Shown here one piece after another: positions 1 to 64,000 of a DNA stretch of 64,000 nucleotides. Origin of the DNA: a bacterium. GTDB lineage: Bacteria; Patescibacteriota; Minisyncoccia; Phycocordibacterales; PALSA-1337. Location of the stretch: NCBI GenBank assembly GCA_025355565.1, contig JANXZK010000002.1, forward strand, positions 15,238 through 79,237, read 5' to 3'. Each line of letters begins with the position of its first letter. Within the stretch, counting starts at the first letter, position 1. A program made the translations under genes and the position numbers. The notes beneath the pieces were generated by a model. The model did no database searches. It saw only the letters and a list, made by a program, of their open reading frames with translations, and had not been told where the DNA came from.

Positions 1-1058
1 AACATTCAAGATTTCCCCCGTCTCGAACACATTCTTTACTTTACCATCCCTGTCGCTAAATTCAACCCTGACCACTTCAGCGACCTTATTCCTCCTTTCT
101 TCCACCTGTCTCCGGAGTTCCTCTTCCATTTTGTCTTTTTCTTTCTCTAGCCGACGTCTTTCTTCTTCAAGCGTCTTTCCCTTCAGAGCTTCCGCCGCCT
201 TTTGAGCCAAGGCCAAATCTTTTTCAGCCTTCATCCTCGCCCTTTTCTGTTCCCTCTCAATCCTCCTCTCCTCATCGCTCATATTCTGATAGACATACTC
301 ATTCCCTACCTCCTCGGCAGTGCCGACCAGAGCGACCACACCTTCGCGCAAAAGCATCGCGCGGTCACAATATCTCTGCACTGTAGCGATGTCATGCGTC
401 ACCAATATGACCGTCTTGCCCATCTCCTTGTACCGTGCGAACTCTCGTAGGCACTTGGACTGGAAATTACTATCCCCCACCGCCAATACCTCATCCATGA
501 GAAGGATCTCCCTATTGGCATGAATAGCGACGGAGAAGGCCAACCTGACCTGCATACCACTCGAATAGTTCTTGATCTTCTGGTCGATGAAGCGCTCCAG
601 CTCGGAGAAAGCCACGATGGAATCGAACTTTTCATCTATCTGCTTTTCAGTGAGACCGAGAACAGTCGCGTTCAGATAGATATTGTCACGTCCAGAAAGC
701 TCCGGATTGAAACCGATGCCGAGCTCTAGGAACGGCGAGACCAGGCCGCGTATATTGACCGAACCGCCATTCGCCGTATACACGCCAGCCAGGATCTTTA
801 GGAGCGTAGACTTGCCACTGCCGTTACGACCGAGGATGCCGAAGAACTCTCCCTTCTTCACTTCGAAAGAGACGTCTTTCAGGGCGAAAAACTTTTCATA
901 ACTCTTCTTCTTGAAGAGGTTCACGAAAGCTCCTTTCAGGCTATTGGTCCGCTCATGCGGTATGGTGAACTGCTTCGAGACATTCCTGACGGAGATGGCG
1001 GGAATGGCGGGGATGTGCCCCGTTGCAGTCGCTTTGGATTTGTGTACGTTATTGGTCA
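1..1058 (-). CDS. ABC transporter ATP-binding protein (Wzt/TagH-like, polysaccharide or teichoic-acid export), partial; C-terminus lies beyond the window edge
   Basis: Minus-strand translation from the ATG at 1058 gives MTNNVHKSKATATGHIPAIPAISVRNVSKQF...FFGILGRNGSGKSTLLKILAG, a Walker A/P-loop of ABC ATPases. The ORF runs off the 5' edge, so it is absent from the ORF track. It lies downstream of the ABC-2 permease at 4671..5450 in the same orientation. Confidence 0.8.
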
Positions 1059-1063
1059 TGGGT

Positions 1064-2074
1064 TTATTTAGCCTTCGTTTTCTTTATCTTCTTTCTCCCT
1101 TTTGCGCTTTCTATAGCTCTCTGCGCCGCTTCGTCAAAATCAACGTCCTGTTTCGCTTCGATCTGCTTGTACTCATCGAATTTCTTCTCCGCCATTTCCT
1201 TCATGAGTTCATGGGAGATTTTACCCGCATCTTTCAAGATATTCCTATCATTGATGGTCAAAAAACCATGTAACTTTTCTACCCAGTCCTTCATAGTCAT
1301 CGGTATTCGTTTCATGGCTTGTCCATCGGCGAACACTAGATATTGTTCAACTAGATTATCTAACTGCAACAGCTCCTGTTCAGTTAGATAATTTTTTGCG
1401 ATAACAACCTCCTCCTTCGTCGGCTTCGCCCCTCTAAAATTGGTGAGCCCCAGATACTTCTTACGGCTATCTACCCTCCCAACTACTATCTCTGCTGTTG
1501 TTTTTCCAGTGATCGCGAAATGCACTTTGTTCTGAACTGTTTTAAAGAACGAAATGCTCTCTTCGTTTGTCGGGTCATAATCGACACTGGTCGCGTATAT
1601 ATCAGTGATCTTACGATAGAATCGCTTCTCTGATGTGCGGATATCAGCTATACGTCGAGTCAATTCCTCGAAATAGTCAAACGGTAAGTCAGGATTCTTC
1701 AGACGTTCATCATCAAGTATGAATCCTTTCACTATATATTCCGATAATCTTTCCGTGGCCCATTTACGGAAAGCGGTGCCTTGTGAGGATTTTACCCTAT
1801 ATCCGACGGCAATAATGAGGTCCAAATTGAAATAATGTGTAGGTTTTTCCAGAAAATCGGAATTTCCGATTTTCTGCATAGTCTCACGTTCCACAAGTTC
1901 ACCCTCTTTGTATATATTCAAAATATGTTCGTTGATAGTCGACCTAGCCTTGCCAAATAACTGTGCCAGGAGATCCAACGTCAACCACACAGTATCACCG
2001 TCAAACCGCACATCTATCTTGACGTGACCCTGCGAATCTCTATATATGACGATCTGTGAATTGAGATTTTTCAT
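1064..2074 (-). CDS. RhuM-family (virulence RhuM) protein
   Basis: Strong match to the RhuM family: IYRDSQGHVKIDVRFDGDTVWLTLDLLAQLFGK...INEHI, FNLDLIIAVGYRVKSSQGTAFRKWATERLSEYIVKGFILDDERLK. I placed the start at the internal Met (MKNLNSQ) because the longer ORF (to 2233) overlaps the upstream gene. Confidence 0.8.
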   Translation of the reverse strand: MKNLNSQIVIYRDSQGHVKIDVRFDGDTVWLTLDLLAQLFGKARSTINEHILNIYKEGELVERETMQKIGNSDFLEKPTHYFNLDLIIAVGYRVKSSQGTAFRKWATERLSEYIVKGFILDDERLKNPDLPFDYFEELTRRIADIRTSEKRFYRKITDIYATSVDYDPTNEESISFFKTVQNKVHFAITGKTTAEIVVGRVDSRKKYLGLTNFRGAKPTKEEVVIAKNYLTEQELLQLDNLVEQYLVFADGQAMKRIPMTMKDWVEKLHGFLTINDRNILKDAGKISHELMKEMAEKKFDEYKQIEAKQDVDFDEAAQRAIESAKGRKKIKKTKAK

Positions 2075-2123
2075 TATTCTTTCATCTATATCATTTCCGC
2101 CACCGTCTGTTTCCTGCCCCGGT

Positions 2124-3248
2124 TTACACTGATAATAGATCCTTCGGCGTAACGATGCTAGCTTTCGCATGCGGATACAGTTCTTCAAATTGTGAAAAAG
2201 ATACATCCTTACCGCCGCTCCATTTGCATTCATAGGCGGAGATAGTGGTACCTTTTTTTTCGATCACATCGATCTCATGTCCTTTTCTAGTCCTCCAAAA
2301 CATTATTTCCGGAGGAAAAATAGACAGATTTGTTCCCTCTTTTATCTTCTCACTCACGAAATAATTTTCAAATATGGAGCCAGTATCTTTGCGGTCAATT
2401 AGCGGAGTCTCTATATCGACCAATGCATTCCTGACTCCGACATCCAGAAAGAATATCTTAAAAGCTTTCTTCAGCTCTGTTCTTGGATCATTGGAAAACG
2501 AACGTACTATCCTCACGATGAATGACTGCTCCAGCAATCGTATATATCTCTGTACGACAGATCTACTCACACCTAATTGTGTCGCCAATTCGTTGAGCGA
2601 CACCAACTGGCCGACTTGCAAGGCAAGCAGTTTGAGAAGATCCTCGAATGCACGAGGGTTTCGTATCGCCTCGAATATGAAAACGTCCTTATACAGATAC
2701 TGTGTGGCGATATTTTTTAGCACGATCTTCTTTTCTTCAATAGTGGATGCAGCGACAACAGCTGGATATGCGCCATATAGGATAAGTTCGTGAAGTCCTT
2801 TCATATCCACGCTTCTAGACACCTTTATTTCATCCAACGAAAGCGGTAGTAACGTGAACTCAAAGACTCTCCCCGTCATTGGTTCCTTTATCTTGTTTGA
2901 TAGATCAAATGACGAAGACCCCGTAGCCACTATCTGAACACCAGGATATGTATCATGAAATGCCTTAAGAATAGCTCCGATATCTTGGATAGTTTGTGCC
3001 TCGTCGAACACGACGATCTTTCTTCCCTCAACAAGCGGCAGTAATTCGTCTGGTTTCCCCACCACGAAATGTTTCCTGACATCCGCTAACTGGCAATCAC
3101 AATAGGCCCCATCCTTCCCAAACACTCCGACTATCTTCTTGACGAGGGTTGTCTTTCCAGATTGCCGAGGGCCCAAAATGGCCAACATCCTCCCTTTAAA
3201 CAAAGATTCGTTGATCAATCCCTCAATTTGGCGTTTGAATATAAGCAT
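2124..3248 (-). CDS. AAA+ ATPase of the COG1373 family (AAA_14 + DUF4143)
   Basis: Walker A ILGPRQSGKTTL, Walker B VVFDEAQ, and the C-terminal DUF4143-like part. The start may instead be the upstream Met at 3299. Confidence 0.75.
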   Translation of the reverse strand: MLIFKRQIEGLINESLFKGRMLAILGPRQSGKTTLVKKIVGVFGKDGAYCDCQLADVRKHFVVGKPDELLPLVEGRKIVVFDEAQTIQDIGAILKAFHDTYPGVQIVATGSSSFDLSNKIKEPMTGRVFEFTLLPLSLDEIKVSRSVDMKGLHELILYGAYPAVVAASTIEEKKIVLKNIATQYLYKDVFIFEAIRNPRAFEDLLKLLALQVGQLVSLNELATQLGVSRSVVQRYIRLLEQSFIVRIVRSFSNDPRTELKKAFKIFFLDVGVRNALVDIETPLIDRKDTGSIFENYFVSEKIKEGTNLSIFPPEIMFWRTRKGHEIDVIEKKGTTISAYECKWSGGKDVSFSQFEELYPHAKASIVTPKDLLSV

Positions 3249-3367
3249 ATTATGACTATTGTAACAAATTGCTCTTTGAAGAGCAATTTGTATACTCACC
3301 TTATTTTGGAGCTTTTTGATGCAAATTGTAACTGGACATTAGGTTTAAACTAAGTTCCACAAGGAGC

Positions 3368-4594
3368 TTATAGCTCCCACGGGTATACAGTCATTGTTCT
3401 GTCTTTATTTTCTCCATATAGAGCCACTGTCTTGTAATCACCCGATGCATATTCCCTGGAAAAATACTTCATAGCCGAGGTATCTACGTTAGAAAAATTA
3501 AGTTTCGTTTCTATAGGCAACGGGATATTCTTTTCCTTTAGGATGAAATCTATCTCTCTTTTATCGGTTGTTCTCCAGAAATAAACTTTACTAATTCCGT
3601 GCTTTTTGATCAATTCCGAAAATATGCTTGTCTCGAAAATGTTTCCCAATGTCTCTTTTGGAAATTCCTTTAACCATAATATGCTCATAAGCCCTGTATC
3701 AAAGAAAAAAATCTTGGGTGTCTTGAAGAGCTCCTTCCTCTTGTTCTCGCTGTAGGGTCTAACAAGTTTGATGATGTATGTTTCCTCCAAAAGGAAAAGG
3801 TATTTTTCCACGGTTATCTTTGATAAGTTTACCGTGTTCGCCAATTCTGTCACATTGAGAAGCTGCCCGCTCTGCGACGCTAATACTTCTAACAATCGAT
3901 TGAACTTATCGATTTCTTTTATCTCCGCCAGATCCCTGATATCCTTCTTTATATATGTATCGATGATCTGATTCAGATAAGCGCTTTTCTTCTCTGTATC
4001 AGGGGTTAATACTATTTTCGGATAACCGCCATACCTGACATACTCTTCATAATGAGAAATGAGCTCCGATATCTTTTTTGAGGTATGTATTTCGCCCCAG
4101 TCCACAAAAAAATCTTTGAACAATAACAACTCATCGAACGACAGATTAAATATATCGAAATTCACAGTTCTGCCAACCAAAGAATCCTTGAATTTGCTTT
4201 TGATATTGAAACTAGACGAACCGGACACGATCAGTTTGATTTCTTTGTGATGATCGGCAATGATCTTGAGAAATGACGAAGGGTTCTCAAGGTATTGGAT
4301 CTCATCTATGAATACGAACAGTTTTTTTGGTGAGATCGCTAATCCCTCCTCCTTTAGATATGACAAGAACGACTCAACACCGTCATCCAAAATTTCCTTA
4401 AGCCGACTATCTTCGAGATCGATAAAGTGTGCTGATTCCCCTTTTTCTTGAACGATTTTCGCTAAATAATACAGAATATGAGTCTTACCGACTTGTCTCG
4501 CGCCATGAAGTACGATGATATCATCAGTAAACAAATACGGCGCTATTTTATCGATTATGATTCTTTTATACAATATTTCTGGGATTTTGATCAT
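3368..4594 (-). CDS. AAA+ ATPase of the COG1373 family (AAA_14 + DUF4143), paralog of the adjacent gene
   Basis: VLHGARQVGKTHIL Walker A, VFIDEIQ Walker B, and the same architecture as 2124..3248. It is strongly AT-rich compared with its neighbours. Confidence 0.75.
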   Translation of the reverse strand: MIKIPEILYKRIIIDKIAPYLFTDDIIVLHGARQVGKTHILYYLAKIVQEKGESAHFIDLEDSRLKEILDDGVESFLSYLKEEGLAISPKKLFVFIDEIQYLENPSSFLKIIADHHKEIKLIVSGSSSFNIKSKFKDSLVGRTVNFDIFNLSFDELLLFKDFFVDWGEIHTSKKISELISHYEEYVRYGGYPKIVLTPDTEKKSAYLNQIIDTYIKKDIRDLAEIKEIDKFNRLLEVLASQSGQLLNVTELANTVNLSKITVEKYLFLLEETYIIKLVRPYSENKRKELFKTPKIFFFDTGLMSILWLKEFPKETLGNIFETSIFSELIKKHGISKVYFWRTTDKREIDFILKEKNIPLPIETKLNFSNVDTSAMKYFSREYASGDYKTVALYGENKDRTMTVYPWEL

Positions 4595-4670
4595 ATGAAA
4601 ATATGGCTTATCATATAACGCAGTATACTTTAAAACCGATTTAAAGTAAAGTACACTATACTTTAAATCC

Positions 4671-5450
4671 TTATATCATCTCCGCCACGGTCTTCTCATA
4701 TTTCCTGAATATGAAGAAAGCGATGATTCCTGCGACCACGATACCTGCGACCATGGCCATGAAATGCCAGAAAGTGGTGAAGTTGCCATTGATGATCCCC
4801 TGCTTGGCATAATGGATGATGAAAGCCAATGGATTCAGCAAGATGAACTGCCAGTATTTTGTGGGGATGATAGAGAGTGGATATATGATAGGTGAAGCAT
4901 ACATGAGAACGGACAAGACCACCTCCCAGACCATCGATAGGTCACGGAAACGAACATAGAATGGTGCTGTGAGGAATGAAAAAGCCACGGCTAAGATATA
5001 CAGCAATATGGCGTACACGATGAACATGGCGATGCCTGCGATCGAAGGGATCTTGTTATATAGAATGAAGAAAAGCGCCAGGACGATCAGATTCATGCCA
5101 AAGACGAACAGAGCGTTCATGGTCGAGCCTAACACGATGGTCCATCTCGGCACATATATCTTCGTGACCAATTGCGATTTATTAACCAGAGACATGAGTC
5201 CTGTCATCGTCGCTTCAGAAAAGAATTGGAACAGAAGTATGGCCGTCAAGAGTTCCAATGGATAGAGCGGCGTCCCAGAATTCCTGAAATTGAAGAGCGA
5301 TGAGAAGACGAAGTTCAATATCGTGAACATGAGGAGCGGTTTCAAGATCACCCACACATAGCCCAAAACACTGCCATGGTAGCGTAGCTTGAAGTCCGTC
5401 TTCGCTATACGCATCACTAGTTCTCTGTGGTTTTCGTGGGTGGGGGGCAT
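4671..5450 (-). CDS. ABC-2 type transporter permease (Wzm/TagG-like polysaccharide export)
   Basis: Six predicted TM helices. The conserved ABC-2 N-terminus FKLRYHGSVLGYVWVILKPLL is typical of Wzm/TagG permeases. Confidence 0.8.
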   Translation of the reverse strand: MPPTHENHRELVMRIAKTDFKLRYHGSVLGYVWVILKPLLMFTILNFVFSSLFNFRNSGTPLYPLELLTAILLFQFFSEATMTGLMSLVNKSQLVTKIYVPRWTIVLGSTMNALFVFGMNLIVLALFFILYNKIPSIAGIAMFIVYAILLYILAVAFSFLTAPFYVRFRDLSMVWEVVLSVLMYASPIIYPLSIIPTKYWQFILLNPLAFIIHYAKQGIINGNFTTFWHFMAMVAGIVVAGIIAFFIFRKYEKTVAEMI

Positions 5451-5538
5451 GGGATGACTTATATATGTTACGCTCGGTTGGAATCATACTACATTAAAAA
5501 CCGCACAGTTCCAACTTGGAAAAATCACACCAACAACA

Positions 5539-7716
5539 CTATGGTTGAACTTCCTTTATTGCCGCTTCGATCTCGTCCCTCGCCTGCGGATAGAAACTCT
5601 CTATTGAGCGCAGAATCGCCACCGCTTGATCAACATTTCCGGCTGCATATTGTGCTCGAGCCTTCTGGATCAGAGAACTTATACTTTCTGCTTGAGCTAT
5701 AAGCCTCTGATATACCTGAGTCGCCTCCGCCAATCGACCAGACGATGCGTAGCCTTTCGCTTCACTGACGAGAGCAGTGTCTGCCCCAAGAACTCGCATA
5801 CCCTCATCGCCTCGACCATCAATAACGAGCGCCACGGCATACGCAGATGCCGCCTTGGCATATCCTGGAGCCAATTCGTAGGCATGTTTTAGTACTGCCA
5901 CAGCCTGATCCATCTTATTCTCAAACATATAGACTGAGGCCAGTTCAAAAGCTATAATTTGTTCATTTGGAGCCAAAGATAATCCTTTAGTTAGCGAGGT
6001 CTCTGCCTCAAGAAGCTTGCCTATCCGTTTTAAGAAAGGACCGCTTACGTAGTAAACGTAAGCATCATTAGGAGTAGCGGCTATCTGTTCAACTATCCGT
6101 TGCAAAATCAGATCTATAAAAGATTGCTTGACCGCGCCACTGGCCGAAGGATTCTGCATGACATTATCAGCGCAAGATATCATCTCATAGAGGATATACT
6201 TGCTCGACATGGTGTTACCAAAAAATGTGGCCATCTTGAATAGATCCAGACTATTATCCGGCTTGGAACACGAGTAGCTGGCCTTACTAAGATACACATT
6301 GGAGAGCAAAGGTCTTATATTCAGATAATAGACCGTAAATATTGCAGTAACGATTATAACGGGTGCGATGACGTATTTCGTTGCATCTATAGAGACAGAT
6401 ACCTTCTGAGATTCCCTCACTTCAGCGCAACCATCTCGACTACCATGCAAGGAATCGACCAGAGCAAGTACTGTAAAGAAGAATACGTAGCTAGCCAATG
6501 TATCAAAAACAAAAAAGTTGTGGACGAAATATCCCAACAACAAACCTATCATAGTGCATTTCGTCCTATGAGCGATCGATGACTTGCATATCGTGATCAA
6601 AAGCGAAATGAAGATGGCTAGATATGCCAAAAACCCGGCGAAGCCGAAAGCAACAAGCTGATCGATCACTACATTATGTGCCATATCAACCCACTGCTCA
6701 ACGTTGTACATGGCCGGATTGTAATTCTTCTGAAAGGAATAGATAAAATTTCCCTGTCCCCAGCCCAAGATAGGCCTTTCCATGATTCCATTCATGCCTA
6801 TCGGCCAAATATATTGTCTGGATTGGTCACTTGCCGTCCAAGATATAGACGCAAATCTCTTCAGCGTAGAGTTACCCTGAACAGCTGAACTCGTACGATT
6901 CAACCAAAAAAACACACCGATAATGATCACGAGGGCTATGGCACAACCATACATGATGCGCAATCTCTTTCTAGACTTGGACCCCAAAACAGAGTAAACT
7001 GCAAGTGCGAGCATGGTCCCGAGAATCAGTCCCAGAAACGTACCCCTTGTGCCCGTCTCGAAGATGTCGTAGGTGAACAACAATGCCAGAACAACGTATG
7101 TGGAGAGCAGCGCCTTCGAACAATCACCTTGCTCCAATGTATCAATAAACAGATACACAGTGAAAAATACATTGAATAACAGATATGCTGCCAGGAAAGT
7201 TGGATTACCAAGGAATGAGTCAATGCGAATGGTATCGAAATGCATCGCCGTCCACCCAAAACTCTGGAACAATCCGTACACAGCGACGATAAGTGCAACC
7301 ACCAAAGACAGGTTGACCCATCTGCGCCACAGTCTCTTTGTATCGCCGACAGCGAACATACTTTTGATCACCAAATAAAATGCAAAAAGATGGGAGATCG
7401 TTATCCAGCCGTCCATTCGGTCAAAATTCGACCATAAACTTTGTAGAGGATCGATACCGACTAGATCACAGATGAAAGACACAGCTACAAATACTGCTAC
7501 AACGATAGTAAGTGGCGTAAATCTCGGACGATATCTCGTGTCTAGTATAGCCAAGATTGCCCAAGTAGCTACTGCAATTTCGACTAATACCCTAAAGTAA
7601 AACGCCTGCCCCGTCACATACGGGACAACCATTGACGATATCACCACGACTGGAAAGATGGGTACCAAAAATATGGCAGCCATCGTCACATATTTTGAGG
7701 TTCGCTTGATATCCAT
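5539..7716 (-). CDS. O-antigen ligase-like (Wzy_C) polytopic membrane protein with C-terminal TPR repeats
   Basis: ~10 TM helices, a large loop with a Wzy_C-like region, and a C-terminal TPR-like helical repeat region (AYELAPGYAKAASAYAVALV...). Confidence 0.6.
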   Translation of the reverse strand: MDIKRTSKYVTMAAIFLVPIFPVVVISSMVVPYVTGQAFYFRVLVEIAVATWAILAILDTRYRPRFTPLTIVVAVFVAVSFICDLVGIDPLQSLWSNFDRMDGWITISHLFAFYLVIKSMFAVGDTKRLWRRWVNLSLVVALIVAVYGLFQSFGWTAMHFDTIRIDSFLGNPTFLAAYLLFNVFFTVYLFIDTLEQGDCSKALLSTYVVLALLFTYDIFETGTRGTFLGLILGTMLALAVYSVLGSKSRKRLRIMYGCAIALVIIIGVFFWLNRTSSAVQGNSTLKRFASISWTASDQSRQYIWPIGMNGIMERPILGWGQGNFIYSFQKNYNPAMYNVEQWVDMAHNVVIDQLVAFGFAGFLAYLAIFISLLITICKSSIAHRTKCTMIGLLLGYFVHNFFVFDTLASYVFFFTVLALVDSLHGSRDGCAEVRESQKVSVSIDATKYVIAPVIIVTAIFTVYYLNIRPLLSNVYLSKASYSCSKPDNSLDLFKMATFFGNTMSSKYILYEMISCADNVMQNPSASGAVKQSFIDLILQRIVEQIAATPNDAYVYYVSGPFLKRIGKLLEAETSLTKGLSLAPNEQIIAFELASVYMFENKMDQAVAVLKHAYELAPGYAKAASAYAVALVIDGRGDEGMRVLGADTALVSEAKGYASSGRLAEATQVYQRLIAQAESISSLIQKARAQYAAGNVDQAVAILRSIESFYPQARDEIEAAIKEVQP

Positions 7717-7758
7717 ATAATTATGTCTGTTCAGGATTTAAACCCACTGTAACATGTT

Positions 7759-9303
7759 CTACTTCCCTTTATTTAATTGTTCTCGTGTTGCGGGACCTAC
7801 TACACCAATCACACTTAAGCCGAATTTCTTTTGATACGCCTGAACTGCCGCCTTTGTCTGTGTTCCAAAATATCCTGTGATAACACCGGTAAATAAGCCA
7901 TCGCTCTTTAAACGTTCCTGGAGCAACCTAACCTCGGGGTCTAACACACCATATGCTGTCATACCGGAATACAGATAACGAGTGAACGTCTCGGAGACTG
8001 GCGCAGATTGGACATAAGCTGGCTGAATAGTCGTTTGAGCTAAACTTGCACCAGACGGAGTTTTCGATGAATTTCCGACCCATAGATAGCTTTGACCTAC
8101 TAGACCCCTAGCGTTTGTGAAAGAAATGACCAATGGCAAAGGTGGGATATCTTTGCCAGTAGATCTATAAGAGGCATAATACAGTCCATCGCTTCCCTGA
8201 CTCACTGCTGTCTGAACCCCACCGATTCTGACTTGCACATTTGTTACAGTTTCATTCGTTCCAAAATTGATACTAATGGTGCTCCCGGCGCCAAAGAATA
8301 AGCCTAGAACGTTGTTCGAGGAGATCGATACCGAAGAAAGTTGAGGTGGCTGATTGAACCCCGAAGTCACGGGAGCCAGAACTGTAGGCTGAGTCGGTAT
8401 AGCACTACCAGGAGCTAGAGAATGAACCACTATAGAGCCACAAAGATACCCTGCGGCACATACTGATACCGTTGACTGCCCCACAATGAGACCTTTTAAC
8501 ACTAGACTCGTACCACTAACGCTTGCCGATACTGCATCTTTATTTGTGTTCGTTATACTATCATAAAAACCTGGTCCATATATGCCAATATTCTGTGCAG
8601 GTTGTCCGGCGACGACATACGCAACAACTTGACTGAAAGTAATAGATTGGGTTGGTGCCCGAACCGATACATTAACCGTGCCACAACCGGCAGTCCCAGC
8701 ACAGACCGAAATGACTGACGACCCGACATTCAGACCAGTGACCAGCATCGAATTGTTATTTGCCTGAATAGTAGCCGATACTACTGATGGATTAGAATTC
8801 CCTTGTACCAACAACGTATTCACTGTATTATCTGCAAAAATATTTGCGCCCTGCCCTATTGTCAACGAAACATTGTTTTTAGATAGAGCTAATAATCCGT
8901 TTTGACCAGATATACTCCAAGTAGCCGGCCAAGTTACCTTCGTAGAGTCAGTCCCGTTTACTGATACGTATACAGACATTCCGCCACTCAATCCATAAGA
9001 ATTTGGAGCAACAGAAATGGTAAATGCGCCGTTAGAATCTGTGCTACCGATATCTATCGAGGTATAGTGAGTATCTACCGTAGTATTATTGGCGGAATAA
9101 TTTGGATAACTGAATTTCACAATTGCATTATGCTCTGCACCTATAACGCGTAGATTGACCAAAGAAGCGGTGCTAGTTAGAGTCAGTGACGGGGTAACCG
9201 AAGCCGACACTCGGTTATACGATGTTAACGGCATTATCATCAATACAGTTGTCATAAGAGTAATATTTGTAAAATATCTAAAGATATATTTGTTTGTTGC
9301 CAT
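7759..9303 (-). CDS. Secreted Ser/Thr/Asn/Gly-rich surface protein with C-terminal peptidoglycan-binding (PG_binding_1) domain
   Basis: N-terminal signal/TM segment, long low-complexity β-rich region, and a C-terminal LQERLKSDGLFTGVITGYFGTQTKAAVQAYQKKFGLSVIGVVGPATREQL PG_binding_1 motif. Confidence 0.6.
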   Translation of the reverse strand: MATNKYIFRYFTNITLMTTVLMIMPLTSYNRVSASVTPSLTLTSTASLVNLRVIGAEHNAIVKFSYPNYSANNTTVDTHYTSIDIGSTDSNGAFTISVAPNSYGLSGGMSVYVSVNGTDSTKVTWPATWSISGQNGLLALSKNNVSLTIGQGANIFADNTVNTLLVQGNSNPSVVSATIQANNNSMLVTGLNVGSSVISVCAGTAGCGTVNVSVRAPTQSITFSQVVAYVVAGQPAQNIGIYGPGFYDSITNTNKDAVSASVSGTSLVLKGLIVGQSTVSVCAAGYLCGSIVVHSLAPGSAIPTQPTVLAPVTSGFNQPPQLSSVSISSNNVLGLFFGAGSTISINFGTNETVTNVQVRIGGVQTAVSQGSDGLYYASYRSTGKDIPPLPLVISFTNARGLVGQSYLWVGNSSKTPSGASLAQTTIQPAYVQSAPVSETFTRYLYSGMTAYGVLDPEVRLLQERLKSDGLFTGVITGYFGTQTKAAVQAYQKKFGLSVIGVVGPATREQLNKGK

Positions 9304-9316
9304 AATCTTGACTTAT

Positions 9317-10345
9317 TTAATTAGTAGCAGACACGATAAAGGTAACTGGGACTGTGGTTGAATTGTAGTTGTCATTTCCTATAAGTAATGTATGCTGTCC
9401 TGCAGGTACAGTAGTCGGGATAGTGAACACCAAAACTGTTCCGTCTGGAGACACATATCTTTTCGTTGCTCGAAGATTTGAATAATTTGTATCAAAATAT
9501 ATGGATGACGACATAGTAAATCCTGAACCAAATAGCACGATCGATGTAGCATCATCCGCATAAGCTGAAGATGGTATGACCGAGGTTGCAGCCAGTTGTG
9601 AAGCGACGATCGTAAACCATCCACTCATCTGGTCGCTCGAAACTGAACTACCGCCTGCGCTCTGTAATCTTATGCGATACGTACCCGCTACGACATTTTG
9701 ATATGCATCGGGCTGAGATAGATAAACCCTACCGACTTTCCACAAATATTGATCATCGCCTATACTAGTAGACTGGTTCAGTACAATGAAGCCCGCTCCC
9801 GATCCTCCTGGTTGCTCCAAACTCAGATTGTATGTACCCAACATAGGTTTGCTCCATCGGATAACCGTGGAACTTCCCACGGAAAGAACCTGTCCGACAG
9901 ATGGCGATATTATAGATCCGTTAGCAGTTGTAAATACAGGACTTGTAGTTACGGCTAGTGTTTGTGTTACAGGGTTGGTTACTGTTGAAGAGTTGCTGAC
10001 ATCAATGGAACACGTCTTCTGTTTGATCGCCGTTCGGGTAAGTGGTCCAACATAACCTGAGGCGGGAATATTATTATTGCCCTGAAATAACTTCACCGCC
10101 GCAGTTGTCGCTGGTCCGAAATATCCCGTTGAAGCAGTTTTGAAATATCCTGATGACTTCAGGTAATGTTGAAGTTCAGACACGAAACCTTGTGATCCAG
10201 CATCACTAGATCCGGAACCTATGTCATGTGACAGATTTATACAAGTCATATCTGCTCTTGCGGTAAGCCCCGATAAGAACAAAACGCAAATAGACGTCAC
10301 CAAAACAATGGAGAAAGATGTCCAATTAAATATATTCTTATTCAT
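9317..10345 (-). CDS. Secreted protein with N-terminal PG_binding_1 domain and Ser/Thr-rich region
   Basis: Signal peptide, then LQHYLKSSGYFKTASTGYFGPATTAAVKLFQGNNNIPASGYVGPLTRTAI. Confidence 0.6.
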   Translation of the reverse strand: MNKNIFNWTSFSIVLVTSICVLFLSGLTARADMTCINLSHDIGSGSSDAGSQGFVSELQHYLKSSGYFKTASTGYFGPATTAAVKLFQGNNNIPASGYVGPLTRTAIKQKTCSIDVSNSSTVTNPVTQTLAVTTSPVFTTANGSIISPSVGQVLSVGSSTVIRWSKPMLGTYNLSLEQPGGSGAGFIVLNQSTSIGDDQYLWKVGRVYLSQPDAYQNVVAGTYRIRLQSAGGSSVSSDQMSGWFTIVASQLAATSVIPSSAYADDATSIVLFGSGFTMSSSIYFDTNYSNLRATKRYVSPDGTVLVFTIPTTVPAGQHTLLIGNDNYNSTTVPVTFIVSATN

Positions 10346-10375
10346 CTCTCAATAATACCACATTTTCATGTACAC

Positions 10376-10401
10376 AAAAACCACTCTTTCGAGTGGTTTT
10401 T
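10376..10401 (-). terminator. Rho-independent terminator (bidirectional hairpin) downstream of the 10450..12303 gene
   Basis: aaaaaCCACTCtttcGAGTGGttttt: perfect 6-bp GC-containing stem flanked by an A-run and a T-run. Confidence 0.55.
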
Positions 10402-10449
10402 GTTCCAACTTTGTAACCCGTTGGGAGGAGTAGAACTTAACTTAGACTA

Positions 10450-12303
10450 CTACTGGAACATAACGGCCTTGAGTACACTTGAAATCTGTGAAGACTGCAA
10501 GAACAAGTTAGCCGGTGTTGAAGCTGAAGTTCCATAATTAAGTGTTGATACAGAGACTGTACCAGACTGTGCATTCGATCCGTTAGCTTGATAGGTGACC
10601 GTGAAGGTCTTTGTGCTACCTGGGCCAACGTAGAAGTACAGTGGAGGCACGCTCGTATCATCCTGGCTTGAATCATTATCAGAGAAATCTTTTGTAGAAG
10701 TCGAGATAGTGAATGTAGAAGAATGAGTGACTCCGACAGCCAAAGCTGCGTTCGTCGAAACATAGACTGGGTTGTTTCCAGCAGTCAAGCTATAAGTAAA
10801 CTTGAATGTTTGAGAACAAGTTGCCAATGTAGTGTCGCAAGTCTTTGCACCGAACGATGTTTGCAAGTTGCTTGCAGTGACGCCTGTGGAAGTAAAGGAC
10901 TGGGAATTCGCCAACAGAGTATTAGCTGAGTTATTTATAACAGTGTTATAAGTAGCATCAATAACTGATGGATTGAAGTAGGCACTAGTTGATACCGTTC
11001 CTGCTGTAGGCAGAGATACTCTCAATGTGGTGTTGTCAATGACTCCAGCAGTATTTTGGACAATCGTTGCTGAAATAGTCATAGGTACATATACATCAGC
11101 AGTCAACGGAACATTCAAATTACTGAATGTGGTAGTAGTACCAATCGTGCTAGCTGAATATGTCTGACCATTAATCTTCAATTGTACATTCGCAAGAGCT
11201 GAAGCAGCGGACACTCCAGCTAGGCTGTCAATTTTGACATCCAACCTCTGAAGTGTACCAGCTTCATTCTGAACCTTTATATCGAAGATACCGAGGACAA
11301 CGTTCTGAGTTTGAGCGGCTGTTGAAACCTGGATAAGTCCCTGTGCAGGTGAATTTGAATCAGTTGTTACAACAAGCTGACCAATGTTCGAGCCCTGGTA
11401 AGTGAAGCCTCTATATCCTGTACCCTCTGTTGTGGTAAGAGTACCGTCACCTCGTGTCTCTGTGCCTGTGATACCTGTTCCATCAACTGCACGAACCTGA
11501 GCCTGTGTGATAGCAATCGGACCACTTGAGCGATCTGAAACCGCGTTGAATGATAGATTGACTGTCAAGTATTTGCTCTGAGTTGCTTTAACAACAAGGT
11601 TGACTGGGACTGTGATCCTGTAATCTGAACCAACAGTGAGTTCGCTGAAATTACCTTGATTCAAGTTGTTGACTGAACCAACGACTGCACCTGTTTCATC
11701 CTTGATCGTGATCGAGTTAGCATAAAGCCAAACACGGGTATTGAAGTCAAGAGAGAAATTGGTAACTGCCATATCGGAAGCGTTAGCCTGAAGCTTGTAT
11801 CCTACAACATCGTAAGCCTGGCCCTTGTAAGCTGTTACGCCTGAAGGAGTTGTCCAGATTGAGAATGCAAGAGTACCAGCAATGCCTGGAGTTGTGATCC
11901 CTACTGGAGCACCAACTACTGGAGTTGTGCCTGTCCTAGGAGTACAATCATATCCAACTGGACAGACTACTGTACCTGTTGGAGTTGTTAGTGAAGAAAC
12001 ATCTGAACCATTCAAAGCTGCGCGGGTCAAAGGACCAACGAAACCTGTTGAAGGAATGCTGTTTTCTGCTTGGTAAGCTTTGACGGCTGCCTTGGTTTGT
12101 GAACCGAAGTAACCTGTCTGTGCTGCGCCTGAAGCAATAGAAGGAATACTGTACCCTGCGCTCATGAGCATTCTCTGAAGAGCTGTAACTGAAGCACCTG
12201 TTGAACCAACCGTTAGGTTAGAATTAAAGGTGAAACCCTGTGCTGAAGCGATCATAGCGACTGCCAATACGGCAACGCCTGTCGCGATCATTATTTTTTT
12301 CAT
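10450..12303 (-). CDS. Secreted protein with N-terminal PG_binding_1 domain and long Thr/Ser/Gly/Val-rich region (paralog of 9317..10345)
   Basis: Signal peptide MKKIMIATGVAVLAVAMIASA, then ALQRMLMSAGYSIPSIASGAAQTGYFGSQTKAAVKAYQAENSIPSTGFVGPLTRAAL. Confidence 0.6.
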   Translation of the reverse strand: MKKIMIATGVAVLAVAMIASAQGFTFNSNLTVGSTGASVTALQRMLMSAGYSIPSIASGAAQTGYFGSQTKAAVKAYQAENSIPSTGFVGPLTRAALNGSDVSSLTTPTGTVVCPVGYDCTPRTGTTPVVGAPVGITTPGIAGTLAFSIWTTPSGVTAYKGQAYDVVGYKLQANASDMAVTNFSLDFNTRVWLYANSITIKDETGAVVGSVNNLNQGNFSELTVGSDYRITVPVNLVVKATQSKYLTVNLSFNAVSDRSSGPIAITQAQVRAVDGTGITGTETRGDGTLTTTEGTGYRGFTYQGSNIGQLVVTTDSNSPAQGLIQVSTAAQTQNVVLGIFDIKVQNEAGTLQRLDVKIDSLAGVSAASALANVQLKINGQTYSASTIGTTTTFSNLNVPLTADVYVPMTISATIVQNTAGVIDNTTLRVSLPTAGTVSTSAYFNPSVIDATYNTVINNSANTLLANSQSFTSTGVTASNLQTSFGAKTCDTTLATCSQTFKFTYSLTAGNNPVYVSTNAALAVGVTHSSTFTISTSTKDFSDNDSSQDDTSVPPLYFYVGPGSTKTFTVTYQANGSNAQSGTVSVSTLNYGTSASTPANLFLQSSQISSVLKAVMFQ

Positions 12304-12825
12304 TTTTTATAATTTTACGCACCCCTCTCCACTTTATTAATAATTCGTCCTACGCCGCTCTCGCGAGCTTCGAAGGACAAGGAAGGAGAGTTAAATGCGG
12401 CTAGTAAACTAACTGATAATCTAACTCGATTCCACTTCTTGTGTCTGACGCTATCGACACGCTAGATACAAGATTTTGTGGGTACACGAAAGACGAACTT
12501 TACAAACTAATTATTATTCAGTTTTCAAAGTTCGTTACTTGTCCTACATAGCTTTATGCGAAGTAGGACTCCCCATCGCCTTATGCTCTGGGACGAGTAT
12601 GTAATAATTACGAGACCGCTTACACACTCGTTGCAAAACATTATAGCTCACTATTCACCTATCATGCAAAAGGGCTATGTGTGGATAACATTATTTACTA
12701 AAAAGGGCATCAAATCCATGCAAATCCATGCTTTTGTGGCTCTGTGTAGTAATAGAGCCATTCTATAGGATATGGCATCGAAAGTCAATGAGCCGCGAGA
12801 TGTTACCTGACTCTCTCAGGTTAGG

Positions 12826-13632
12826 TTATTTCAACGAATACCTACTCCATCTCCTTTCCCCTTCCTTCATGATGAGACCCCTACTAACCAGATCCAGGAG
12901 CTCACGTTGAATAGTCTTCTCGCTGCAATCTTTGATGACTTTGGCAAAGTCTTTGATGGTAAGATTGCTCTGCGTCTTTAGGACATTCAGGATCGTCTCT
13001 TGTCTATTTGTTTTCTTCTCCCGAATCGATATGTGTCCTTGAATAGATGTTCTATTGCTTGATACTTCATACTTCACACCCCCCGCCTGTCCTTTAGCAT
13101 CACCTTGGTTGGGATTGCCGCCACTCCTACTATCCAATCTAAAGCCTGAGCTAAACAGATCAGGTGTCTTAAAGAATGACTCTGACAGCACGTAACCAGC
13201 CTTTTCGGCACTCTGAGCGAGACGGTCACGGAGCATAGCGACAACGAGATCGATCTCTCTCACGAGCAATCCATGATTCATGTCAGAAATAAGGTTGGAG
13301 ATCTTGGCAACATTCAATAGCGAAAGAGTTTCCAGTGCCGCGGTGAAGATAGACTGGATGACGCCGCTCTTGTCTCCAGGGACTGAACTCGATGCCGTAA
13401 AGGACGAAGAGAGAAGATCTATACCGCGATCTCGCAATTCCCACTTGATCGGCTCGTCATCCTTGAGAAGTCCAGAAACGAGATAGAGCGCAGCAGTGAT
13501 CTTTTCTGTCTTTTTGAATAGATAGACCAGATAGTCTTCAGCCGAGAAAAACCCCAATGATTTCCAGTTTAATGGGTTACTGAACGAGTCTGGGTTGTTT
13601 GTCTCTTTGTTGTCCATATTTGTCTTTTCCAT
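12826..13632 (-). CDS. Hypothetical protein with C-terminal winged-helix DNA-binding-like region
   Basis: 268-aa ORF. The C-terminal ETILNVLKTQSNLTIKDFAKVIKDCSEKTIQRELLDLVSRGLIMKEGERRWSRYSL resembles a wHTH. It is divergent from ftsK. Confidence 0.45.
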   Translation of the reverse strand: MEKTNMDNKETNNPDSFSNPLNWKSLGFFSAEDYLVYLFKKTEKITAALYLVSGLLKDDEPIKWELRDRGIDLLSSSFTASSSVPGDKSGVIQSIFTAALETLSLLNVAKISNLISDMNHGLLVREIDLVVAMLRDRLAQSAEKAGYVLSESFFKTPDLFSSGFRLDSRSGGNPNQGDAKGQAGGVKYEVSSNRTSIQGHISIREKKTNRQETILNVLKTQSNLTIKDFAKVIKDCSEKTIQRELLDLVSRGLIMKEGERRWSRYSLK

Positions 13633-13785
13633 GTCCTATACATTATTTCGCTGTCTTTTAGAAAAAATGTTGATATTCCTTGTCTTTGAACATGTCCATT
13701 ATAGTCTTTGAGTTAGGAATTGCAAGCGAGAGTCTTGTCCACTCCTTAGAAATAAGTTTCACAATGCAAAATATGTTATTATCTA

Positions 13786-16158
13786 ATGATAATAACAATC
13801 AAATCACCACTAACCATCATGGCAAAGAAAAAAGATACAGATAGGGCATCAAAGACGCATCTCTTGGATGACATGAACACGGGGACAGTGCAGACGATAT
13901 TTGCCATACTATCATTCCTCGTGACAGTGATCGCGCTCCTAGCCGCATTCGGCAAAGCTGGCGTCGTCGGAGACTATGCATTTATGTTCTTCTCCAGAAT
14001 GTTCGGCATCGGCTACTATCTCATTCCTTTGGTATTTGCCATGCTGGGAATCACTTTCTTGCAGGGTGTAAAGAAGCGATTTGAGATCTCAAAAGGCATC
14101 GGTGCCCTCCTATTCTTCCTGTCCGGATTGGGACTCATCCACATCGCCTACGGAGGAGCCGGGGGGGTCTTTGGACGCATCATCGACTACCTGTTCCTAA
14201 AATCTATAGACACTATCGCCACGACGATACTCATGGTCGCGCTCCTCGTCATCTCCGTGTTCATGACATTTAACCTGCACCTGTCATGGGACATGATCGC
14301 GATATGGAGAAAGAAGGGATTGACCGAAGATGAACTGGAGGTCATGGCGAGAAAGAAGAGGGGTGACATCGAGGATGACTCGATCGAGAAACTAGCCGCG
14401 GCGGCAAATGCCAAGGATGCTGACGGACTCTCTGCTCGAGAGATCGAGGCAGCAGCGGCAAAAGCTCGCACGGATGCTCTGGCGGCAGAAAAGAGGAGGA
14501 AGAGTGGTAATGGCGCGCTCGGACTCGATCTATCGGATGATGACGAAGCTGGGTTTGCTTCTTCGATGTCGATGCCGAGCCTGAAACCGTTCACTCCTCC
14601 ACCATTGTCACTGCTCGAGAAAGATCGCGGTAAACCTGAGACCGGAGACATCAAATCCAACGCCAACATCATCAAGCGCACTCTACAAAATTTCGGTATC
14701 ACTGTGGAGATGGACGAGATATCGATCGGACCATCAGTCACTCGATACGCTTTGAAACCCGCAGAAGGCGTGAAACTTTCCCGCATCGTCGGACTGAACA
14801 ATGACCTCTCTCTAGCTCTCGCCGCCCACCCTATCCGTATCGAAGCACCGATACCCGGCAAGTCTCTAGTCGGCATCGAAGTCCCGAACACTGCCAAAAC
14901 CACCGTCGGTCTAGCTACACTCTTGGCCGCCACAGATTTCCAAGGATCGGAGAAACCATTGCTCGTTTCACTAGGCAAAGATATCACTGGCGATGCGCAT
15001 TTTAGTAATGTCGGAAAAGCTCCGCACATGCTCATAGCTGGAGCGACCGGATCCGGAAAATCAGTGACTATCCACACCATCATCACTTCTCTCCTATATC
15101 GCAATTCCCCACAGAGCCTGAAGCTCATAATGATAGACCCCAAACGCGTAGAATTGACCCTATACAACAAAATCCCGCACTTGCTGACTCCTGTTATCAC
15201 TGACCCGAAAAAGGCCATTCTAGCTCTAAAATGGGCCGCCAAAGAGATGAGTCGCCGTTACGATATCCTAGAGAAGAATACCGCGCGAGACATCGATTCG
15301 TACCACAAAAACATTCTGGCACCCGCAGTCGCCAAATGGAAAATGGGAAATGGAAAATGGAAAAATGACAAAACAGACAGCACAAATAAATCCGCGACCG
15401 ACGCTGGCCCCACCGCACTTCCTGAGACCATGCCATATATCGTCATCGTCGTCGATGAATTGGCTGATATCATGCAGTCATATCCTCGCGAACTAGAGTC
15501 CGCGATCGTCAGGCTCGCTCAGATGAGTCGCGCCGTTGGTATCCACCTCATCATCTCCACACAGCGTCCGAGCGTGAACGTCATCACCGGTCTCATCAAA
15601 GCCAACATCCCGACCCGTATCGCTCTCCAAGTCGCTTCTCAGATCGATTCACGTACCATCATCGACCAGATGGGTGCGGAAAAATTACTCGGTGCCGGTG
15701 ACATGCTCTACCTCGGCGGGGAGATGTCCAAACCTATCCGTCTGCAATCAGCTTATATCTCCGAATCAGAAGTCAAGAAAGTCGTGAAATACATCGTCGA
15801 CCAATACAAAGACGAGATCAATGACACCATCAACTTTGCCGCCACACCTACCGAAGCTGGTGCCACGGCCGCATTCGATGCCATGAGCGACAGCGACTCA
15901 CTCGATGACGATGATGACATGTATGAACCGGCGAGAGAGATGGTCATCACCAACAACCGAGCTTCGACTTCCTTGATCCAGCGCAAGCTCGGCATCGGAT
16001 ATTCGAGAGCGGCCAAGCTCATGGATATGCTCGAGGAGCGTGGAGTCATCGGTCCAGCAAATGGTTCAAAGCCGCGAGAGATCATCGGAGTTGGTGGTCC
16101 AACAGAATTACCGCCGTCCAACATCGAAGATGGCAGTGCCCAAAACTTGACGATCTGA
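13786..16158 (+). CDS. ftsK: DNA translocase FtsK/SpoIIIE
   Basis: N-terminal TM helices, Walker A LIAGATGSGKSV in the motor domain, and a C-terminal gamma domain LIQRKLGIGYSRAAKLMDMLEERGVIG. The start may instead be the Met at 13819 (MAKKKD). Confidence 0.9.
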   Translation: MIITIKSPLTIMAKKKDTDRASKTHLLDDMNTGTVQTIFAILSFLVTVIALLAAFGKAGVVGDYAFMFFSRMFGIGYYLIPLVFAMLGITFLQGVKKRFEISKGIGALLFFLSGLGLIHIAYGGAGGVFGRIIDYLFLKSIDTIATTILMVALLVISVFMTFNLHLSWDMIAIWRKKGLTEDELEVMARKKRGDIEDDSIEKLAAAANAKDADGLSAREIEAAAAKARTDALAAEKRRKSGNGALGLDLSDDDEAGFASSMSMPSLKPFTPPPLSLLEKDRGKPETGDIKSNANIIKRTLQNFGITVEMDEISIGPSVTRYALKPAEGVKLSRIVGLNNDLSLALAAHPIRIEAPIPGKSLVGIEVPNTAKTTVGLATLLAATDFQGSEKPLLVSLGKDITGDAHFSNVGKAPHMLIAGATGSGKSVTIHTIITSLLYRNSPQSLKLIMIDPKRVELTLYNKIPHLLTPVITDPKKAILALKWAAKEMSRRYDILEKNTARDIDSYHKNILAPAVAKWKMGNGKWKNDKTDSTNKSATDAGPTALPETMPYIVIVVDELADIMQSYPRELESAIVRLAQMSRAVGIHLIISTQRPSVNVITGLIKANIPTRIALQVASQIDSRTIIDQMGAEKLLGAGDMLYLGGEMSKPIRLQSAYISESEVKKVVKYIVDQYKDEINDTINFAATPTEAGATAAFDAMSDSDSLDDDDDMYEPAREMVITNNRASTSLIQRKLGIGYSRAAKLMDMLEERGVIGPANGSKPREIIGVGGPTELPPSNIEDGSAQNLTI

Positions 16159-16198
16159 TCACTGGATTTGATCCCGCATCCATATATCGACGACTCAT

Positions 16199-16579
16199 AT
16201 GACCAGAACTTCTCTCATTCGATCGATCAAGATCATCGCCTCCGCATTCGCGGCACTACTCATCATCGCCTTCGCTGTTTGGCGCTCGCTCGATTACGCT
16301 CGAGGACCGAAAGTTACGATCAGTTTACCCACGAACGGCGCGGAGATCACAGCAAAATATGTAACCGTGAAAGGCCGAGTCGAGAGAGCCAATGATCTCC
16401 TCATAAATGGCAAAGAGATCAACGTCGACGAGCATGGCAATTTTTCCGATAACATCGTGGTCTTCCCTGGTATAAATGTGATCACTGTGACCGCAAAAGA
16501 TCAGTTCGGTAGGTCAGTCAAGGATCAGCTGACTTTGATTGGCAATGATGGCTCATCTTCTACGAGTCTCACAAATTGA
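16199..16579 (+). CDS. Hypothetical small membrane-anchored protein
   Basis: 126-aa ORF with an N-terminal TM helix and a β-rich C-terminal domain. Confidence 0.45.
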   Translation: MTRTSLIRSIKIIASAFAALLIIAFAVWRSLDYARGPKVTISLPTNGAEITAKYVTVKGRVERANDLLINGKEINVDEHGNFSDNIVVFPGINVITVTAKDQFGRSVKDQLTLIGNDGSSSTSLTN

Positions 16580-16684
16580 GCAACACAAAAGGATAAAGGG
16601 GACTTGTGAGCGCGACTGGCGCGAACACGAGGAATTTTTCAGCAGAAAAATATCCGTGCCCCTGAGTCCTTTTGTGTTGCTCAA
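16576..16684 (+). promoter_or_regulatory. Long nested stem-loop (18-bp perfect inverted repeat with a 73-nt structured spacer) between the upstream gene's stop and recA
   Basis: TTGAGCAACACAAAAGGA (16576-16593) pairs perfectly with TCCTTTTGTGTTGCTCAA (16667-16684). The spacer holds sub-hairpins (gcgcgactggcgcg; tttttcagcagaaaaa; ggggac...gtgcccc). Confidence 0.4.
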
Positions 16685-16738
16685 TTTGGTGATAATATAT
16701 GATTACCTGCAAATATTATCAGAACTAATTCAAAGAAA

Positions 16739-17881
16739 ATGTCATTTCAAAAACAGAAACCCAAAGCCAAGACCACTGTGCAAGAGTCGAAAAATGCAGA
16801 CATGCCCGAGGAAAAGGCGGACGCAGTCAAAACAAAAGAGATAGATACGGAAACAAACAACGATGAATCAGCGAAGAGTGGCCGTGATAACCCATCGAAC
16901 AAGAGGACAGCCACAGATGTGAGCGATGCCTTAAACGTGATCCGCATGAAATTTGGCGAGGACTCGATCATGAAGCTCGGCGACAAGCCGAAGGTCAACG
17001 TGAACGCCGTCCCGACCGGATCGATCGGTCTAGATTGGGCGCTCGGTATCGGCGGTATGCCTCGTGGCCGTATCGTCGAGATATTTGGACCTGAGTCATC
17101 GGGCAAGACTACCCTGGCACTACATGTCGTCGCTGAAGCTCAGAAACGTGGAGGAGTCTGCGCATATATCGACGCCGAGCACGCTATGGACCCCGAATAC
17201 GCAAAGAGGCTCGGTGTGAAGATCGATGATCTGCTCATCTCACAGCCTGATACAGGCGAACAAGCCCTGGAGATCGTCGACAGTCTCATACGCACAGGCA
17301 AGATGGATGTCGTAGTGATCGACTCCGTTGCCGCTCTCACACCAAAAGCCGAGATCGAAGGAGATATGGGCGCGCATCACGTAGGTGCGCAAGCTCGTCT
17401 CATGTCCCAGGCACTCCGTAAATTGACCGCCATCGTCGCCAAGTCCAAGACGATCGTCATTTTCATCAACCAGATCCGCATGCAGATAGGCATCATGTTC
17501 GGTAATCCTGAGACGACCCCGGGTGGCAAAGCACTCAAATTCTACGCTTCCGTTCGTCTCGATATCCGCCGTATCGCCCAGATCAAGAAAGGTGAAGAGG
17601 TCATGGGTGGACGTTGCCGAGTCAAAGTGGTGAAGAACAAAGTTGCCGCTCCATTCAAGCAGACTGAGTTCGATCTCATGTACAATGAGGGCATCTCCCA
17701 GGAAGGCGAGATCATCGCTCTCGGAGAAAAATATGGACTATTACAGAAATCCGGTTCCTCCTATTCATTTGGTGAAGAGAAACTCGGCCGTGGATATGAC
17801 GCAACCAGACAATTCCTCAAAGAAAACCCGAAGATCCGCGAAGAGATCTTGAAACAGATCAGAGCGAAATTAAAAGAATGA
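16739..17881 (+). CDS. recA: Recombinase RecA with a ~55-aa low-complexity N-terminal extension
   Basis: [18 protein letters not shown] Walker [58 protein letters not shown]. Confidence 0.92.
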
Positions 17882-17920
17882 GATTATAGTGACTCATATA
17901 ATCAGATCCCAACCGTAACT

Positions 17921-18859
17921 ATGCAAAATCCATCCAAAATCATCCCAAAAGGACATCGCAAAATCATCATCTCTACCATCGCGGTCGCGATAATACTTAT
18001 CACTAGTGGTTGGTATATCTATAGTAGATTGACTTCCCTTTCAGCAAACCTAAATATGCTCTCCAACCAATTAGCGACACTCGAGACGAGGCTATCCTCG
18101 ACGACTGCTTCATTGCAGAACAATATCTCTCAAACTAGCAATAACCTGAATAGTGCTATAAATCAGCAGCTCCAAAGTTCCGCCGCCATAGCGCAACAAC
18201 TCGGAACATACCAGCAACAGGTCGATACCGTCTCGAGCACTGTCGGAACATTACAGAAATTGAGCAATACCGATCCCCAGCTCCTACAGAAATATTCGAA
18301 GGTATTCTTTTTGAACGAGTATTATGCCCCGGCAAAACTAGCCGCGATACCAGGTGATTATGAGTATAGCGAGACCAAGCAGCTCACATTGCAAGCTGAC
18401 GTCTGGCCACACTTGAAAGCACTCATAGACGCGGCAAAATCTAGCAGTGTAAACATATATGTATATTCCGCCTATCGCTCATTCAATGAGCAAAGCGCTC
18501 TAAAGAGCGACTACAAGATCACTTACGGAGCAGGGACAGCCAACTCATTCTCAGCTGATCAAGGATATTCGGAGCACCAACTCGGCACGACAGTCGACCT
18601 CATAACTGGCGGACTCGGTGGCGTATTGGATGGATTCGACGGAACGAAGGCGTATATATGGCTACAGTCAAATGCGTGGCGATATGGTTTCGTCCTCTCA
18701 TATCCGAAGGATAATAAATTCTACGTCTATGAACCGTGGCATTGGAGATTTGTCGGCGTAAAATTAGCAACCGACCTACACAATCAAGGAAAAAATTTCT
18801 ACGACCTCGACCAGAGAACCATAGACGCGTACTTGGTCAATTTCTTTGATCCTCAGTAA
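17921..18859 (+). CDS. M15-family D-Ala-D-Ala carboxypeptidase (VanY-like) with N-terminal TM helix and coiled coil
   Basis: YSAYRSFNEQ, SEHQLGTTVDL and EPWHWRFVG motifs of VanY/M15B peptidases. Confidence 0.75.
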   Translation: MQNPSKIIPKGHRKIIISTIAVAIILITSGWYIYSRLTSLSANLNMLSNQLATLETRLSSTTASLQNNISQTSNNLNSAINQQLQSSAAIAQQLGTYQQQVDTVSSTVGTLQKLSNTDPQLLQKYSKVFFLNEYYAPAKLAAIPGDYEYSETKQLTLQADVWPHLKALIDAAKSSSVNIYVYSAYRSFNEQSALKSDYKITYGAGTANSFSADQGYSEHQLGTTVDLITGGLGGVLDGFDGTKAYIWLQSNAWRYGFVLSYPKDNKFYVYEPWHWRFVGVKLATDLHNQGKNFYDLDQRTIDAYLVNFFDPQ

Positions 18860-18873
18860 TAAATTCGTCAATA

Positions 18874-18955
18874 AAAAATTAACTTTCCTACCGTCTCCTG
18901 CGGGCGCTAATCGCTAGCTACCCGTCCTCGGAGCACGTCTGGAAAGTTAATTTTT
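18874..18955. repeat. 15-bp perfect inverted repeat (AAAAATTAACTTTCC / GGAAAGTTAATTTTT) with a 52-nt spacer, between convergent genes
   Basis: Seen directly at 18874-18888 and 18941-18955. Probably a bidirectional terminator-like structure. Confidence 0.35.
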
Positions 18956-18977
18956 GATTTATCTAAGATATCTCCTA

Positions 18978-19235
18978 CTATGACAGATGCTTGGAAACGA
19001 GCTTGGTCATTTCGAACATATCGACGACATCTTTGCCGCCAAAAACTTTCTTGAGGCTCTCATCAGCATTGATATTGCGCTTGTTCTTTGGGTCTTGGAG
19101 GTTCTTTTCCTTGATGTATACCCATAGCTTCTTCACGACTTCTGACCTTGGCAACGGACCCTGTCCCACTACTGCGGCGAGTTCTGCACTGACTGTGAGC
19201 GGCTTCATAAATGCTGAATTTGGTTTTGTTGGCAT
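18978..19235 (-). CDS. SWIB/MDM2 domain protein
   Basis: LAAVVGQGPLPRSEVVKKLWVYIKEKNLQDPKNKRNINADESLKKVFGGKDVVDMFEMTKLVSKHL is a canonical SWIB domain. Confidence 0.7.
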   Translation of the reverse strand: MPTKPNSAFMKPLTVSAELAAVVGQGPLPRSEVVKKLWVYIKEKNLQDPKNKRNINADESLKKVFGGKDVVDMFEMTKLVSKHLS

Positions 19236-19331
19236 ATATATGATTGTTGATTAATAACCCTATAAGTATAACACACAAATATTGCTTTTAGGCAATAATC
19301 GTGTAGACTAGACCGATAACATCATAAACCT

Positions 19332-19904
19332 ATGGCTCTACTAGAATACAATGAAATAACCGAAAAAAAGTACATCGTCTTGGATGGCGCGCCATACGAA
19401 GTCATCACTTCGCACGTCTTCCGCAAGCAACAGAGGAAGCCGGTAAACGCAACGAAACTGAAGAATCTCATGACCGGGAAAGTCACCGAGTATTCTTTCC
19501 ATCAATCAGAAAAGATCGAGCAGGCCGAGATCGACGAGCGCGAAGTAAAATATCTCTATAACAATAGAGGAGAATGGTGGTTCTCTGAGGTAGATGATCC
19601 AGCGAAGCGATTCAAGGTCACCGAAGAACAAGTAGGCCCACAAGGTAAGTTTTTGAAAGCGAACACCGTGGTCACACAACTCCTATTCAAGGATCAGCCG
19701 ATGGGTTTCAAGATGCCTATCACTGCCGAGCTACGAGTTACCGAAGCCCCTCCCAACATCAAGGGCGATTCCGCCGCCGGTGGCAACAAAGTCGTCACTC
19801 TGGAGACTGGTGCCACGATCAATGCTCCCCTCTTCATCAATGAAGGCGAAGTAATCCGTATAAATACTGAGACTGGTGAGTATAGGGAAAGGGTAAATAA
19901 ATAG
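19332..19904 (+). CDS. efp: Elongation factor P
   Basis: KGDSAAGGNKVVTLETGATINAPLFINEGEVIRINTETGEY is the classic EF-P signature. Length is 190 aa. Confidence 0.92.
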   Translation: MALLEYNEITEKKYIVLDGAPYEVITSHVFRKQQRKPVNATKLKNLMTGKVTEYSFHQSEKIEQAEIDEREVKYLYNNRGEWWFSEVDDPAKRFKVTEEQVGPQGKFLKANTVVTQLLFKDQPMGFKMPITAELRVTEAPPNIKGDSAAGGNKVVTLETGATINAPLFINEGEVIRINTETGEYRERVNK

Positions 19905-19932
19905 CGAAAAGAAGGTCGTCCTTCTTTTCGCT
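19903..19932. terminator. Bidirectional Rho-independent terminator between efp and rpsR
   Basis: AGCGAAAAGAAGG-tcgt-CCTTCTTTTCGCT is a 13-bp perfect stem, followed by atttattt. Confidence 0.7.
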
Positions 19933-19955
19933 ATTTATTTAGCTCCTAACCCTAA

Positions 19956-20159
19956 CTAACTAGCGACATAGGGCAATAGGCCCATGAACCTGGCACGCTT
20001 CACCGCAACAGCGAGCTGACGCTGATATCTAGCCGAAATACCGCTGCGCTTCCTACTCAAGATACGGCCATGTGGATTCAAGAACTTGCGGAGGATCTCC
20101 GTATCCTTGTAATCGATGAACTTGATATTGTGCTGACTAAAATAACATTGTTTCTTCAT
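19956..20159 (-). CDS. rpsR: 30S ribosomal protein S18
   Basis: 67-aa ORF with ...GRILSRKRSGISARYQRQLAVAVKRARFMGLLPY. Confidence 0.9.
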   Translation of the reverse strand: MKKQCYFSQHNIKFIDYKDTEILRKFLNPHGRILSRKRSGISARYQRQLAVAVKRARFMGLLPYVAS

Positions 20160-20179
20160 ATTTGTAATTTTGTTTATAA

Positions 20180-20665
20180 TTAGAACGGTATGTCGTCCGG
20201 ATTGATCTCTTCTTGTGGATAATCGATCTTGTCTTTCTCTGCGGGTGCTTCACCATCCTTCGGCGCTCCGGAGGCAGAACTAGACGCGCTCTCGGCAACA
20301 TTCCCCGCGGGAGATCCTGTCCCGCTCACACTTCCCGCTCCCTTGAACCCGAATTGGACGTTCTCGGCGATGATCTCAGTTCGATACTTCTTCTCGCCGT
20401 TCGGTGCGTCCCAGCTCCTCGTCTGGATACGACCCTCGACTAGCGCCTGCTGGCCTTTCTTCAGATACTGAGCTGACAACTCACCGAGCTTGGCAAAAGC
20501 GACGATGTTATGAAAATCCACGACATCCTTGCGCTGACCGTCTTTGTCTTTGAAAGAACGATTCGTCGCTATCCCGAAGCTACAAACTTTGATACCCGAT
20601 GGGAGAGCCTTGATCTCAGGATCTCTCGTTAGATTCCCTATGATATATGCCTTGTTTAAGTACAT
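20180..20665 (-). CDS. ssb: Single-stranded DNA-binding protein
   Basis: OB-fold N-terminus (YIIGNLTRDPEIK), Gly/Ser-rich linker, and the acidic C-terminal tail ...DDIPF. Confidence 0.9.
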   Translation of the reverse strand: MYLNKAYIIGNLTRDPEIKALPSGIKVCSFGIATNRSFKDKDGQRKDVVDFHNIVAFAKLGELSAQYLKKGQQALVEGRIQTRSWDAPNGEKKYRTEIIAENVQFGFKGAGSVSGTGSPAGNVAESASSSASGAPKDGEAPAEKDKIDYPQEEINPDDIPF

Positions 20666-20698
20666 GATAGTTGCAAAGTTACTTGTTGTTAATATGCT

Positions 20699-21226
20699 CT
20701 ATTTTACCTCTCTGACCATAGCATCAATACTCTTGTCCATCTCCTCGATAGTTGCTGGGGCTACATCTTTTGCGGCCTCTGTGATCGCTCCGACTCCGGC
20801 ACCAGCGATAGCTACCGGCTCGAATGCGCGCTTTGGCATGATAGCTACGGCGATCTGTGAAGCTCTCTTGCCTAGATATGTATTCTCCTTCGTTGTGGAG
20901 AGTAATATCATGCGCAAAACTGAAGGCATGAGCTCAACAGACTTCTTTACTGCTTCCACCACGCTCGAACTGACTTCGAACTTTACCCAGCCAAAATACG
21001 CCTTATCATACTTTTCATATGATCCGGACACAGTCTTCACTCTCATCGTATAGGCTAGATGCTCGAGGTGAGGCATCTCATCGGCGATGATGGTGGCACC
21101 GGCTTTCGTTATGATACCCTTCACTTTCTCGGCCTCATCGGAGACTTTCTCCTCTGCGACTGATCCAGCGACCAAGTATCCTATCTCGTAGACCGCTAAA
21201 CGGTCATCTATATTGTTTTCTTCCAT
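20699..21226 (-). CDS. rpsF: 30S ribosomal protein S6 with Ala-rich C-terminal extension
   Basis: YEIGYLVAG...GATIIADEMPHLEHLAYTM...YFGWVKFE...VLRMILLSTTKE matches the S6 fold. This completes the conserved rpsF-ssb-rpsR order. I placed the start at the internal Met (MEENNIDD); the longer ORF extends to 21325. Confidence 0.8.
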   Translation of the reverse strand: MEENNIDDRLAVYEIGYLVAGSVAEEKVSDEAEKVKGIITKAGATIIADEMPHLEHLAYTMRVKTVSGSYEKYDKAYFGWVKFEVSSSVVEAVKKSVELMPSVLRMILLSTTKENTYLGKRASQIAVAIMPKRAFEPVAIAGAGVGAITEAAKDVAPATIEEMDKSIDAMVREVK

Positions 21227-21574
21227 ATATTGTTTGCGACCAGTGGCCCTTGAACTGGGATCTTCTCTGCTTTCGGCTTCGAAGAACTGACCGCGATTAC
21301 TGATAATGTAACACGAGATTAACACAGATATTACCCCCTTGCAAGAGTATCGACCCCTCGATCACCTCTCCACTATCTCTCTCATGCAGGCAAGAAAAAT
21401 AGCATGTTCATTGAGGCCGTCAAACTGTATCATACGAGAGATAAAATCCTGATAAAAAAGGCCTCAAAAATCGATAAAGAAAAGTTCAAATTTCGATAAA
21501 GTAATCATCAAATTTGGCCGCATATGTCGTGCCCGCGTAAAACGAGTCCTGCCCTCAGTATCTTTACTGTTTTG

Positions 21575-22399
21575 CTATATCCCGAAGAGCTGCTTTGCAT
21601 TCTGTAGTAACTGTTTTGCAACTTTCGCTTCGTCTTCACCACGAATTTTGGCGATCTGCTTCACCACTTCGATGACATAAACTGGCTCATTCCGCTGACC
21701 TCGATAGGGTATCGGCGACACGAACGGACAATCTGTCTCTGTCAATATCTTTTCGAGTGGCACAGACCTGATCAGTTCGTCATAGTCACGAGTGAAAGTG
21801 ATCACACCAGTAAATGAAATGCTGCATCCAGCGGCTAATACATTCTCCATGTCCTCCTTCGAACCAGAGAAAAAGTGAAAGTCCGCCGGAACTTTGGCAT
21901 GATCTTTGAGGATTTGAATAGCGTCGGCGTATGCATTCGGAGTATCTTGAATAGCCGCAGCCGGATTATTCGCGACTATTTTCCTCTTTATATTCCTGAC
22001 ATGCAACATGAGAGGTTTGCCCACACTATTCGCAACCTCGATATGCTGGATGAATACTTTCTCCTGAATCGCCATCTCTCCAGGACTCGTTGCTCCAGAA
22101 TATTCCAATCCACACTCACCTATCGCCACAACCTCGTCGTGCTTGGCGAGCGCGGTGAATGCTGGAATATCGAACATCTCATCTCCCCTCGAACCATCAG
22201 TCTCCGTTGGATGTAGACCGACCACGGCCCACATATGATCATGGCCTTCTGCCAATTTGACACAATCATTCGATGAAACTATATCTGTTCCGACTACGAC
22301 GATGCCGACACCAGCATCATGTGCTCGTTTTATCACTTCATCCCTATCTACGTCATATTCAGGAAAATTGATATGACCGTGTATGTCTATGTAATTCAT
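21575..22399 (-). CDS. TatD-family metal-dependent hydrolase/DNase
   Basis: N-terminal IDIHGHINF His motif, the TIM-barrel hydrolase pattern, and a C-terminal ETDCPFVSPIPYRGQRNEP. Confidence 0.85.
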   Translation of the reverse strand: MNYIDIHGHINFPEYDVDRDEVIKRAHDAGVGIVVVGTDIVSSNDCVKLAEGHDHMWAVVGLHPTETDGSRGDEMFDIPAFTALAKHDEVVAIGECGLEYSGATSPGEMAIQEKVFIQHIEVANSVGKPLMLHVRNIKRKIVANNPAAAIQDTPNAYADAIQILKDHAKVPADFHFFSGSKEDMENVLAAGCSISFTGVITFTRDYDELIRSVPLEKILTETDCPFVSPIPYRGQRNEPVYVIEVVKQIAKIRGEDEAKVAKQLLQNAKQLFGI

Positions 22400-22403
22400 A
22401 CCT

Positions 22404-23907
22404 CTATTTTCTCAAGAATAACGGCTTTTCTGGCATTTTATTTTCACGAATACAAACCAGGATCTTCTCTGCAGTCTCAGGTAAAAATGGCAACAACATA
22501 ACCGCGATCTCATTCAATGATGTTACGAGCTCGATCATCAACTTTACACCCTTTTCTCTATCAGTTTTGACGAGTGTGAAAGGCTGATCTTTTTGGATCT
22601 TCTGGTCGAGTGATGCGATCTTTTCCCAAACGACATTCATCGCTTTTTGTAGATTGAAACTCTCTATCGCCTCAAAGAATTCTGGACTCTGAAGACCGGC
22701 GAACTCGTTTGAATCCTGAATCTTGAATCATGTGCGCTTCCGCCATCTTCATGATCCTCGACGTCAGATTGCCGATACCGTTTGCTAACCCGGCATTGTA
22801 TGCTTCTTTGAATTTTTCTATAGTAAATGGGCTGTCTTCAAATGGGTGCAATTCCTTGGTTACAAAATACCTGAATGCGTCAGTACCGAATTCGGCCACG
22901 ACATTCATCGGATTGACGGTATTACCCAGAGATTTGGACATCTTCACACCCCCTTCACCTGTGACAAAACCATTGATGACGATGACCCTAGAAGGCGTGA
23001 GCCCGACTGCCATGAGCATAGCTTGCCACATTGCGGACTGTTGGCGCAGATTGTCCTTACCACAATACTGCGCTGCGCCACCGGTTTCTGTCCACCATTT
23101 CACGAACGTCTTCTGGTCATGAGGCCAACCGATCGCTGAGATATAGTTGACCAGAGCATCGAACCAGACGTACATAACATGCGTAGGGTCGCCAGGTACA
23201 GCTATGCCCCATGGCATCTTGCTAGCGAGTCTGGTCACACTGAAATCCTCGAGTCCCCTTTCGACAAAGGCACGGATCTCATTTAGCCTAGAATTAGGAA
23301 TGACAAATGAGTGCTTGCTCTCGGCGTTCGCTTCCGACGAGGCACCACGCTCATAGAGATCCATGAGAGCCTTTTGATACACGCTGAAACGAAAGAAATA
23401 ATTCTCTTCTTCGATGACTTCTATGCTCTGCAATGGATGCAGTGGACAGCGACCATCTACTAGTTCCGACTCTGTCTTTTCCAGTTCACAACCTACACAG
23501 TATTTTATAGAATAATTCTTCTTGTAGATGAGACCATTCTTGTCGGCGATCTTCCAGAATTCCTGCGCCGCCAACACGTGATGTGGATCAGTAGTACGCG
23601 TAAAAGTAATTTCTGACATGATCCCCAATCGAGGCAACATCTCTCTGAATTTGGCGGCCGCGGCATCAACATAGGTTTGCGGATCCAGGTGTTCTTGGAT
23701 AGCCTTTTGATAGATTTTCACACCATGTTCATCTGTTCCTGTATTGAAAAACACGTCAAAACCCATGAGTTTCTTGTACCTTGCGATCACGTCAGCTCTC
23801 ACGAATTCTAGCGCATGGCCGATGTGCGGCTCTGCGTTTACATACGGCAAAGTCGTAGTGATGTAAAATGGCTTTTTTGCAGCTACCTTGGGCACTTTTT
23901 TTATCAT
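22404..23907 (-). pseudogene. metG: Methionyl-tRNA synthetase interrupted by a +1 frameshift (7-bp tandem duplication at ~22708-22727)
   Basis: The N-terminal ORF (22672..23943) has PYVNAEPHIGHA and VKMSKSLGN. The C-terminal ORF (22404..22640) encodes the anticodon-binding helices ...LLPFLPETAEKI. The two frames overlap at GATTCAaGATTCAgGATTCA; removing 7 nt restores one continuous MetRS (…HMIQDSNEFAGLQSPEFFEAIE…). Confidence 0.8.
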
Positions 23908-23971
23908 TGGGAATAGTGTACAGGGAAAATGACGTTCGGGCAAAGAGTGGACAGGTGGGGGTTACAAACAG

Positions 23972-25066
23972 CTATCTCCCAGCCTTTTCCAAAACTGCCC
24001 TTTCGGCCCTCTCGGCATTTTTGTACTTCTCAATGTCATTTATATACTCCATGAGGGCCGCTGACAGAGGTACCGCGATCAGAGCTCCGAGGACACCAGC
24101 GAGTTTAGCTCCGATCACCAAGGCGAGGATAACTACGATCGGTGATATGCCAACGATCTTTCGCACCACCAGTGGATAGAAAACCTGACTTTCTAGTTGA
24201 TAGATGATGAGGTAAAGTCCGACCAAGAGCAGTCCGATACCGAGTCCTCTATCTGTAAAAGCAAGGAGGATCGGTGGTATCGAAGAAATGATCGGTCCGA
24301 ATATTGGGATGATCTCTAAGATCGCCGCTAGTAAAGCAAATAAAAGGGCGTGATTGATGCCAACGGAGATTAACAGGATATACACCAGGATACCGACAAC
24401 AATACCCAAGATGACTTGCCCTTGGAGCCACAAAGCGATCTTGCGTTGGGAACGTTTCCAAAGGTCGATGATGTAATCATGATGTTTGACTGGAGCGACA
24501 ATGCGTAAAAAGTCATCTACTCCTTCTTCTTTGACAGCCAAGTAGAATGACAGAACCACGATCAAAATGAAACTAAACAAACCACCGAATACGGCACCGG
24601 CGGTCTGGAACAGTGTCTCACTGCTTCCTACGACCAATGCACGCAATTGGTTAACTATGTCAGATAGAGACAGTACGTGTTCTCCGAAACTGTAAGACGA
24701 CCCGAAATTGAGGCCGATATTGCTGATAGGGCTCCACAATTCTTGGAACGAAACCGTTTTTGGCAATGTTGCCAAGAAATTCGTCGCATCGCTCACGATG
24801 AGAGGCATAAAGAATATGAGTATTCCGGCAAGGACGAGCGCGAGCACAACGTATATGCCGATGACACTGGCGATCCTATGGATTTTTCGCCTCTTTAGGC
24901 GTCTCACTAGTGGCTCGATAGCGGAAGCGATGACAACGGCGGCCACGATGACTACCACCACATCAAACAGATAGTATATCGCCGCGAGCAGGACCAGGAT
25001 CAAGAAGAACCGGATGATCGTACCCGTACTCACATTGATCTTCGTTGATGAAACTGGTTCTGGCAT
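23972..25066 (-). CDS. AI-2E family transporter (PerM/UPF0118) membrane protein
   Basis: ~8 TM helices and the typical AI-2E family topology. I placed the start at the internal Met (MPEPVSS) to avoid overlap with the upstream gene. Confidence 0.7.
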   Translation of the reverse strand: MPEPVSSTKINVSTGTIIRFFLILVLLAAIYYLFDVVVVIVAAVVIASAIEPLVRRLKRRKIHRIASVIGIYVVLALVLAGILIFFMPLIVSDATNFLATLPKTVSFQELWSPISNIGLNFGSSYSFGEHVLSLSDIVNQLRALVVGSSETLFQTAGAVFGGLFSFILIVVLSFYLAVKEEGVDDFLRIVAPVKHHDYIIDLWKRSQRKIALWLQGQVILGIVVGILVYILLISVGINHALLFALLAAILEIIPIFGPIISSIPPILLAFTDRGLGIGLLLVGLYLIIYQLESQVFYPLVVRKIVGISPIVVILALVIGAKLAGVLGALIAVPLSAALMEYINDIEKYKNAERAERAVLEKAGR

Positions 25067-25103
25067 ATATGATTGTCGACTTATTATATGAACAATGCAG
25101 CAA

Positions 25104-26375
25104 TTAATCAAACTTGAAATATGGCTTGAAAACCTCTGCATCCTTGAATTTCCCTATGATCGCCAAGTTTAGACCGCTATTCACAAATATCTCTCTGGCC
25201 AATTTCCTAACATCCGCCGCTGTCACTAAACTGACTTTCTTCATGAATTCTTCGGGTGTATCGATCTCTTGCTTTAGGATCTCCTGAAAGCCACAGTATT
25301 CGGCTCGCGATTCTGAAGTCTCGAGCTCGAGGAGTGTAGTGCCGGAAATATAGTCCTTCACTTTCTTGAGTTCGGCATCACCTACTAGCTCATCTTTCAA
25401 AAGGGCGCACTGTTTCAAAATCTCTCTGATAGCCTCCTCGACACGTGCATTGTCGACACCAGCGGAAATAGAGAGATCTCCATGATCAGTGAATGGATCA
25501 TGTGCGGCACGAATGTAATAACAGATGCCCATCTCATCTCGGAGCTTGCTGAAAAGCCGAGAGCTCATTCCTCCACCGAGGATCGTTGTTAGAACTGTCA
25601 TAGTTGGGATCCTCCTATCACTGATGGCGAACGTTCGCGTAGCGATAACTAGATACGTCTGATCTGTTTCCTTGTAATGCGTTCTTATCGCTGGAGATTT
25701 CTGATCTTCTACAACAGCGAGTTTCGGTCTTTTCTCATCGTTCTTGACAGTGACAAACGTTTTCTCGATCATTTTTATCGTCTCTTTTTCATCAAACGAG
25801 CCCGCTACAAGAACCGTCGTAGCACTGCTAACATAATGGTCTTTCCTATATTTTATAAAATCGTTGCGATCGAACGATCTCACGCTATCCTCAGTTCCGA
25901 GAACACTCCATCCTGCCGGCTGATCCCCGAACATGAGTTCGGACATGATCTCGTGAACATGTCGCTGTGGGAGATCGTTATACATGCGTATTTCTTCGAT
26001 GATCACTCCTTTTTCCTTAGTGATCTCCGTTTCTTTGAACAATGGATTCATGTACATATCCCCCACCACGTCCAGTGCTTGATCGAGGTGATCGGAAGCA
26101 ACTTTCGCGTAGTATCCTGTGAATTCTTGAGTCGTGAATGCGTTGTATTGCGCGCCGAGAGAGTCGAGCTCGCGCGAGATGTCGCTAGCTTTTGGACGTC
26201 GCGGTGTTCCTTTGAACACCATATGCTCCAAAAAATGAGATATGCCGTTCTGTTTCACCGTCTCATATTTCGATCCCGCTTCGACCATGACGAGTACTGT
26301 CACTGAAGGATTGTCAGGCATAGGCACAGTTATCACCCTGAGCCCGCTTTTAAAAATGGTCTTATTGAATTTCAT
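25104..26375 (-). CDS. M16-family zinc peptidase (insulinase-like)
   Basis: Inverted zinc motif HFLEHMVFKGT (HxxEH) near the N-terminus, and length 423 aa. Confidence 0.8.
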   Translation of the reverse strand: MKFNKTIFKSGLRVITVPMPDNPSVTVLVMVEAGSKYETVKQNGISHFLEHMVFKGTPRRPKASDISRELDSLGAQYNAFTTQEFTGYYAKVASDHLDQALDVVGDMYMNPLFKETEITKEKGVIIEEIRMYNDLPQRHVHEIMSELMFGDQPAGWSVLGTEDSVRSFDRNDFIKYRKDHYVSSATTVLVAGSFDEKETIKMIEKTFVTVKNDEKRPKLAVVEDQKSPAIRTHYKETDQTYLVIATRTFAISDRRIPTMTVLTTILGGGMSSRLFSKLRDEMGICYYIRAAHDPFTDHGDLSISAGVDNARVEEAIREILKQCALLKDELVGDAELKKVKDYISGTTLLELETSESRAEYCGFQEILKQEIDTPEEFMKKVSLVTAADVRKLAREIFVNSGLNLAIIGKFKDAEVFKPYFKFD

Positions 26376-26402
26376 GAGGATATTACTGTAACACAGAAAC
26401 TT

Positions 26403-27770
26403 TTAATTGACACCACCGATCCTTTCTTTCAAATAGCCGAGTAGATCCGCCTCCGCGACTCTCTCCTGTTTACCAGAATCTCGATCACGAACAGTGACTC
26501 CATTGCCCTTTTCAATAGTCTCAAAATCTACCGTGACACAGAGCGGTGTGCCGATCTCGTCCTGACGGCGGTAGCGTTTACCGATGTTGCCGTTGTCGTC
26601 GTAGTCGGTCATCGGAATCTCTTTCTGAATAGTCTTGAAGATCTCCTCAGCTTTCTTTATGAGCTCAGGCTTATTGCGCAGCAATGGGAACACGGCCACC
26701 TTATACGGCGCAACTCTAGGATGAAGCCTTAGATACACTCTCTTTTCCTTTTTCTCTTCTTTGCCTTCCTCCTTTACTGAGCCCATCTCATCTTCGGTGT
26801 ACGCATCGCAAAGGATGGCCAATACCGTTCGGTCCAATCCAAATGACGGCTCGATGCAATGCGGGATGAATCTCTCTTTTGTTTCTTCATCATAATAAGA
26901 CAGACCGACTTTGCTAAAGTCTGAATGCTGTTTCAGATCGAAATCTCCGCGATACGCCAAACCGTATAGTTCTTTTTTGCCAAATGGAAAATCATATTCG
27001 AAATCGATGGTACGTTTTGAATAATGGGCACGGTCTGATTCTGGGACTTCCAACTCATGGACTTTAGATGCGGTTAGCCCGACATCGTTCATAAATCCTT
27101 TCATCTCCGTTCTGAAATACTCGAAAGACTCTTCCCATTTCTTTGGGTTGACGAAATATTCTATCTCCATCTGTTCGAATTCGCGCGAACGGAAGAGGAA
27201 ATCTCTTGGGGCGATCTCATTTCTGAAGGCCTTGCCTATTTGAGCCATTCCGAATGGCAACCTCGGGTGTTGAGTATCGAGTATGTTTTTGAAATTGACA
27301 AACATGCCCTGCGCCGTTTCTGGACGTAGATACGAGATCGAAGAGTCGTCCTGGATAGCACCGACATGCGTCTCAAACATCATATTAAATTTCCTCTCTG
27401 CGCCGAGCTCGCCGCCACAGTCTGGACATTTCTTCTTTGTCGCCGCATCGCCTTCTATCTGATCGGCGCGAAATCTATGCTTGCATTTCTTGCATTCAAC
27501 TAGCGGATCAGCAAAACCGGCCGCATGACCGCTCGCCTGCCAGACTTTTTGGTTCATGAGGATAGCGGCGTCTACCTTGAACATATTCCTTTTCCCCCAA
27601 ACAAAACGTCGATACCAAGCTTCTTTGATATTCCATTTCAAGGCTTCGCCGAACGGCCCATAATCCCATGTCCCGGCCAAACCGCCATATATCTCCGATC
27701 CTTGAAAAACGAAACCGCGTCGCTTGCATAGGGCGACGATCGCGTCCATTTTGTCCTCTTTTTTATCCAT
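26403..27770 (-). CDS. glyQS: Glycyl-tRNA synthetase (α2 homodimeric, eukaryote/archaeal type)
   Basis: The N-terminus DAIVALCKRRGFVFQGSEIYGGLAGTWDYGPFG is the hallmark of α2 GlyRS. Class II motifs and the C-terminal anticodon-binding domain are present. Confidence 0.88.
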   Translation of the reverse strand: MDKKEDKMDAIVALCKRRGFVFQGSEIYGGLAGTWDYGPFGEALKWNIKEAWYRRFVWGKRNMFKVDAAILMNQKVWQASGHAAGFADPLVECKKCKHRFRADQIEGDAATKKKCPDCGGELGAERKFNMMFETHVGAIQDDSSISYLRPETAQGMFVNFKNILDTQHPRLPFGMAQIGKAFRNEIAPRDFLFRSREFEQMEIEYFVNPKKWEESFEYFRTEMKGFMNDVGLTASKVHELEVPESDRAHYSKRTIDFEYDFPFGKKELYGLAYRGDFDLKQHSDFSKVGLSYYDEETKERFIPHCIEPSFGLDRTVLAILCDAYTEDEMGSVKEEGKEEKKEKRVYLRLHPRVAPYKVAVFPLLRNKPELIKKAEEIFKTIQKEIPMTDYDDNGNIGKRYRRQDEIGTPLCVTVDFETIEKGNGVTVRDRDSGKQERVAEADLLGYLKERIGGVN

Positions 27771-27831
27771 ATAGGTATTCTACACTTATTTTGACCCTTG
27801 TTACAAGGGATGCCCTGGGAGGCACTGGGTC

Positions 27832-29772
27832 CTACTTCACCACATTTCCATCACCATCTTTGTAGGCCGGATCCGTACTGAATCGAGTGTTGAGAACATC
27901 CTGCGTGCTAGTCAATCGGGTTCCGGTAAACGAATCCGTCGCCCCGAGAGTCGCCTGCCCGAGCAATGTTAGTGGCTGACCGACATCAGTTATGGCTGGG
28001 GTAACCGAGACTTGGAAAGATACCTCTCTCCTATTTTGTGCATCCAAGGTGTAGGTGCTCATATTGCCAACCTGCCACGAAACCTTGCCCGTGTTAGGAT
28101 CATAAGTCACATTTTCTGTGCTCGGGCTCACACTATTCAACCATTTGACATACGCGGGGAGTGTCGCAGAGACGACAGCGCTACCGACGGCGCTCGAGGT
28201 ATTATCGACGTCCCATATCACAGTAAATGTCGTAGTCTTCTCGACCTTCACGGGGATCGGACCAGTATTCACGAATGGTCCGACAGTACGCGCCACTCTT
28301 CCAGACAAACTGACACTCGAGGCGATGCGGATGGTTCGCGAGACTGCGGCTGAGAGGTTGCTAGAGACATTGGTCTCCTGGGTACGATCAGCAGAAACAT
28401 TTGCGGAGATTTGTATGATCGGATTGACCACTGATCCCGATAGCAGATCCGAATTCTTCGGAGTCAACCTGAATGATACCGTGCCACTCTCGCCTGCACC
28501 GATAGAAGAAAACTCCGGATTCGTTTGCTGATTCCAGACGATCTCATCCGTACCAGATTTGAAATATCCTTTCCCCGGTTGCACGCTTGATTTGTCGTAT
28601 GCGGAGCCAGATATCTTCGCAGTAACTACCATGTTCGAAACAGCGACGGGCAAATTGTTTGACCAATTGATCTCGACACTATCGCCTTGGCCGAATTGAC
28701 CGATATAATCTGCGCCAGGTCGGTCGTTGTCCACTGACATGGTAAGCGCGATGAATGGCTTCTGCACGATCATGTCCTGTTCGATCGCCACATATTGCGT
28801 GCCGATATTTCTCGCGTCAGTAGAACTCTGCGCGCCCACGGCGAAACGGAATACTCGGTCATCATTATTCTCTCCGGTAAGCTTACCGTGTATGATTATT
28901 TTCCTCTCGGCACCAGGCGGTATATCCCCTATCTTCCAGGTAGCGTTGCCGGCTAGGGGCTTCAAATCAGATGAGATGAACGAATAGCCGAATGGATATA
29001 TGGCCTTGAAAACGATATTTTTTAAAGTTTCCTGAGAATTGGATTTTAGATTGACCTTCATATCATATTCCTGACCAGAAGAAACTTCTTTGAAAGTATC
29101 AACTGATAACCCTATCGGCGAAGAATTGATCAGCACGTCATATGATTTGTTCTTTGAGAACAGCGAATTGGTGCCTTTGACTTTGTATGTAACCGTGACG
29201 ACGATGGACTTTTGCATATTCTCCTCTCCGAACATGATCGCTCTCACCGTCCTCATAGCCATGCCTCCAGCGCGGATGTCTCCTATGAGTTCTCGGTAAT
29301 TCTTGAGCTCCTTGGTCGAATCATTCGGATCTGTCGTTCCCGCGGGGAAATCGACAGCGAGATCGACGAGCTGCAAATCCACATTGTTTTTGTTCGTCAC
29401 AATGATGTCGAGGGGCACAGGCGTACCCCCAGGAATCGAAACCGGGCCGTTGATCGTGATGTCGATATTGTTAGCCGATATGAGGTTCCCGCCATTAAAG
29501 AAGAGGTACGCGCCCAAACCTAGAGCAACGACACAAAAGATGACTGAGCCAAAAAGGATCTTTTTTAGATATGACATCGAATGATCCTCATAGTGCTTAT
29601 TTAAAACCGGCTCGACTGTTTCCACCTTTGGTTCTTCCCAGGTAGTCTTCACATCTGACGCAGTATCATTGAAGCGCAATTTACGGCGTGTGCGCACATC
29701 TGGAGCATTTCTCGAATAGAGTGTCTTCTTCAATTCGTCAATGTAGCTGTTGTCTTCTGATGATGGAGGCAT
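27832..29772 (-). CDS. Large membrane-anchored extracellular protein (hypothetical)
   Basis: 646 aa with a single TM helix after a ~70-aa cytoplasmic N-terminus, then a long β-rich, repeat-like ectodomain. Confidence 0.5.
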   Translation of the reverse strand: MPPSSEDNSYIDELKKTLYSRNAPDVRTRRKLRFNDTASDVKTTWEEPKVETVEPVLNKHYEDHSMSYLKKILFGSVIFCVVALGLGAYLFFNGGNLISANNIDITINGPVSIPGGTPVPLDIIVTNKNNVDLQLVDLAVDFPAGTTDPNDSTKELKNYRELIGDIRAGGMAMRTVRAIMFGEENMQKSIVVTVTYKVKGTNSLFSKNKSYDVLINSSPIGLSVDTFKEVSSGQEYDMKVNLKSNSQETLKNIVFKAIYPFGYSFISSDLKPLAGNATWKIGDIPPGAERKIIIHGKLTGENNDDRVFRFAVGAQSSTDARNIGTQYVAIEQDMIVQKPFIALTMSVDNDRPGADYIGQFGQGDSVEINWSNNLPVAVSNMVVTAKISGSAYDKSSVQPGKGYFKSGTDEIVWNQQTNPEFSSIGAGESGTVSFRLTPKNSDLLSGSVVNPIIQISANVSADRTQETNVSSNLSAAVSRTIRIASSVSLSGRVARTVGPFVNTGPIPVKVEKTTTFTVIWDVDNTSSAVGSAVVSATLPAYVKWLNSVSPSTENVTYDPNTGKVSWQVGNMSTYTLDAQNRREVSFQVSVTPAITDVGQPLTLLGQATLGATDSFTGTRLTSTQDVLNTRFSTDPAYKDGDGNVVK

Positions 29773-29825
29773 TCGCTATATTTTACAACTAAAGGCAAAA
29801 AATGGCGAACCCCTCTACAACCCCT

Positions 29826-30461
29826 CTACAACATCGACTCATGTAAAGCTTTATTTATATGCTGATTCAATATCGCTCTTTCATTGGCCAATTCCTGTAG
29901 CGATCTTACAGACACTTTCGTCGATATGATCTCTTCCAATGATTCAGGCAGCTTGCCAATATAGCCGAGCGCATGTAGCATCTTGGCAACTATCAATGAT
30001 TCAAATGTTTCGAGATCGGCTTCATCTCTAGTCGTACGGTCTGCCTGAAGCCGCTGCAAGAACTCCACACTCCCGATTATGTGGTCGAACAATTCCGGAT
30101 GCGGCTCTTCGCCCTGAAGTAAACGTCGGAGTAGCAGAGCCAGTCTCGCGATCAATTCTCGCGATTTTTCTCCATACTCACTACTTCTTGCCCCCTCCTC
30201 CAATCTCAAACCCCTAATCTCCATACTTCCAATTTCATCCGCGCCAGTCAGCCTCCAATACTCCCTCCCTCTCACCAGCGAGTATGTCCCGAATGAATGG
30301 TCCTGGATATGATACCGCAATTTGGATCTCTCCAACCGTATACCCTGTGCCGTGGCATATATCAGTCCGAATTCGCGTGTAAAGACGATCAGAATCTTCC
30401 CCGCGTCGCCATATGGGCGCGAGCCGATGATGAATCCAGGTGTTGTATGAACGGTATGCAT
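29826..30461 (-). CDS. recO: DNA repair protein RecO
   Basis: N-terminal OB-fold region GFIIGSRPYGDAGKILIVFTREFGLIYATAQG is followed by a helical domain. Length and layout fit RecO. Confidence 0.7.
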   Translation of the reverse strand: MHTVHTTPGFIIGSRPYGDAGKILIVFTREFGLIYATAQGIRLERSKLRYHIQDHSFGTYSLVRGREYWRLTGADEIGSMEIRGLRLEEGARSSEYGEKSRELIARLALLLRRLLQGEEPHPELFDHIIGSVEFLQRLQADRTTRDEADLETFESLIVAKMLHALGYIGKLPESLEEIISTKVSVRSLQELANERAILNQHINKALHESML

Positions 30462-30489
30462 ATTGCCGCGCAGGGTCTATCCTCGTCAT

Positions 30490-33400
30490 TCATGAAATAC
30501 TGAGCTTCAGTTGTAATCCCCCAACGTTCGAGAAATCGCCAGTGATATTTGCAAAAGAGATGCTCTTTGTCGAAGTCGCCGAAAGAATAGCCCTTTCGTT
30601 CCTCTCGATGAATATACGCCCCTCGCCGCTAGTTTCCACCTTGAGATCGATCTTGTCGCTCACAGTGAGACCTTTTTGTTTGCGCAGATCTTGGATAGCA
30701 CGGACGAGTTCACGAACAGTGCCTTCTTCCTTGAGGGCCGATGTGATGGCTGTGTCCAATGAGACTTTGTAACCACCAGAATCGATGAACAGATGCCCAT
30801 CCTTTTCTGTGATTCCAACATTCGATGGTTCTGTGAACTTGCGTGAGATTACGTTTTTGACATTCAATTTATCCTTGACGATGTCTCTAAAATCATCGGT
30901 GATGTCCACTATCTTTGATCTCGACTTTGCCTTGGCCGTCGAGTTTGATGTAGAACTCATGCTATTGAAACCCAATTCATAAGTCAGACTAGCGAGAGGT
31001 TGGCGTACACCTATCTTCTTGAATGATCTGAGTGACAGAGCAACTTCAACGATCTTTCTGGTCGTCTCCATATCATCTAAAAGTTTCTGATCGAACCTTC
31101 TTACTTTTGGCCAATCCTCCAAATGCACGCTCTCAACCCTACCTCCTTCCGTACCACCACTTTCTCTGTAGAGATATTCTGCGAAAAATGGGGCAAATGG
31201 TGCCATCACTTTTGATAGAGTGATGAGCACATATCGGAGTGTCATCATGGCCTGAGCTTTCCCAACATCCCCGCCATCATGACCGCCCTTAAATCGATCA
31301 CGAGAGCTCTGCAAGTACCACTGAGAAAGATCTGCGACAAAATCCTTGATGGCACGCGACGGTTCCATGAATCTGTATGCGTCTAGATTCGCTGTAACCG
31401 TCCCGACCAATTGATCCAATCGCGCAATGATCCATTTATCCAGGACATTTTGCGATTCAAATCTGCTATTTTGATTTTTAAACTTTCCATTCTCATCGTA
31501 CAGTTTGTAAAATGAAAGCACATTATCAACCATATTGAATACTTTTTTCACCACTTCATCAACAGTTTTTTCTTCAAAATTCTTGGAATCTCCCGGTTGA
31601 TTGACTGAGTACATCCAAAATCGCAGCGCGTCTGCGCCGTATTTATCCATCATCGTGATCGGATTTACGATATTGCCTATAGACTTGCTCATCTTCTTGC
31701 CTTTCTCGTCGAGAAGGTGACCGAGACAGATGACATTCTCATAAGCTCTACCCTTACCCATGATCGTACCGACCGCATGCAACGTGTAAAACCAGCCACG
31801 AGTCTGATCGATCGCTTCTGAGATAAAATCGGCTGGATAATTGGTCTTCTCCACGAATTTCTTGTTCTCAAATGGATAATGATCCTGTGCGAATGGCATA
31901 GAACCAGAATCGAACCAGACATCCATCACTTCCTTGGCACGAGTCATGACACCACCACATTTACATGGCAACTTCACGGCATCGATGAATGGTTTATGCA
32001 GGTCGAGCTCGAAATCAGCATTGTGTGGAAGGATAGAGAAATCTACTGGTCTGACCTCTGCATTTTTTAAGAGGTCTCCAAGATTCGACTCGACACACTG
32101 CGTGTGGTCAAGTCCCCTGGCGGCACCGATCAACATGCCACCGGACAATTCATGCGTCACGATCAGAATCGTTTTACCTTCATATTGTTTGTCTACATCA
32201 TAAATAAAACCGCCCATACGTTTCTTCACGTCTCCCCAGTTCTCGAGACCACCTGGTCTAACTGTAAACCTGTCACCGTTGGTCGAATCTTTGAGGAATT
32301 TATAGAAATCATTGATACTGCGCCCACTCCATGACTTACAATCGATCTCCTGGATGCGTGAATCTTTGATCACATGCCGCTCATCTAGGCCAAGAGTATT
32401 TCTCACCATGTCTGCTGTTTCTAGAGTGCGGATAAATGGCGAAACAATGATCATATCGATGTGTCTTTTTTTGAGAGTTAATGCGGTCTTTTGAACTTGG
32501 ATGCGTCCTTCTGCCGTCAGATGATATGGGTCTCCAGGATCGCTGCTTACAATATCTTTCGTATTATTCTCCGCTTCTCCATGTCGCATGACGAAATATG
32601 TGTTATTTGGCTTTTTCGCAATATCCGCGACAGACCCTACAACCCTCTTCTCATGACAGGTATCACACGTCCACACGGGTAATGGCGTACCCCAATAACG
32701 TTCGCGAGATATCGCCCAATCCTTAACCTCACGCAACCATTCACCAAACCTTCCCTCTTTGATGTGTTCTGGTTCCCAATGGATTTCTTTGTTTTCTCTG
32801 ACGAGTTTCTTGCGGAGTTCTGACATGCGGATATACCAACTGTCCCTCGCGAAATATATGAGCGGAGTATGACATCGCCAACAAAACGGATATGTATGCT
32901 CATATTTTTCCTTCGCGAACAAGAGTCCACGACCCGCGAGATCTTTGATGATCGCGACATCGGTATTCGGATCTTTCACGAATGCGCCCGCGAGGAACCC
33001 AGTCTCCTTCTTGAATGTTCCATCGTCATTCACCAGATGATATTTCGGTAGTCCAACTTTCGTCCCAATCTCAAAGTCATCTTGACCATACATAGGTGCG
33101 AGATGCACTATCCCTGTACCATCTGCCGTCGTGACAAAATCTGCGGCATAAACTTTGAATGCATTCGTGAGCTTTTCGCTTTCAGTGCCTTTTACATTGT
33201 CCTTCAAAAATGGGTAGAGTGGTTCATATGAGAGACCGGCGAGTTCGGAACCTTTGATAGTTTCGATGATCTCCGGATTGTTAAATCTATCTCTCAAAGC
33301 GTCAAACCGATCTTTCGCGAGGATCAAGATCTCGGTTGGTATATCTGCTCGTGCCACTCTGATCTTCACATAGTCGATCTCTTCTCCGATCGCTAGCCCA

Positions 33401-34131
33401 ACATTTCCGGGCAGTGTCCACGGCGTCGTCGTCCAAGCGAGCAACGATATAGGTAAATCCGGATCACTAATTTTCAATCTAAACTTGACATACAAGGAGA
33501 GATCCTTGACCGTCTCATACCCTTGGGCCAACTCATGTGAAGACAATCCCGTGCCACAACGAGGACACCACGGGACAACTTTGTAATCTTTATATAACAG
33601 ATCTTTGTTGTCTGCTTCCTTGATGACATTCCAGACTGATTCGATGAATTTTGGCTTGTAAGTGATATAAGGATCTTTGAGATCTACCCAATAGCCCATG
33701 CGGTTTGTAAAATCCTCCCATTCATGGACATATTTCCAAACACTCTCTTTGCATTTGTCATTGAAAGCGCTGATACCATATGTTTCTATCTCTTTTTTGG
33801 ATTTGAGACCGAGTTCTTTCTCCACCTGCAATTCTACCGGCAATCCATGTGTATCCCAGCCCCCTTTCCTGCGCACATGATATCCACGCATAGTCTTATA
33901 ACGTGGGATAGCATCTTTGAATGCACGGGCTTCGAGATGATGGATACCTGGATGACCATTGGCTGTTGGTGGTCCCTCATAAAAGACGAACTCGCCTTTC
34001 GGAGACTTTTTCGATAGAGATTTCTCGAATATTCCCTGTTCTTTCCAGAATGTCAAAACCTTCTCCTCGCGCTGTGCGTGGGAGGATTTTGGGACATTGT
34101 TCAGCTTTTCACTATTTAAAGTTTTCATCAT
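30490..34131 (-). CDS. ileS: Isoleucyl-tRNA synthetase (type 2) carrying an inserted histidine-phosphatase (PGAM-family) domain
   Basis: PPTANGHPGIHH (HIGH), VPWCPRCGTGLSSHE, WAISRERYWGTPLPVW, DVWFDSG and KMSKSIGN. An insertion of ~190 aa (aa ~508-700, nt ~32034-32610) has RHGEAENN, SPFIRTLETA and ILIVTHELSGG, the histidine-phosphatase signatures. Confidence 0.88.
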   Translation of the reverse strand: MMKTLNSEKLNNVPKSSHAQREEKVLTFWKEQGIFEKSLSKKSPKGEFVFYEGPPTANGHPGIHHLEARAFKDAIPRYKTMRGYHVRRKGGWDTHGLPVELQVEKELGLKSKKEIETYGISAFNDKCKESVWKYVHEWEDFTNRMGYWVDLKDPYITYKPKFIESVWNVIKEADNKDLLYKDYKVVPWCPRCGTGLSSHELAQGYETVKDLSLYVKFRLKISDPDLPISLLAWTTTPWTLPGNVGLAIGEEIDYVKIRVARADIPTEILILAKDRFDALRDRFNNPEIIETIKGSELAGLSYEPLYPFLKDNVKGTESEKLTNAFKVYAADFVTTADGTGIVHLAPMYGQDDFEIGTKVGLPKYHLVNDDGTFKKETGFLAGAFVKDPNTDVAIIKDLAGRGLLFAKEKYEHTYPFCWRCHTPLIYFARDSWYIRMSELRKKLVRENKEIHWEPEHIKEGRFGEWLREVKDWAISRERYWGTPLPVWTCDTCHEKRVVGSVADIAKKPNNTYFVMRHGEAENNTKDIVSSDPGDPYHLTAEGRIQVQKTALTLKKRHIDMIIVSPFIRTLETADMVRNTLGLDERHVIKDSRIQEIDCKSWSGRSINDFYKFLKDSTNGDRFTVRPGGLENWGDVKKRMGGFIYDVDKQYEGKTILIVTHELSGGMLIGAARGLDHTQCVESNLGDLLKNAEVRPVDFSILPHNADFELDLHKPFIDAVKLPCKCGGVMTRAKEVMDVWFDSGSMPFAQDHYPFENKKFVEKTNYPADFISEAIDQTRGWFYTLHAVGTIMGKGRAYENVICLGHLLDEKGKKMSKSIGNIVNPITMMDKYGADALRFWMYSVNQPGDSKNFEEKTVDEVVKKVFNMVDNVLSFYKLYDENGKFKNQNSRFESQNVLDKWIIARLDQLVGTVTANLDAYRFMEPSRAIKDFVADLSQWYLQSSRDRFKGGHDGGDVGKAQAMMTLRYVLITLSKVMAPFAPFFAEYLYRESGGTEGGRVESVHLEDWPKVRRFDQKLLDDMETTRKIVEVALSLRSFKKIGVRQPLASLTYELGFNSMSSTSNSTAKAKSRSKIVDITDDFRDIVKDKLNVKNVISRKFTEPSNVGITEKDGHLFIDSGGYKVSLDTAITSALKEEGTVRELVRAIQDLRKQKGLTVSDKIDLKVETSGEGRIFIERNERAILSATSTKSISFANITGDFSNVGGLQLKLSIS

Positions 34132-34213
34132 GATTCCATATTACTCTATGTCGCCTTAGCTTGACAACAACTCCCGAACTGCTATAATTGTCTCATAACC
34201 ACGAAAAAGACCC

Positions 34214-34741
34214 TTACGAGGTTTCGTCCCCGTCGGGGGCTTTTTCTTTTTGGGCCTTTAATATGTTTTTTTGATCATTTATATAAGAGATAGCGGCCTT
34301 TGTCCTCTTTAATAAAATTGAACATTTTTTCTCTGGAGCCGGAGACAATATAACCCCCAATTTTCCTCTCTCCATTAAAAATCTTACCGTGCTAGCATAG
34401 TCACCGTCACTCGATACGATGATCGCCTTATCGAATGCGTTCTCGTATGCATCCTGTACCACTTTCAAGACAAGATCGGTATCACAATTACCTTTGATCT
34501 TACCTTCGGCATCATATACAACTTCCTTAAATATCAGTGTGAAGCCAGCCTCTTGAAGATCCGTATACAGATCTTTGTACTTTGGGATAAGCCCTATGAA
34601 TATATATGCCTTACTTACATGGTATTTTTCCTTCAACCAGACTCTGAATCTCTTATAATCCATACTCCATCGCAAACGCTTTACACCTCTATGCAAATTT
34701 GCTGCATCTATATAAGCATGATTTTTTTTCATTTTTTCCAT
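34214..34741 (-). CDS. NYN-domain (LabA-like) protein
   Basis: YIDAANL...IFIGL...NCDTDLVLKVVQDAYENAFDKAIIVSSDGDYASTVRFL matches PF01936 NYN. The gene is AT-rich. Confidence 0.7.
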   Translation of the reverse strand: MEKMKKNHAYIDAANLHRGVKRLRWSMDYKRFRVWLKEKYHVSKAYIFIGLIPKYKDLYTDLQEAGFTLIFKEVVYDAEGKIKGNCDTDLVLKVVQDAYENAFDKAIIVSSDGDYASTVRFLMERGKLGVILSPAPEKKCSILLKRTKAAISYINDQKNILKAQKEKAPDGDETS

Positions 34742-34789
34742 GATTTGTAGGCCTATTCTAGCACTTCTTAGGGATTTGGGAATAAAAAA

Positions 34790-36577
34790 CTACATCCTCT
34801 TTGGCACCTTTATCCCGAGTAGCCACAACCCCTGAGTCATCACCCGCAAGAATACTTTGGTCAATTGCACCCTGTATGCAGACAATGGATCTTTCTCATC
34901 GACAATAGTTTGGTTGGCATAGAAGGCGTTGAAAGCGCCTGCGAGCGCGATCAAGTAATTCGCCACTATTTGTGGTGCGTATTCGGTCTGTGCGCGTAGA
35001 GCGACATCATCGAAACGGACGACCAGCTTTTCGAGTAGTCCAACTTTCTCTGGCAGTTTAGAAGTTGCGAATGGAAGGACTTTAAAGATTTGATGGCTGT
35101 TTGAAATCTCGCCCGCTTTTTCCAATATCGATTGCGCCCTCACCGCAGAATATTGCAAATATGGTCCGGAATCACCTTCGAATGAAATAGATGTGGCGGA
35201 ATCAAAAACAACATTGCCACCGATCGCCTGTCGCAAAATAGTATACTTGATGGCACCGACAGCGATGATCTCGGCGATCTCCTCTGACTCGTCCGGGCCG
35301 AATTTCCTATCAGCGATCTTTTCCATGACCATCTTCTCCATGTCACCCATGAGCGCATCGGCCGTAACGACATTTCCTGTCCTCGAAGACATCTTGCCCT
35401 CTTTGAACCTGATCATGCCATGGCCCACATGCATAGTCTTTGCTCCATTCTTTTCATCGATCTCTAAAAGAACTTTGGCGAGGACTTTGAAGTAGTCATT
35501 CTGTTCGTTAGCAGTGACGATGATCGAGCTCGACGCATCCGGATATTTCTCGAACTTCGTCATATTCAGACCGACATCCTTCGTCTCATATGTCGGCAAT
35601 CCACGAGAATTGATGAAAACCCGTGTATGCAGACCAAATTCTTCACCCTTGAACACGATCGCGCCATCGCTCTCTTCGAAAACCCCTCCCTTCTCCTTAA
35701 TATTTTCCTTCACCACCTTTAGCCCCACTGGCGCCATCTCGCTTTCAAAGATCTGCTCATCAAACTTCGTACCTAGCAACTCGTACAGCATGTCAAAGTG
35801 GTCGAGACTCCATTGTCTCCCTTTATCGTAAAGATCATTCACCGCGTCATCAGACCTGTCATATATCGCTTGATTCAATTCATCTATCTCATTCTTTACC
35901 AATGGATCCTCGTCATACTTCTTCGTGCCTTCCACATACATCTTTCCCAAAAATGCTGTCCTCTCATCGATGGCTGCCGCTTCGGAAGGGATTTCCCTCA
36001 AGTGTTGCTGCATCGCCCAGATGGACTTTGCGATGTGCAAGCCGATATCAGATGGGTAACAGATACGCACTACAGATGCGCCCGAATTTTCGATCAATCG
36101 TGAAAGTGATTCCCCGATAGTGTTCGACATGATGTGACCGACATGAAAAGCTTTGAACGTATTCGGGTCTGTGTATTCGATGAGAACCGTCTTCCGACCT
36201 GCCTGTTTTCCCCCTTCATTCCCACTTCTCTGCTTCGCCGCTTCGCCCTGCTGGACACCTCCTCCATTCTCCACTTTCATGATCTCTTTCGCGAACACTT
36301 CGTCCTTCAATTTGAAATTGATAAATCCAGGGCCAGCGACAGAAATGTGAGATATTGATTGGCTGATCATCTCATCGTTCCCCTTCTTGAGCAATTCAAT
36401 GAACTTTTCCGCCAATTGTTTTGGGGACATCTCTAACTGCTTGGCATAAACCATCGCCACATTCGTGGAAAAATCCCCGTGCTCAGGGTTCTCTGGGTAA
36501 TCGATCTTTGCTTCGGGTTTCGCGATCCCGAGGTTTAGTAGCACTTTCTCTAATGCGTCAATGAGTTGTTGTTTCAT
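34790..36577 (-). CDS. argS: Arginyl-tRNA synthetase
   Basis: N-terminal Add-1 domain, HVGHIMSNTIGESLSRL (HIGH), and the C-terminal DALR/anticodon-binding domain ending ...LLGIKVPKRM. Confidence 0.9.
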   Translation of the reverse strand: MKQQLIDALEKVLLNLGIAKPEAKIDYPENPEHGDFSTNVAMVYAKQLEMSPKQLAEKFIELLKKGNDEMISQSISHISVAGPGFINFKLKDEVFAKEIMKVENGGGVQQGEAAKQRSGNEGGKQAGRKTVLIEYTDPNTFKAFHVGHIMSNTIGESLSRLIENSGASVVRICYPSDIGLHIAKSIWAMQQHLREIPSEAAAIDERTAFLGKMYVEGTKKYDEDPLVKNEIDELNQAIYDRSDDAVNDLYDKGRQWSLDHFDMLYELLGTKFDEQIFESEMAPVGLKVVKENIKEKGGVFEESDGAIVFKGEEFGLHTRVFINSRGLPTYETKDVGLNMTKFEKYPDASSSIIVTANEQNDYFKVLAKVLLEIDEKNGAKTMHVGHGMIRFKEGKMSSRTGNVVTADALMGDMEKMVMEKIADRKFGPDESEEIAEIIAVGAIKYTILRQAIGGNVVFDSATSISFEGDSGPYLQYSAVRAQSILEKAGEISNSHQIFKVLPFATSKLPEKVGLLEKLVVRFDDVALRAQTEYAPQIVANYLIALAGAFNAFYANQTIVDEKDPLSAYRVQLTKVFLRVMTQGLWLLGIKVPKRM

Positions 36578-36631
36578 GGGTCAATACTAACAGAGATGAG
36601 CAAAGAGTGCGACAAAGTCGATTCCGACCAA

Positions 36632-36677
36632 TAAAAAAGCCGGTTAGCACACCGAGCTGTGTTGTCTGTGCTAACCG
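36632..36677 (-). terminator. Putative Rho-independent terminator (minus strand) in the glyA-argS intergenic region
   Basis: On the minus strand: CGGTTAGCAC-(17-nt loop)-GTGCTAACCG followed by cttttttatt, a 10-bp perfect stem. Confidence 0.45.
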
Positions 36678-36883
36678 ACCGAATTGGACCGACACCAAAT
36701 GTTAATACAGAACAGTCCCCGTAAAAGCAGGAGTCAGAAGAACCAATAGTTGATTCTCGAGCTTCATCTTCGCAAGTCCTTTCTTCTTTAACCGGAATTG
36801 ATATGTGTGACGCATAATGAGAGGGTTGCTGTTTCCAACCCTCCCTTCAACCAGAAAAACAAAACAACTATTCAAATATTAGT

Positions 36884-38137
36884 TTATGCTTCCTTCAAAA
36901 TTTTGTCAATCTTCTCAGCGATCTTTTTGAAATCTCTCTCCTTCTTTCCCCGCGTCGTCTCAGCGGCAGTTCCTAGTCTGATACCTGACGGATCAAATGG
37001 CGGTCTCGTATCAAATGGTATGGCATTTTTATTCACGATGATGCCATCCTTCTCTAACTTTTCACTGGCATCTTTACCGGAGACAGCGCCCGCTCCGAGA
37101 GAATTCTTGACCCCGCCTTGCCACGTGTCAATAAGGACGAGATGACTATCTGTCCCATTTGAAATAATCCTCCAGCCGCGCTTCATGAGTTCGTTAGCTA
37201 ATGTTGCGGCATTTTTTATAACTTGTCTTGCGTATTTTTTAAATTTAGGTTGAATAGCCTCTCTCAGTGCCACGGCAACCGCCGCGACCTGATTCATATG
37301 TGGCCCTCCCTGAAGCCCTGGGAAAACCGCCTTGTCTATCTTTTTATCCAATTCACGAGTATCGCGTTTTACGAAAATGAGCGCCGCGCGTGGACCACGG
37401 AGAGTTTTGTGCGTTGTTGTCGTAACGATATCGGCAAATGGGAATGGTGATGGATACACTCCGCCAGCGACTAGTCCGGCGATGTGCGACATATCAACCA
37501 TCAGTATCGATCCTGCAGCATCAGCCACTTCCCTCATCCGAACCCAATCGATGATCCTCGGATAAGCAGTGTAACCGCAGACGATGATCGCTGGCTTCTC
37601 TCTGACCGCCGTTTCTCGCAATTGGTCATAATCCAAAACCTCCGTCGTCTTGTCGACACCATAAGGAACTTGCGTCCAGAATTTTCCTGAAGCAGTGACT
37701 TTCTGACCGTGAGTGAGGTGACCGCCTTGATCCAAAGACATACCCATGATCTTTGGAGCAGCGATCGTTGTCGGCGGGACAGATTTGTCCGCTGATGGCA
37801 CAGACTTCACATGCGTCGCTCCTAACACCCCGAGATATACTGCCAGATTCGCTGGTGAACCGGAGAGAGCTTGAACGTTCACGTGCCAGTCAGTCATGTT
37901 GAGCCCAAACAGCTTCAGTGCCCTCTCTTTGCAGAGCTCTTCGATCTTGTCAACGATCTCGTTGCCACCGTAATATCGCTTGCCGGGATAACCCTCCGCG
38001 TACTTGTTCGTCAATTCAGAACCGAGAGCGTCCAAGACATCATCGGAAACATAATTCTCCGAAGCGATCAGGTTTATAACTTTTTTTTGACGTTTCTGTT
38101 CTGCGCCGATCAGTTTCTTTATTTGTATATCTTTCAT
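36884..38137 (-). CDS. glyA: Serine hydroxymethyltransferase
   Basis: LIASENYVSDDVLDALGSELTNKYAEGYPGKRYYGG and the PLP-binding region ...TTTTHKTLRGPR. A start at 38173 is also possible. Confidence 0.9.
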   Translation of the reverse strand: MKDIQIKKLIGAEQKRQKKVINLIASENYVSDDVLDALGSELTNKYAEGYPGKRYYGGNEIVDKIEELCKERALKLFGLNMTDWHVNVQALSGSPANLAVYLGVLGATHVKSVPSADKSVPPTTIAAPKIMGMSLDQGGHLTHGQKVTASGKFWTQVPYGVDKTTEVLDYDQLRETAVREKPAIIVCGYTAYPRIIDWVRMREVADAAGSILMVDMSHIAGLVAGGVYPSPFPFADIVTTTTHKTLRGPRAALIFVKRDTRELDKKIDKAVFPGLQGGPHMNQVAAVAVALREAIQPKFKKYARQVIKNAATLANELMKRGWRIISNGTDSHLVLIDTWQGGVKNSLGAGAVSGKDASEKLEKDGIIVNKNAIPFDTRPPFDPSGIRLGTAAETTRGKKERDFKKIAEKIDKILKEA

Positions 38138-38236
38138 GGATATATCGTAGCATATTTCATTGATAAATCTCATTGTTGAATAGCCCCCTACACCTCACCC
38201 CCGAACGACCGAGCATTCTTTCTTAGCAAGATATTA

Positions 38237-38274
38237 ATAAAAAAGTTCCCGTTGCACCCGATGCGCAACGGGAA
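38237..38274 (-). terminator. Putative Rho-independent terminator (minus strand) upstream of glyA
   Basis: On the minus strand: TTCCCGTTGC-(loop)-GCAACGGGAA followed by cttttttatt. Confidence 0.45.
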
Positions 38275-38563
38275 CCGAACCATGAACTCCGAACCACACC
38301 ACTATGAAAAGTCCTCGTAAACCGAGCCACGAACAGCGTAGCTCCCTTCCCCGAGAACCAGAGGAAGGAAAAGCGAAAATGCTACAAAAAGACAAAGAGC
38401 TGCGCTGTCCGACGTCGCACCAGCCGAAAGGCTAGAGAAGGCGACGACGTCGGACACACGCATCTGGCGACCGTGATGGAAAGATGAACACCGTAAAAAC
38501 TGTAAAATAGCGATAGCGCCGCTCTGTCATTACTCTGTCATGAGACTACTCCTACCTGATCAT

Positions 38564-39256
38564 TTATGCAAGCGAGTTATGCACAAGCTCCATAACCATA
38601 CTGTGGATAACTTCTGGGCACATCAACTTCCCTTTTTTGTCACAACAGTCGATGCGTTTCCAATCTCTTCTCGCCTTGGTGAGACTTATATATGTCTTGA
38701 CGACATCGATCTGAAATCGTTGATCCCTCTCATGTTGATCGCGAGCGCCGTTCTTCTTGCCGAGATATCCACGGCTCGATTTCTTTTTTACGAGTTGTTT
38801 CGAGTATTTCGGCGGCACATAGAGATACACGACTAGCTCCGGACGAGGCAGACCGATCTCGTCATATTCGGCATGCTCGAGAAACTCGATGAATCGTTTC
38901 CTCGCCGCACCTCGGAATTTTGTCGCCTGAAAAGCTGTATTACTCGATGTGTATCGATTGCAAATGACGACCCCATCTCTCAGGGCATCGTAGAGAGCTA
39001 CCTTGGCCATCGCCCGATCGAGCATGTATGGAAGCGAAGACATATATGGAGACATATGACGAAAATCACCAAAGTCACCTTTCAATGCCCGACCTGTCAA
39101 CGCACCAAAGAATGAATCCTCATAACGAGGAAAATCGAAATATGTCGTCTTCACTCCCAGTTTTTCCAGAGCTTCTAGCAAAAGTTTCGCCTGCGTGGCC
39201 TTGCCCGCACCGTCACCACCTTCAACGACGATCAGTTTGTTGTGAATATTTTTCAT
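38564..39256 (-). CDS. tmk: Thymidylate kinase (eukaryote-like type)
   Basis: P-loop IVVEGGDGAGKATQ, FPRYEDSFFG, and CNRYTSSNTAFQATKF...GLPRPELVVYLYVPP. These align with eukaryotic-type TMPK. The longer ORF begins at 39271. Confidence 0.75.
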   Translation of the reverse strand: MKNIHNKLIVVEGGDGAGKATQAKLLLEALEKLGVKTTYFDFPRYEDSFFGALTGRALKGDFGDFRHMSPYMSSLPYMLDRAMAKVALYDALRDGVVICNRYTSSNTAFQATKFRGAARKRFIEFLEHAEYDEIGLPRPELVVYLYVPPKYSKQLVKKKSSRGYLGKKNGARDQHERDQRFQIDVVKTYISLTKARRDWKRIDCCDKKGKLMCPEVIHSMVMELVHNSLA

Positions 39257-39370
39257 ATTTGTTTTTTGCAACTACTTTCTACATTTACAATACAAGAATT
39301 CTCTTATTTATTCAAAATATTAGATGGTGACAACCTGTTGATAATTTCCCGCATGTCCCCAATACCTCAT

Positions 39371-39853
39371 CTACCTCTTCGCCTCAAATAACTCCAATGC
39401 CCCTTCGACCAGGAAGACCCTATCTATACCTGCGGCTATCATATTATCCCAACACTGCTCGCAACACCACCAATGACCATAGAGATACAGATCGGCCCCA
39501 ACAACATTCCCTTTTTCGGTCTTCTTTATCGCATCCTTACATGCTCGCGACTCAGCATGCTGTTCACACGACGCGCAGCCTGGACACAGCCAATACTTCT
39601 GACCTGAAGGGATTTTCAAAAACCGACGCACGCAAAACTTCGTCCTATGAAATTCGAGCAGTCTTTTGTTCCGTAGTGCCGACTGATTGGCACCACGACC
39701 AATAACCATACCGTCCTTAACAACAACAGCGCCTGTTGGATGTTGCATGTCAGTTGATTCTTCATTTCGGAGTCTCATCGCCTCCTTCATAAATACATTT
39801 TCGACGGAGACATAGTTTATCGTCCTCCCTTCTGGTAGATATGGATATTGCAT
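39371..39853 (-). CDS. dCMP/cytidine deaminase family zinc-binding protein
   Basis: CPGCASCEQHAE ... YLYGHWWCCEQC zinc-ligand motifs of the CDA fold. Confidence 0.65.
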   Translation of the reverse strand: MQYPYLPEGRTINYVSVENVFMKEAMRLRNEESTDMQHPTGAVVVKDGMVIGRGANQSALRNKRLLEFHRTKFCVRRFLKIPSGQKYWLCPGCASCEQHAESRACKDAIKKTEKGNVVGADLYLYGHWWCCEQCWDNMIAAGIDRVFLVEGALELFEAKR

Positions 39854-40005
39854 GGTTGTATCTATGAGATCGAAATATGTTGCTCTGAGAGAACGTCTAC
39901 AACATGTTTCGATCTTGATTCCAATTATGATGACTATTAAAAACTACATTCCAATCTTTGTAAATACTATAAACAATCCTCGTAATTATATATAATAAAC
40001 GCACC

Positions 40006-40842
40006 ATGACCAAGTTCGATGAAGTATATCAAAATCTAGTGAGGGAGATAATGACAGACGGCATGGTCGAGTTCAGCGAGAGGACGGGTCACGAAACTAG
40101 AGCAGTAGTTGGAGCACATTTTCGTCTCGACATAGAGAAGGACGGCTTCCCGTTGCTCACACTCCGCAAATATCCGATCAAAGCATTCGTCGCCGAACAG
40201 ATATGGTTTCTGTCAGGTTCTAGGAAGCCGGATGACTTCCTCAGAGATTACACTCACATATGGGACGACTTCACCAATCCAGGCGACGTCGTAACGGTTG
40301 CGTATGGTTATCGTTGGCGCAAACATTTCGGCAGAGATCAGATAGGTTTACTAGTGGATCTGTTGAAAGCCGAGCCGAGCTCCAGACATGCTGTAGTGGT
40401 GACGTGGGATCCTGCTCAAGATGGCTTATCGACCGTCAAGAAGAAAAATGTGCCCTGCCCTTACACATTTACCGTAAACATCGTCGCTGGTCGTCTCCAC
40501 CTGCACAACATCATCCGTTCAAATGACATCATGCTCGGATTGCCATTCGACGTCGCTGGCTTTGCCCTATTGCAATGCATGTTGGCGCAAAAGCTCGGTG
40601 TCAAACCTGGTATATATTCTCATTCCATATCCAACGCGCACATATACGATACTCACTATGATGGCGCAAACGAGATCATAAAGCGTACAAATGATCACCC
40701 GACTATCAAGCTTGCATTACCAGATAATTCATTTGACAGAGCTGAGAAAAAAGATTCGAAACTACTAGATGCGATAGTAGAAAATCTCATAAAGCAGTAT
40801 AATCCTATGGAACCGATCAAAGGGCTTAAACTCATTTTGTAA
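40006..40842 (+). CDS. thyA: Thymidylate synthase (ThyA family)
   Basis: VPCPYTFTVNI (catalytic Cys region) and IIRSNDIMLGLPFDVAGFALLQCMLAQ match the R-S-x-D...LGxPFNIASYALL ThyA motifs. Confidence 0.8.
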   Translation: MTKFDEVYQNLVREIMTDGMVEFSERTGHETRAVVGAHFRLDIEKDGFPLLTLRKYPIKAFVAEQIWFLSGSRKPDDFLRDYTHIWDDFTNPGDVVTVAYGYRWRKHFGRDQIGLLVDLLKAEPSSRHAVVVTWDPAQDGLSTVKKKNVPCPYTFTVNIVAGRLHLHNIIRSNDIMLGLPFDVAGFALLQCMLAQKLGVKPGIYSHSISNAHIYDTHYDGANEIIKRTNDHPTIKLALPDNSFDRAEKKDSKLLDAIVENLIKQYNPMEPIKGLKLIL

Positions 40843-40905
40843 ATCATTATCAATCGTGATGTTTTTTATTTTTCATTTTGAAATTTCAATATTACATTAA
40901 CTATC

Positions 40906-41535
40906 ATGTCCATCATCACCAAAAAACAGATCGTCGAACTCGTAAAGTCTGGTGCACTCGTATTCAAACCAGGCCTAGACTTATTTCAACTACAAGAACA
41001 CTCTGTTGATCTCCGACTCGGATACACTTTCATGCTTCCAAAGATGTGGCACATGACGCCGCGTGGTCGTGAATCGTTGGACATCACTCATTTTGACAAG
41101 AGAAATCACGAGTATTTCGACGTGATCGAACTCGAGCAAGGACAATATTTCGAATTATTGCCACAGGAATACATCCTCGTCTCCACCTTAGAATCAGTGA
41201 AGGTGCCCAATAACCTGATGGGTGTTCTTTACCCTAGATCTTCGACAAACAGAAAAGGAATGTCCTTGGACTTGACAGGCATCATCGATGCCGGTTACGA
41301 CGGCCAACTAGTGCTACCGATCAGGAATAATACCCGTTCTCAAGCGATCAGACTCTTCCCTGGCGAACGTCTATGCCAAGTGGTATTCGAAGAATTAGCC
41401 AACCCAGTTGCGCCGAGACCCAGCAAATATCATCAGAAAGACATCATCGAAGGCGTGATGATGGAAAAGAGAGATGAGACCGAACTCATATCGAGTGGCG
41501 ATATAAAAGCACTTAAAGAAAAGTACAAAATATGA
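40906..41535 (+). CDS. dcd: dCTP deaminase / dUTPase-family protein
   Basis: GIIDAGYDGQLVLPIRN and the β-barrel dUTPase-fold pattern. Confidence 0.75.
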   Translation: MSIITKKQIVELVKSGALVFKPGLDLFQLQEHSVDLRLGYTFMLPKMWHMTPRGRESLDITHFDKRNHEYFDVIELEQGQYFELLPQEYILVSTLESVKVPNNLMGVLYPRSSTNRKGMSLDLTGIIDAGYDGQLVLPIRNNTRSQAIRLFPGERLCQVVFEELANPVAPRPSKYHQKDIIEGVMMEKRDETELISSGDIKALKEKYKI

Positions 41536-42032
41536 CTTGTTTCATCATCGCCTGCCTCACTGCTGATGGCTACATCGGTAAACATTCCACACATGCCGCA
41601 ATGTGGACTAGTAAAGGGGACAAGAAGAGATTCATCGAGCTCACCACGAGAGCCGGCGTCGTTGTCATGGGTCAGAATACTTGGACAACACTCGGTGGTA
41701 AGCCTTTGAAAAACCGCCTAAACATCGTCTACTCCCCTACTCCACTTCCACACATTCCCGGGATGGAAACAACGACCAAATCTCCTACCGAATTATTGGC
41801 TGATCTAGCGGCGCGAGGATTCAAAGAAGTTGCTATCTGCGGCGGATCACAGATATATACGATGTTCATGAAAGCTGGTCTCGTAAACAAGCTCTATCTC
41901 ACCATCGAGCCGGTAGTATTTGGCGATGGTATGAGATTATTCAAAGAAGATATGGACTACAAACTAGAAATGCAGGAATGCGTGAAGACCGAAACGGGAA
42001 CATTGTTACTAACATACGATGTGATCAGATAG
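41532..42032 (+). CDS. folA: Dihydrofolate reductase
   Basis: IIACLTADGYIG, VVMGQNTWTTLGGKPLKNRLNIVYS and ICGGSQIY. A 4-nt ATGA overlap with dcd suggests translational coupling. Confidence 0.8.
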   Translation: MTCFIIACLTADGYIGKHSTHAAMWTSKGDKKRFIELTTRAGVVVMGQNTWTTLGGKPLKNRLNIVYSPTPLPHIPGMETTTKSPTELLADLAARGFKEVAICGGSQIYTMFMKAGLVNKLYLTIEPVVFGDGMRLFKEDMDYKLEMQECVKTETGTLLLTYDVIR

Positions 42033-42157
42033 CAGGTCACCGCGGATTTCCATGCCGACAGATCTACCGTCATGATCTAACGTAACCGTTTTTCTATCTA
42101 ATAAAAATAGTGGGCCGAATAAACAGCCCACCGAATTCTCCACCTTTGCGTCATTCA

Positions 42158-42664
42158 CTATCTCGCCACAACTGCGGGTAAGTGCGGAAATGATGGCAAG
42201 TGACCCTTGACCCATCCTGAAATAATACGAAATATTTCGTCGTCAGTACCATACTCGAAAGCGTCCGGCCATTCGAACATGCTATTCGGATCATGCTCGT
42301 CACAGTAGCTCTTCCTCACTTGTTTGATGCCGTCGGACACGAATCGACTCACGCGCTTACCTCGCGGCGTGAATACCAATAGCGGCGTTCTCAGTCCGAC
42401 ACGTCGTTCGAACTCACCACCCATACCGGTAGATGGGTACTCACATACCATCACCATGAGGTCGGCAGTTCCGACACGCACCACATCATGCATATAAACG
42501 TCGCAGTTCTCGGGTGCGGGACCTTTAACGGGATCCCAAGCGAACGGCAAGACGACCGTATTCTCTAGACCGTTCAACTTGTCACGTAATAAGAACATGC
42601 GTTGACGAAACTCGACAGGCGCTTCCGAAAGCGCATGTGCCATATAGATATTGATTGAGCTCAT
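42158..42664 (-). CDS. Nucleoside 2-deoxyribosyltransferase-like protein (PF05014 family)
   Basis: N-terminal IYMAHAL and DLMVMVCEYPSTGMGGEFERR resemble the NDT active-site region (G.GME.G.A). It sits in the dNTP-metabolism cluster. Confidence 0.5.
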   Translation of the reverse strand: MSSINIYMAHALSEAPVEFRQRMFLLRDKLNGLENTVVLPFAWDPVKGPAPENCDVYMHDVVRVGTADLMVMVCEYPSTGMGGEFERRVGLRTPLLVFTPRGKRVSRFVSDGIKQVRKSYCDEHDPNSMFEWPDAFEYGTDDEIFRIISGWVKGHLPSFPHLPAVVAR

Positions 42665-42765
42665 AAGTTTTCAATTCTGCCGTCAGACTACCATGAACAA
42701 AAAAAGGGCGCCATACCCCAATTTTGTGATCCTTCAGACCTGTTCATAGATAGATCGACCGCGAA

Positions 42766-43188
42766 TCATTTTACGTCCACTCCCATAGACCTCGCTGTTC
42801 CAGCGATGATCTTTACCGCTTGGTCAACAGTATTGGCATTCAAGTCAGCCATCTTCCTCTCAGCGATCTCACGAGCTTGTGCTTTGGTGATAGTGCCGAT
42901 CTTCTTTGTGTTAGGTTTACCCGAACCCTTCTCTTGCTTCAAAGCCTTCAATATGAGGCTCGATGCTGGAGGAGACTTGAGCTTGAAATCATAGGTGCGA
43001 TCTTCATAAACGGTGATAACAACAGGGATCATGTCACCTATCATACTCTGCGTGGCGGCATTGAACTTCTTTGTAAAGTCACCGATATTGACACCAGCCT
43101 GTCCGAGCGTAGGTCCCAAGGGAGGCGCAGGAGTAGCCTTACCTGCTGGAGCGATAACCTTTACTGTTTTGATGATTTTCTTTGCCAT
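42766..43188 (-). CDS. rplK: 50S ribosomal protein L11
   Basis: [43 protein letters not shown]... Confidence 0.92.
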
Positions 43189-43236
43189 GGTGGTAATGTA
43201 AGATTGAAAAATTAAAATGAAAAATGATAATGTAAC

Positions 43237-43782
43237 TTATACCTTTTTTACTTGCAAGAAGTCAAGCTCTACCGGTGTTTCGCGACCAAACATCGAGACC
43301 AGGACTTTGATCTTACCTCTCTGTGTATCAACCTCTGCAACCTTGCCTTCAAAGTCCTTGAATGGTCCATCAGCGACTTTGACGAGATCGCCTGTGACCA
43401 AGTCGATAGCATGCTCCATGTCGCCCTTTTGCATGCGAGCAAACAACGTCTCGACTTCCTTGGCCTCCAATGGAACCGGCGAGACTCCCGCGCCAACAAA
43501 GCCTGTAACGCGAGGAGTGTTTCGCACGACATACCAGGAATCATCAGTGACGACCATCTCCACTAACACGTATCCTGGATATATCTTCTCATCCTCCTCG
43601 ACTCTCTTGCCATTCTTGACCTTGATCTTCTTCTCGGTAGGAACGATGACGTTGAATATCTTGTCCTCCATAGCCAATGACTCTATGCGTTGTTTCAGAT
43701 TGCGTGCGACTGCGTTTTCATAGCCCGCGTATGTGTGTATCGCGTACCAATTCCTCTCACCTGTTATGTGTTGTTTGGTCAT
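43237..43782 (-). CDS. nusG: Transcription termination/antitermination factor NusG
   Basis: NGN domain (WYAIHTYAGYENAV) and the C-terminal KOW motif GDLVKVADGPFKDFEGKV. Confidence 0.9.
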   Translation of the reverse strand: MTKQHITGERNWYAIHTYAGYENAVARNLKQRIESLAMEDKIFNVIVPTEKKIKVKNGKRVEEDEKIYPGYVLVEMVVTDDSWYVVRNTPRVTGFVGAGVSPVPLEAKEVETLFARMQKGDMEHAIDLVTGDLVKVADGPFKDFEGKVAEVDTQRGKIKVLVSMFGRETPVELDFLQVKKV

Positions 43783-43828
43783 AGTAAATGTAAAATCAAA
43801 AATTTAAAGTGAAAAATGAGAGCGGCTG

Positions 43829-44008
43829 TTAGAACAAAAGTGTGAGCAGTCTCGAAAATACGAAATCCGACAAGCCCAATATCGCGGCAGTGAGCACAGA
43901 CACAACGATGACCAATGTAGTAAAACGCATGGTTTGCTGTCGAGTTGGCCAGTTGACATGGACCATCTCGGCGCGCGTATCTTTGATATAATTTGTGAGT
44001 CTAGACAT
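43829..44008 (-). CDS. secE: Preprotein translocase subunit SecE (59 aa)
   Basis: Minus-strand ORF MSRLTNYIKDTRAEMVHVNWPTRQQTMRFTTLVIVVSVLTAAILGL..., with one TM helix and a position immediately upstream of nusG. It is below the ORF-track size cutoff. The track's 43804..44061 ORF is in a different frame and is probably spurious. Confidence 0.7.
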   Translation of the reverse strand: MSRLTNYIKDTRAEMVHVNWPTRQQTMRFTTLVIVVSVLTAAILGLSDFVFSRLLTLLF

Positions 44009-44048
44009 ATTTTTTTATTAAAAAACCCCGCCTGGGGACAACAGGTGC

Positions 44049-44077
44049 ATAGTACACCCATTGCCCCGCAAAGTCAA
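44049..44077 (-). promoter_or_regulatory. Sigma70-like promoter (TTGACT-17 bp-TACTAT) for secE-nusG-rplK
   Basis: The minus strand reads TTGACTttgcggggcaatgggtgTACTAT, ~40 nt upstream of the secE ATG. Two 12-bp direct repeats TAGATGCGCATT (44078-44089 and 44091-44102) lie immediately upstream. Confidence 0.45.
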
Positions 44078-44163
44078 TAGATGCGCATTGTAGATGCGCA
44101 TTATGTAATCTCTCGCACCTCACCCTCGAACGACCGAGCGCTCTTTGTAGAACGATAAAGACG

Positions 44164-44952
44164 TTAATTTATCTCGTAAGTGACACTGACACTACTGGTC
44201 ACCTTCTGCTCACCGACAGATACTTCCGGTGCGGCAAGGGCTTGTGAAGTCATCATCTTGTCTGCAACACCCATGCCGAACATCACCGGTCTCGGACTAT
44301 TTCCATTTTCAGAGAAACTGATAACGCGAACGAGGCTTACGCCGAGCTGACCGGCTAATTCCTTTGCCTTATCTTGGGCTTTTGCAATAGCGACACCGCG
44401 AGCCTGTGCTTGGACCGCGTCCAGCTTGTCAACAGAGAAGGTCAATCCGTTCACATTCTCAACCCCGAGGGAACCGATAGAAGCAAACAAGGCGCCAGCT
44501 TTGCTGAGATCACGAACTTTGACCTGTGTGCTCTGGCTGACATCATAGCCAGTCAAGACTGACTTGCTCGGTCGACAGACACCAGTCGAACTGCATACAC
44601 CAGTCTGAAATTCATAATGAGGATTGATATTATATGAAGTCGTCTGGATATCCTTATCAGCTACTCCCCCATCACGAACAACCTTTATGGCCGCGTTAGA
44701 TTGGTTTGTTGCCTGCTTCTGCGCATCGACTACCGAGCTCGCTGTTTTTGTAACTGTGAAAGAAAAAGTCGCGACATCTGGTATCGCCACCGCGTCACCG
44801 GTACCTTCGACGGTGATCGTATTTACGACCTGATCGCTCTTGCCGACATAACCGATAGACCTGAGCTCCTTGATCGATACGACAAAGAGAAAGATCGCCA
44901 ATAATACCAATGCACCGATACCAACTTTCCAAAAATTTTGTGGGGCATTCAT
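44164..44952 (-). CDS. SIMPL-domain (DUF541) protein with N-terminal TM anchor
   Basis: N-terminal TM helix, then ITVEGTGDAVAIPDVATFSFTV...AQARGVAIAKAQDKAKELAGQLG, which fits SIMPL/OMP28-like proteins. Confidence 0.65.
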   Translation of the reverse strand: MNAPQNFWKVGIGALVLLAIFLFVVSIKELRSIGYVGKSDQVVNTITVEGTGDAVAIPDVATFSFTVTKTASSVVDAQKQATNQSNAAIKVVRDGGVADKDIQTTSYNINPHYEFQTGVCSSTGVCRPSKSVLTGYDVSQSTQVKVRDLSKAGALFASIGSLGVENVNGLTFSVDKLDAVQAQARGVAIAKAQDKAKELAGQLGVSLVRVISFSENGNSPRPVMFGMGVADKMMTSQALAAPEVSVGEQKVTSSVSVTYEIN

Positions 44953-45038
44953 GGTTTTATATTTATGATTAATTATTTATAATTTACTATATCTTTCATA
45001 GACTAGGCTCTCCTGACGACGTCCATAACACCCAAATC

Positions 45039-45875
45039 TTACAGTTTTTTCGCGCACAAATCAACCAAATTTTCGAAAATGGCCAATACGGTCATAGCGC
45101 CAACACCACCAGGTACAGGAGAGATCGCTGACACAGTGAGAGAAACTGGCCCAAAATCAACATCACCAGCGAGTTGTTCTTCGCCTATTCTGGAAATGCC
45201 CACATCGATGACCACCGCGCCATTCTTCACATGGTCTACCTTGATGAGCCCAGGTTTACCGACGGCGACGATGAGAATGTCAGCGGTTTTCGTTCCTGCC
45301 ACCAGGTCAACTGTCTTGCTATGACACACGGTAACGGTCGCGCCTTCGTTCCGACACATGACAGCGATCGGTTTGCCGACGAGGTCCGAACGGCCAACTA
45401 CAGTCACATTTTTCCCCATGAGATCAACCTTGTAAAAAGCCAACAATTCTCGGACACCGCGTGCTGTTGCCGGCATTATCCCCTTTCCTTCCATCCACTT
45501 ATCCACATTAGTTGGGGTCAACGCATCCACATCTTTACTGGGATCAATAGAACCAATGACTGCGTCGCGCTCGATATGACCGGGCAATGGGAGCTGCACG
45601 ATGATACCTTGGACGTCCTCCGACTCATTTAGCTTTTTAATAGATCGCAACAATTCGTCTTGCGAGATCGTCTCCGCGAATTGTTCGTGGCTGACATTTA
45701 CGCCGATCCTTGCGGCGAATAGTTTCTTCGCACGGATATATGAAGTCGAATCTGCCCTATTCCCAACCTGGATGATGGCCAACTTCGGTGTAAAAGAAAG
45801 CTGCTTTATCCGAGCGACGAGCTCTAGTACGTGCGCTTCGCGAGTTTTTCGGCCATCAATGATGGTTGATCCCAT
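45039..45875 (-). CDS. folD: Bifunctional methylenetetrahydrofolate dehydrogenase/cyclohydrolase
   Basis: IDGRKTREAHVLELVARIKQL, PKLAIIQVGNRADSTSYIRAKKL, GKNVTVVGRSDLVGKPIAVM and PVPGGVGAMTV. The longer ORF begins at 45965. Confidence 0.88.
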   Translation of the reverse strand: MGSTIIDGRKTREAHVLELVARIKQLSFTPKLAIIQVGNRADSTSYIRAKKLFAARIGVNVSHEQFAETISQDELLRSIKKLNESEDVQGIIVQLPLPGHIERDAVIGSIDPSKDVDALTPTNVDKWMEGKGIMPATARGVRELLAFYKVDLMGKNVTVVGRSDLVGKPIAVMCRNEGATVTVCHSKTVDLVAGTKTADILIVAVGKPGLIKVDHVKNGAVVIDVGISRIGEEQLAGDVDFGPVSLTVSAISPVPGGVGAMTVLAIFENLVDLCAKKL

Positions 45876-45942
45876 AGTGGAGTCAGCATAGCATATATTG
45901 GTAAATCCATTGTCAATTATGTTCCCTAGCTTGAACACAATC

Positions 45943-46854
45943 CTATCTTGCTTTCCACCTGGCAAATATTCCCGCCGGCAAGAGTCTGTTTACTGTCTGC
46001 TGTTTACTGTTTACTGTTTCTCCTATCGCCAACTCCCCTATCTCTATCATTCCACCGAATTTCGCGACGAGCGGCAACAGATTATTTTCGTACGCCGTGG
46101 CTGAGTAGCCAGCAGAGTATCCATTGATCAAAAAGAGGAGCGGTTTCGGAGTCAATAGTTCTACACATTGGTCGACGAGTGGCAAGAAATGTTCCTCGAT
46201 CTTCCAGAGCTCATTGTCTGTGCCGTGTCCAAAGGCTGGCGGATCCATGATGATGCCATCGTATTTGTTGCCACGTTTCACTTCGCGTCGGACAAACTCC
46301 CTTGCGTCATCCAGTATCCAGCGCACAGGTTTGTCTTTGAGACCGGAAAGCTCCGCATTTTCTCGAGCACCAGTCATCGCTGTCTTTGAACTATCTACAT
46401 GCACCACGTTCGCTCCGGCTCGCGCACAAGCGAGAGTTGCGCCGCCGGTGTAACCAAATAGATTAAGGATCTTCATTTCCTTAGGCTTTAGAGAATTTTC
46501 GATTTGCGCTTTCAACCACTCCCAATTCGCTGCTTGCTCAGGAAATATGCCGACATGTTTGAACGCCGATGGTTTGACCCACATCTTGAGGCCACCAAAT
46601 TCTATAGACCACTTATCCAGCTTGCCATTTTTCATCAGCCACTTGCCGTCATTGCCGTCACGAGCGAAACATCCATCTGCCTTCTTCCATTTCTCTTCAC
46701 TCAGCTTTTTATGCCACAAAGCCTGAGGATCTGGTCTAGAGAGCACGATACTGCCAAATCTCTCCAGCTTCTCTCCTTCTCCGGAGTCGAGAAGAGCATA
46801 ATCTTTGGAAGATTCGGTTATTAGGATGTTCGATGTTTTTATTGAATCGGTCAT
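45943..46854 (-). CDS. Class I SAM-dependent RNA methyltransferase (RlmI/RlmK-like, PF10672)
   Basis: ILNLFGYTGGATLACARAGANVVHVDSSKTAM (SAM motif I), IIMDPPAFGHG (motif IV DPP). Confidence 0.7.
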   Translation of the reverse strand: MTDSIKTSNILITESSKDYALLDSGEGEKLERFGSIVLSRPDPQALWHKKLSEEKWKKADGCFARDGNDGKWLMKNGKLDKWSIEFGGLKMWVKPSAFKHVGIFPEQAANWEWLKAQIENSLKPKEMKILNLFGYTGGATLACARAGANVVHVDSSKTAMTGARENAELSGLKDKPVRWILDDAREFVRREVKRGNKYDGIIMDPPAFGHGTDNELWKIEEHFLPLVDQCVELLTPKPLLFLINGYSAGYSATAYENNLLPLVAKFGGMIEIGELAIGETVNSKQQTVNRLLPAGIFARWKAR

Positions 46855-46897
46855 AAATACATATATTATCTCGTCTCTTTACTATTATTCCAGGGCT

Positions 46898-47404
46898 CTA
46901 ATACCCGATCTCTTCTTTTACAGCGCCGAATCGCCTAAACACCACCAACGTCAAAATAAACAAGACTGTCGTGATGATTGCCGATCCTAAACAATACGCA
47001 CAATATGAATGAATAACGAATATCTGTAAAGCGGTGAACCAAACCGACGCCAAGAATCCTGGTACGGTGAGGAACAAACTCAAACGCAAGATTTCAGAGT
47101 TATGCTTTTCCAGCTTGGAGATATGCTTGGACTCCAGATATATCAGGCTACCGATCGCGATCAATAGATAGTAGACCGATCCGGCAAGTGAAACAGGAAT
47201 GCTTAGGACGACAGCGTATGAGCTAGTCAGAACTTTCTCACAACCACCAGTGATGGAACATGGCGGTATCACACCCCTGAAATGCTCAACAGACAGATAT
47301 GTCGCGTCAACAAAGCCGATAAGCGCTACCACAAAGATAGCGATAATCAAGCTACTGGGCAGTCGTTGTAGCGGCCGTGTCAATAAGTGTTTTAAATTCT
47401 GCAT
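46898..47404 (-). CDS. Vitamin K epoxide reductase (VKOR) family membrane protein
   Basis: 4 TM helices, a loop CSITGGCEKV, and the active-site CAYC in a TM helix. Confidence 0.75.
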   Translation of the reverse strand: MQNLKHLLTRPLQRLPSSLIIAIFVVALIGFVDATYLSVEHFRGVIPPCSITGGCEKVLTSSYAVVLSIPVSLAGSVYYLLIAIGSLIYLESKHISKLEKHNSEILRLSLFLTVPGFLASVWFTALQIFVIHSYCAYCLGSAIITTVLFILTLVVFRRFGAVKEEIGY

Positions 47405-48008
47405 AATTGTTCGGGGTTATCTCTCTCCCATTCAAGAAGAAAGTTGGAGTATGGTCGATACCAACTGAAACACCTTCTTCTTGCTGTGAACTTATCTTTG
47501 CGAGAGTTGTGCTCGAAACTTCGTCATTTTTGAATTTAACCAAATCCAAACCGAGCTTCGTGGCATATCCTGCGAATATCGATACCGCCTCCGGGGTCGG
47601 CTTTTCTGACCAGTCACTTTGATTTGAATATAATTCACTATACATTTCCCAGAATTTTCCCTGCATTGCCGCCGCTTCGGAGGCCTGTGCCGCCGGGACA
47701 GCGTTTCCGTGCTGAGACAATGGAAAATGTCGGAAAACTACGCGCAATGATGAAGATGCTTCTCTGTAAAGTTTTTCAACATAATAATAGTATGTTGAAC
47801 ATGCTGGACATTGGAAATCCCCGTATTCGATGAGTGTTATCGGCGCGTCAAATCTTCCTAAAATGTGATCAGCAGTCGTAACGGGAGCAGGAACACCGAC
47901 TTTGCTCGAGGGTCCTGGCACCTTGCTCATAGAAGCGATGAGCCCCCAAACGATGATGGCCAAAATGATGATAAAACTGGCCCAGAATATGATTCTCCTT
48001 GTATTCAT
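47352..48008 (-). CDS. DsbA-family thiol:disulfide oxidoreductase (thioredoxin fold), membrane-anchored
   Basis: N-terminal TM helix and the FQCPACSTY CxxC active site. It is adjacent to VKOR, the known VKOR-DsbA partnership. Confidence 0.7.
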   Translation of the reverse strand: MNTRRIIFWASFIIILAIIVWGLIASMSKVPGPSSKVGVPAPVTTADHILGRFDAPITLIEYGDFQCPACSTYYYYVEKLYREASSSLRVVFRHFPLSQHGNAVPAAQASEAAAMQGKFWEMYSELYSNQSDWSEKPTPEAVSIFAGYATKLGLDLVKFKNDEVSSTTLAKISSQQEEGVSVGIDHTPTFFLNGREITPNNYAEFKTLIDTAATTTAQ

Positions 48009-48027
48009 AGAGACTCAGTATATATGT

Positions 48028-48849
48028 CTAAATACCCTGCGTCAACGAAACGAGTTTGTACCCCCTCTTTTCTATAGTAGTAAAAACATCGTCCAAGATT
48101 TCACCTGTTATATTATCTCCGATATGCATGAGATATATATCACCCGGCGCGAGACTTGAAACGATCCTATGAGTAACATTAGCGGCAGTAATACCAGTCG
48201 ACTCTTCCCAATCACGCGCATCGACAGTCCAATAAACACCATGATATCCGGCTTTGAATGCGATGTCGGCCACTCGTTCATCCCGATCACCGTATGGTGC
48301 TCGAAAAAATGGCTTCGAAGAGACCGATACAGCTGTCGCATCCGCTACTGACGCACTCATAGACCGGCTCGTCGATGATACGATCCTGGTAAATATTCGA
48401 TCCATTTTATCTAATTCCGCAACTATTTCCCCATCCGTCAGAGTTGGCAGATGTAGATGATCGTAAGTATGATTGAAGATCTCATGTCCTCCAGACACTA
48501 TCTCCCTGACAAAATCAGCGTTTTTCTCTACAAATTTCCCCGTCAAGAAAAAAGTTCCCTTTACATGATGATTGGCGAGGACTTCTAAGATCTTTTTACC
48601 AGATTGGAGCCCAGAGCCGCCATCAAAGGTGAAGATGACCTGTTTCTTACTGGTGTCACCGTGAGTGATCTCTCTGGCAAAAATAAATGCTGGGACAGCG
48701 ATCGGCCGCGTTGTCACTACTCCATGATATACCAGATCAAATATTCCCGTAGCCACAATGATAATTCCCAAAAGGATGATTGAAATACTTTTTTTTGAAA
48801 AGCTGATGCCAGCTTTACTCTTACATCTTGCTGAATCATTATGTGTCAT
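48028..48849 (-). CDS. Polysaccharide deacetylase (NodB homology domain)
   Basis: FTFDGGSG (TFDDG motif), HEIFNHTYDHLHL (H-x-x-x-x-H metal motif), and an N-terminal TM anchor. Confidence 0.8.
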   Translation of the reverse strand: MTHNDSARCKSKAGISFSKKSISIILLGIIIVATGIFDLVYHGVVTTRPIAVPAFIFAREITHGDTSKKQVIFTFDGGSGLQSGKKILEVLANHHVKGTFFLTGKFVEKNADFVREIVSGGHEIFNHTYDHLHLPTLTDGEIVAELDKMDRIFTRIVSSTSRSMSASVADATAVSVSSKPFFRAPYGDRDERVADIAFKAGYHGVYWTVDARDWEESTGITAANVTHRIVSSLAPGDIYLMHIGDNITGEILDDVFTTIEKRGYKLVSLTQGI

Positions 48850-48897
48850 ATCGGATAATTATTAGTAGACTGCAACGTGATCAGTCCAGATGAATGA

Positions 48898-49515
48898 TCA
48901 TAATGTCACATTTCCAGCGACTAGCCCGATGATCGCTATGCCGACCGCATTGCAGAGCAGAGAAATAAAAAAGAAATTGCGGCTCTTTGTCTTGGATAGA
49001 CCCAACATCGCTATACCGATTTCATCCGGAAAAGGCGAGGCGATAACGAGCGCTCCGATAAATGGTACGAACCAACGGAATATCCTCTTGTGAAAGACGG
49101 AAAATAGTCGCTCTTCATGAGTGGCGTGTACGACATACTCCACATCATCAGCGACTCTATCTCGCATGAAGCGAAAGATGAAATAGTCCCCTATCGCTGC
49201 GCCGACTGCCCCGATCATGATCACCGCGAAGAGACTGTTTTGCTGCGCAAATCCACCGAGAAGTACGATCGCCGGTGCTGTCGTGAATATCGAAGTAAAG
49301 AACATTCCAGAAACAAATATACCGAGCACCGCATAGCCATCGAGCATGCCGACCACACCATTCACGATACCTATCCTGACGGCGAGGTAGGCTATGATCA
49401 CGCTCATCAATACGTAAACCAAATCCTCAAAAAGTTGCTCTCGATGAGTGTTTGCCCTCTTACCTTTTGATCTATTCATAAGATGAATTGTACTATGCTT
49501 TTCTCTTCTGGTCAC
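48898..49515 (-). CDS. Hypothetical polytopic membrane protein
   Basis: 205 aa with ~5 TM helices. The family is not recognisable from sequence alone. Confidence 0.4.
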   Translation of the reverse strand: MTRREKHSTIHLMNRSKGKRANTHREQLFEDLVYVLMSVIIAYLAVRIGIVNGVVGMLDGYAVLGIFVSGMFFTSIFTTAPAIVLLGGFAQQNSLFAVIMIGAVGAAIGDYFIFRFMRDRVADDVEYVVHATHEERLFSVFHKRIFRWFVPFIGALVIASPFPDEIGIAMLGLSKTKSRNFFFISLLCNAVGIAIIGLVAGNVTL

Positions 49516-49575
49516 TCGTCGGGTTAGGATCGATGATGGTCATAGGCTCTATAGACTTGCCATTCCTCATGTAGA

Positions 49576-50634
49576 CTATAAAATCTTTCGATATCTCGCT
49601 CCCCTGCCTTGGCCGATCAGCTCAAGCAAGCGCAACTCGACAAGGCGCGCTAGATTTTTCTTTATACCTTCCCGGCCCAAGTCTTTCACTTTTTCATCGA
49701 GATCAGAGATGCTCAAGGACTCATCAGCCTTAAAGAGACCAAGGATTTTCTCCTGACTTTCTGCGAGCAGCTTCTCCGGTTGTTCACCCTCCATAAGCTT
49801 CCTAGCTTTATTCGCGTGAGTGATCAGTGAATCGAGTAGATAGTTAACCCAATGAGAAACATCCTCATGGTCAGTCTTGTGATCATTCTGCGTCTTGTGC
49901 AAAGCCATATAGTATTCAGCTTTCGTATCCTCGATGATTTCATCCAATGAGACATAAGGAGTATAGGCGTAATCGGACCGAAGCATGAGAAGATTTGTGA
50001 GTGCACGCGAAAGACGCCCATTTCCATCACTGAATGGATGTATGGCCAGAAATTCGAAAATAAAGTTAGCCACGACGAGAATTGGATGAAGTTCCTTCTT
50101 TTCGAACTCCTTCGAAGCCCAGCCAATAGCGGCTTCCATCTCAGATTTCACTAGATACGGCGGAGTGGCACGGAAGACGATTACTCGCTCTCCTTTTTCA
50201 TTGACTGCCTCGACCGCATTCTCACCAGCTTTATATTTTCCTTTGTGTGACTGATCCTTGGCGGAATAGTTCAGCAAGATACTGTGAAAATGCAGGACGT
50301 TATTTTCCGTCAATTTGAGATCTTTGTAGTTATCAAAGATTCTGCCGATAAGGTCAGCGTACCCAGCTACTTCCTGCTCATCTCTATTCCTGGGAGGATT
50401 GGATTTTAGACCACGCAAAAACCTGGCAATCTCCTCGTCAGTCATCTGAGCACCTTCAATACGCGTCGAGGCACCCGTCGAAGTGATAATGACAGTTGAG
50501 CGCAATCTTTTTAGAATTTGCGGATTCAGATTGATGCTACCCTTCCAAAGACCTTTGAATTCATCGAGTTTGGCTATCTTTGAGAGTATCTCCGGTGTGA
50601 TCCTAATCCTCTTATTAAAGCGATTTTCTTCCAT
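49576..50634 (-). CDS. Fic-family protein
   Basis: Canonical Fic motif HPFSDGNGRLSRAL. Confidence 0.8.
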   Translation of the reverse strand: MEENRFNKRIRITPEILSKIAKLDEFKGLWKGSINLNPQILKRLRSTVIITSTGASTRIEGAQMTDEEIARFLRGLKSNPPRNRDEQEVAGYADLIGRIFDNYKDLKLTENNVLHFHSILLNYSAKDQSHKGKYKAGENAVEAVNEKGERVIVFRATPPYLVKSEMEAAIGWASKEFEKKELHPILVVANFIFEFLAIHPFSDGNGRLSRALTNLLMLRSDYAYTPYVSLDEIIEDTKAEYYMALHKTQNDHKTDHEDVSHWVNYLLDSLITHANKARKLMEGEQPEKLLAESQEKILGLFKADESLSISDLDEKVKDLGREGIKKNLARLVELRLLELIGQGRGARYRKIL

Positions 50635-50658
50635 AAATATTGGTTAATTATTAACTTT

Positions 50659-50686
50659 ACCCAATATTACCCAATATTACCCAATT
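50659..50686. repeat. Tandem direct repeat ACCCAATATT x ~2.8 immediately upstream of the Fic gene
   Basis: tttACCCAATATTACCCAATATTACCCAATTgtg lies 25-50 nt upstream of the Fic start. Confidence 0.5.
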
Positions 50687-50793
50687 GTGCAAGCACGCAT
50701 CTACAAAGTTCGATTCCCCTTGCTACCCTAGCAAGGTTACGCCCATATAAAGCCACGAAAACTCGATATCATTCAAAATACTTCCCGAATCCC

Positions 50794-52839
50794 CTACCCC
50801 AACTCAAAATCCAACATCCTGCTATCTATATCAGCGCTCTTTACTCTAAAGACGACTCTGTCGCCGAGAGTAAATTTCTTGTCAGACTTACCGCCAACGA
50901 TAGAATAAGTCTTCTCATCAAAAGTGAAATAATCCTCTCCCAGACCAGATATATGGATCATGCCCTCAGACATCGACTCATCTTCGGCAACATATATCCC
51001 CCATTTCGCCACACCAGTTATCGTGCCATTGAAAGTCTGTCCTACGCGCGTACTCATGTACTCGACCTGCTTCAATTTCTTTGACGCTCGCTCAGCCTCG
51101 GCAGCGGATATCTCTCTCGAAGTTGAACTCTCGGCGATATTTTGGAAAGTCACGATATCACGGTCTCCGAAAGCTTCGTTATTCAAATGCTTGGAGAGGA
51201 CTCGATGCACCAGGAGGTCAGGATAGCGTCGGATAGGTGAAGTAAAATGTGTATAGAAATCGAACGCCAGCCCAAAATGGCCGATGTTCTTCGTAGAATA
51301 CACAGCCTTCTGCATCGACCTCACCGTTGCCGTCCTGATGAGTGACTCGTGTGGAGTGTCCTCGATCTGATCCAAGAGATCATTCAGGCTCTTCCCCGTG
51401 ACCACACCATCTTCTGATTTCAATGTATAACCCAGAGCCTTGACAAAAGTGACGAGGTTCATGATCTTGTCCTTGTCGGGAACATCGTGGATGCGGTATA
51501 TGGCTCCGGTATCACGCTTGCCCTTCTTCTTTATGGAGTCAAAAATATATTTCGCCACTTCACGGTTAGCGAGCAACATGAACTCCTCTACCAGCTTGTG
51601 AGTCTCGAGATGCGGAGTTTTGTAAACACCGATGGGTATACCGGCGCCATCAAGACGGAATTTGATCTCATCCTGTTCGAACTCGATGGCTCCGCCGGAA
51701 TATTTGTTCTTCTTTAGGATCTTCGCCAGCCGATTGAGCTCGACCAAAGCATCACAATATTGCATTCCAGCCTCGGCCGAAGCAACTGTCTGGATGCCAT
51801 CCGAATACTTTTGGACTAGCGAGGCATCCCCTTCTATCGCTGCCTGTGCAGTCTCATAAGTAAATCGGTGAGTTGAATTCATCACAGTCCTTCCAAACCA
51901 TCGTGACTGGACATGCGCGTTACTGTCCATGACAAAGATAGCTGAAAAAGAAAGCTTGTCCTCATGAGGATTCAAGCTACAGACATCATTCGAGAGGACT
52001 TCTGGGAGCATCGGTATCGTCCTATCTACCAGATACACGGAACAGCCGCGCTTCAATGCTTCTCTGTTTAGAGCCGTACCTTCTCGAACATAGTGAGAAA
52101 CGTCAGCTATATGAACACCTATCTCAAACAATCCACCAGAAATCTTCCTTATAGAGATCGCATCATCGAAGTCCTTGGCATCAAACGGGTCTATCGTGAA
52201 TGTCGGTGTACCTCGGAGATCTTGACGCCTGGCGATCTCTCCAGCCGAGATAGCTTTGTTCTGACCGATCTCTCTGGCTTCGCTCTCAACATCATTCGGA
52301 AATCCCACTTCAAATCCTCTTTCCAGAGCGATGGATTCCATCTCAACGTTATTATTACCCTTATCTCCCAGGATCCTTACGATTTCGCCTGTTGGCAATC
52401 TTTTCGGATCTGCCCAAGCAGACAATTTCACAAATACTTTTTGATCGTTTTTCAATCCTTTGATATCCTGCGAATATTGCGCCAGAATAGAGATGTTCAC
52501 GTACATTTTTCTATCATCAGGAATGACAACACACTGGCCGTTCTTCTCAATCTGAACAGTGCCAACGAACGATTCCTTAGCTCTCTCGATAACTCGGATG
52601 ACCGCGCCATTTCTTTCTAACTTGCCTCTCACACGGCTTTCAGTGACCAAAACCTCTACCTTGTCATCATTCAGGGCTGTATTCAGCAGTCCAGGCTCTA
52701 TATACACAGATTCCTTCTTTGGATCTACATCGTCAACATAGCCCGCGCCTTTCATAGTCGTAGAAATATGGCCAATTATGGTGGTTTTTACCGCAGTCTT
52801 CTTTGATCTGTGTTTCTTCACATGTTCAATATAGCACAA
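50794..52839 (-). CDS. rnr: Ribonuclease R (RNB family 3'-5' exoribonuclease with C-terminal S1 domain)
   Basis: N-terminal cold-shock/OB region, the RNB catalytic domain (…HFGLAFDFYTHFTSPIRRYPDLLVHR), and a C-terminal S1 domain (GTITGVAKWGIYV). Confidence 0.85.
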   Translation of the reverse strand: MCYIEHVKKHRSKKTAVKTTIIGHISTTMKGAGYVDDVDPKKESVYIEPGLLNTALNDDKVEVLVTESRVRGKLERNGAVIRVIERAKESFVGTVQIEKNGQCVVIPDDRKMYVNISILAQYSQDIKGLKNDQKVFVKLSAWADPKRLPTGEIVRILGDKGNNNVEMESIALERGFEVGFPNDVESEAREIGQNKAISAGEIARRQDLRGTPTFTIDPFDAKDFDDAISIRKISGGLFEIGVHIADVSHYVREGTALNREALKRGCSVYLVDRTIPMLPEVLSNDVCSLNPHEDKLSFSAIFVMDSNAHVQSRWFGRTVMNSTHRFTYETAQAAIEGDASLVQKYSDGIQTVASAEAGMQYCDALVELNRLAKILKKNKYSGGAIEFEQDEIKFRLDGAGIPIGVYKTPHLETHKLVEEFMLLANREVAKYIFDSIKKKGKRDTGAIYRIHDVPDKDKIMNLVTFVKALGYTLKSEDGVVTGKSLNDLLDQIEDTPHESLIRTATVRSMQKAVYSTKNIGHFGLAFDFYTHFTSPIRRYPDLLVHRVLSKHLNNEAFGDRDIVTFQNIAESSTSREISAAEAERASKKLKQVEYMSTRVGQTFNGTITGVAKWGIYVAEDESMSEGMIHISGLGEDYFTFDEKTYSIVGGKSDKKFTLGDRVVFRVKSADIDSRMLDFELG

Positions 52840-52887
52840 GACATGAACAACTCAATTTTTGTTATTTTCTATACGTAGCCCCTACTA

Positions 52888-53946
52888 TCAGTTACCAATG
52901 AGATAATTATTGGCTGCGAATCTGTATTGATCGATAAATATCTGTTTGAATGGTGCCATTGAATTCAATTCATAAAAGACGAGGACTGCTTCGCGATAAT
53001 CATCTTCATTTACGCTTCTATATGACAAAGGAGCACGATCGTAGGCCAGTAATACCGCGTTTGCCATCAAACGTGATGTCCGCTTGTTGCCATCCTCGAA
53101 AGGTTGTATATAACTCAATCCGAGAGTGGTAAGCAAGGATTTTTCATAGCTCGATTCGAGTCTGGATACTGCCTTTGAAAGCTTGCCCATCGCTTCGCGG
53201 ATCTGGTACACATTGTCAAGTGGTCGATATATCGATCCCGTTACGCCCACAGGACTAGAGCGGAGTCCGAAATTCACATCCATATCTTTAACTAGAATTT
53301 TATGGATTTCTTCAACTTTCGGCAGAGTCAACTCTCTGAAATCATTGGAATTTGATCTAATGAATTTGAAAGCGTCCTTGTGATTCAAGATCATTTGCGC
53401 TTCCTTTCTGTCATGTCCTGACGCTTCTTTGCCCTCGAGGATGAGCTTCTCTGTGTCGAGTAATGTATATGTGTTACCCTCGATCTTTGAGGATTTCCAT
53501 GATAGTTCAATGATGAATCGCTCGAGTTCTTTTTCTTTTAGTGCACCGGAGATGCCCTCCACACGCTTTCTATATTGTAAAGTGAGATGTTCCATTTCAG
53601 CTAATTCTTTGACAGAGAGCAAGGGAACATGAATAGAGTCGAATAGTTCGAAATTGTAATCCTTGAGGCCGTATCGCGTATCAGGTTCGGTCTGATTATA
53701 TACATGAGCATCAATTGAGATATTTATTCTTCCGAATGTAGTGATGTTGTATTTTACAGATCGGCCCGCACCACTAGAAACGATTAGACCGGAATTCTTC
53801 ATGAGTGACAACTCTCGTTTTACGGTGATCAATGAAACGTCGCCCCCGCTTGAGCGCAGTTTTTCATGTACTTCTGAGGACGACATCTTCCCTCTTTCGA
53901 GAAAAATCTTCAAAATTAATAAGTGTGGTTGAGGGATATTTTCCAT
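52888..53946 (-). CDS. Fic-family protein with N-terminal winged-helix DNA-binding domain
   Basis: Fic motif HPFEDGNKRTSRLMANAVLL. The N-terminus has HTH-like SSEVHEKLRSSGGDVSLITVKRELSLMKNSGLI. Confidence 0.75.
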   Translation of the reverse strand: MENIPQPHLLILKIFLERGKMSSSEVHEKLRSSGGDVSLITVKRELSLMKNSGLIVSSGAGRSVKYNITTFGRINISIDAHVYNQTEPDTRYGLKDYNFELFDSIHVPLLSVKELAEMEHLTLQYRKRVEGISGALKEKELERFIIELSWKSSKIEGNTYTLLDTEKLILEGKEASGHDRKEAQMILNHKDAFKFIRSNSNDFRELTLPKVEEIHKILVKDMDVNFGLRSSPVGVTGSIYRPLDNVYQIREAMGKLSKAVSRLESSYEKSLLTTLGLSYIQPFEDGNKRTSRLMANAVLLAYDRAPLSYRSVNEDDYREAVLVFYELNSMAPFKQIFIDQYRFAANNYLIGN

Positions 53947-54060
53947 AATCGTATCATTTTATGTTAATAATCATATCATTTTGATACGATTATTACCACT
54001 TAAATGTAATCCAAAAAAACAAGCCGCTCATCGCAGTCTACCGATCTATTTACGGATCTA

Positions 54061-54516
54061 CTATTTCTTTGTCTCCTTTTCTGTCGTTTCCTTGATAGCC
54101 TCGGCGACAGGAGTTGCGACGGGAGTCCCTCCTGTAACAACCTCCTCTTTAGCATCCTTTTGGGCCATGATACGACGCATCTGATGACGAATCTCTTTGG
54201 CGGCCTTACGGCGAATGAAGTAGAGCTTGGCGCGACGGACTTTGGATCGACGGACTGTTTCGATCTCATCGATCATAGGTGAGAATAGTGGAAAGATACG
54301 CTCAACACCGACACCATCGATAACTTTGCGCACTGTGAATGTGGCTCCGGCTTCACTACCATGTTTGGTCGCCAAAACTAGACCCTCGAAAGCCTGGAGG
54401 CGAAATTTTCCCTTATCTTCCTCGATCTTCTGCCACACGCGGACCAAGTCACCAGAACGGATGTCTAGTTTCTTGCGGTCTTCGATGTTTACGGGGGTGA
54501 TTACCTTGGTAGCCAT
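54061..54516 (-). CDS. rplS: 50S ribosomal protein L19 with Lys/Glu-rich C-terminal extension
   Basis: [15 protein letters not shown]...[11 protein letters not shown]...GATFTVRKV is the L19 core. Confidence 0.9.
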
Positions 54517-54532
54517 AGTGGTGTGTACATTA

Positions 54533-55351
54533 TCACAATGATAGCTTTAAATCAAATTTTTTGATCGCTTTCTTAAAATCAGTAGGCAATGGTGCCAAGA
54601 CTGTGACTTTCTTGCCTTTAAGATCGACGAATTCGATCGAGTGCGAATGTAGTGCCAATCTCTCGAACCCGAGCGCCATAGGCATCTTTGGAGCGTATAG
54701 GCTGTCCCCTACGACTGGATGATTTACGGCACTAAAATGCACACGGATCTGGTGCGTTCTGCCTGTCTTCGGTTGCACTTCAACGAGTGAGAAATTCTCT
54801 GTAACTCCCTCTTCGTCTGAATTCTTGTCCAATCTGCGAACCGTCTGATCCCTCAACTTTCCATTTTGAATCTTGCATTTTACATTTGCGATCCTCGTCC
54901 AATAAGTCTGCGCCTCCCTAATATCCCCTCTCGCCGTTGGATATGCCGACCATTTGCGGAAATCGCTCGAGCTCCTGCCGATCGGTCTATCGATCGTACC
55001 GAACTCTTCTTTCATCTCACCCCAAACGAATGCCAAGTATTTTTTCGCCACGAGGCGGTCTTTGAACTGCTGTTTCAAGCTCGCGTGACCAGCCTTGGTC
55101 TTTGCGACCACGATCGCTCCTGAAGTTTCCCTATCGAGGCGGTGGACGATGCCTGCGCGATTGAGTGGATTGCCTTCACCATCATTCATCGGGTCGCCGA
55201 CGTTCTTTGTCTTTGGATAATTTTCGAGCACCCAATCTGCCAAAAATGGTCCTTTATTCTTGCCGTCCGAATGGACCATGAGCCCTGCCGGTTTGTTTAT
55301 AACCAGACAATTGGCATCCTCATAGAGAATGGTGATCTTTTTGTTGCTCAT
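54533..55351 (-). CDS. RluA-family pseudouridine synthase
   Basis: [16 protein letters not shown] catalytic Asp motif. Confidence 0.85.
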
Positions 55352-55399
55352 ATGTTGAATATACGCTAATCTAGATAGGAACGCAAAATGATCGAGTAT

Positions 55400-55472
55400 G
55401 CGCCCTTAGCTCAGTTGGTAGAGCGACCCCTTTACACGGGGAAGGTCAGGAGTTCGAATCTCTTAGGGCGCA
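55400..55472 (+). tRNA. tRNA-Val (anticodon TAC)
   Basis: GCGCCCT-TA-GCTC-AGTTGGTA-GAGC-G-ACCCC-TTTACAC-GGGGA-AGGTC-AGGAG-TTCGAAT-CTCTT-AGGGCGC-A. Perfect 7-bp acceptor, D-loop with GG, T-loop TTCGAAT, anticodon UAC. CCA is not fully encoded. Confidence 0.85.
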
Positions 55473-55603
55473 CCGAACGAAGTGAGTGAGGTGTGCCCTA
55501 GCGAGCCAACTGCTTGGCTCGCGCAAGAGATTCGAAAAGGTCGAATCTATTTCTGAGGACGTAGTCCGAAGAAATAAGAGACCTGTACAGGTCATGTAAG
55601 GAC

Positions 55604-55622
55604 CGAATCTCTTAGGGCGCAC
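55604..55622 (+). repeat. 19-bp perfect direct repeat of the tRNA-Val 3' end (CGAATCTCTTAGGGCGCAC; first copy 55455..55473), an att-like duplication
   Basis: Seen directly. The copies are 149 bp apart. The intervening 130 bp contain a 9-bp stem hairpin (GCGAGCCAA/TTGGCTCGC), a 14-bp palindrome (GACCTGTACAGGTC) and a third partial copy (GGTCGAATCT). Confidence 0.6.
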
Positions 55623-55674
55623 AATAGATGACGTAGCTATTACGGTGGGTTAATAAACATGATAGAATATATTT

Positions 55675-57129
55675 GTGGAACAACAAGAAAATGCCAATAA
55701 AATAACAGAAAATATTGGTATAGGCGAACCAATTTTGGTTTCAAGGAAAAAATCCACGATTTTCATTTATATAATTTTATTTGCAATGCTTCTGGCAGCG
55801 ATTTTCTTCTTTATTTTTTCTGGAATGGGAGCATCGAATACAACGATCAAGTCTGATGCTTTTACATCCCTAGATAATTTTGCACAATGTCTGAAAGACA
55901 AAGGTGCTCAATTATTTTGCCATTCCTGGGATTCTAAATGCCAAAAACAAAAAGCTTATTTTGGTACAGCGGCAATCAAAGTGCCTTATTTTGAATGCGG
56001 TATCCCCAATACTATACTTGATGAAACTCAGATCTGTAGGGATAACAATATAGACACTAGCTCTATCGAAAAAATAGCCCCAACATGGATATTTGCCAAT
56101 GGCGATAGAACCACAGGAGTTGTGTCATTAAAGCAGCTCGCTCAAAAAACGGATTGTGAATTACCGCAAGATATATCTCGCCCGATTCTTATAAGTAGCA
56201 TATCTACAGCCAAACATTCAAATGCTTTTGCTTTGTCTGAAAATAATGTTTTATACATAGTCTCCGGCTCACCATATGAAAATGCCCCCACATCATTCCT
56301 TCAGATTTTTAACGTTTCTGATCCTTCAAGACCAAAGCTAGTTGCTTCCGTCAGCACAGGATTGGATCCGACAGCCGTTGCTCTCTCTGGTAATTATGCC
56401 TATGTAGCTAGTGATAGGTTGATTCAGATATTTGATGTCTCAATAATAACCAAAACCCATCTCGTTAGCTCAGTTAAAACTAAACAGCAGAGCCATGGGA
56501 TGACCGACACTCTTATTGTTGACGGCAATCATGTCTATGAAATCGGTGACTCCGATACTCTAGAAATTTTTGATGCATCGAATCCTTCAAGATTGGTGCC
56601 AATTAATTCTATCGACACTGATAATTCTCCAAGTTCAGCAGTAATTTCCGGAGATTATATTTATATCACAAATCATAATTCTAATACCTTACAAACTTTT
56701 AACATATCAAATCCGGCCAGACCTTTACTCAGTAGTACGACCAAAACTGGACGGGAGCCACTTTCTAATTTTGTTTCCGGAAAATATTTATATGTTACGA
56801 ATGCCGCCTCAAAGACTTTGCAGATTTTCGATCTTTCCAATCCGTCAGAACCCATACTAATCAACTCTGTCGCTACCTTATATCGTCCAGTGTCGCTCTA
56901 TGTTTCCGGGAATTATTTGTATACCGCAAATTATAGTGTCAATGCGATACAGATTTTTGATATTACCGATCCTGTAAAGCCTGTATCCGTAAACGCCATC
57001 GATACTATGGATAATTACCCGATGCAGATTCTTATATCAGGTGGTTATGCTTATCTACTTGGTCATGCGACAGATATCCTACAGGTTTTTGATGTTTCAA
57101 ATACAAATCATGAATTAATAAAAATATGA
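55675..57129 (+). CDS. Membrane-anchored LVIVD-repeat (β-propeller) protein, strongly AT-rich gene
   Basis: N-terminal TM helix. At least 6 repeats fit the LVIVD pattern (LQIFNVSDPSRPKLVASV...YAYVAS; LEIFDASNPSRLVPIN...; LQIFDLSNPSEPILIN...; IQIFDITDPVKPVSV...). Confidence 0.6.
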   Translation: MEQQENANKITENIGIGEPILVSRKKSTIFIYIILFAMLLAAIFFFIFSGMGASNTTIKSDAFTSLDNFAQCLKDKGAQLFCHSWDSKCQKQKAYFGTAAIKVPYFECGIPNTILDETQICRDNNIDTSSIEKIAPTWIFANGDRTTGVVSLKQLAQKTDCELPQDISRPILISSISTAKHSNAFALSENNVLYIVSGSPYENAPTSFLQIFNVSDPSRPKLVASVSTGLDPTAVALSGNYAYVASDRLIQIFDVSIITKTHLVSSVKTKQQSHGMTDTLIVDGNHVYEIGDSDTLEIFDASNPSRLVPINSIDTDNSPSSAVISGDYIYITNHNSNTLQTFNISNPARPLLSSTTKTGREPLSNFVSGKYLYVTNAASKTLQIFDLSNPSEPILINSVATLYRPVSLYVSGNYLYTANYSVNAIQIFDITDPVKPVSVNAIDTMDNYPMQILISGGYAYLLGHATDILQVFDVSNTNHELIKI

Positions 57130-59063
57130 AAAACAATCATATAAAAATATATGGTATCTTTTTAATTTGTTTCAGTATAATAAATCCTGCAATTAATTTG
57201 TACGTAGCGCGGTACTACATGCCACTGGCTGCTATATTTAGTATTCCATCATTGTCTATTATCCTCACGATTTTCATAATTCCGGGAATATATTTTTATA
57301 GAATAGGCTCGTCCCCGAGACTCATAAATAAAATGCTCATAGTTTCCGCAATAATGGGCGGTATTGTTACTGTCTTTGTAACATTAAATATGCTCGTTAG
57401 CCTCGTATCTGTTTTTGGATCTGGTCATATATCTATATTTGGTTTATTTTTCTCTTTCCTACCCAAAAATAACGGCTTGTATGTAATGATTATATATTGT
57501 GTATCGATCATAACCCTTATCGCCGGTGTGATCATGAGGTATTTCGAAAAAAATGATATAACGACACCCGAACCAATAGTGCCTAATTACAAACCACATG
57601 CGCGATCCGTAATCACATTACTTGGTCTGGTCGTTATCTTAGGTGTATTTATTTTTATCTCTGATTTATCTGGGCAGAAGAAAGATAATTATATACTTGA
57701 TCAAACAGAAAGTAATACACCGCTCCATGTCCCAATTAACACAAAAGATAACACCTCGACCAGAATTTCTACAGACAATAGTTACACCACTGTCGAGCAA
57801 GGTGCATGTCAACCATTATCCTCTGGAGATGAGGAGAAATTTGATAATTTCTTAAGAAGCGAAGATATGGCGCGGTACGATTTTAATTTACCAGGTGTCG
57901 GTATAATAAATCTTGCCTCCAATGCGTGGCGCAAGGAGTTACTGGATAAAGGCGGAGATCCTTCCTCATATAGATTCAGTCAGTCGACACCGCATATAAA
58001 ATTTATGGATCTCAATGGTGATTGTCAGTATGATGCGGTTGTCACAATAGTATATTCTGAACCAGTATATCAATCAGAAGATGATCAGTTTCCTAAATGG
58101 GTCAGCAGACCTCTGCTATATGTTTTTCTCAATAATGGAGGAATATTTACTCCGCTTGATCACGTTAAGTATGAGAATGGTATGGTAATTGATTCTGTTT
58201 CAGGATCAGGTAGCACACTTGCAATTAACATGGAATTTCCAATCGAAAAAGGTGGCAACCTAAGAACACGAAAACTTTCATATGAAGTTTCATCAGGTAA
58301 ACTTACCTCGACTTATGATAGTTTCGACGATATAACGACTTGGTCTTCTGCGTGGGAATCTGGCGTTGATCGGATTTCAGGTGTCACATTTAAGTCTCCA
58401 CCAGGATGGGGAGCAGTAAGTGTTAGTTCAGAAAAACCACCGACAAACAAGGAAGAAGAACTCGCAGAAATAAAAAGCGGGCATATTCCTCTCTTGTCTG
58501 GCATTTCTCACACAATAAGTTTCGCTCTTGATCCGAGCACTGTCACGGTGTATTCACGAGACTACAGAGAGAAACCTCTTAGTGAGTTGCCTGCAGACCT
58601 AGTGCAACAATATCTGACTAAAAAATCAATAGTCAAAAATCAAGACGATTATTTACGCCAGCCGACTTCATTCCAGTGTCTTTCTGATGATCTTGATACA
58701 AAATCCGCCCTACTTCGCTGTGATATTTCTTATCAAAAAGATAAAAATGTCATTGTTAGGGCGGGAGTCATAGGCACAGATGTGCGTTATCCACCGAATA
58801 TCATTACAACAGCGAATATTGCACCAATTTCTACAAATACTTCTTACGGATTCATTACTGCAAAGAGCACATTACCCGTAGAAGAAGTCCTTGCAGAATA
58901 TTTACCAAAATCACTTTGGGAGGACGCCGCTTCGTTGGAAGGTGCTGGTCTTGTAGAACAAGAGTGGTCTGCATACTACAATATGACAAAGAATCAAAAA
59001 AGTGTACTAGGAAAATCCTTTAACAGGTTTAATGAGTTTATCTCTAGTATCGAGGAATACTAA
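57126..59063 (+). CDS. Hypothetical polytopic membrane protein with large C-terminal extracytoplasmic domain, AT-rich gene
   Basis: ~6 N-terminal TM helices, then a ~450-aa soluble domain. 4-nt ATGA overlap with the upstream gene. Confidence 0.5.
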   Translation: MKNNHIKIYGIFLICFSIINPAINLYVARYYMPLAAIFSIPSLSIILTIFIIPGIYFYRIGSSPRLINKMLIVSAIMGGIVTVFVTLNMLVSLVSVFGSGHISIFGLFFSFLPKNNGLYVMIIYCVSIITLIAGVIMRYFEKNDITTPEPIVPNYKPHARSVITLLGLVVILGVFIFISDLSGQKKDNYILDQTESNTPLHVPINTKDNTSTRISTDNSYTTVEQGACQPLSSGDEEKFDNFLRSEDMARYDFNLPGVGIINLASNAWRKELLDKGGDPSSYRFSQSTPHIKFMDLNGDCQYDAVVTIVYSEPVYQSEDDQFPKWVSRPLLYVFLNNGGIFTPLDHVKYENGMVIDSVSGSGSTLAINMEFPIEKGGNLRTRKLSYEVSSGKLTSTYDSFDDITTWSSAWESGVDRISGVTFKSPPGWGAVSVSSEKPPTNKEEELAEIKSGHIPLLSGISHTISFALDPSTVTVYSRDYREKPLSELPADLVQQYLTKKSIVKNQDDYLRQPTSFQCLSDDLDTKSALLRCDISYQKDKNVIVRAGVIGTDVRYPPNIITTANIAPISTNTSYGFITAKSTLPVEEVLAEYLPKSLWEDAASLEGAGLVEQEWSAYYNMTKNQKSVLGKSFNRFNEFISSIEEY

Positions 59064-59206
59064 TTTTATTTCTATTCATTAATGATGACTAATCACAAGA
59101 TGTCCCAACGCAAGTCTCGTCTAATTCCGTTCGAATAACGTTCCACAGCACACAATCTAGAGCCAAACATAGCGAGGACGCCTTGATCGACTGTGGCCTT
59201 GAAACC

Positions 59207-59232
59207 AAAAGACCTCATCTCTGAGGTCTTTT
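59207..59232. terminator. Bidirectional Rho-independent terminator
   Basis: aaaAGACCTCAtctcTGAGGTCTttt, an 8-bp perfect stem flanked by A/T runs. Confidence 0.65.
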
Positions 59233-59318
59233 GAGAATCGTATATCGATATCACCCTGACACCAATTTACCATTTTCTAATATCTGTTTACTGATTACCA
59301 TTTACCAACTGCCTCTCC

Positions 59319-59672
59319 CTACATCTGCGGCATAGCCGAAGGAGCAGCTGATCCCCCCTTCTTTCCAGAAAAACCCAAGATAGCCATGACGAGACCGAGG
59401 ATGAGGTACAACCAGCCAGATGCGCTGTCACCGAGTGTGGCGACACTGAGAAGCGACAAAATGAAGAAGATGACATAGATGATGCCGACGGTCTTCAACA
59501 TACTGACAGCTGATCTTCCCGCTGTTGCCAAGAGTACGATACCAACAATGATATGAACGATACTAGCGACTGTAGTAAAACCAAATACACCGAGAACAGG
59601 TGAAGCAACGAGACCCCACACGCCGGCGATAAGGAAGATGATTCCAAATACGATAGCTGATGTTTTTGCCAT
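59319..59672 (-). CDS. DUF4383-like small membrane protein
   Basis: ~117 aa with 4 TM helices (AIVFGIIFLIAGVWGLV...). The longer ORF begins at 59711. Confidence 0.5.
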   Translation of the reverse strand: MAKTSAIVFGIIFLIAGVWGLVASPVLGVFGFTTVASIVHIIVGIVLLATAGRSAVSMLKTVGIIYVIFFILSLLSVATLGDSASGWLYLILGLVMAILGFSGKKGGSAAPSAMPQM

Positions 59673-59790
59673 GTTAAATATATTTATTAATGATTGATAA
59701 TGTTTGACCAATATAATTGTACCACACCCAGATACGCAGATTATACCATGCGCGGCTACAGATCAAAGATGAAAACCGAAAATAATCTTG

Positions 59791-59862
59791 TCCCCTCGGT
59801 TGGAATCGAACCAACATCAACGGCTTAGAAGTCCGCTGTTCTATCCATTGAACTACGAGGGG
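59791..59862 (-). tRNA. tRNA-Arg (anticodon TCT), unusual C1:G72 acceptor start
   Basis: Minus strand: CCCCTCG-TA-GTTC-AATGGATA-GAAC-A-GCGGA-CTTCTAA-GCCGT-TGAT-GTTGG-TTCGATT-CCAAC-CGAGGGG-A. Perfect acceptor, D and T stems; T-loop TTCGATT; anticodon UCU. The 31-39 pair is an A/G mismatch. Confidence 0.75.
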
Positions 59863-60137
59863 GCTAGCGGTATATTAGCATTTATTATCGAACTTTGTTT
59901 AGAGACGCGCAGATCGAGCACCTTTATAGCATTCTCCAGTGAATTCTGGTCAAAAGGCAATCTACCGTTGTCCCTCACCTCTGGAACGATAGATATAGCA
60001 GAGTCGACACGATGATACGAACTCACTCCTACGATGATGAGCGTGATAGCGACGACGCAGGTCACGACACTGATGATCACCCAGTCTTTGAATGGATCCC
60101 TACCCATATAATGGATATTTGTCTTTAATTTGCTCAT
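59853..60137 (-). CDS. Hypothetical small membrane protein
   Basis: ORF with one TM helix (VIISVVTCVVAITLIIVGV). Its last 10 nt overlap the tRNA-Arg 3' end, so its reality or exact ends are uncertain. Confidence 0.3.
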   Translation of the reverse strand: MSKLKTNIHYMGRDPFKDWVIISVVTCVVAITLIIVGVSSYHRVDSAISIVPEVRDNGRLPFDQNSLENAIKVLDLRVSKQSSIINANIPLAPS

Positions 60138-60679
60138 ATTGATTTTATTGCACTGATATCGAACGACGCTGTCCACTCCGTATGCTGCTTACTCCCCTCG
60201 CTAGTCGTGAGGTCCATCCGAACATTGCTGATCGTCGTTTTGTACGGCAGATTCTCGGCTAACTGGAGAATCTTGAACACCGATCCCCATGATCCGCGCG
60301 CAGTCACTTTTGCATTGACATAGCCGTTCTTCGCCAAACTGCCATCGCCAGGTATCGTGCTATCGATCGATGCCACAGTAACCTGTCCACCAGCCCGTGG
60401 TCCCAGAGACTCGAGGGTTTCGATGAAAGGAACCACATTGTTGACTGGAACAAATGCCGAATACAACCTTTCCCATTCTGCAGAAGAATCCGCGTTCAAC
60501 TTCTTCAATAGTTCATCCTTGCTGTTTTTTGATTGCAGACTGGCGACCTCCTCTCTCGCACTGATGACCGCATCAGTCATGCTATGAACGGAACTGCTCA
60601 CATAGAAATACAGCGACACTACAAACAATGTGACCATGATCGAGAGCGATATGAGCAAATGATGGTGTGTATGCTTCAT
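60134..60679 (-). CDS. PilO-like type IV pilus assembly protein (TM + coiled coil + β domain)
   Basis: N-terminal TM helix, coiled-coil segment, and the position downstream of pilM/pilN-like genes. The 4-nt overlaps suggest an operon. Confidence 0.45.
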   Translation of the reverse strand: MKHTHHHLLISLSIMVTLFVVSLYFYVSSSVHSMTDAVISAREEVASLQSKNSKDELLKKLNADSSAEWERLYSAFVPVNNVVPFIETLESLGPRAGGQVTVASIDSTIPGDGSLAKNGYVNAKVTARGSWGSVFKILQLAENLPYKTTISNVRMDLTTSEGSKQHTEWTASFDISAIKSI

Positions 60680-61224
60680 GGCACTATTTCATTTGTTATG
60701 GTCAATGAAAAATCCAGATCCTTACTCTTCGCTAGCTCCGATACGGGCAGATTAACCGTATTGCCTTTCATGGCCGACTCCAATCTGCCTTTATAGGCAA
60801 CCAGAGAATCTCGAGTCGGCGCGATCCCTCGCACGACCATGACGACCGTCGTCGTCCCGGTTCTCGATGTGCCGATCGAGGTTAGCTCGACTCCTCCACG
60901 CGTGGTTATCACATCTTCTATGAGCGTCGAGAAATCTGTCTCTCCACCCGATCTGTCGTTGAAGAGGGTGAGGGTGTTCGATCGTTTCACGATCTCCTTA
61001 CCATCATCAACTCCTGGATTTACTTTGTTGATATTTTTTATTTCAGAGAGCGATCTTTCTACTGTCTCCTTCTCCACCATAACATATACAAATGATGGTA
61101 ACAGGGAAACGATACCGATGACCCCGGCTATAGAAAACATGAGCAGAAATACGATACCGGCACGCATATGATACTCATGATACAGCGATTTCCTCAAAGT
61201 TGTTGGTAGGAGTGTGTGACGCAT
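60676..61224 (-). CDS. PilN-like type IV pilus assembly protein
   Basis: Short cytoplasmic N-terminus, single TM (AGIVFLLMFSIAGVIGIVSLLP), and a periplasmic domain. It immediately follows pilM. Confidence 0.5.
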   Translation of the reverse strand: MRHTLLPTTLRKSLYHEYHMRAGIVFLLMFSIAGVIGIVSLLPSFVYVMVEKETVERSLSEIKNINKVNPGVDDGKEIVKRSNTLTLFNDRSGGETDFSTLIEDVITTRGGVELTSIGTSRTGTTTVVMVVRGIAPTRDSLVAYKGRLESAMKGNTVNLPVSELAKSKDLDFSLTITNEIVP

Positions 61225-61228
61225 GATG

Positions 61229-62155
61229 TTATGAATCCAAAGCCAAACCCGCGACGATCACATAATCCATCGACTCTTGCCTAGACAACGGTGGAATATA
61301 TGAATCTATATCAAAAGCATTTTGCCACGTGTTCGCGACGCTAACAGGACAATTTGTAGCAAAGATCGAATCTAGCTGTTTAGTTTCATATTGAATGGCG
61401 CCAGTCCCAGTCAAAATGACCTTGTTGATCATAGCATCCGTCTTGGACTTCCAATATTCGATGGTATGCTTGACCTCCTCCGCTAGAGTCACATTGTTAG
61501 CCGCCGTCGAAGTAAAGCAGATGACTCCTCCAGAAACGACGTATAGTCCTGTCTTGTTTTTCATTAGATGCACGATGAGAGAGGTTTTGTCCGCCTGATT
61601 GTCGATAGCGGCACGCGCGATGGATTTTGGTGCCACTTCGAAAGTGACCGGCTGAAGGCCCAGACTCTGCAGAAACTCGATCTGCTTGTCGATATAAGTC
61701 TTCGGGACCACAGACACGCTGGCACGAAGCACGCCACCGGAAGCGGCGAGCGGCATCAAGTCGAAATAGAAGACTGCGTCTTTGGCTGACAATGGTACAT
61801 TTTCCTCTAACTTGAATTCGATATTTTGCGCGATGTTGGCGACCGAATCGCCAATTACATCCGTCTGGAATAGGTATGCTTTCTCTTCCGGAACGGATAC
61901 GGCGACATAGGATAGATCATTTTTCTCGATAAATGTCTTCAGAGTGTCTCTCAATACCTTCTCATCTTTCACATCGCCCCCGTGGACCGTGCCTACGGGC
62001 AGATCTATCGATGCGAATCTATCTATCACATGTCCATGGGTAGTCGACGCGTATTCCAGACAGCGTATCGCGTCATCGGAAATCTCCAAGCCAGCGAATC
62101 TCACGCTCATGAATCTCGGTGGAGGGAAAAGTTTGAAGAACAGAGACTGGTGCAT
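61229..62155 (-). CDS. pilM: Type IV pilus assembly protein PilM (actin-like ATPase fold)
   Basis: 308 aa with the actin/FtsA-like fold pattern (GLEISDDAIRCLEY...; VILTGTGA). Confidence 0.65.
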   Translation of the reverse strand: MHQSLFFKLFPPPRFMSVRFAGLEISDDAIRCLEYASTTHGHVIDRFASIDLPVGTVHGGDVKDEKVLRDTLKTFIEKNDLSYVAVSVPEEKAYLFQTDVIGDSVANIAQNIEFKLEENVPLSAKDAVFYFDLMPLAASGGVLRASVSVVPKTYIDKQIEFLQSLGLQPVTFEVAPKSIARAAIDNQADKTSLIVHLMKNKTGLYVVSGGVICFTSTAANNVTLAEEVKHTIEYWKSKTDAMINKVILTGTGAIQYETKQLDSIFATNCPVSVANTWQNAFDIDSYIPPLSRQESMDYVIVAGLALDS

Positions 62156-62162
62156 GGGTATA

Positions 62163-62801
62163 TTATAGCATTTTCATAGACTCTTTTATCAACTTATAAA
62201 TCCCAGGCGCCGCAGAAACAATGACGATAACCAATACGAGAGGAATTATATACTTGTCCGGATTTGGGACGATCGATCCAAAGACATAACCGATGAGCAG
62301 CATCGTCCACGTCCAGAAAAATCCGCCGATCACATTGAATGAGAGAAACGTGCGGTACTTCATCTTCCCTATCCCCGCAACGATCGGCGCGAATGTTCTG
62401 ATGACCGGCATGAATCTAGCCAGGATGATCGTTATTCCGCCATGCTTCTCGTAGAATTCTTGTGCACGGAGCAAATATTTCCTGTTGAAGAACCGCGACT
62501 CTTCTTTTGTGAATATCGACGGTCCGACTTTCTTGCCAAATGCGTAACCGGTACTATCCCCTAGAACTGCGGCGACGAATGTAGAGATGAGCAGAGCAGT
62601 GATCGGTAGATGTCCTTGTGAAGCGAAAAAACCAGCAGTTACCAACAATGAATCCCCTGGAAGGAAAAAACCAAAAAATGCTCCCGTCTCTAGATATATG
62701 ATGGCGATCACTCCCACAAAACCGAGTGTGGAAATCAAATACTCTGGATTTATAAGATCGATGAGATTCATTGTTTGTTTATTTAAATTGAAATGATCCA
62801 C
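62163..62801 (-). CDS. DedA-family (SNARE-associated) membrane protein
   Basis: ETGAFFGFFLPGDSLLVTAGFFASQG and ...RFMPVIRTFAPIVAGIGKMKYRTF, the DedA signature regions. Confidence 0.8.
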   Translation of the reverse strand: MDHFNLNKQTMNLIDLINPEYLISTLGFVGVIAIIYLETGAFFGFFLPGDSLLVTAGFFASQGHLPITALLISTFVAAVLGDSTGYAFGKKVGPSIFTKEESRFFNRKYLLRAQEFYEKHGGITIILARFMPVIRTFAPIVAGIGKMKYRTFLSFNVIGGFFWTWTMLLIGYVFGSIVPNPDKYIIPLVLVIVIVSAAPGIYKLIKESMKML

Positions 62802-62815
62802 ACACGGCGTGTGGT

Positions 62816-63013
62816 CTACGCAGCCACTGTTCCCGGTGGGATCGTCTCATTCGGTTCAAGCAATGAAAATGCTCCACCAGGAGTTGAAACAGCGAACAAC
62901 ATTCCGTTACTTTCTAGACCTTTGATATTTCTCGGCTCGAGATTGGTCACGAACATGCAGATCTTGCCTGCCTTTATTTCGATCTTCTTAAATTCGTCGT
63001 AAGTTATAGACAT
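62816..63013 (-). CDS. Truncated tRNA-binding (Myf/EMAP/CsaA-like) domain protein, 65 aa
   Basis: ITYDEFKKIEIKAGKI matches the N-terminal strand. ICMFVTNLEPRNIKGLESNGMLFAVS...LLEPNETIPPGT matches the C-terminal part of the Trbp111/CsaA/MetRS-C domain. The middle ~45 residues are absent. Confidence 0.45.
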   Translation of the reverse strand: MSITYDEFKKIEIKAGKICMFVTNLEPRNIKGLESNGMLFAVSTPGGAFSLLEPNETIPPGTVAA

Positions 63014-63082
63014 ATTTGTTGTTGATGTTAAATGTTTGATCGTTAATCATCGATCATATCGGGTTTAAATCAATTGGATCAA

Positions 63083-63478
63083 TTAAATATTCTCCGTTTC
63101 ATGTTTCTTCCGGTCCAGATAGCTCTGAAGTATGATGGCCGCGGCTGACGCGTCTGTGAGAGCTCCCTTTCCCTGCCATCTCTCCGCTTGCACACTCGTC
63201 ATGAACTCCAATTCCAGATAAACCTTGAAGCCTCTTTCCTCCAATCGCTTTTTAAATTCCATGCTATCGAGCAAGATCTCATTTGGTTCGCCTTTGTAAT
63301 TCCTAGACTCCCCCATGACGATCTCTCTGGATTCGTTGTCTGTGGCGATCTTCTCTATCTCCGAAAGCAACGTCGGTGTGTTAGAGACCACCGATACCGG
63401 CAAAGCAAATTGGCCATTCGGGTCTGAAACCGCGACACCAACCCTCTTTGATCCGTAGTCAATGCCGAGTATTCGCAT
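63083..63478 (-). CDS. ruvX: Holliday-junction resolvase-like protein RuvX/YqgF
   Basis: MRILGIDYGSKRVGVAVSD... Confidence 0.85.
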   Translation of the reverse strand: MRILGIDYGSKRVGVAVSDPNGQFALPVSVVSNTPTLLSEIEKIATDNESREIVMGESRNYKGEPNEILLDSMEFKKRLEERGFKVYLELEFMTSVQAERWQGKGALTDASAAAIILQSYLDRKKHETENI

Positions 63479-63520
63479 AAGTAAAGCATATCATGATAAA
63501 GAAAATGGTATAATAGAAGC

Positions 63521-64000
63521 ATGCCTGAGCAGTCTACAGAAAAAAGAGTGAAATTTAATAAGGGCGACCAGGCCGAGTTTTTGGCATCTATAATGAAAAA
63601 AAACAATATAACAACCGAAACACTGGCCGCTATAGCGAAAGTCAGCGTGAGACAAATCTCTCGATGGGTAACTGGAAAATATTCCCTTCCACTTTCTGTC
63701 GTTACAACATTATCGAAGAAATCTGGCTCTACGATACCTAGAAACATAACGATATTCGATCGATATTCTCACACCCATACGGCTGGTCGCAAAGGTGGAC
63801 GAGCAACGATGAAATTGTACGGGGTAGTACCAGGGTCAGAGACAAACCGACTATCTGCCTGGAATAAATGGTGGATATCTTCAGGAAAGGCAAAGGTCAT
63901 CAAAGCCTCGAAGAAGCATGTCACTCTACCAAATGCTTCCAGCGGACTCGCCGAATTTACTGGCATCATGATGGGAGATGGTGGTTTATCTAGACATCAG
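63521..64000 (+). CDS. Hypothetical HTH-domain protein, partial (runs off 3' window edge); C-terminal LAGLIDADG-like motif
   Basis: ATG at 63521 is preceded by TATAAT (63508-63513). Translation has HTH-like TETLAAIAKVSVRQISRWVTGKY and later AEFTGIMMGDGGLS, which resembles LAGLIDADG. It is absent from the ORF track because no stop lies in the window. Confidence 0.4.
   Translation, partial: MPEQSTEKRVKFNKGDQAEFLASIMKKNNITTETLAAIAKVSVRQISRWVTGKYSLPLSVVTTLSKKSGSTIPRNITIFDRYSHTHTAGRKGGRATMKLYGVVPGSETNRLSAWNKWWISSGKAKVIKASKKHVTLPNASSGLAEFTGIMMGDGGLSRHQ

Follow-up and report, generated by a model that had tools for sequence, protein, structure and literature searches.

Three genes between wzm and wzt of a Patescibacteria glycopolymer exporter: a probable stack of single-gene conflict cassettes in an insertion hotspot

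Embedded defence candidates and comparable systems

The PDC families were defined through their embedding within defence operons (10.1101/2024.01.29.577857), and two of them are relevant here: PDC-S05, the RhuM family (PF13310/COG3943), and PDC-S01, the COG1373 proteins, in which an AAA_14 ATPase is joined to a DUF4143 PD-(D/E)xK part. The RhuM domain has been predicted to act as a toxin (PMC3710099). In E. coli, one gene of the PDC-S05/RhuM family conferred protection from T7, T5 and T4, which was approximately 1000-fold for T7 and T5 (bioRxiv 10.1101/2024.09.26.614923). DUF4143 is a member of the PD-(D/E)xK superfamily (PMC3424549). In the same E. coli work, the candidates that gave protection did not include the single PDC-S01 representative (10.1101/2024.09.26.614923); a defence role of COG1373 is therefore unproven, and PDC-S01 is a candidate family. 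The first-pass annotation of our sequence stated that a RhuM/COG1373 trio has no characterised function, which is out of date, as RhuM and COG1373 have both been reported as phage-defence candidates (bioRxiv 10.1101/2024.01.29.577857). Its suggestion of a defence-like nature is plausible given the PADLOC profile matches (PDC-S05 for RhuM, PDC-S01 for both ATPases), while an addiction module has no specific support, since no toxin-antitoxin pair is present.

The window, i.e., the whole stretch of 64,000 nucleotides of a Patescibacteria (Paceibacteria-like) contig that we analysed, carries one RhuM gene and two COG1373 genes (cogA and cogB) between the permease gene wzm and the ATPase gene wzt. 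As in PDC-S05, a single RhuM gene is embedded between operon genes in the same orientation, but the operon around it encodes a glycopolymer ABC exporter and not R-M, BREX or DISARM, and the organism is a Patescibacterium, while anti-phage activity is known from E. coli only, for a single unrelated representative. Both COG1373 genes match PDC-S01 from end to end, keep the motifs and have solitary relatives; the difference is that two distant members of the family are stacked here. The arrangement resembles the "guilt by embedding" genes (PrrC in EcoprrI, Septu in Hma) as same-orientation cargo within an operon which is left intact and as cargo which varies between related loci, although the surrounding operon is a housekeeping-type exporter instead of an immune system. 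Defence-island hotspots of Pseudomonas, Serratia and the E. coli P2/P4 satellites likewise combine conserved flanks with highly variable cargo in which defence and toxin genes abound, and their occupants change between close relatives; however, the present site is a junction of about 0–50 nt inside a two-gene operon and not an intergenic island site, it lacks an integrase or a phage/satellite backbone, the cargo is one to three genes, and few defences are described in the host clade.

Compared with STAND NTPases (antiviral Avs, NLR/NB-ARC) and archaeal PF01637 ATPases (PDB 2qen, 2fna), COG1373 proteins have no TPR/LRR sensor, carry the nuclease at the C-terminus and are only about 400 aa long, and since Pfam assigns AAA_14/DUF4143 to them, they are not STAND members at the sequence level. 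Long variable target direct repeats are shared with IS1634/IS1549 (8–514 bp in the IS, 18–115 nt here), but COG1373 cassettes have neither DDE transposase nor terminal inverted repeats and consist of a regulated ATPase-nuclease gene, with repeats at only about one quarter of the copies.

Flanking genes, inserted genes and operators

All five genes (wzt, RhuM, cogA, cogB and wzm) are co-oriented on the minus strand (Table 1), and 3.6 kb (1060-4670) separate wzm from wzt. The product of wzt is the ATP-binding subunit of an ABC-2 glycopolymer exporter; after the ATP-binding part come a coiled coil and the beginning of a Wzt_C-like domain. The closest NCBIfam models are TagH/Wzt, both below their cut-offs; the nucleotide-binding domain shows 63–91% identity to the wzm-following genes of 42 related loci, and the orthologue in L170 has Wzt_C. 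There are 1628 wzm homologues, with 65–86% identity within Patescibacteria, and the Wzy_C/O-antigen-ligase-like gene is the conserved upstream neighbour of wzm (synteny in L004, L169 and L171). That permease and ATPase are the cognate pair of one Wzm/Wzt-type exporter, as the first-pass annotation proposed, is supported, and their genes are normally adjacent. Two of its positions need correction: wzt, given as ending at 1058, has an ATG beginning at 1059, and the RhuM stop (1066-1064) is 4 nt and not 5 nt from it.

Table 1. Features of the wzm-wzt region in window coordinates.
Feature	Position	Strand	Remarks
wzt (5' part; extends beyond the window)	<1..1059	-	ATG at 1059-1057; ABC_tran 2.7e-21
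Spacer ACCC, RhuM stop to wzt ATG	1060..1063	-	4 nt
RhuM (336 aa)	1064..2074	-	Start ATG at 2074; PF13310 1.8e-100
Ghost copy of wzm 3' end, including stop codon	2086..2116	-	Direct repeat of 4671-4706
cogA (374 aa)	2124..3248	-	Start ATG at 3248; AAA_14 + DUF4143 + HTH_11
cogA operator + promoter	3258..3291	-	Inverted repeat; hexamers assigned by reading the sequence
Spacer, cogB stop to cogA operator	3292..3367	-	Without similarity to wzm, wzt or other flanks
cogB (408 aa)	3368..4594	-	AAA_14 + DUF4143
cogB operator + promoter	4595..4670	-	Starts directly after wzm stop
wzm, ABC-2 permease	4671..5450	-	ABC2_membrane 6.5e-13
Wzy_C/O-antigen-ligase-like membrane protein + C-terminal TPRs	5539..7716	-	Pfam

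The inserted genes are indeed AT-richer than the exporter genes (GC 0.416 for RhuM, 0.432 for cogA and 0.374 for cogB vs. 0.465 for wzm and 0.505 for wzt), with GC3 of 0.46–0.47 against 0.64–0.66, and cogB, already described as very AT-rich, belongs to the lowest 2.4% of 1.2-kb windows by GC. By tetranucleotides, the insert deviates only moderately (rank 23/202), and other stretches of the window are equally AT-rich. No integrase or transposase is present at the insert.

RhuM consists of an N-terminal winged-helix-like part and the RhuM domain, and matches PDC-S05 over its full length (E 2.2e-125). Its start agrees with homologues, and the ORF start at 2233 was discarded. AF2 models it poorly (pLDDT 54), and only the N-terminal part reaches moderate confidence. 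No promoter region of its own was found. Homologues with 70–83% identity are found in many Patescibacteria lineages, one of them (P0274) overlapping the next gene by 4 nt. RhuM may be old, vertically inherited and repeatedly lost, as its identity to relatives (80%, 76%, 45%) roughly parallels that of wzm (72%, 74%, 52%).

For cogA, a GTG at 3299 was discarded in favour of the listed ATG; its domains run AAA_14, wHTH and DUF4143/PD-(D/E)xK, and Walker A GPRQSGKT, Walker B DE and E..EID..ECK are kept. cogB also keeps Walker A/B and E..D..ExK; its confident structural model resembles STAND/Orc-type ATPases, with the PD-(D/E)xK motif retained in the C-terminal region. The end-to-end PDC-S01 matches have E-values of 3.3e-115 (cogA) and 4e-85 (cogB). 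The first-pass annotation called the two genes tandem paralogues; paralogy stands, but it is distant, as judged from sequences with only 31% identity that fall into different subfamilies, and the pair is not a recent tandem duplication.

The cogA operator contains a perfect 13-nt palindrome, ACAAATTGCTCTT-CA-AAGAGCAATTTGT at 3264-3291, which overlaps a -35-like TTGCTC (3286-3281) and is followed by a -10-like TACAAT (3263-3258); the cogA mRNA would be nearly leaderless. The palindrome and TATAxT are kept upstream of 14/14 cogA-type genes shown, in unrelated contexts, with similarity among these 14 regions stopping just upstream of the palindrome, and the half-site lies at -60/-40 in 50–54 of 64 cassettes. 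Upstream of cogB, 17-mers are repeated at 4621-4637 and 4654-4670, an inverted repeat lies at 4638-4652/4655-4669, and a sigma-70-like TTTACT-17-TATACT (4650-4622) is the promoter candidate; this element of about 70 nt recurs before cogB-type genes of L023, L084 and L085 in unrelated contexts. Each COG1373 subfamily travels with its own palindromic operator/promoter.

The wzm-wzt junction in relatives and the order of insertion

In 19 of 31 close genomes wzm and wzt are adjacent or overlapping. The wzm stop and the wzt start share an ATGA overlap in the closest genome relative (L004, wzm 85% identical) and also in L170 and L171, and 16 further relatives have a gap of <60 nt; all comparison genomes are metagenome assemblies. 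Because relatives keep both genes overlapping or adjacent, the insertion between wzm and wzt, which the first-pass annotation had proposed, is real and derived. The alternative that the five-gene order is ancestral in the lineage and that adjacency in relatives reflects deletions is very improbable. The parallel between RhuM and wzm identities in four genomes speaks for it, as does a decaying N-terminal RhuM fragment at the L018 junction, which indicates that losses happen. On the other hand, adjacency or overlap is spread throughout the tree, distant clades included, deletion is unlikely to restore an exact ATGA overlap, insert and flanks differ in composition, the ghost repeat records an insertion event, and the closest relatives (wzm 81–86%) each have a different junction state.

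The remaining 12 of the 31 close relatives carry cargo between wzm and wzt: COG1373, RhuM, SoFic, NYN, DUF3800, a PDC-S13 fragment and an unknown 284-aa protein; more distant relatives have zeta toxin, PemK, 23S_rRNA_IVP, Fic and nucleotidyltransferase (Polbeta, NTase_sub_bind) genes. The 1.15 Mb surrounding 80 wzm genes contain 14 COG1373/RhuM genes, 11 of them within the wzm-wzt interval, which makes up 22% of the surveyed sequence (p = 1.3e-5), and the others are at neighbouring junctions. The Wzy-wzm junction also collects COG1373 (L007, L008, L087, L090 and L170) or Fic in relatives. The wzm-wzt junction is a recurrent insertion hotspot across Patescibacteria with lineage-specific defence and toxin cargo, although it may be only partly defence-specific, because polysaccharide loci are generally plastic.

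The ghost lies 7 nt past the cogA stop and 11 nt before the RhuM ATG. Its core is a 22-mer (2086-2107) with 3 mismatches, which can be lengthened to about 31 nt if a 6-nt deletion is allowed; the upstream copy of this direct repeat is the last 22–36 nt of wzm (4671-4706). A DNA pattern search gave 2 matches where 0.01 were expected by chance, and the ghost is most similar to the 3' ends of wzm genes of its own lineage. Its position between cogA and RhuM means that cogA and RhuM arrived at different times. An undisturbed wzm|RhuM junction is retained in L165, which has wzm|RhuM|wzt and the same TAA-N4-ATG RhuM/wzt junction as the window.

We consider it probable that 1060-4670 is a stack of three independent single-gene conflict cassettes, acquired stepwise in the wzm-wzt hotspot. 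From an ancestral wzm|wzt, RhuM would have entered as a bare ORF, giving the state that persists in L165; cogB and cogA would then have inserted at the wzm 3' end, duplicating about 22–36 nt of wzm, the downstream duplicate surviving as the ghost before RhuM. Since the genes all point the same way and no terminator is predicted on the minus strand across 900-5700, wzt is probably still expressed through read-through. The spacer is too short for a promoter, so translation of wzt probably proceeds by coupling to RhuM or by re-initiation downstream of it.

Alternative explanations and significance

The three genes could instead form one cooperative system acquired together (e.g., two ATPases, one of them a sensor, and a toxin effector), but this is highly improbable and already largely refuted. 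The genes are contiguous, co-oriented and separated by short spacers, COG1373 tandem pairs recur in L070, L093, L120 and L147, and in L130 a cogA-type gene is followed by a distant RhuM. However, the 79 relatives of cogA (56–78% identical) are solitary in unrelated contexts, none with an adjacent cogB orthologue upstream and only one with RhuM nearby (distant, 38%), so the single module of the first-pass annotation is contradicted by co-occurrence. The closest cogB relatives (81–83%) are likewise solitary elsewhere, in a T4SS-like cluster and in glycosyltransferase loci, RhuM occurs alone at the same junction (L165), as a 78% identical homologue in a type III R-M/DUF3800 island (L167) and at other sites, L070 has the two COG1373 subfamilies in the opposite order, and each COG1373 gene has its own promoter/operator, in addition to the separation in time recorded by the ghost. 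Very unlikely, too, is that the genes are accessories of the exporter locus, kept for regulation or quality control of glycopolymer synthesis and export. COG1373 and RhuM do recur at the Wzy-wzm-wzt locus in many lineages, the COG1373 winged helix binds DNA, and the closest cogB relatives are also found amid glycosyltransferase genes (L084, L085). Against this, presence is patchy, with the junction empty in most close relatives, the cargo is heterogeneous and typical of toxins and defence (SoFic, zeta, NYN, PemK, DUF3800), the same genes are found in R-M and T4SS-like contexts, and the operators precede the COG1373 genes themselves and not wzm or wzt.

A low but not negligible probability goes to the view that COG1373 (PDC-S01) genes are in the first place selfish mobile cassettes, autonomous units of operator/promoter plus one ORF, and not host defence, inserting duplicatively beside gene ends, possibly via their own ATPase-nuclease; wzm-wzt would be a tolerated site, because the long target duplication leaves the flanking gene intact. 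The cassette limits are sharp, from 48–130 nt upstream of the ORF to 0–10 nt past the stop, and identical across unrelated contexts, and cogB-type genes are about 62% identical across Nitrospirota, Deltaproteobacteria and Patescibacteria. Direct repeats, counted at a score of ≥18, flank 20/79 COG1373 ORFs (~25%) vs. 19/610 other ORFs (~3%) of the same loci (odds ratio 10.5, p = 2e-10), and 17/67 cases exceed the 99th percentile of cross-locus controls. These repeats, 18–115 nt long, consist of target DNA specific to the locus and often copy the wzt 5' end or, from the gene upstream, its 3' end or terminator; the wzm ghost is one case. IS1634/IS1549 are a precedent for long variable target duplications (PMC2266710). 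However, the cassettes have no terminal inverted repeats, no conserved 3'-end site and no DDE, tyrosine or serine recombinase, and about three quarters of them lack repeats. Moreover, a zeta-toxin cassette without COG1373 (L068) is flanked by a similar wzt 5' duplication, and repeats flank two wHTH-Fic genes as well; duplication may therefore arise by a general mechanism that is not cassette-encoded, e.g., recombination via conserved wzt sequence.

Under the favoured stack of conflict cassettes, families, motifs, structure and literature suggest how the parts probably work, with defence as their putative function. RhuM, with its DNA-binding N-domain and predicted toxin domain, would be an anti-phage or abortive-infection effector. 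Each COG1373 protein would be self-contained, its promoter overlapping the palindromic operator, to which its winged-helix domain probably binds for autoregulation; the ATPase-helical-winged-helix module (STAND, Orc/Cdc6-like), joined to the C-terminal region with the PD-(D/E)xK motif, would most likely act as an ATP-dependent switch licensing nucleic-acid cleavage. For PDC-S01, the palindromic operator of its own and the frequent flanking by long target duplications are new, and, since the exporter is a housekeeping-type operon, the logic of embedding extends beyond defence operons.

An exporter gene pair split by three genes

The permease gene wzm and the ATPase gene wzt (Pfam ABC2_membrane and ABC_tran) encode a permease and its cognate ATPase, and in 19 close relatives, as in many distant ones, the two genes are adjacent or overlapping. 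In L004, the closest genome relative (Wzm 85% identical; L-numbers denote comparison loci from related genomes and metagenomes), the two genes share an ATGA in which wzm stops and wzt starts, as they also do in L170 and L171, and 16 more relatives (Wzm identity at least 60%) have a gap below 60 nt. When aligned to L004, the window shows an insertion at 1060-4670, bounded exactly by the wzm stop (4671) and the wzt ATG (1059). The first-pass annotation had regarded this 3.6-kb segment as inserted into the exporter pair, and the synteny comparison bears it out. The segment carries a RhuM-family gene and two COG1373 ATPase genes, cogA and cogB, which are only 31% identical to each other; the spacing from the RhuM stop to the wzt ATG, given earlier as 5 nt, is corrected to 4 nt.

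GC3 is 0.46-0.47 in the three inserted genes versus 0.64-0.66 in wzm and wzt, and the GC content of cogB (0.374) falls in the lowest 2.4% of 1.2-kb windows, so the shift in composition claimed for the inserted genes holds in direction, though it is not dramatic. By tetranucleotide distance the insert is only moderately atypical (rank 23 of 202), and for this reason the signature was not used as primary evidence. The window belongs to Patescibacteria, as judged from its housekeeping genes (recA, ftsK, ileS, argS, glyA) and from the names Nomurabacteria, Taylorbacteria and Paceibacteria carried by homologues of its proteins.

In NCBIfam, wzt has no equivalog-level match (TagH 205.7 bits, cut-off 538; galactan Wzt 162, cut-off 400) and wzm stays below the galactan Wzm cut-off (55.8 vs. 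380), so that none of the characterised exporters TagH, Wzt/RfbE and KpsM/T matches the pair at that level. The identities of wzm and of the wzt nucleotide-binding domain co-vary (Spearman 0.69), with no clear incongruence, and a mosaic history of the two genes as a sign of recombination at the junction was therefore not put forward. The Logan contig L003, which ends ~77 nt past wzm, was likewise discarded as an empty-site variant, because its sequence runs into the cogB promoter and its end is an assembly break.

Coordinates of the features in the window and in the comparison loci
Locus	Feature	Position	Strand	Remarks
Window	wzt 5' part, ABC ATPase	1059 down to window edge	minus	
Window	RhuM-family gene	1064-2074	minus	start taken at ATG 2074, as in aligned homologues, vs. 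ORF start 2233
Window	wzm ghost	2107-2086		
Window	cogA, COG1373 ATPase	2124-3248	minus	ATG at 3248-3246 taken as start, vs. GTG at 3299
Window	cogB, COG1373 ATPase	3368-4594	minus	
Window	wzm, ABC-2 permease	4671-5450	minus	
Window	Wzy_C/TPR membrane protein (Wzy)	5539-7716	minus	
Window	three consecutive PG_binding_1 proteins	7759-12303	minus	514, 342, 617 aa
Window	isoleucyl-tRNA-synthetase-like protein	30490-34131	minus	1213 aa
Window	Fic-family gene	49576-50634	minus	
Window	RNase R	50794-52839		
Window	Fic-family gene	52888-53946	minus	
Window	tRNA-Val	55400-55474		
Window	AT-rich stretch	55675-59063	plus	
Window	tRNA-Arg	59790-59862		
L006	284-aa protein	11147-12001		
L169	284-aa protein	9223-9867		
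L061	284-aa protein	16925-17776		
L064	284-aa protein	17402-18250		
L147	row of four COG1373-like ORFs/fragments	3955-10282		
L033, L045	third-subfamily COG1373 palindrome	within ~90 nt upstream of ATG (15297, 16422)		
L008	third-subfamily COG1373 palindrome	upstream of 8783		
L068	wzt ghost	11582-11773		
L070	wzt ghosts	~17160-17275, 18592-18706		
L040	wzt ghost	17230-17732		
L043	wzt ghost	13132-13674		
L033	wzt ghost	14954-17117 region		
L078	wzt ghost	15732-15790		

A recurrently occupied junction

A Wzm profile scan with one genome per species gave 80 loci, to which L087, L090, L165 and L169-L171 were added by other look-ups. The junction is visible in 31 relatives whose Wzm is at least 60% identical; nothing lies between wzm and wzt in 19 of them, and 12 are occupied, with at least seven types of cargo: COG1373 (L008, L011), RhuM (L165 and the contig of the protein match P0274), a decaying N-terminal RhuM fragment (L018), SoFic (L020), an NYN nuclease (L023), DUF3800 together with a 284-aa protein without known family (L006), and the same 284-aa protein with a PDC-S13 fragment (L169), while L005 and L026 have gaps with no recognisable ORF. 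In terms of PADLOC and Pfam models, the matches of junction cargo are SoFic, the phage-defence candidate (PDC) families PDC-S01, PDC-S05 and PDC-S13 (fragment), a PDC-M04A-like DUF3800, NYN, Zeta_toxin and PemK. In distant loci of the Moraniibacteriota type, wzm is followed by a large LCAT-like protein and a variable stretch before wzt is reached; this stretch holds COG1373 (five ORFs), 23S_rRNA_IVP, PaaX_M, Fic, zeta toxin, and nucleotidyltransferase genes of the Polbeta and NTase_sub_bind families.

HMM searches of all ORFs, together with tblastn, over the 1.15 Mb surrounding the 80 wzm genes place COG1373 and RhuM genes at the wzm locus only; 11 of the 14 lie between wzm and wzt, which under a generous definition makes up 22% of the DNA (p = 1.3e-5). 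Of the remaining three, two occupy the Wzy-wzm interval and one adjoins Wzy. The Wzy|wzm junction itself collects COG1373 (L007, L008, L087, L090, L170) and Fic genes. Neither 1060-4670 nor the small gaps of the relatives yielded an integrase, transposase or att site, only target duplications.

The 284-aa protein, which matches nothing in Pfam or PADLOC, is a regular occupant of the wzm-wzt hotspot, found downstream of wzm in four genomes (67-83% identical). In L147, a locus of the same kind, stacking reaches an extreme, with its COG1373-like ORFs and fragments directly upstream of a distant wzm/wzt-like pair.

Elsewhere in the window, two Fic-family genes flank RNase R. One is SoFic-like (PADLOC SoFic 3.4e-40; 57% identical to the wzm-wzt SoFic of L020), and the other encodes a wHTH(FUR-like)-Fic protein, PDC-S04-like and of GC 0.415, around which there is no flanking direct repeat. 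With GC 0.37-0.38 and GC3 ~0.31, the AT-richest stretch of the window encodes an LVIVD-repeat beta-propeller protein and a 645-aa protein without a Pfam match and may be another acquired island, bounded by the tRNA-Val and tRNA-Arg genes. The PG_binding_1 genes, syntenic in L004, L169 and L171, combine very low GC3 (0.36-0.37) with the strongest tetranucleotide deviation of the window (8.1-10 kb). The isoleucyl-tRNA-synthetase-like protein carries a histidine phosphatase domain (His_Phos_1, residues 513-678, E 3e-26) within the class I synthetase catalytic region, an unusual domain insertion.

The inserted proteins as defence candidates

RhuM matches PF13310 (1.8e-100, 335.8 bits, cut-off 33.7) and, over residues 1-329 of 336, PDC-S05 (PDLC04853, E 2.2e-125). 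One PDC-S05/RhuM representative protected E. coli B against T7, T5 and T4, and the plating of T7 and T5 was cut ~1000-fold (10.1101/2024.09.26.614923); RhuM has also been described as a predicted toxin domain, in the position of Doc in R-M neighbourhoods (PMC3710099). The AlphaFold model of RhuM is poor (pLDDT 54; 32 homologues, 58-83% identical), with Foldseek matches to DdrC and MarR-type winged helices at E of at least 2e-3, and at most it supports an N-terminal winged-helix-like DNA-binding domain; neither a fold for the RhuM domain nor a relationship to Fic/Doc was accepted from such a model. The search of solved-structure sequences returned nothing for RhuM. Phage records H11, H12 and H20 contain RhuM homologues of 38-46% identity, from Wolbachia phage WO (gp8) and from satellite phages of Streptococcus, so the family also travels on phages and satellites.

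Both COG1373 proteins match AAA_14 (cogA E 7e-26, cogB E 8e-28), DUF4143 (1.8e-36 and 4.7e-39) and PDC-S01 (3e-115 and 4e-85), and both keep the Walker A GxRxxGKT and Walker B DE that are invariant in the alignment. The nuclease signature E...EID...ExK is also retained, as EID...ECK in cogA and as E321, E347-I-D349 and E362-x-K364 in cogB. The AlphaFold model of cogB is confident (pLDDT 89.7, pTM 0.89) and predicts an ATPase-helical-winged-helix module followed, after residue 317, by a C-terminal unit of helix, three strands, helix and strand that bears the nuclease residues; the protein ends after this domain at residue 408, and neither Pfam nor the model has a C-terminal TPR-like repeat sensor of the kind found in Avs/STAND antiviral NTPases. 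Among solved-structure sequences, cogB found nothing and cogA only P-loop matches. A third COG1373 subfamily (L033, L045, L008) lacks the ExK lysine and has IQVAY in place of IExK.

One paper (PMC12988326) presents PDC-S01 as the fusion of an ATPase with a PD-(D/E)xK domain and ranks it fourth in frequency among the entries found in prokaryotes. Literature on DUF4143, AAA_14 and COG1373 holds almost nothing beyond the PD-(D/E)xK catalogue that lists DUF4143 (PMC3424549) and PADLOC-based surveys. PDC families are defined by the embedding of their members inside BREX, DISARM and type I R-M operons (10.1101/2024.01.29.577857), and in the E. coli study the protective candidates did not include the PDC-S01 representative that was tried (10.1101/2024.09.26.614923), hence the family remains a defence candidate. 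The earlier statement that the trio has no characterised function no longer stands, since RhuM and COG1373 match the published candidates PDC-S05 and PDC-S01 and one PDC-S05 gene is protective. An addiction module was not recovered either: the insert encodes only three proteins of 336-408 aa, with no adjacent small toxin/antitoxin pair and no small partner ORF.

Independent units, flanking duplications and their reading

At none of the 79 metagenome loci with cogA relatives (56-78% identical) is a cogB orthologue found upstream, and RhuM is near the cogA relative at only one (38% identical). At 81-83% identity, the nearest relatives of cogB belong to a T4SS-like cluster and to glycosyltransferase loci, and cogB-type proteins ~62% identical occur also in Nitrospirota and Deltaproteobacteria. 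Homologues of RhuM 76-80% identical stand alone between wzm and wzt (L165, P0274 contig), adjoin an unrelated ATPase (L166) or lie inside a type III R-M/DUF3800 island (L167), which makes RhuM a single-gene unit with no fixed partner. These contexts indicate that the three genes are independent units that happen to be stacked, and the co-occurrence data do not bear out a trio acting as a module. The closest cogB homologue (83%, on the ENA contig of protein match P0122) sits inside a conjugation/T4SS-like cluster of a related organism, with PrgI, TraC-like, TraG P-loop and T4SS pilin genes.

In L165 the layout is wzm-TAA-AA-ATG-RhuM...TAA-GATT-ATG-wzt, where RhuM is a bare ORF whose junction to wzt has the stop-N4-start form also seen in the window. 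The 49-nt gap between cogA and RhuM in the window contains GACGGTGGCGGAAATGATATAG, which corresponds, stop codon included, to the terminal 22 nt of wzm at all but 3 positions (0.01 chance matches expected in the window). This ghost, i.e., a decayed duplicate of a gene end, was found by a mismatch-tolerant search; its similarity to wzm stretches to ~31 nt with a 6-nt gap, and it is closest to the wzm 3' ends of its own lineage. The cogB+cogA pair is thereby flanked by a direct repeat, while the repeat search found no flanking repeats bounding the whole 3.6-kb insert, and there is no ghost of the wzt 5' end in the window. As far as these sequences tell, the simplest history would start from an ancestral wzm|wzt, pass through wzm|RhuM|wzt upon the arrival of RhuM, and continue with the entry of cogB and cogA at the wzm 3' end, duplicating that end; no repeat separates cogB from cogA, which may have arrived jointly or separately.

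Upstream of the gene, each COG1373 subfamily has a short element peculiar to it; when unrelated contexts are compared, homology begins at this element and ends at the COG1373 stop codon, delimiting a cassette of ORF and upstream operator/promoter. Members of the cogA type have the palindrome ACAAWTTGCTYTT-NN-AAGAGCAATTTGT, then TAYAWT, with the ATG ~10 nt on; the palindrome is present in 14/14 loci inspected, and half-sites occur at -60/-40 in 50-54 of 64 cassettes. The cogB type has ~70 nt with TTTAAAGTATA/TACTTTAAA repeats around a TTTACT-17-TATACT promoter, common to L023, L084 and L085, and in the window it begins directly after the wzm stop. Other subfamilies have differing palindromes over TTGACA/TATAAT-like promoters. 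The third subfamily has a perfect 18-nt palindrome, TTTTAAGTATACTTAAAA, beside a TTGAC -35, with a half-site repeated at the start codon. Every subfamily seems to have its own operator; the layout is that of an autoregulated gene, whose product would bind the operator through its winged helix. Between 900 and 5700 no terminator is predicted on the minus strand, so read-through from the wzm, cogB and cogA promoters can reach wzt, which would be expressed in this way.

Many COG1373 cassettes are flanked by 18-115 nt direct repeats of locus-specific target DNA, in which the upstream gene's 3' end or terminator, or else the wzt 5' end, is often included (L023, L070, L093, L094, L096, L105, L140, L147, L149, L151, L157, L158). 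Such repeats were found at 20 of 79 COG1373 genes versus 19 of 610 other ORFs of 250-600 aa in the same loci (odds ratio 10.5, p = 2e-10), i.e., long repeats of varying length at ~25% versus 3%, and 17 of 67 cogA-type cassettes exceed the 99th percentile of cross-locus controls; wHTH-Fic genes are two of the four top-scoring cases outside COG1373. No direct repeats surround the cogA-type genes between Wzy and wzm (L087, L090, L170, L008). Ghosts of the wzt 5' end precede the cargo in L023, L033, L040, L043, L068, L070 and L078, including a zeta-toxin cassette, which indicates repeated duplicative insertion within the first 40-180 wzt codons; the wzt ghosts listed in the table are truncated, 59-540 nt long and 75-95% identical to the intact downstream copy. 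Taken with the repeat statistics, they indicate that insertions at this locus are typically duplicative, which explains the survival of gene ends.

We consider it probable that the insert is a stack, built stepwise, of single-gene defence candidates that are independent of one another, and that it occupies a recurrent hotspot within a glycopolymer exporter operon, for which we infer the defence activity, the autoregulation and the insertion chemistry. The suspicion of a defence-like insertion was therefore broadly right, and the insertion is real, but not as a trio module. The main rival, which partly overlaps with this reading and which we hold to be rather unlikely, is that the COG1373 units are selfish mobile cassettes. 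The flanking duplications do raise the question of whether COG1373 genes are defence systems, selfish elements or both. The cassettes have no terminal inverted repeats, no conserved termini inside the flanking repeats and no second operator at the 3' end, and Pfam gives no DDE, HUH, Tyr or Ser recombinase or transposase in the insert. Long, variable target duplications are known for IS1634/IS1549 (PMC2266710), but these are DDE elements, whereas COG1373 cassettes are without a recombinase; the insertion enzyme could be cassette-encoded, or the route could be general recombination through conserved wzt/wzm sequences. It is similarly doubtful, in our estimate, that COG1373/PDC-S01 forms an unrecognised class of single-gene mobile cassettes, in which an autoregulated ATPase-nuclease gene inserts beside gene ends with an 18-115 nt target duplication. 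If it did, flanking genes, even overlapping partners such as wzm and wzt, would stay intact after cassette insertion, and such insertions would have both their nursery and their visible graveyard in the wzm-wzt junction of Patescibacteria.

Patescibacteria genomes are tiny, and to our knowledge very few defence systems have been described in them. On the reading as a stack of defence candidates, the wzm-wzt junction is a concrete, recurrent place where these organisms keep and exchange conflict genes, inside the locus of a surface glycopolymer exporter whose product may well serve as a phage receptor. The embedding of defence candidates thus extends beyond immune operons, and an overlapping gene pair can be split repeatedly and yet survive. 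For the abundant PDC-S01/COG1373 family this offers testable features, namely a putative self-operator in front of each gene, a possible STAND/Orc-like switch joined to a predicted PD-(D/E)xK nuclease, and flanking target duplications.

Follow-up and report, generated by a model that had tools for sequence, protein, structure and literature searches.

MetRS is essential. How, then, should a metG gene that is broken over two reading frames be understood? The question is raised by a 64-kb stretch of DNA (the window, which here means the whole of the stretch that was analysed), in which the locus and its surroundings read as follows:

22404-23907, minus strand: metG, whole locus.
22672..23907, minus strand: N-terminal reading frame of metG, from the ATG at 23907 to the TGA at 22672-22674; 411 aa (P0006).
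22709..22729, minus strand: heptanucleotide array GATTCAA-GATTCAG-GATTCAA, 3 units in 21 nt, with the frame change inside it.
22675..22707, minus strand: 11 out-of-frame codons (RVRRSSESRIL) that lead from the array to the premature stop.
22672-22674, minus strand: premature TGA that closes the upstream frame (CTT TGA G).
22404..22727, minus strand: C-terminal part of metG, in the +1 frame; 107 codons followed by the TAG at 22404-22406.
21575..22399, minus strand: tatD-family gene, starting 4 nt past the metG stop.

The original prediction held that metG is split over two frames with the second in +1, and the open reading frames of the window bear this out. Translation likewise confirmed that both frames give IQDS across the repeat. 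It had also been claimed that removing one 7-nt unit fuses the frames; deletion of any 7 nt inside the array does produce a single 498-aa ORF. Such a fused, two-unit protein was not found in the 90% cluster of the window's protein. The 411-aa ORF contains PHIGH, the CxxC…CPLH knuckle, KMSKS and the first anticodon-domain helix. Its product matches PF09334 with an E value of 5.7e-87, and the HIGH and KMSKS motifs, which are invariant in an alignment of MetRS relatives (A1), place a catalytic Rossmann domain in this fragment. The remaining helices of the anticodon-binding domain are encoded in the C-terminal part, which gene callers report solely as a 78-aa piece from the ATG at 22640 (P0122). 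The anticodon-binding domain of the window is therefore divided between two frames at 22709-22729 and is complete in neither. The premature TGA derives from conserved F-F-E codons (TTC TTT GAG) of the true frame. Three explanations had been offered for the lesion: an assembly or sequencing artefact in a repeat, recent pseudogenization, and a slippage-prone site with phase-variable or frameshift-rescued expression. Our analysis favors the first and argues against a settled pseudogene and a programmed frameshift, and a real but unfixed slippage variant remains the main rival.

Is metG also broken elsewhere in the same population? The 90% cluster of P0006, which comes from one 86,225-nt NCBI contig, has just one other member, the 505-aa P0121. 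This protein is made up of the window's two pieces, identical, but reading …AEAHM-IQDSGFK-IQDS-NEFAGLQ… through the loop (…MIQDSGFKIQDSNEF… across the array), and its residues 399-505 are 100% identical to the window's 107 downstream codons. P0121 is encoded by Logan contigs of SRR23617162, SRR23617163 and SRR23617164 and by NCBI GCA_043724765.1. Each of them has the array GATTCAA GATTCAG GATTCAA GATTCAG GATTCAA, that is, 5 units in 35 nt, or 2.5 copies of a 14-nt period. Relative to this intact allele, the window has lost one 14-nt period (two units), and the loss can be placed anywhere inside the array. Tandem Repeats Finder describes what is left as period 7 with 2.9 copies. Between the flanks CACAT and ACGAG, the span is 31 nt with 3 units (CACAT+21+ACGAG) and 45 nt with 5 units, and the 23-mer TGATTCAAGATTCAGGATTCAAA is diagnostic of the 3-unit junction. 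The lesion had been described as a 7-bp tandem duplication. Since the intact allele of the same population has 5 units and not 2, that description had both the direction and the size wrong: a 5-unit array has contracted by 14 nt.

The tract lengths seen were thus 5 units in four assemblies and 3 units in one. No alleles of 2, 4 or 6 units were found in the 90% protein cluster or in a scan of JGI metagenomes, and a JGI scan that asked for both array flanks with a gap of 14-44 nt, hence for any tract length, returned no match. The best match in a scan of GTDB representatives was 77%. P0006 and P0122, the truncated products, have one NCBI contig as their only recorded source, with no record from any Logan or ENA assembly; when the last 66 aa of the truncated protein served as the query, the search returned 5 unrelated short fragments and missed P0006 itself.

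How far does the disagreement between the window and the other assemblies extend? Contigs L001, L005, L002 and L003 align to the window with 0 mismatches in 10,036, 13,514, 8,791 and 5,949 nt, respectively, and one 14-nt gap. Two more, L004 and L006, have 1 SNP each beside the 14-nt gap; that of L004, at 22563 in the downstream part of metG, is synonymous. The comparison is extended by L087, L088, L089, L120 and L121, with 0-1 SNP each and no gap. Altogether, other assemblies (at least 5 sequencing runs or assemblies) cover 3786-59326 of the window, or 55.5 kb; each assembly differs by 0-1 SNP, and the sole indel is the metG array. The neighbor of metG is this same tatD-family gene in all other assemblies; hence, the locus is otherwise undisturbed.

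We observed that the contigs of the other assemblies repeatedly stop at the same places (~18886, 16117-16632, 24820-24873 and 26180-26302) and that the window's contig runs through them. Two Logan runs both end at 18886, beside a repeated 15-mer (18874/18941). The pattern suggests that the window's contig comes from a different assembler, sample or co-assembly than the others. This contig (86 kb) is the more contiguous one and may represent a different sample, with a possibly differing population.

What distinguishes the array from the rest of the window? We re-inserted the 14 nt and listed the repeated k-mers across the 64 kb. The restored window has 5 repeated 21-mers. Four come from two inverted-repeat hairpins (16572/16668 and 19894/19921), and the only direct repeat is GATTCAAGATTCAGGATTCAA, at 22709 and 22723, the two copies being the first and the last 21 nt of the array. 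No repeats were found in the restored 64-kb window at a k of 25 or more. A single pass through GATTCAAGATTCAGGATTCAA instead of two yields the window's sequence, base for base. Hence, the sole discrepancy and the sole direct 21-mer repeat coincide, and the discrepancy lies at the one place that is ambiguous at a k of 21 or less. Such a pattern, in which assemblies of one genotype disagree only within an exact repeat that a small k leaves ambiguous, matches a local assembly error. The smallest k is usually 21 in MEGAHIT and metaSPAdes, and IDBA-UD starts from 20. Logan contigs, which we take to be built at a k of 31, would find a 21-nt repeat unambiguous. One point against a collapse is that modern multi-k assemblers usually resolve 21-nt repeats.

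We conclude from these comparisons that the split metG is probably a local repeat-number error, an artefact arising in silico or in vitro, and that the metG of the organism is intact. That the split is not a real feature of the organism is the most likely reading. How might a repeat-number error have come about? In this species, a 35-nt microsatellite, (GATTCAA GATTCAG)x2.5, would encode the variable loop between the first two anticodon-binding-domain helices, with the translation …M-IQDSGFK-IQDS-N…. Within this array, the opening and closing 21 nt are identical at an offset of 14, and a process that confuses the two copies would drop one 14-nt period. This assembly would have dropped one, leaving 21 nt, and the resulting shift of frame would create an apparent 411-aa fragment and an orphan C-terminal piece. 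The likeliest cause would be a de Bruijn graph built at a k of 21 or less, in which the 14-nt self-loop was dropped and the contig was carried into later k iterations or into the final contig. An equivalent error of consensus or amplification could serve as an alternative source of the artefact. In either case, we infer that the 14 nt were lost in silico or in vitro rather than in cells.

Errors of this type have been documented. An "incorrect number of repeats" is listed among the common local assembly errors of MAGs (Chen et al. 2020, Genome Res 30:315, PMC7111523). One CPR genome of 1.13 Mb contained 13 local errors, one of them in a repeat-containing gene (PMC7111523), and at that rate one error in a 64-kb window is unremarkable. 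The metG case resembles those described by Chen et al. in that a short tandem repeat in a coding gene of a CPR/Patescibacteria MAG has the wrong copy number and a spurious frameshift results, and also in that the site falls on an exact repeat whose length is the commonest smallest k-mer size (21). It differs in that their errors were defined by missing read support, whereas ours was recognized by comparing assembled sequences.

Could a population live with the short allele? The restored 505-aa protein aligns end to end with A. aeolicus MetRS of the tRNA complex 2csx (E value of 1e-94). With the minimal bacterial MetRS proteins (A. aeolicus 2csx/2ct8 and T. thermophilus 1a8h), it shares HIGH, KMSKS, the zinc knuckle and a helical anticodon-binding domain, but here a longer, microsatellite-encoded loop follows the first anticodon-domain helix. 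It is in this loop that the break falls (…LANGIGNLTSRIMKMAE|loop|PEFFEAIESFNLQKAMNVVW…). In the 2csx alignment, the remaining helices, including the position aligned to the conserved PW, lie downstream of the break, and the 411-aa fragment is without the helices aligned to the tRNA-anticodon-binding part of 2csx. Work on E. coli MetRS (Trp461 and C-terminal truncation studies) is said to show that such helices are needed for charging tRNA-Met. By analogy, a fragment without the remaining helices should not charge tRNA-Met, and so the allele should not dominate a population that has one metG. Dominance of a truncated allele in a single-copy essential gene is implausible.

The array itself is biologically real. 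It is an intragenic tandem repeat with a unit of 7 nt (period of 14 nt), a length not divisible by 3, and its setting is variable: relatives P0002 and P0007 have loop insertions of roughly 30-45 residues, and in a sister species with 85% identity the homologous site has a degenerate version of this repeat, AATTCAAG-AATTCAAA. The window as a whole has 4 period-7 arrays against 0.19 expected from Markov simulations, an enrichment of about 20-fold. Taken together, the variable loop length, the degenerate sister repeat and the period-7 enrichment indicate that the loop grew by slippage in three-unit (21-nt, 7-aa) steps.

The other period-7 arrays are at 13056-13076 (CTTCATA x2.7), 15333-15364 (AAATGGA x4.4) and 45986-46019 (CTGTTTA x4.9); the second sits within an FtsK-like ORF (13786-16158). 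All three are unchanged in other assemblies (L089, L120 and L121), unlike the metG array.

If slippage built the loop, might it also have removed the 14 nt? A real slipped-strand deletion between the two overlapping 21-nt copies, present in some cells and reported by the assembler, is the main rival to an assembly error because it would remove exactly the same 14 nt at the same place. The slipped allele would have been a sub-population variant or, less plausibly, dominant in that sample. The array is a perfect substrate for slippage, and the period-7 enrichment together with the degenerate repeat of the sister species implies that slippage is a real evolutionary process at this site. The 5-unit array must itself have grown in this way from a shorter ancestor, loop length varies greatly across MetRS relatives, and the zero flanking differences fit a very recent event. 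However, an allele that inactivates a single-copy essential gene is expected near mutation frequency and not as an assembly consensus. The in-frame allele is the one found in all four other assemblies, the truncated products are on record from no Logan or ENA assembly, and the 64-kb window offers no second metG. Cells with the slipped allele would have a non-functional MetRS unless rescued, and the allele would be a transient, dead-end or hitch-hiking variant rather than an evolved state. On balance, we consider a real deletion unlikely. Were the short allele both real and abundant, an essential translation gene would have been inactivated through a repeat, which would be unusual.

We wondered whether the 3-unit allele could instead be functional. 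It might be expressed by +1 ribosomal frameshifting (e.g., at CTT TGA G, by a prfB-like CUU→UUU slip), or it might act as a phase-variation switch for MetRS. In favor, the 7-nt unit is not divisible by 3, and the array was seen at two lengths. Moreover, the upstream frame closes with CTT TGA, the slippery codon and stop of prfB, from which a +1 slip leads back into the true frame at EAIESF…. The likeness to the prfB (RF2) site, CUU UGA C, covers both the CUU UGA that closes the upstream frame and the downstream frame that a +1 slip would restore. Unlike prfB, however, the metG site has no Shine-Dalgarno stimulator, its next base is G and not C, it is not conserved, and the same population has an uninterrupted copy of the gene. 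A frameshift is not required in any of about 120 close relatives or 80 genome loci, CTT TGA results from reading the conserved FFE codons out of frame, and the rescued product would have junk in place of the conserved F…L…PEFF segment. We found no Shine-Dalgarno-like element upstream of CTT TGA and no stimulatory RNA structure at the site, where the local fold is no better than that of shuffled sequences (z = -0.06). With no structure above shuffles, no Shine-Dalgarno-like sequence and no conservation in orthologues, programmed frameshifting was rejected.

Phase variation fares no better. Simple-sequence-repeat contingency loci vary phase by slipped-strand mispairing; examples are the CTCTT repeats of Neisseria opa and the tetranucleotide tracts of Haemophilus. 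The metG array is like them in being an intragenic, non-triplet repeat with two tract lengths, one in frame and one out. Contingency loci, though, lie in accessory genes (surface or restriction-modification) and have long tracts that come in many lengths. By contrast, metG encodes a single-copy essential aminoacyl-tRNA synthetase, which is not dispensable, and has a tract of 2.5 periods and one deviant observation that may not be biological. We know of no precedent for phase variation of an essential housekeeping enzyme. Hence, expression of the 3-unit allele by frameshifting or as a phase-variation switch is very improbable. Equally improbable is a hypermutable tract whose 3-unit, out-of-frame allele is at high frequency in one natural population, where it would provide a reversible on/off switch for MetRS (for dormancy or bet-hedging) or would be expressed at a low level by +1 recoding at CUU UGA.

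The least probable reading of all is a metG that is genuinely split or degenerating, either as two pieces that are made separately and reassemble or as a pseudogene backed by a second metG: the break does fall in a surface loop that tolerates large insertions and gene callers do emit two ORFs, but there is a single lesion without further decay, no second metG in the window, and a whole metG in the identical strain. The sole start for the second piece, the ATG at 22640, lies inside a helix, 29 codons past the break and without a Shine-Dalgarno sequence. No promoter-like site for the C-terminal piece was found on the minus strand. On these three grounds (promoter, Shine-Dalgarno sequence and position of the start), separate expression of that piece was rejected. 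A settled pseudogene is disfavored by the single lesion, by a downstream frame that is 100% identical, and by the lack of any other indel in 55.5 kb; neither multiple lesions nor relaxed constraint downstream, the marks of a decaying pseudogene, were seen. The search for a second metG in the 64-kb window turned up none, the other matches being IleRS and one weak match at 52426-52590. Even taken jointly, functional frameshifting, phase variation and a truly split or backed-up gene retain very little probability.

We also considered whether the window might be generally error-ridden or decaying and rejected this, given that its overlapping ORF pairs are distinct and that it has no other indel against the other assemblies. 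The pairs at 1064/2124 (RhuM and AAA_14-DUF4143), 46898/47352 (VKOR and thioredoxin) and 63083/63355 (RuvX and unknown) are separate genes rather than further frameshifts.

A repeat-number error in metG matters mainly for quality control. A deposited MAG would have a spurious break in an essential gene, and the break would put a 411-aa "MetRS" and a 78-aa orphan into protein databases. The analysis also amounts to a recipe that needs no reads: compare the k=31 Logan contigs of the population and ask whether the discrepancy falls on the sole repeat that is as long as the smallest k of the assembler. Its biological content is that a length-variable MetRS loop can be built from a coding microsatellite.

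In the sister species, one contig (L090:1-180; ENA ERZ28655897 scaffold_25064) starts inside metG; here the same variable loop contains in-frame TGA and TAG codons and lacks an open frame. These stops sit just upstream of …NNSRIQNFTDINNPEFHD…, and the sole called ORF is the 78-aa, C-terminal P0127. The interruption could reflect noise at the end of a contig, or this could be a second copy disrupted in that loop. P0126, which belongs to the same cluster as P0127, is a 352-aa MetRS with an unrelated tail.

Arrays of the GATTCA type were not found besides this metG in about 700 kb of fetched Patescibacteria loci, and their absence from these other loci argues against a lineage-wide element. Exact copies of the 23-mer ATGATTCAAGATTCAGGATTCAA were found in 29 metagenome contigs (L091-L119, from JGI/ENA), in about 14 unrelated contexts with a GC content of 36-60%, far above chance. 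It is often one arm of a hairpin of GATTCAR/TGAATCY heptamers (L091, L098 and L110). L098 has 34 nt in common with the intact metG array, and in L105 a prepilin-like ORF has its first 8 residues (MIQDSGFK) encoded by ATGATTCAAGATTCAGGATTCAA. In environmental bacteria, (GATTCAR)n therefore seems to recur as a microsatellite or hairpin motif.

Three other features of the window deserve mention. An IleRS-like protein of 1213 aa, encoded at 30490-34131 on the minus strand, has a match to PF00300 (His_Phos_1) between its tRNA-synt_1 segments in the Pfam list; a histidine-phosphatase insertion is an unusual domain for an aminoacyl-tRNA synthetase. Two 352-aa Fic-domain paralogues (49576-50634 and 52888-53946, minus strand) flank an RNB (RNase II/R-type) gene at 50794-52839. 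At the start of the window, 1064-4594 on the minus strand encodes a RhuM-family protein followed by two AAA_14/DUF4143 ATPases, a cluster that may be an accessory or mobile island.

Follow-up and report, generated by a model that had tools for sequence, protein, structure and literature searches.

The tmk-glyA gap and its probable reading strand

The window, the whole stretch of 64,000 nucleotides analysed here, contains between tmk and glyA a gap that was described in an earlier note as ORF-free, highly structured and a candidate for a non-coding RNA. The start of glyA is most likely at 38137 and not at 38173, because public gene calls give a protein of 417 aa and a conserved −10 box lies at 38144-38152, and the gap is therefore 426 nt long. 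Among the listed ORFs, none that is fully contained in 38174-38563 exceeds 53 aa. Longer ORFs merely touch the edges of the gap (37871-38179 and 38540-38836, both on the plus strand), and are shadow ORFs opposite glyA and tmk, respectively. Regarding a mobile-element origin, no similarity to the gap was found in phage and plasmid collections.

The high degree of structure was borne out by folding of the gap region, since both strands were more stable than their dinucleotide shuffles, with energies of −146.1 kcal/mol for the minus strand (z = −4.5) and −106.1 kcal/mol for the plus strand (z = −5.3). The structured element is most likely read on the minus strand and not the plus strand, because a terminator hairpin followed by a T-run occurs in the minus orientation only and the minus-strand fold is better by 40 kcal/mol. 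The GNRA tetraloop proposed earlier is indeed present as GAAA on the plus strand, but the transcribed minus strand reads UUUC at this place, and the loop is not conserved in L085, the closest relative. As the RNA is placed on the minus strand, the argument from a plus-strand GNRA loop does not apply. A plus-strand RNA carrying this loop was rejected, as neither a promoter nor a terminator was found on that strand, its fold is the weaker of the two, and the loop is unconserved. Thus, the core reading of a candidate non-coding RNA is supported, with its strand corrected to minus.

The downstream gene shows signals of its own. An extended −10 element, TGCTACGAT (38144-38152, minus strand), is followed after 6 nt by the ATG of glyA (38135-38137), the whole unit spanning 38135-38152. 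The arrangement of TGNTANNAT, 6 or 7 nt and ATG is found at glyA in most relatives, and also at argS and many other genes of the window. No Shine-Dalgarno motifs were found in the genes of this genome, and −10 boxes abut many start codons. glyA is apparently expressed from its own promoter as a leaderless mRNA. Promoters that abut start codons without Shine-Dalgarno motifs change how the intergenic regions of such genomes should be read.

Predicted promoter, DnaA-box motifs and terminator

On balance, and with moderate confidence, we read the gap as holding a separate minus-strand gene whose product is a structured non-coding RNA of ~300 nt. The gene would be one copy of a cassette that adjoins glyA in ~30 species-level genomes of Paceibacterota (CPR), and that consists, in this order, of a DnaA box, TTGACA, a spacer of 16-17 nt with GGAG as its last bases, TAnnnT, an RNA 70-620 nt long and a terminator.

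The predicted promoter is of the sigma-70 type. Its −35 element, TTGCAT (38566-38571, minus strand), overlaps the stop codon of tmk (38564-38566) and aligns with the −35 elements of relatives (TTGACA, TTGCAT or TTGCAA), which lie 16-17 nt from the −10. The spacer between TTGCAT and the −10 hexamer TAGTCT is 17 nt long and ends in GGAG; GGAG and TAGTCT together occupy 38543-38552 (minus strand), are conserved, and follow the family pattern GGNG-TAnnnT. Transcription is predicted to start at ~38536 (±2), about 7 nt past the promoter and inside a conserved YAGAG. The promoter went uncalled in a generic consensus scan, TAGTCT agreeing at only 3 of 6 positions, and the start site was therefore predicted from conservation alone. 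The positions of the promoter elements are conserved in L085, L083/L003 and L086, and TTGNNN, a spacer of 16-17 nt and TAnnnT are kept in 30 relatives. Matches to TTGACA-N10-14-GGAGTA were found in 20 of 127 loci (~0.5 expected by chance, by our own estimate), and immediately adjoin glyA, save a few weaker ones that are probably due to chance.

Two DnaA-box motifs lie on the upstream side of this promoter. The first, TTATCCACA (38602-38610, minus strand), is perfect, falls within the final codons of tmk and precedes the −35 by 31 nt; a pattern search recovered it as TGTGGATAAC at 38602-38611 on the plus strand with 0 mismatches. The second, TGTGCATAA (38577-38585, minus strand), differs from TGTGGATAA by 1 mismatch and stands at the place typical of the family, in which the box is followed by C, 3-4 nt and the −35. 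The position and orientation of this box recur in relatives, and a DnaA box with at most 1 mismatch was found within 45 nt of the −35 in 23 of 30 relatives' promoters. Of 21 promoters whose −35 is close to the consensus, 9 carry a box, the background rate being 0.022 per 66 nt. As judged from the motif, the RNA gene is probably under DnaA control. DnaA boxes could also mark a replication origin (oriC), and this candidate was rejected: the cumulative GC skew falls monotonically over all 64 kb, and the absence of any turn in the window indicates that the locus is not an origin; moreover, the locus has only two DnaA boxes.

The terminator occupies 38237-38276 on the minus strand, and was identified by a terminator scan as a 14-pair stem-loop (38244-38276) followed by UUUUUUAU. 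Read from 38276 to 38244, the stem has 8 G-C pairs among its 14 and a loop of 5 nt, is followed by TTTTTATTAA, and is classed as an intrinsic terminator. The hairpin energy is −23.2 kcal/mol, and the element ends ~100 nt before glyA. The terminator-like hairpin that had been placed at 38246-38274 with a 10-bp stem thus corresponds to the RNA's own predicted Rho-independent terminator; its core is an 11-bp perfect repeat (38245-38255 / 38265-38275) within the 14-pair stem, and with its T-run it is predicted to terminate minus-strand transcription only. A strong terminator was found 23-165 nt before glyA in all 37 relatives examined, namely those with an upstream gap, with energies of −17 to −31 kcal/mol except in L056 (−9.5). 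With a model of the 3' module (R1) that was built from distant relatives only, the window's clade being excluded, the terminator was the top match in the 64-kb window (29 bits, E about 6e-6; runner-up 14.6 bits). R1 also matches a dut terminator in L003/L083, and some of the similarity of the 3' modules may reflect a type of terminator that these genomes use generally.

Structure and conservation of the predicted transcript

The predicted primary transcript spans 38237-38538 on the minus strand (~300 nt), has a G+U content of 62% and lacks a conserved ORF. Its fold (−118.9 kcal/mol, z = −4.6) is multi-branched in both the MFE and the centroid structure, with several separate hairpins. The RNA is taken to be non-coding because its longest internal ORF has 53 aa and because indels that are not multiples of 3 fall in conserved stretches, including one of 1 nt within the best-conserved core. 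That the gap is instead decayed coding sequence, i.e., a remnant of dut, or a gene for a peptide of at most 53 aa, is extremely improbable. In relatives, the place between tmk and the RNA is indeed taken exactly by dut (127-156 aa), and the gap is about as long as dut. However, tblastn with the Dut proteins of four relatives found no match in 38001-38700 (best E = 1.4) and none anywhere in the window at E<=1e-3. Moreover, where relatives have the homologous RNA, it follows a dut gene that is intact and is therefore a separate element. A coding reading is further opposed by the lack of a conserved ORF, by 1-nt indels that break the frames, and by the lack of an ATG at the predicted transcription start, which leaderless translation would need.

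The 5' half of the predicted RNA varies between lineages, whereas its 3' domain is better conserved. Near the 5' end, after a repeated ACAGAG, lies the small hairpin AGCG-GCGCUAU-CGCU (38509-38523, minus strand). In most relatives this spot, right after YAGAG, is occupied by a hairpin whose sequence is unrelated, and these hairpins are only weakly better than shuffles (mean z = −1.0). The small hairpin is followed by a long hairpin (38406-38456, minus strand) found by an inverted-repeat search, with arms at 38406-38417 and 38445-38456. The earlier note had seen its perfect outer stem and the enclosed AGCC-N4-GGCT (38422-38433), which reads AGCC-UUUC-GGCU in the RNA; the stem measures 12 bp, not 11. 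In L085 the 12-bp stem is preserved via two double changes (G-C to A-U and A-U to G-C), while the apical part of the hairpin differs.

In the 3' domain, all on the minus strand, a helix with one C/U-rich and one G/A-rich arm is joined by a second helix or pseudoknot that encloses a small hairpin, by a G/U-rich tract and by the terminator. In the first helix (S1, 38345-38368), CCUUCC (38363-38368) pairs with GGAAGG (38345-38350); re-reading of the sequence placed the arms of the CCTTCC/GGAAGG hairpin that had been noticed earlier at these same positions. The C/U-rich arm of S1 is part of a family-wide UUCCUCC / CCUUCC motif, and the k-mers UUCCUC and UUCCUCC are enriched. The second helix (S2, 38310-38359), an alternative pairing or pseudoknot predicted by RNAalifold from 4 sequences, joins GGUUCUCG (38352-38359) to CGAGGACU (38310-38317) and encloses the hairpin Pb, GAGCUACG-CUGUU-CGUGGCUC (38324-38344). 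Over S1, S2 and Pb together, 85% of cells are paired, compared with 48-57% when the partners are slid. The covariation check with relatives that had been proposed earlier yielded the two double changes in the 12-bp hairpin. Covariation in the core, with five sequences, is not significant, since in 126-223 of 500 trials shuffles covaried as strongly as the real alignment (173 of 500 for the core helices). In the L040 clade (3 sequences), double changes occur at eight pairs. The motif noted earlier as repeated was recovered as GGUUCGG...GGUUCGG in the G/U-rich tract (38277-38303), just 5' of the terminator, and GGU/UGG-rich tracts likewise precede the terminator in most relatives.

Within clades, the body of the RNA is under purifying selection, as judged from the alignments, because RNA identities of 0.64-0.85 lie far above those of 0.35-0.44 at saturated synonymous sites. 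The identity is 0.64 over 258 nt between the window and L085, against 0.35 at the 4-fold sites of glyA; the corresponding pairs of values are 0.85 and 0.37 for L040/L047, 0.81 and 0.44 for L040/L051, and 0.97 and 0.89 for L083/L003. RNA interiors also fold more stably than their dinucleotide-shuffled versions (mean z = −2.35; 11 of 19 below −2). In some clade members the RNA reaches ~610 nt, with 81-85% nucleotide identity and a consensus of 166 predicted pairs. Between lineages, global RNA alignments drop to an identity of 0.45-0.48, as for the window and L083 (glyA 84%) and for L012 and L022 (glyA 95%). Homologs of the RNA were found by blastn and nhmmer in the closest lineage only, and an nhmmer profile of the RNA core matched L003 alone among 80 GTDB loci. 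A metagenome-wide scan for the core GGGASCYACGNTGTTCGTRG gave 38 loci, all attributed to chance except L125, which is identical to L083. As the RNA bodies are unalignable beyond the closest relatives, "family" stands here for a common architecture together with short motifs and the 3' module. Conservation, whose absence the earlier note would have held against an RNA, is nevertheless present, since relatives have homologous or positionally equivalent RNAs that are under purifying selection.

The same comparisons bear on the proposal that the element acts as DNA, such that the DnaA boxes, the promoter and the terminator are selected and the RNA is a by-product. Roles proposed at the DNA level are a DnaA titration or regulatory site, an insulator of tmk/dut against glyA, and transcription-driven supercoiling at the glyA promoter. 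This proposal accords with the DnaA box, the −35, the GGAG/−10 and the terminator being the most widely conserved parts, and with an RNA body that diverges fast and changes about ninefold in length. It is nevertheless quite improbable in view of the within-clade conservation of the RNA body relative to synonymous sites, the excess folding energy of the interiors and the stem retained by compensatory changes; the lack of a GC-skew inflection likewise opposes an origin-type role.

Known RNA families were not recovered at the locus. With Rfam 15 at gathering thresholds, the whole window gave 2 tRNAs only, and at E<=10 the segment 38000-38750 gave nothing but two chance matches of 13-14 bits. Among relatives, 16 loci gave 0 matches at the gathering threshold, and seven loci gave nothing relevant at E<=5. 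No tmRNA was found in the window by ARAGORN, and no tmRNA, RNase P or SRP motifs were seen on reading the locus sequence, in agreement with the earlier failure to fit these RNAs by eye; tmRNA, RNase P RNA and SRP RNA were rejected on these grounds. 6S RNA was rejected on the basis of the multi-branched fold, which is unlike a rod with a central bubble, the cassette lengths of ~70-620 nt and the lack of a match to a 6S model. A highly divergent housekeeping RNA of one of these four types, missed in CPR by the Rfam models, would fit the gene layout, which with its own strong promoter and terminator resembles that of a stable RNA, and would recall the proteobacterial 6S genes, which also lie upstream of the folate gene ygfA. 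It is very improbable, however, given the searches above, the predicted structure and a length range among relatives that is incompatible with such constrained RNAs. A literature search found no description of an RNA of this kind in Patescibacteria. The locus is therefore best described as, most likely, a real, unclassified and lineage-specific non-coding RNA gene, as predicted from its sequence and that of its relatives.

Linkage to glyA, proposed role and comparison with known systems

The cassette lies directly upstream of and codirectional with glyA in at least 30 relatives. This near-constant placement is what is expected of a cis-acting element, and a gene for a trans-acting RNA has no obvious need of it. 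The cassette might accordingly be a glyA leader, in which the DnaA-box promoter reads into glyA via a regulated terminator (by a riboswitch, T-box-like or protein-mediated attenuation) and serves as a second, conditional promoter. This reading, which we consider unlikely, is also favoured by a similar cassette upstream of argS in L023, L049 and L055, and by the resemblance, seen by eye in the window and L085, of the 3' strand of S2 (CGAGGACU) to the 3' arm of the terminator (CGGGAACU), so that an alternative pairing would be possible. A read-through glyA mRNA might moreover be translated, as operon genes here are translated without Shine-Dalgarno motifs. However, when the duplex energy of the upstream 70 nt with the 5' arm of the terminator was compared with shuffles at 38 loci, no excess complementarity was found (mean z = +0.6, none below −2; window +1.3), and the lack of a detectable antiterminator argues against a riboswitch or attenuator. 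In addition, the terminators are among the strongest possible, with 11-14 GC-rich pairs, energies of −20 to −31 kcal/mol and 5-8 U, and glyA has its own conserved promoter abutting the ATG. The RNA interior is unconserved between lineages whose glyA genes are 75-85% identical and its length ranges from ~70 to 620 nt, both unlike a ligand-binding aptamer, and no riboswitch or T-box model matched at E<=10. Finally, L083, L004 and L131 carry a cassette of this promoter type that runs convergently to glyA and has nothing downstream. A riboswitch or attenuator was thus rejected for want of an antiterminator and of cross-lineage aptamer conservation, and because of the separate glyA promoter.

An antisense RNA against leaderless mRNAs was also rejected, because predicted duplexes with the 5' ends of 55 genes of the window do not single out glyA or its neighbours. 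Pairing of 30 RNAs with their own glyA 5' ends was no better than with shuffles (mean z = −0.1), and CUUUUCAU, an apparent "anti-AUGAAAG" motif, was dismissed for this reason.

Under the favoured reading of a stand-alone RNA gene, transcription would begin at the TTGCAT/GGAG-TAGTCT promoter, with the two DnaA-box motifs on its upstream side, and would end ~100 nt before glyA, at a Rho-independent terminator that is very strong and apparently unconditional. glyA would itself be expressed separately, from the promoter 6 nt ahead of the ATG. By binding to the boxes, DnaA would set the level of the RNA, and the abundance of the RNA would therefore track the replication-initiation status. The RNA presumably acts after its release, most likely by protein binding or scaffolding, via its conserved 3' domain. 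Its position beside glyA and the dTMP/folate gene cluster points to a part in supplying one-carbon units or thymidylate. The functional part of this reading is a guess. A bolder and quite doubtful proposal is that the RNA is the first of a CPR-specific class of DnaA-controlled regulatory RNAs, that its level reports the status of replication initiation, and that it binds, with its conserved 3' domain, to serine hydroxymethyltransferase or some other thymidylate-cycle enzyme and tunes it. Human SHMT1 is reportedly regulated by RNA, which such enzyme tuning would parallel. If this proposal is true, the supply of one-carbon units and dTMP would be coupled to DNA replication in bacteria whose regulatory repertoires are minimal.

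CPR bacteria (Patescibacteria) have tiny genomes with few recognisable regulators, and to our knowledge almost nothing is known about their regulatory RNAs. The cassette offers a concrete, searchable pattern that recurs in about 30 species-level genomes. If control by DnaA holds, the replication initiator would be tied directly to a non-coding RNA beside the thymidylate/folate cluster.

How does the predicted RNA compare with known systems? Folate/one-carbon genes and aminoacyl-tRNA synthetase genes are often controlled by riboswitch or T-box leaders. The locus resembles the ZTP, THF-I/II, glycine and T-box leaders in having a structured RNA and a terminator directly before glyA (before argS in some relatives). 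Unlike these leaders, it shows no model match and no antiterminator, its terminator is apparently unconditional and very strong, its interior is unconserved across lineages, and glyA has a promoter at its ATG. The large RNAs OLE, ROOL, GOLLD, raiA and HEARO are similar in that clade members here reach ~610 nt with 81-85% identity where synonymous sites are saturated, and these very well conserved versions would be among the few large bacterial non-coding RNAs without a known function. They differ in that no Rfam match was found for the locus, the window copy has ~300 nt and those of some relatives have <150 nt, and the large RNAs have no counterpart of the DnaA-box promoter and the glyA linkage.

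In many proteobacteria, the 6S RNA gene (ssrS) lies just upstream of the folate gene ygfA. Like 6S RNA, the locus is a discrete structured non-coding unit upstream of and codirectional with a separately expressed gene for a folate one-carbon enzyme. The predicted RNA differs in lacking a 6S covariance match, in being multi-branched instead of rod-like, and in its length of ~70 to 620 nt in relatives.

CcnA of Caulobacter crescentus is a 182-nt cell-cycle non-coding RNA that has a CtrA box in its promoter, is encoded in the replication origin, and works by pairing with 5' UTRs (PMC8959179). The locus described here has a DnaA box in place of the CtrA box, is not at an origin and has no sequence similarity to CcnA; its mRNAs are apparently leaderless, and pairing with glyA 5' ends is not enriched. 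What the two have in common is a non-coding RNA promoter that carries the motif of a master regulator of replication or the cell cycle, such that the level of the RNA could follow the replication cycle.

The tmk–glyA gap and its surroundings

The gap between tmk (38564-39256, minus strand) and glyA (36884-38137, minus strand) is moderately supported as an independent gene for a noncoding RNA of ~300 nt on the minus strand at 38237-38538. The source organism is a CPR bacterium; the public sequences closest to its glyA product share 68-85% amino-acid identity with it and come from MAGs that carry the labels Candidatus Taylorbacteria, Paceibacterota or Parcubacteria. The locus sits among thymidylate/folate genes, which encode dCMP deaminase, thymidylate synthase, dCTP deaminase and DHFR, and glyA is followed downstream by argS and ileS. 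To collect homologous loci, proteins were looked up by exact identity and GTDB genomes were scanned. The gene order in the three nearest lineages (glyA-region loci L083/L003, L085 and L086-L089) is dCMP deaminase, tmk, dut, a 245-552-nt gap, glyA, argS and ileS, and the homologous noncoding region is downstream of an intact dut. By comparison with L083, L085 and L086, in which dut sits between tmk and the RNA, this gene has been lost from the window's lineage; tblastn detected neither a dut remnant in the tmk–glyA gap nor any match to the relatives' Dut proteins across the 64-kb window (E≤1e-3). A gene of the dCTP deaminase/dUTPase family is located at 40906-41535. Separately, the isoleucyl-tRNA synthetase (30490-34131, minus strand, 1213 aa) contains an inserted His_Phos_1 histidine-phosphatase domain at residues 513-678, an architecture also observed in relatives.

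All features listed in the earlier note, which had read the region as a candidate noncoding RNA, were found in the sequence. The region is indeed ORF-free, its longest internal ORF being at most 53 aa. The outer stem pairs 38406-38417 perfectly with 38445-38456 (12 bp) and encloses AGCC-N4-GGCT, the CCTTCC/GGAAGG hairpin lies at 38345-38368, and the terminator-like hairpin has an 11-14-bp stem at 38244-38276. Searches of Rfam 15 returned two tRNAs and nothing else over the whole window, no true match on 38000-38750 at E≤10, and zero matches in the loci of 16 relatives at gathering thresholds and in seven loci at E≤5. No tmRNA was found in the window by ARAGORN, and literature searches found no prior description of such an RNA. 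A conserved reading frame is ruled out by one-nucleotide indels within the best-conserved stretch, and a coding region was rejected for lack of both a conserved ORF and an ATG at the predicted transcription start. Mobile DNA was likewise rejected, since no similarity of the locus to phage or plasmids was found.

Both strands were observed to fold more stably than dinucleotide shuffles, the minus strand (−146.1 kcal/mol) being 40 kcal/mol more stable than the plus strand (−106.1 kcal/mol). A T-run follows the hairpin at 38244-38276 on the minus strand only, identifying it as a minus-strand intrinsic terminator. The predicted RNA is 62% G+U.

Conservation and structure of the RNA

Within clades, the RNA itself is under selection. 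RNA identity between the window and L085 is 0.64 over 258 nt, against 0.35 at the 4-fold sites of glyA, which are saturated. The corresponding values are 0.85 over 600 nt and 0.37 for L040 versus L047, and 0.81 and 0.44 for L040 versus L051. Alignment of close relatives revealed four conserved blocks: 1) a promoter-like ATAACTNNCTTGCA-N12-TAGGAGTAnnnT, whose window copy overlaps the tmk stop codon, 2) a 12-bp hairpin, whose pairing survives in L085 through changes on both sides of two pairs (G-C to A-U and A-U to G-C), 3) a core, CCUUCC..GGAAGG / GGUUCUCG..[GAGCUACG-CUGUU-CGUAGCUC]..CGAGGAC, and 4) a G/U-rich tract with a strong terminator.

The core helices are pairing-compatible in all sequences of the window's clade, with 85% of cells paired versus 48-57% in slid controls; their covariation is not significant at five sequences. 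The helices CCUUCC/GGAAGG and GGUUCUCG/CGAGGACU may exclude each other or combine into an H-type pseudoknot. The ~610-nt RNAs of the L040 clade share a 166-pair consensus, with eight pairs altered on both sides. Trimmed of 30 nt at the 5' end and 50 nt at the 3' end, the RNA interiors were more stable than dinucleotide shuffles (mean z = −2.35; 11 of 19 below −2). A 3'-module covariance model derived solely from 20 distant relatives gave its top match in the whole window at 38239-38327 (minus strand; 29 bits, E ~6e-6; next match, 14.6 bits) and recovered the expected sites in L085, L086, L083, L003 and L004. This model also matches the dut terminator in L003/L083, and part of its signal may therefore be generic terminator style.

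Promoters and cassette architecture

A matching cassette adjoins glyA in ~30 species-level genomes. It comprises one to three DnaA-box motifs (TGTGGATAA / TTATCCACA) at a fixed 4-5 nt from the −35 element (mostly TTGACA), a spacer of 16-17 nt that ends in GGAG (occasionally GGCG, GGTG or GGGG), TAnnnT, and YAGAG a few bases further on, after which there is usually a small hairpin, unrelated in sequence. The RNA body spans ~70-620 nt and includes both a G/U-rich tract and a C/U-rich motif (UUCCUCC / CCUUCC / AUUUCC). In all 37 loci examined, a strong terminator lies 23-165 nt upstream of the glyA ATG. A DnaA box with at most one mismatch was found within 45 nt of the −35 element in 23 of 30 promoters (background, 0.022 per 66 nt); the window has a perfect motif at 38602-38610 and one with a single mismatch at 38577-38585. 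Cumulative GC skew is monotonic over the window, so these boxes are not origin markers. Another perfect motif, TGTGGATAAC (12680-12689, plus strand), occurs in a 520-nt ORF-free gap at 12304-12825, where Rfam gave zero matches and no GGAG-type promoter was recognised by eye.

No Shine-Dalgarno motif was found upstream of 55 window genes. Many have an extended −10 box resembling TGNTANNAT that ends 6-7 nt before the start codon, as for glyA (TGCTACGAT, 38144-38152), argS (TGTTAGTAT, 36581-36589) and the genes at 26403-27770, 30490-34131 and 61229-62155. This arrangement points to leaderless mRNAs as the usual type in the organism. Most relatives have the same element ahead of glyA. With its own promoter and the terminator in between, glyA would form a transcription unit separate from that of the RNA. 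Several relatives contain a conserved micro-ORF of 14 codons that has a −10 box of its own (MLTTAYKSIWSSFV, MLMNSTRRTWSSYV, MLINSRKITWSSFS) just 5' of glyA, between the RNA terminator and glyA (L040 ~3890-3935; the equivalent position in L047 and L046; L015 and L028). It could encode a leader peptide, and has no equivalent in the window.

Two tRNA genes also drew attention. An extended −10 box, TGCTAATAT, in 59863-59880 stops 7 nt short of the mature 5' end of tRNA-Arg (59790-59862, minus strand). Transcription of this tRNA may be leaderless, in which case RNase P would perhaps not be needed for 5' processing. The final ~20 nt of tRNA-Val (55400-55474, plus strand), GAATCTCTTAGGGCGCAC, recur ~150 nt downstream at 55603-55623, which looks like a scar of integration or excision at the tRNA.

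The glyA–argS gap (36578-36883, minus strand), together with 36880-36909 in the end of glyA, may be a second cassette or else a long 3' UTR of glyA. The final glyA codons (IDKILK) make up TTGACA-17 nt-TAAACT, and the next ~240 nt show partial conservation in L085 and contain a G/U-rich tract as well as a strong terminator (36636-36682). The gap is the second-best match of the 3'-module model (14.6 bits, E = 0.044), and L023, L049 and L055 have a DnaA-box / TTGACA / GGAGTA cassette at the equivalent site upstream of argS. A second unclassified RNA near glyA, a ~300-nt structured cassette with a similar promoter and convergent with glyA, was observed on the minus strand of L083 (4284-4625) and L004 (5640-6055), both with TTGACA-N12-GGAGTA, and of L131 (~2400-2700; TTGACA-17 nt-TACTAT). 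Its neighbours are glyA and the gene that follows, which is argS in L083 and L004; no DnaA box was found at it in L003, of the L083 lineage, or L004.

Possible roles and known counterparts

An attenuator or riboswitch is disfavoured as an account of the gap: the 70 nt 5' of the terminator pair less well with its 5' arm than shuffled sequence does, arguing against antiterminator pairing (n = 38; mean z = +0.6, none below −2), the terminators themselves are very strong, and the RNA interior lacks conservation between lineages. Antisense control of leaderless mRNAs was rejected, since predicted pairing with gene 5' ends did not single out glyA and pairing with the cognate glyA start was at chance level in 30 genomes. 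The data are best explained by an independent gene with DnaA boxes at its promoter and a constitutive terminator, whose product is one of an unclassified, fast-evolving yet selected RNA lineage closely linked to glyA in Paceibacterota. Tentatively, DnaA would set the level of this RNA, which would act in trans, probably by binding protein, in a role tied to one-carbon or dTMP metabolism.

Among known systems, two come closest in concept. One is the noncoding RNAs that adjoin folate genes, as in 6S-ygfA. The other is CcnA, a noncoding RNA driven by a cell-cycle regulator (PMC8959179). By the membership tests, the window RNA belongs to neither.

Follow-up and report, generated by a model that had tools for sequence, protein, structure and literature searches.

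The window analyzed here is a 64-kb stretch of DNA (64,000 nt) from a member of Candidatus Taylorbacteria (Patescibacteria), an affiliation taken from the names of the closest NusG and SIMPL homologues. The region of interest carries, in this order, folD, a SIMPL-domain gene, secE, nusG, rplK, a hypothetical gene, the folA/dcd/thyA block, a dCMP deaminase gene, tmk, a structured ncRNA gene, glyA and argS. With the exception of the folA-dcd-thyA block, which lies on the opposite strand, these genes are all encoded on the minus strand. Seven of them (folD, folA, thyA, dcd, the dCMP deaminase gene, tmk and glyA) constitute a folate/thymidylate cluster around a non-coding, G-rich repeat of 31-43 bp that is present in two copies: copy 1 upstream of glyA, and copy 2 upstream of secE-nusG (Table 1). 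The sequence-only reading had named the minus-strand genes downstream of the two copies as glyA and secE-nusG, and both assignments were right (PF00464 SHMT for glyA; secE-nusG-rplK for the other unit). Syntenic loci from six or seven Taylorbacteria lineages (L015/16, L017/18, L019/20, L006-8, L009-11 and L012-14), in which the gene order is the same, were used for comparison.

The core of the repeat is 24 nt long and follows the pattern CACCTCACCC[C/T]CGAACGACCGAGC; on the plus strand it reads CACCTCACCCCCGAACGACCGAGC in copy 1 and CACCTCACCCTCGAACGACCGAGC in copy 2. The two cores are identical at 23 of 24 positions, the single difference being a C/T transition, which agrees in both position and identity with the motif pair first described at 38191 and 44116. 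The identity of about 29/32 claimed for an extended motif came out slightly lower, at 28/32 (28/31 in the ungapped comparison, direct-repeat family D9). In a gapped local alignment the similarity extends over 43 nt of copy 1 (38191-38233) and 42 nt of copy 2 (44116-44157), with approximately 35/43 identical positions and one gap; this gives a minus-strand repeat unit of TATCTTGCTAAGAAAGAATGCTCGGTCGTTCGGGGGTGAGGTG, which in the gene sense can be written (TATC..)AAAGAryGCTCGGTCGTTCGrGGGTGAGGTG. The copies are in direct orientation and 5,925 bp apart. The core has a G+C content of 17/24 (71%), compared with ~45% for the genome, and 13 of its sense-strand bases are G. Neither dyad symmetry within the motif nor an inverted-repeat partner in or near it was found, and there is no 10-11-bp direct-repeat symmetry. 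The only internal regularities of the core are TCGG-TCGT-TCGG and GGTG-A-GGTG, with a period of 4-5 nt. No open reading frame with a start codon is common to both copies, as read from the sequence.

Several results establish that the repeat is real. When both strands of the 64-kb window were scanned for the motif at up to 3 mismatches, exactly two sites were returned, one before glyA and one before secE-nusG-rplK; 100 dinucleotide-preserving shuffles returned none. The similarity continues into the 19-nt flank adjoining the core at a level above chance (p ~0.006-0.009, from 26 of 3000 random and 18 of 3000 shuffled anchored 25-mers). If the unit is taken as 43 nt, the differences are unevenly spread, at 1/24 in the core and 7/19 in the flank (Fisher p=0.014). 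D9 is also the sole direct repeat in the window that exceeds the chance-level families, which lie at 70-80%. The window is matched at 100% identity by Logan contigs built independently from other sequencing runs, of which L004 has both copies and L005 the secE copy; the repeat is therefore not an assembly artefact. It is real and not a product of chance.

Table 1. Features of the two repeat-bearing spacers, in window positions
Feature	Position	Strand	Remarks
Repeat copy 1	38191..38221; core 38191-38214; probable full unit 38191-38233	-	sense strand AAAGAATGCTCGGTCGTTCGGGGGTGAGGTG
Repeat copy 2	44116..44146; core 44116-44139; probable full unit 44116-44157	-	sense strand AAAGAGCGCTCGGTCGTTCGAGGGTGAGGTG
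glyA extended -10 and ATG	38135..38152; TGCTACGAT 38152-38144; ATG 38137-38135	-	located by sequence; promoter function predicted
Intrinsic terminator of the ncRNA gene	38244..38276	-	strong; 14-bp stem and T-run; same arrangement in relatives
Structured ncRNA gene, ~300 nt	~38238-38536, between tmk and glyA	-	own promoter, strong terminator
secE promoter-like TTGACT-17-TACTAT	44049..44077	-	conserved in relatives
Tandem 13-nt duplication AATGCGCATCTA(C/T) x2	44078..44103	-	between copy 2 and secE -35
SIMPL-domain gene (Pfam PF04402) stop codon	44164..44166 (gene 44164-44952)	-	

At the first site, copy 1 starts ~10 nt past the T-run of the ncRNA terminator. It ends 41 nt before the glyA -10 hexamer, 17 nt before the ATG of the longest open reading frame and 53 nt before the conserved glyA start (38137). 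No -35 element is recognisable in front of glyA. The extended -10 is shared: the sequence TRTGyTAnnAT follows the ncRNA terminator in the window and in L006, L009, L015, L017, L019 and L012. In five lineages the conserved glyA ATG lies only 6 nt past the -10 hexamer, a spacing that suggests a leaderless glyA mRNA. An arrangement of TACATT followed by 4-6 nt and an ATG, with no Shine-Dalgarno sequence, was also seen before nusG, rplK and dcd. A literature search on leaderless transcripts and promoters in Patescibacteria found nothing.

The ncRNA gene that precedes copy 1 has features of its own. Its promoter reads AGGAGTAGTCT, and in the relatives AGGAGTAATCT preceded by CTTGCA. The predicted fold is stable (MFE -119 kcal/mol, z = -6.0 relative to shuffled sequences), and no Rfam family matched it. 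An RNA is encoded at the same position in 7 related lineages, with lengths of 142-309 nt, and alignment is possible for the 3' modules only. It lies directly upstream of glyA in the folate/thymidylate cluster; glyA nevertheless has its own promoter. A derivation of the repeat from this adjacent ncRNA, which contains GCTCGGTTTACGAGG, was considered and rejected, the similarity not being significant.

At the second site, the extended unit of copy 2 starts 6 nt past the stop codon of the SIMPL gene, and the copy ends 38 nt before the secE -35, 61 nt before the -10 and 107 nt before the secE ATG. The tandem pair of 13-mers lies in the interval from copy 2 to the -35, which it adjoins, and indicates that this spacer grows by local duplication. 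This pair, an exact repeat of AATGCGCATCTA that contains the palindrome ATGCGCAT, represents either the product of slippage or two small operator-like sites. The secE promoter and leader (44020-44077, minus strand; TTGACT-17-TAYWMT followed by ACACaTGTTATCCCCAGGCGGGGTTTTTTAATAAAA) are almost invariant among the lineages, where coding DNA is only ~80% identical, and occupy the same place in L006, L009, L015, L017 and L019. Inside the secE-nusG leader there is a terminator-like hairpin with a T-run, which may be an attenuator, conceivably a NusG/NusA-dependent autoregulatory terminator.

Comparison with the relatives separates what is fixed at these two sites from what is not. By SIMPL protein identity, the nearest lineage is L015/16 (86%), followed by L017/18 (81%), L019/20 (77%) and L006-8 (73%); coding DNA of the nearest relatives is ~76-81% identical. 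Three elements are kept across lineages: at the first site the ncRNA terminator and the extended -10 of glyA, and at the second the secE -35/-10 together with the leader ACACaTGTTATCCCCAGGCGGGGTTTTTTAATAAAA. The DNA between them is not conserved. From the T-run to the glyA extended -10, the spacer measures 84 nt in the window and 6-14 nt in L017, L006, L009, L019 and L012; in L015 it consists of ~52 unrelated nt and a tandemly duplicated -10 region. From the SIMPL stop codon to the secE -35 it measures 86 nt in the window and 18, 40, 53, ~115 and ~215 nt in relatives, so that the two spacers together range from ~6 to ~215 nt among the relatives. Neither of the orthologous spacers in L006-L020 contains the motif, though the -35/-10 elements and the leader are conserved there; even the nearest relative, however, is no more than ~80% identical in coding DNA. 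Both copies thus lie in fast-evolving, insertion-prone parts of otherwise conserved regulatory regions. An attempt to tell which copy is the ancestral one by comparing the spacers with those of L015 and L006 gave no significant similarity (p 0.2-0.6), and no direction of copying is claimed.

Lineage-specific insertions of other kinds were observed in these same spacers. MITE-like palindromic insertions of ~100-130 nt occur in spacers of L019 and L010. The two L019 copies (8336-8441 and 10800-10930, 2.4 kb apart) share the internal core GTGAAGGGGGCTTGCGAGC ... GAGCACGAGGAATTTTC, and the L010 insertion (~6600-6710, ~100 nt) is flanked by a duplicated DnaA-box-like TGTGGATAAC. Furthermore, the 3' end of glyA is directly repeated in L006 (45 nt; 16609-16653 and 17787-17831), where the repeats bracket an inserted sigma-70-family gene, and in L010 (23 nt; 8256-8278 and 10989-11011), where they bracket a sigma-70-family gene and a further ORF. 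The bracketed DNA is absent from the window and looks like an insertion with target duplication.

The search for additional copies covered the 64-kb window and 1.4 kb past one of its ends. In the window, no third copy was found at up to 8/24 or 11/31 mismatches, thresholds at which shuffled sequences return 0-4 matches, and no other gene is preceded by a site of at least 16/24 identity. The GTGAGGTG 8-mers found elsewhere in the window, one of them beside tRNA-Val, were considered as half-sites and rejected, their number being that expected by chance. No extra copy was present on the Logan contigs reached through window-edge proteins (up to 1.4 kb past the window), and the contigs of the strain itself are all clonal, without variants that would inform on variation within the species. 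Nor did the motif occur, with up to 7/24 mismatches allowed, in the ~290 kb of loci that were fetched, chiefly from related Taylorbacteria lineages (SIMPL identity of 86%, 81%, 77%, 73% or less), and word-7 blastn of the whole spacers against the relatives' loci gave no match.

Public collections were scanned with a 21-mer core containing one N (185,579 species-representative genomes and the JGI metagenomes) and with a 20-mer (IMG/VR). These collections evidently do not hold the source genome; one match was obtained in the species genomes, two in the JGI metagenomes and none in IMG/VR. All three, one in a Janibacter MAG and two in metagenome contigs, stem from unrelated organisms of high G+C content and have no similarity in the flanks, and their number is about that expected by chance, by our estimate, for 20 specified bases in ~1.2e12 positions. 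Since only chance matches were found, the motif is not a widespread element. BLAST searches against phages with the region around copy 1, and against plasmids with the region around copy 2, gave no match.

These results bear directly on the idea that the window happens to include two members of a larger, genome-wide set of short repeats, such as REP-, MITE- or solo-end-like remnants of a mobile element. The small dispersed or palindromic elements that relatives carry in like spacers (two within 20 kb in L019, one in L010) argue in its favour, and a preference for certain target sites could explain why the A/T-rich flank (TATC...AAAGA) is similar as well. The two copies resemble REP/BIME, ERIC and MITE-like repeats in being short, non-coding, intergenic, present more than once, lineage-specific and located between a terminator or stop codon and a promoter. 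They differ from them in number and structure: there are two copies in 64 kb, each of 31-43 nt, with no palindrome or terminal inverted repeat, no inverted-repeat partner, no hairpin that is more stable than those of shuffled sequences and no target-site duplication. In addition, the resemblance of the repeat to the MITE-like elements of L019 and L010 is not significant, the window has no degenerate extra copies, and the public collections scanned contain no related sequence that would place it in a defined family. We regard a genome-wide family as unlikely.

The position of both copies upstream of inferred promoters raises a second alternative, in which the motif would be a lineage-specific cis-regulatory site: a candidate protein would bind the 24-bp core and couple glyA (C1 metabolism) to secE-nusG-rplK, acting as an upstream activator, a roadblock or an insulator. 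The sequence-only reading had pointed to two features that the copies share, their orientation with respect to the gene downstream and their closeness to a promoter. This is true but carries little weight, since almost every gene here points the same way, and in a compact genome a position between co-directional genes will always fall just upstream of a start. In favour of such a site, the core has diverged less than the flank beside it. The locus is also a folate/thymidylate cluster, and the motif ends 41 nt from one -10 and 61 nt from the other, a difference of 20 bp that comes close to two helical turns. This spacing is nevertheless not fixed, and by our estimate the agreement in helical phase has a probability of ~30% by chance. 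The motif is missing at both orthologous promoters in all relatives, which have kept the promoters themselves. The core lacks the dyad or the 10-11-bp repeats of a typical site, its internal period being 4-5 nt, and the window offers neither a third site of at least 16/24 upstream of other genes nor a candidate regulator. The combination of 23/24 identity with similarity in the flank also points to recent duplication rather than to selection for binding.

Set beside known transcription-factor operators, the copies are alike in that the same sequence stands upstream of two promoters in the same orientation. They are unlike them in their asymmetry, in the near-identity of 24 nt together with the flank, in their absence from orthologous promoters and in the variable spacing to the -10. 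A regulatory role of this kind is possible but doubtful. A more specific version, in which the core would be a newly evolved, asymmetric protein-binding site spread by copy-paste and serving as a common upstream regulator or polar roadblock for glyA and secE-nusG-rplK, is distinctly improbable. If true, it would be a case of regulon growth by binding-site duplication in an ultra-small genome with very few transcription factors.

An action of the motif as RNA was also considered, be it as part of a 3' UTR or read-through transcript, as a Shine-Dalgarno-like or ops/pause-like element, or as the C-rich 5' end of an antisense transcript. Both copies can form a 5-bp hairpin, CUCGG-UCGU-UCGRG, in which the single G/A difference of the core preserves the pair (U-G in one copy, U-A in the other), and the core includes a Shine-Dalgarno-like GAGGUG. 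These features are outweighed by position and by folding statistics. With a strong terminator before it and the glyA promoter after it, copy 1 is probably not transcribed in the sense direction. The folds of the motif, alone or in context, are unexceptional relative to shuffled sequences (z-scores of -0.2, 0.0, -1.45 and -1.33), and the Rfam search gave no match at the gathering score, returning only noise at E up to 10 and nothing at E<1. The nearest start codons are at least 14-17 nt away, the copies have no small ORF in common, and no promoter-like site on the plus strand overlaps either of them. We consider an RNA function very unlikely. A cis-regulatory RNA or leader in particular was rejected, as the motif lies upstream of the inferred promoters and not in a leader, and has neither a significant fold nor an Rfam family.

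A UP element was rejected on composition and placement. UP elements are A/T-rich, abut the -35 (approximately -40 to -60) and are contacted by the alpha-CTD. The repeat resembles them in its position upstream of promoters, but 17 of the 24 core bases are G or C, the secE copy is 38 nt away from the -35, and glyA has no recognisable -35. Among the interpretations put forward with the initial description, that of a small dispersed repeat fits best, with two copies demonstrated, and those of a UP or RNA element fell to the 71% G+C content, the lack of a fold and the lack of an Rfam match. Comparison with boxA, ops, ECF and sigma-54 promoters, G-quadruplexes, Ter, parS and dif gave partial matches or matches on the wrong strand or at the wrong position, and these identities were set aside.

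The direct orientation of the copies suggests yet another role, namely that of recombination sites, either att-like or substrates of RecA-mediated amplification or deletion, bracketing the 5.9-kb secE-nusG-rplK-folA-dcd-thyA-tmk segment. Besides the orientation and the 5,925-bp spacing, the length of the repeat, which is near the minimum for homologous recombination, is compatible with such a role. The bracketed genes, however, are core genes whose order is the same in all relatives, none of which has the repeat; the segment contains no integrase or recombinase gene and shows no composition anomaly. We find this explanation scarcely credible.

The explanation we prefer, with a probability of roughly one half, is that the repeat arose by a recent, lineage-specific copy-paste of spacer DNA and constitutes a small strain- or species-specific dispersed repeat. 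A single non-coding piece of ~31-43 bp would have given rise to both copies by descent, through a recent duplication within the Candidatus Taylorbacteria lineage into two weakly constrained spacers. Each of these spacers runs from the end of one transcription unit to the next promoter, that is, from the ncRNA terminator to the glyA -10 and from the SIMPL stop codon to the secE -35. Duplicative insertion, ectopic template-switch repair and a miniature element are all plausible origins. The identity of 23/24 with a similar flank is far above what convergence of binding sites would produce, and therefore speaks for copies related by descent. The absence of the motif from all relatives, together with the hypervariability of the spacers, makes an old, conserved regulatory role unlikely. 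From these two lines of evidence we infer both the copy-paste origin and the absence of such an old role. The repeat lies outside the conserved promoter and leader machinery of both operons.

Four points count against the duplication reading. The count of two copies comes from 64 kb of the genome and 1.4 kb past one end, so that a multi-copy family or regulon elsewhere is conceivable; if the unit is 43 nt, the core is better conserved than the flank, hinting at constraint on the core or at a target-site preference; the relatives stand at 76-81% coding identity, a distance at which true operators can also turn over; and no mechanism or element was found that would copy 31-43 bp over 5.9 kb. The closest parallels are the local spacer duplications of these genomes (the 13-mer at 44078-44103, the -10 region of L015 and the 45-nt repeat of L006), which are likewise short, recent and lineage-specific, consist of non-coding or gene-end DNA and are situated in the same neighbourhood. 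Those duplications differ in being either tandem or flanking an identifiable insertion, whereas the copies described here are 5.9 kb apart with no inserted gene between them.

Other repeats were noted in and near the window. The last 19 nt of tRNA-Val(TAC), CGAATCTCTTAGGGCGCAC, are exactly repeated 149 nt downstream (55604-55622; region 55400-55622, plus strand), which looks like an att-type duplication or a small insertion. A 37-nt inverted repeat of 84% identity (40863-40899 and 43194-43230) corresponds to an A/T-rich promoter module, TTTTTCATTTTnAAnTTTCAATnTTACATTA, which stands directly upstream of dcd on the plus strand and of rplK on the minus strand; L017 carries a similar module three times, in front of nusG, the hypothetical gene and dcd. 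Beyond window position 64000, positions 1-1400 of L021 hold a LAGLIDADG_3 ORF and, on the opposite strand, a tRNA-like sequence.

As it stands, the repeat matters little: one more short intergenic repeat confined to its lineage, it is strain-specific, present in two copies in spacer DNA of an uncultivated member of Candidatus Taylorbacteria, and gives no hint of a conserved function. It does illustrate how, in compact genomes, small duplications and miniature insertions gather in the DNA that separates a terminator or stop codon from the promoter after it, while the adjoining promoters and leaders do not change. Should a protein turn out to bind the core, few cis-regulatory elements of Patescibacteria would have been defined before it. 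More rewarding targets at this locus are probably the structured ncRNA upstream of glyA, which is unclassified, and the secE-nusG leader with its invariant, terminator-like form.
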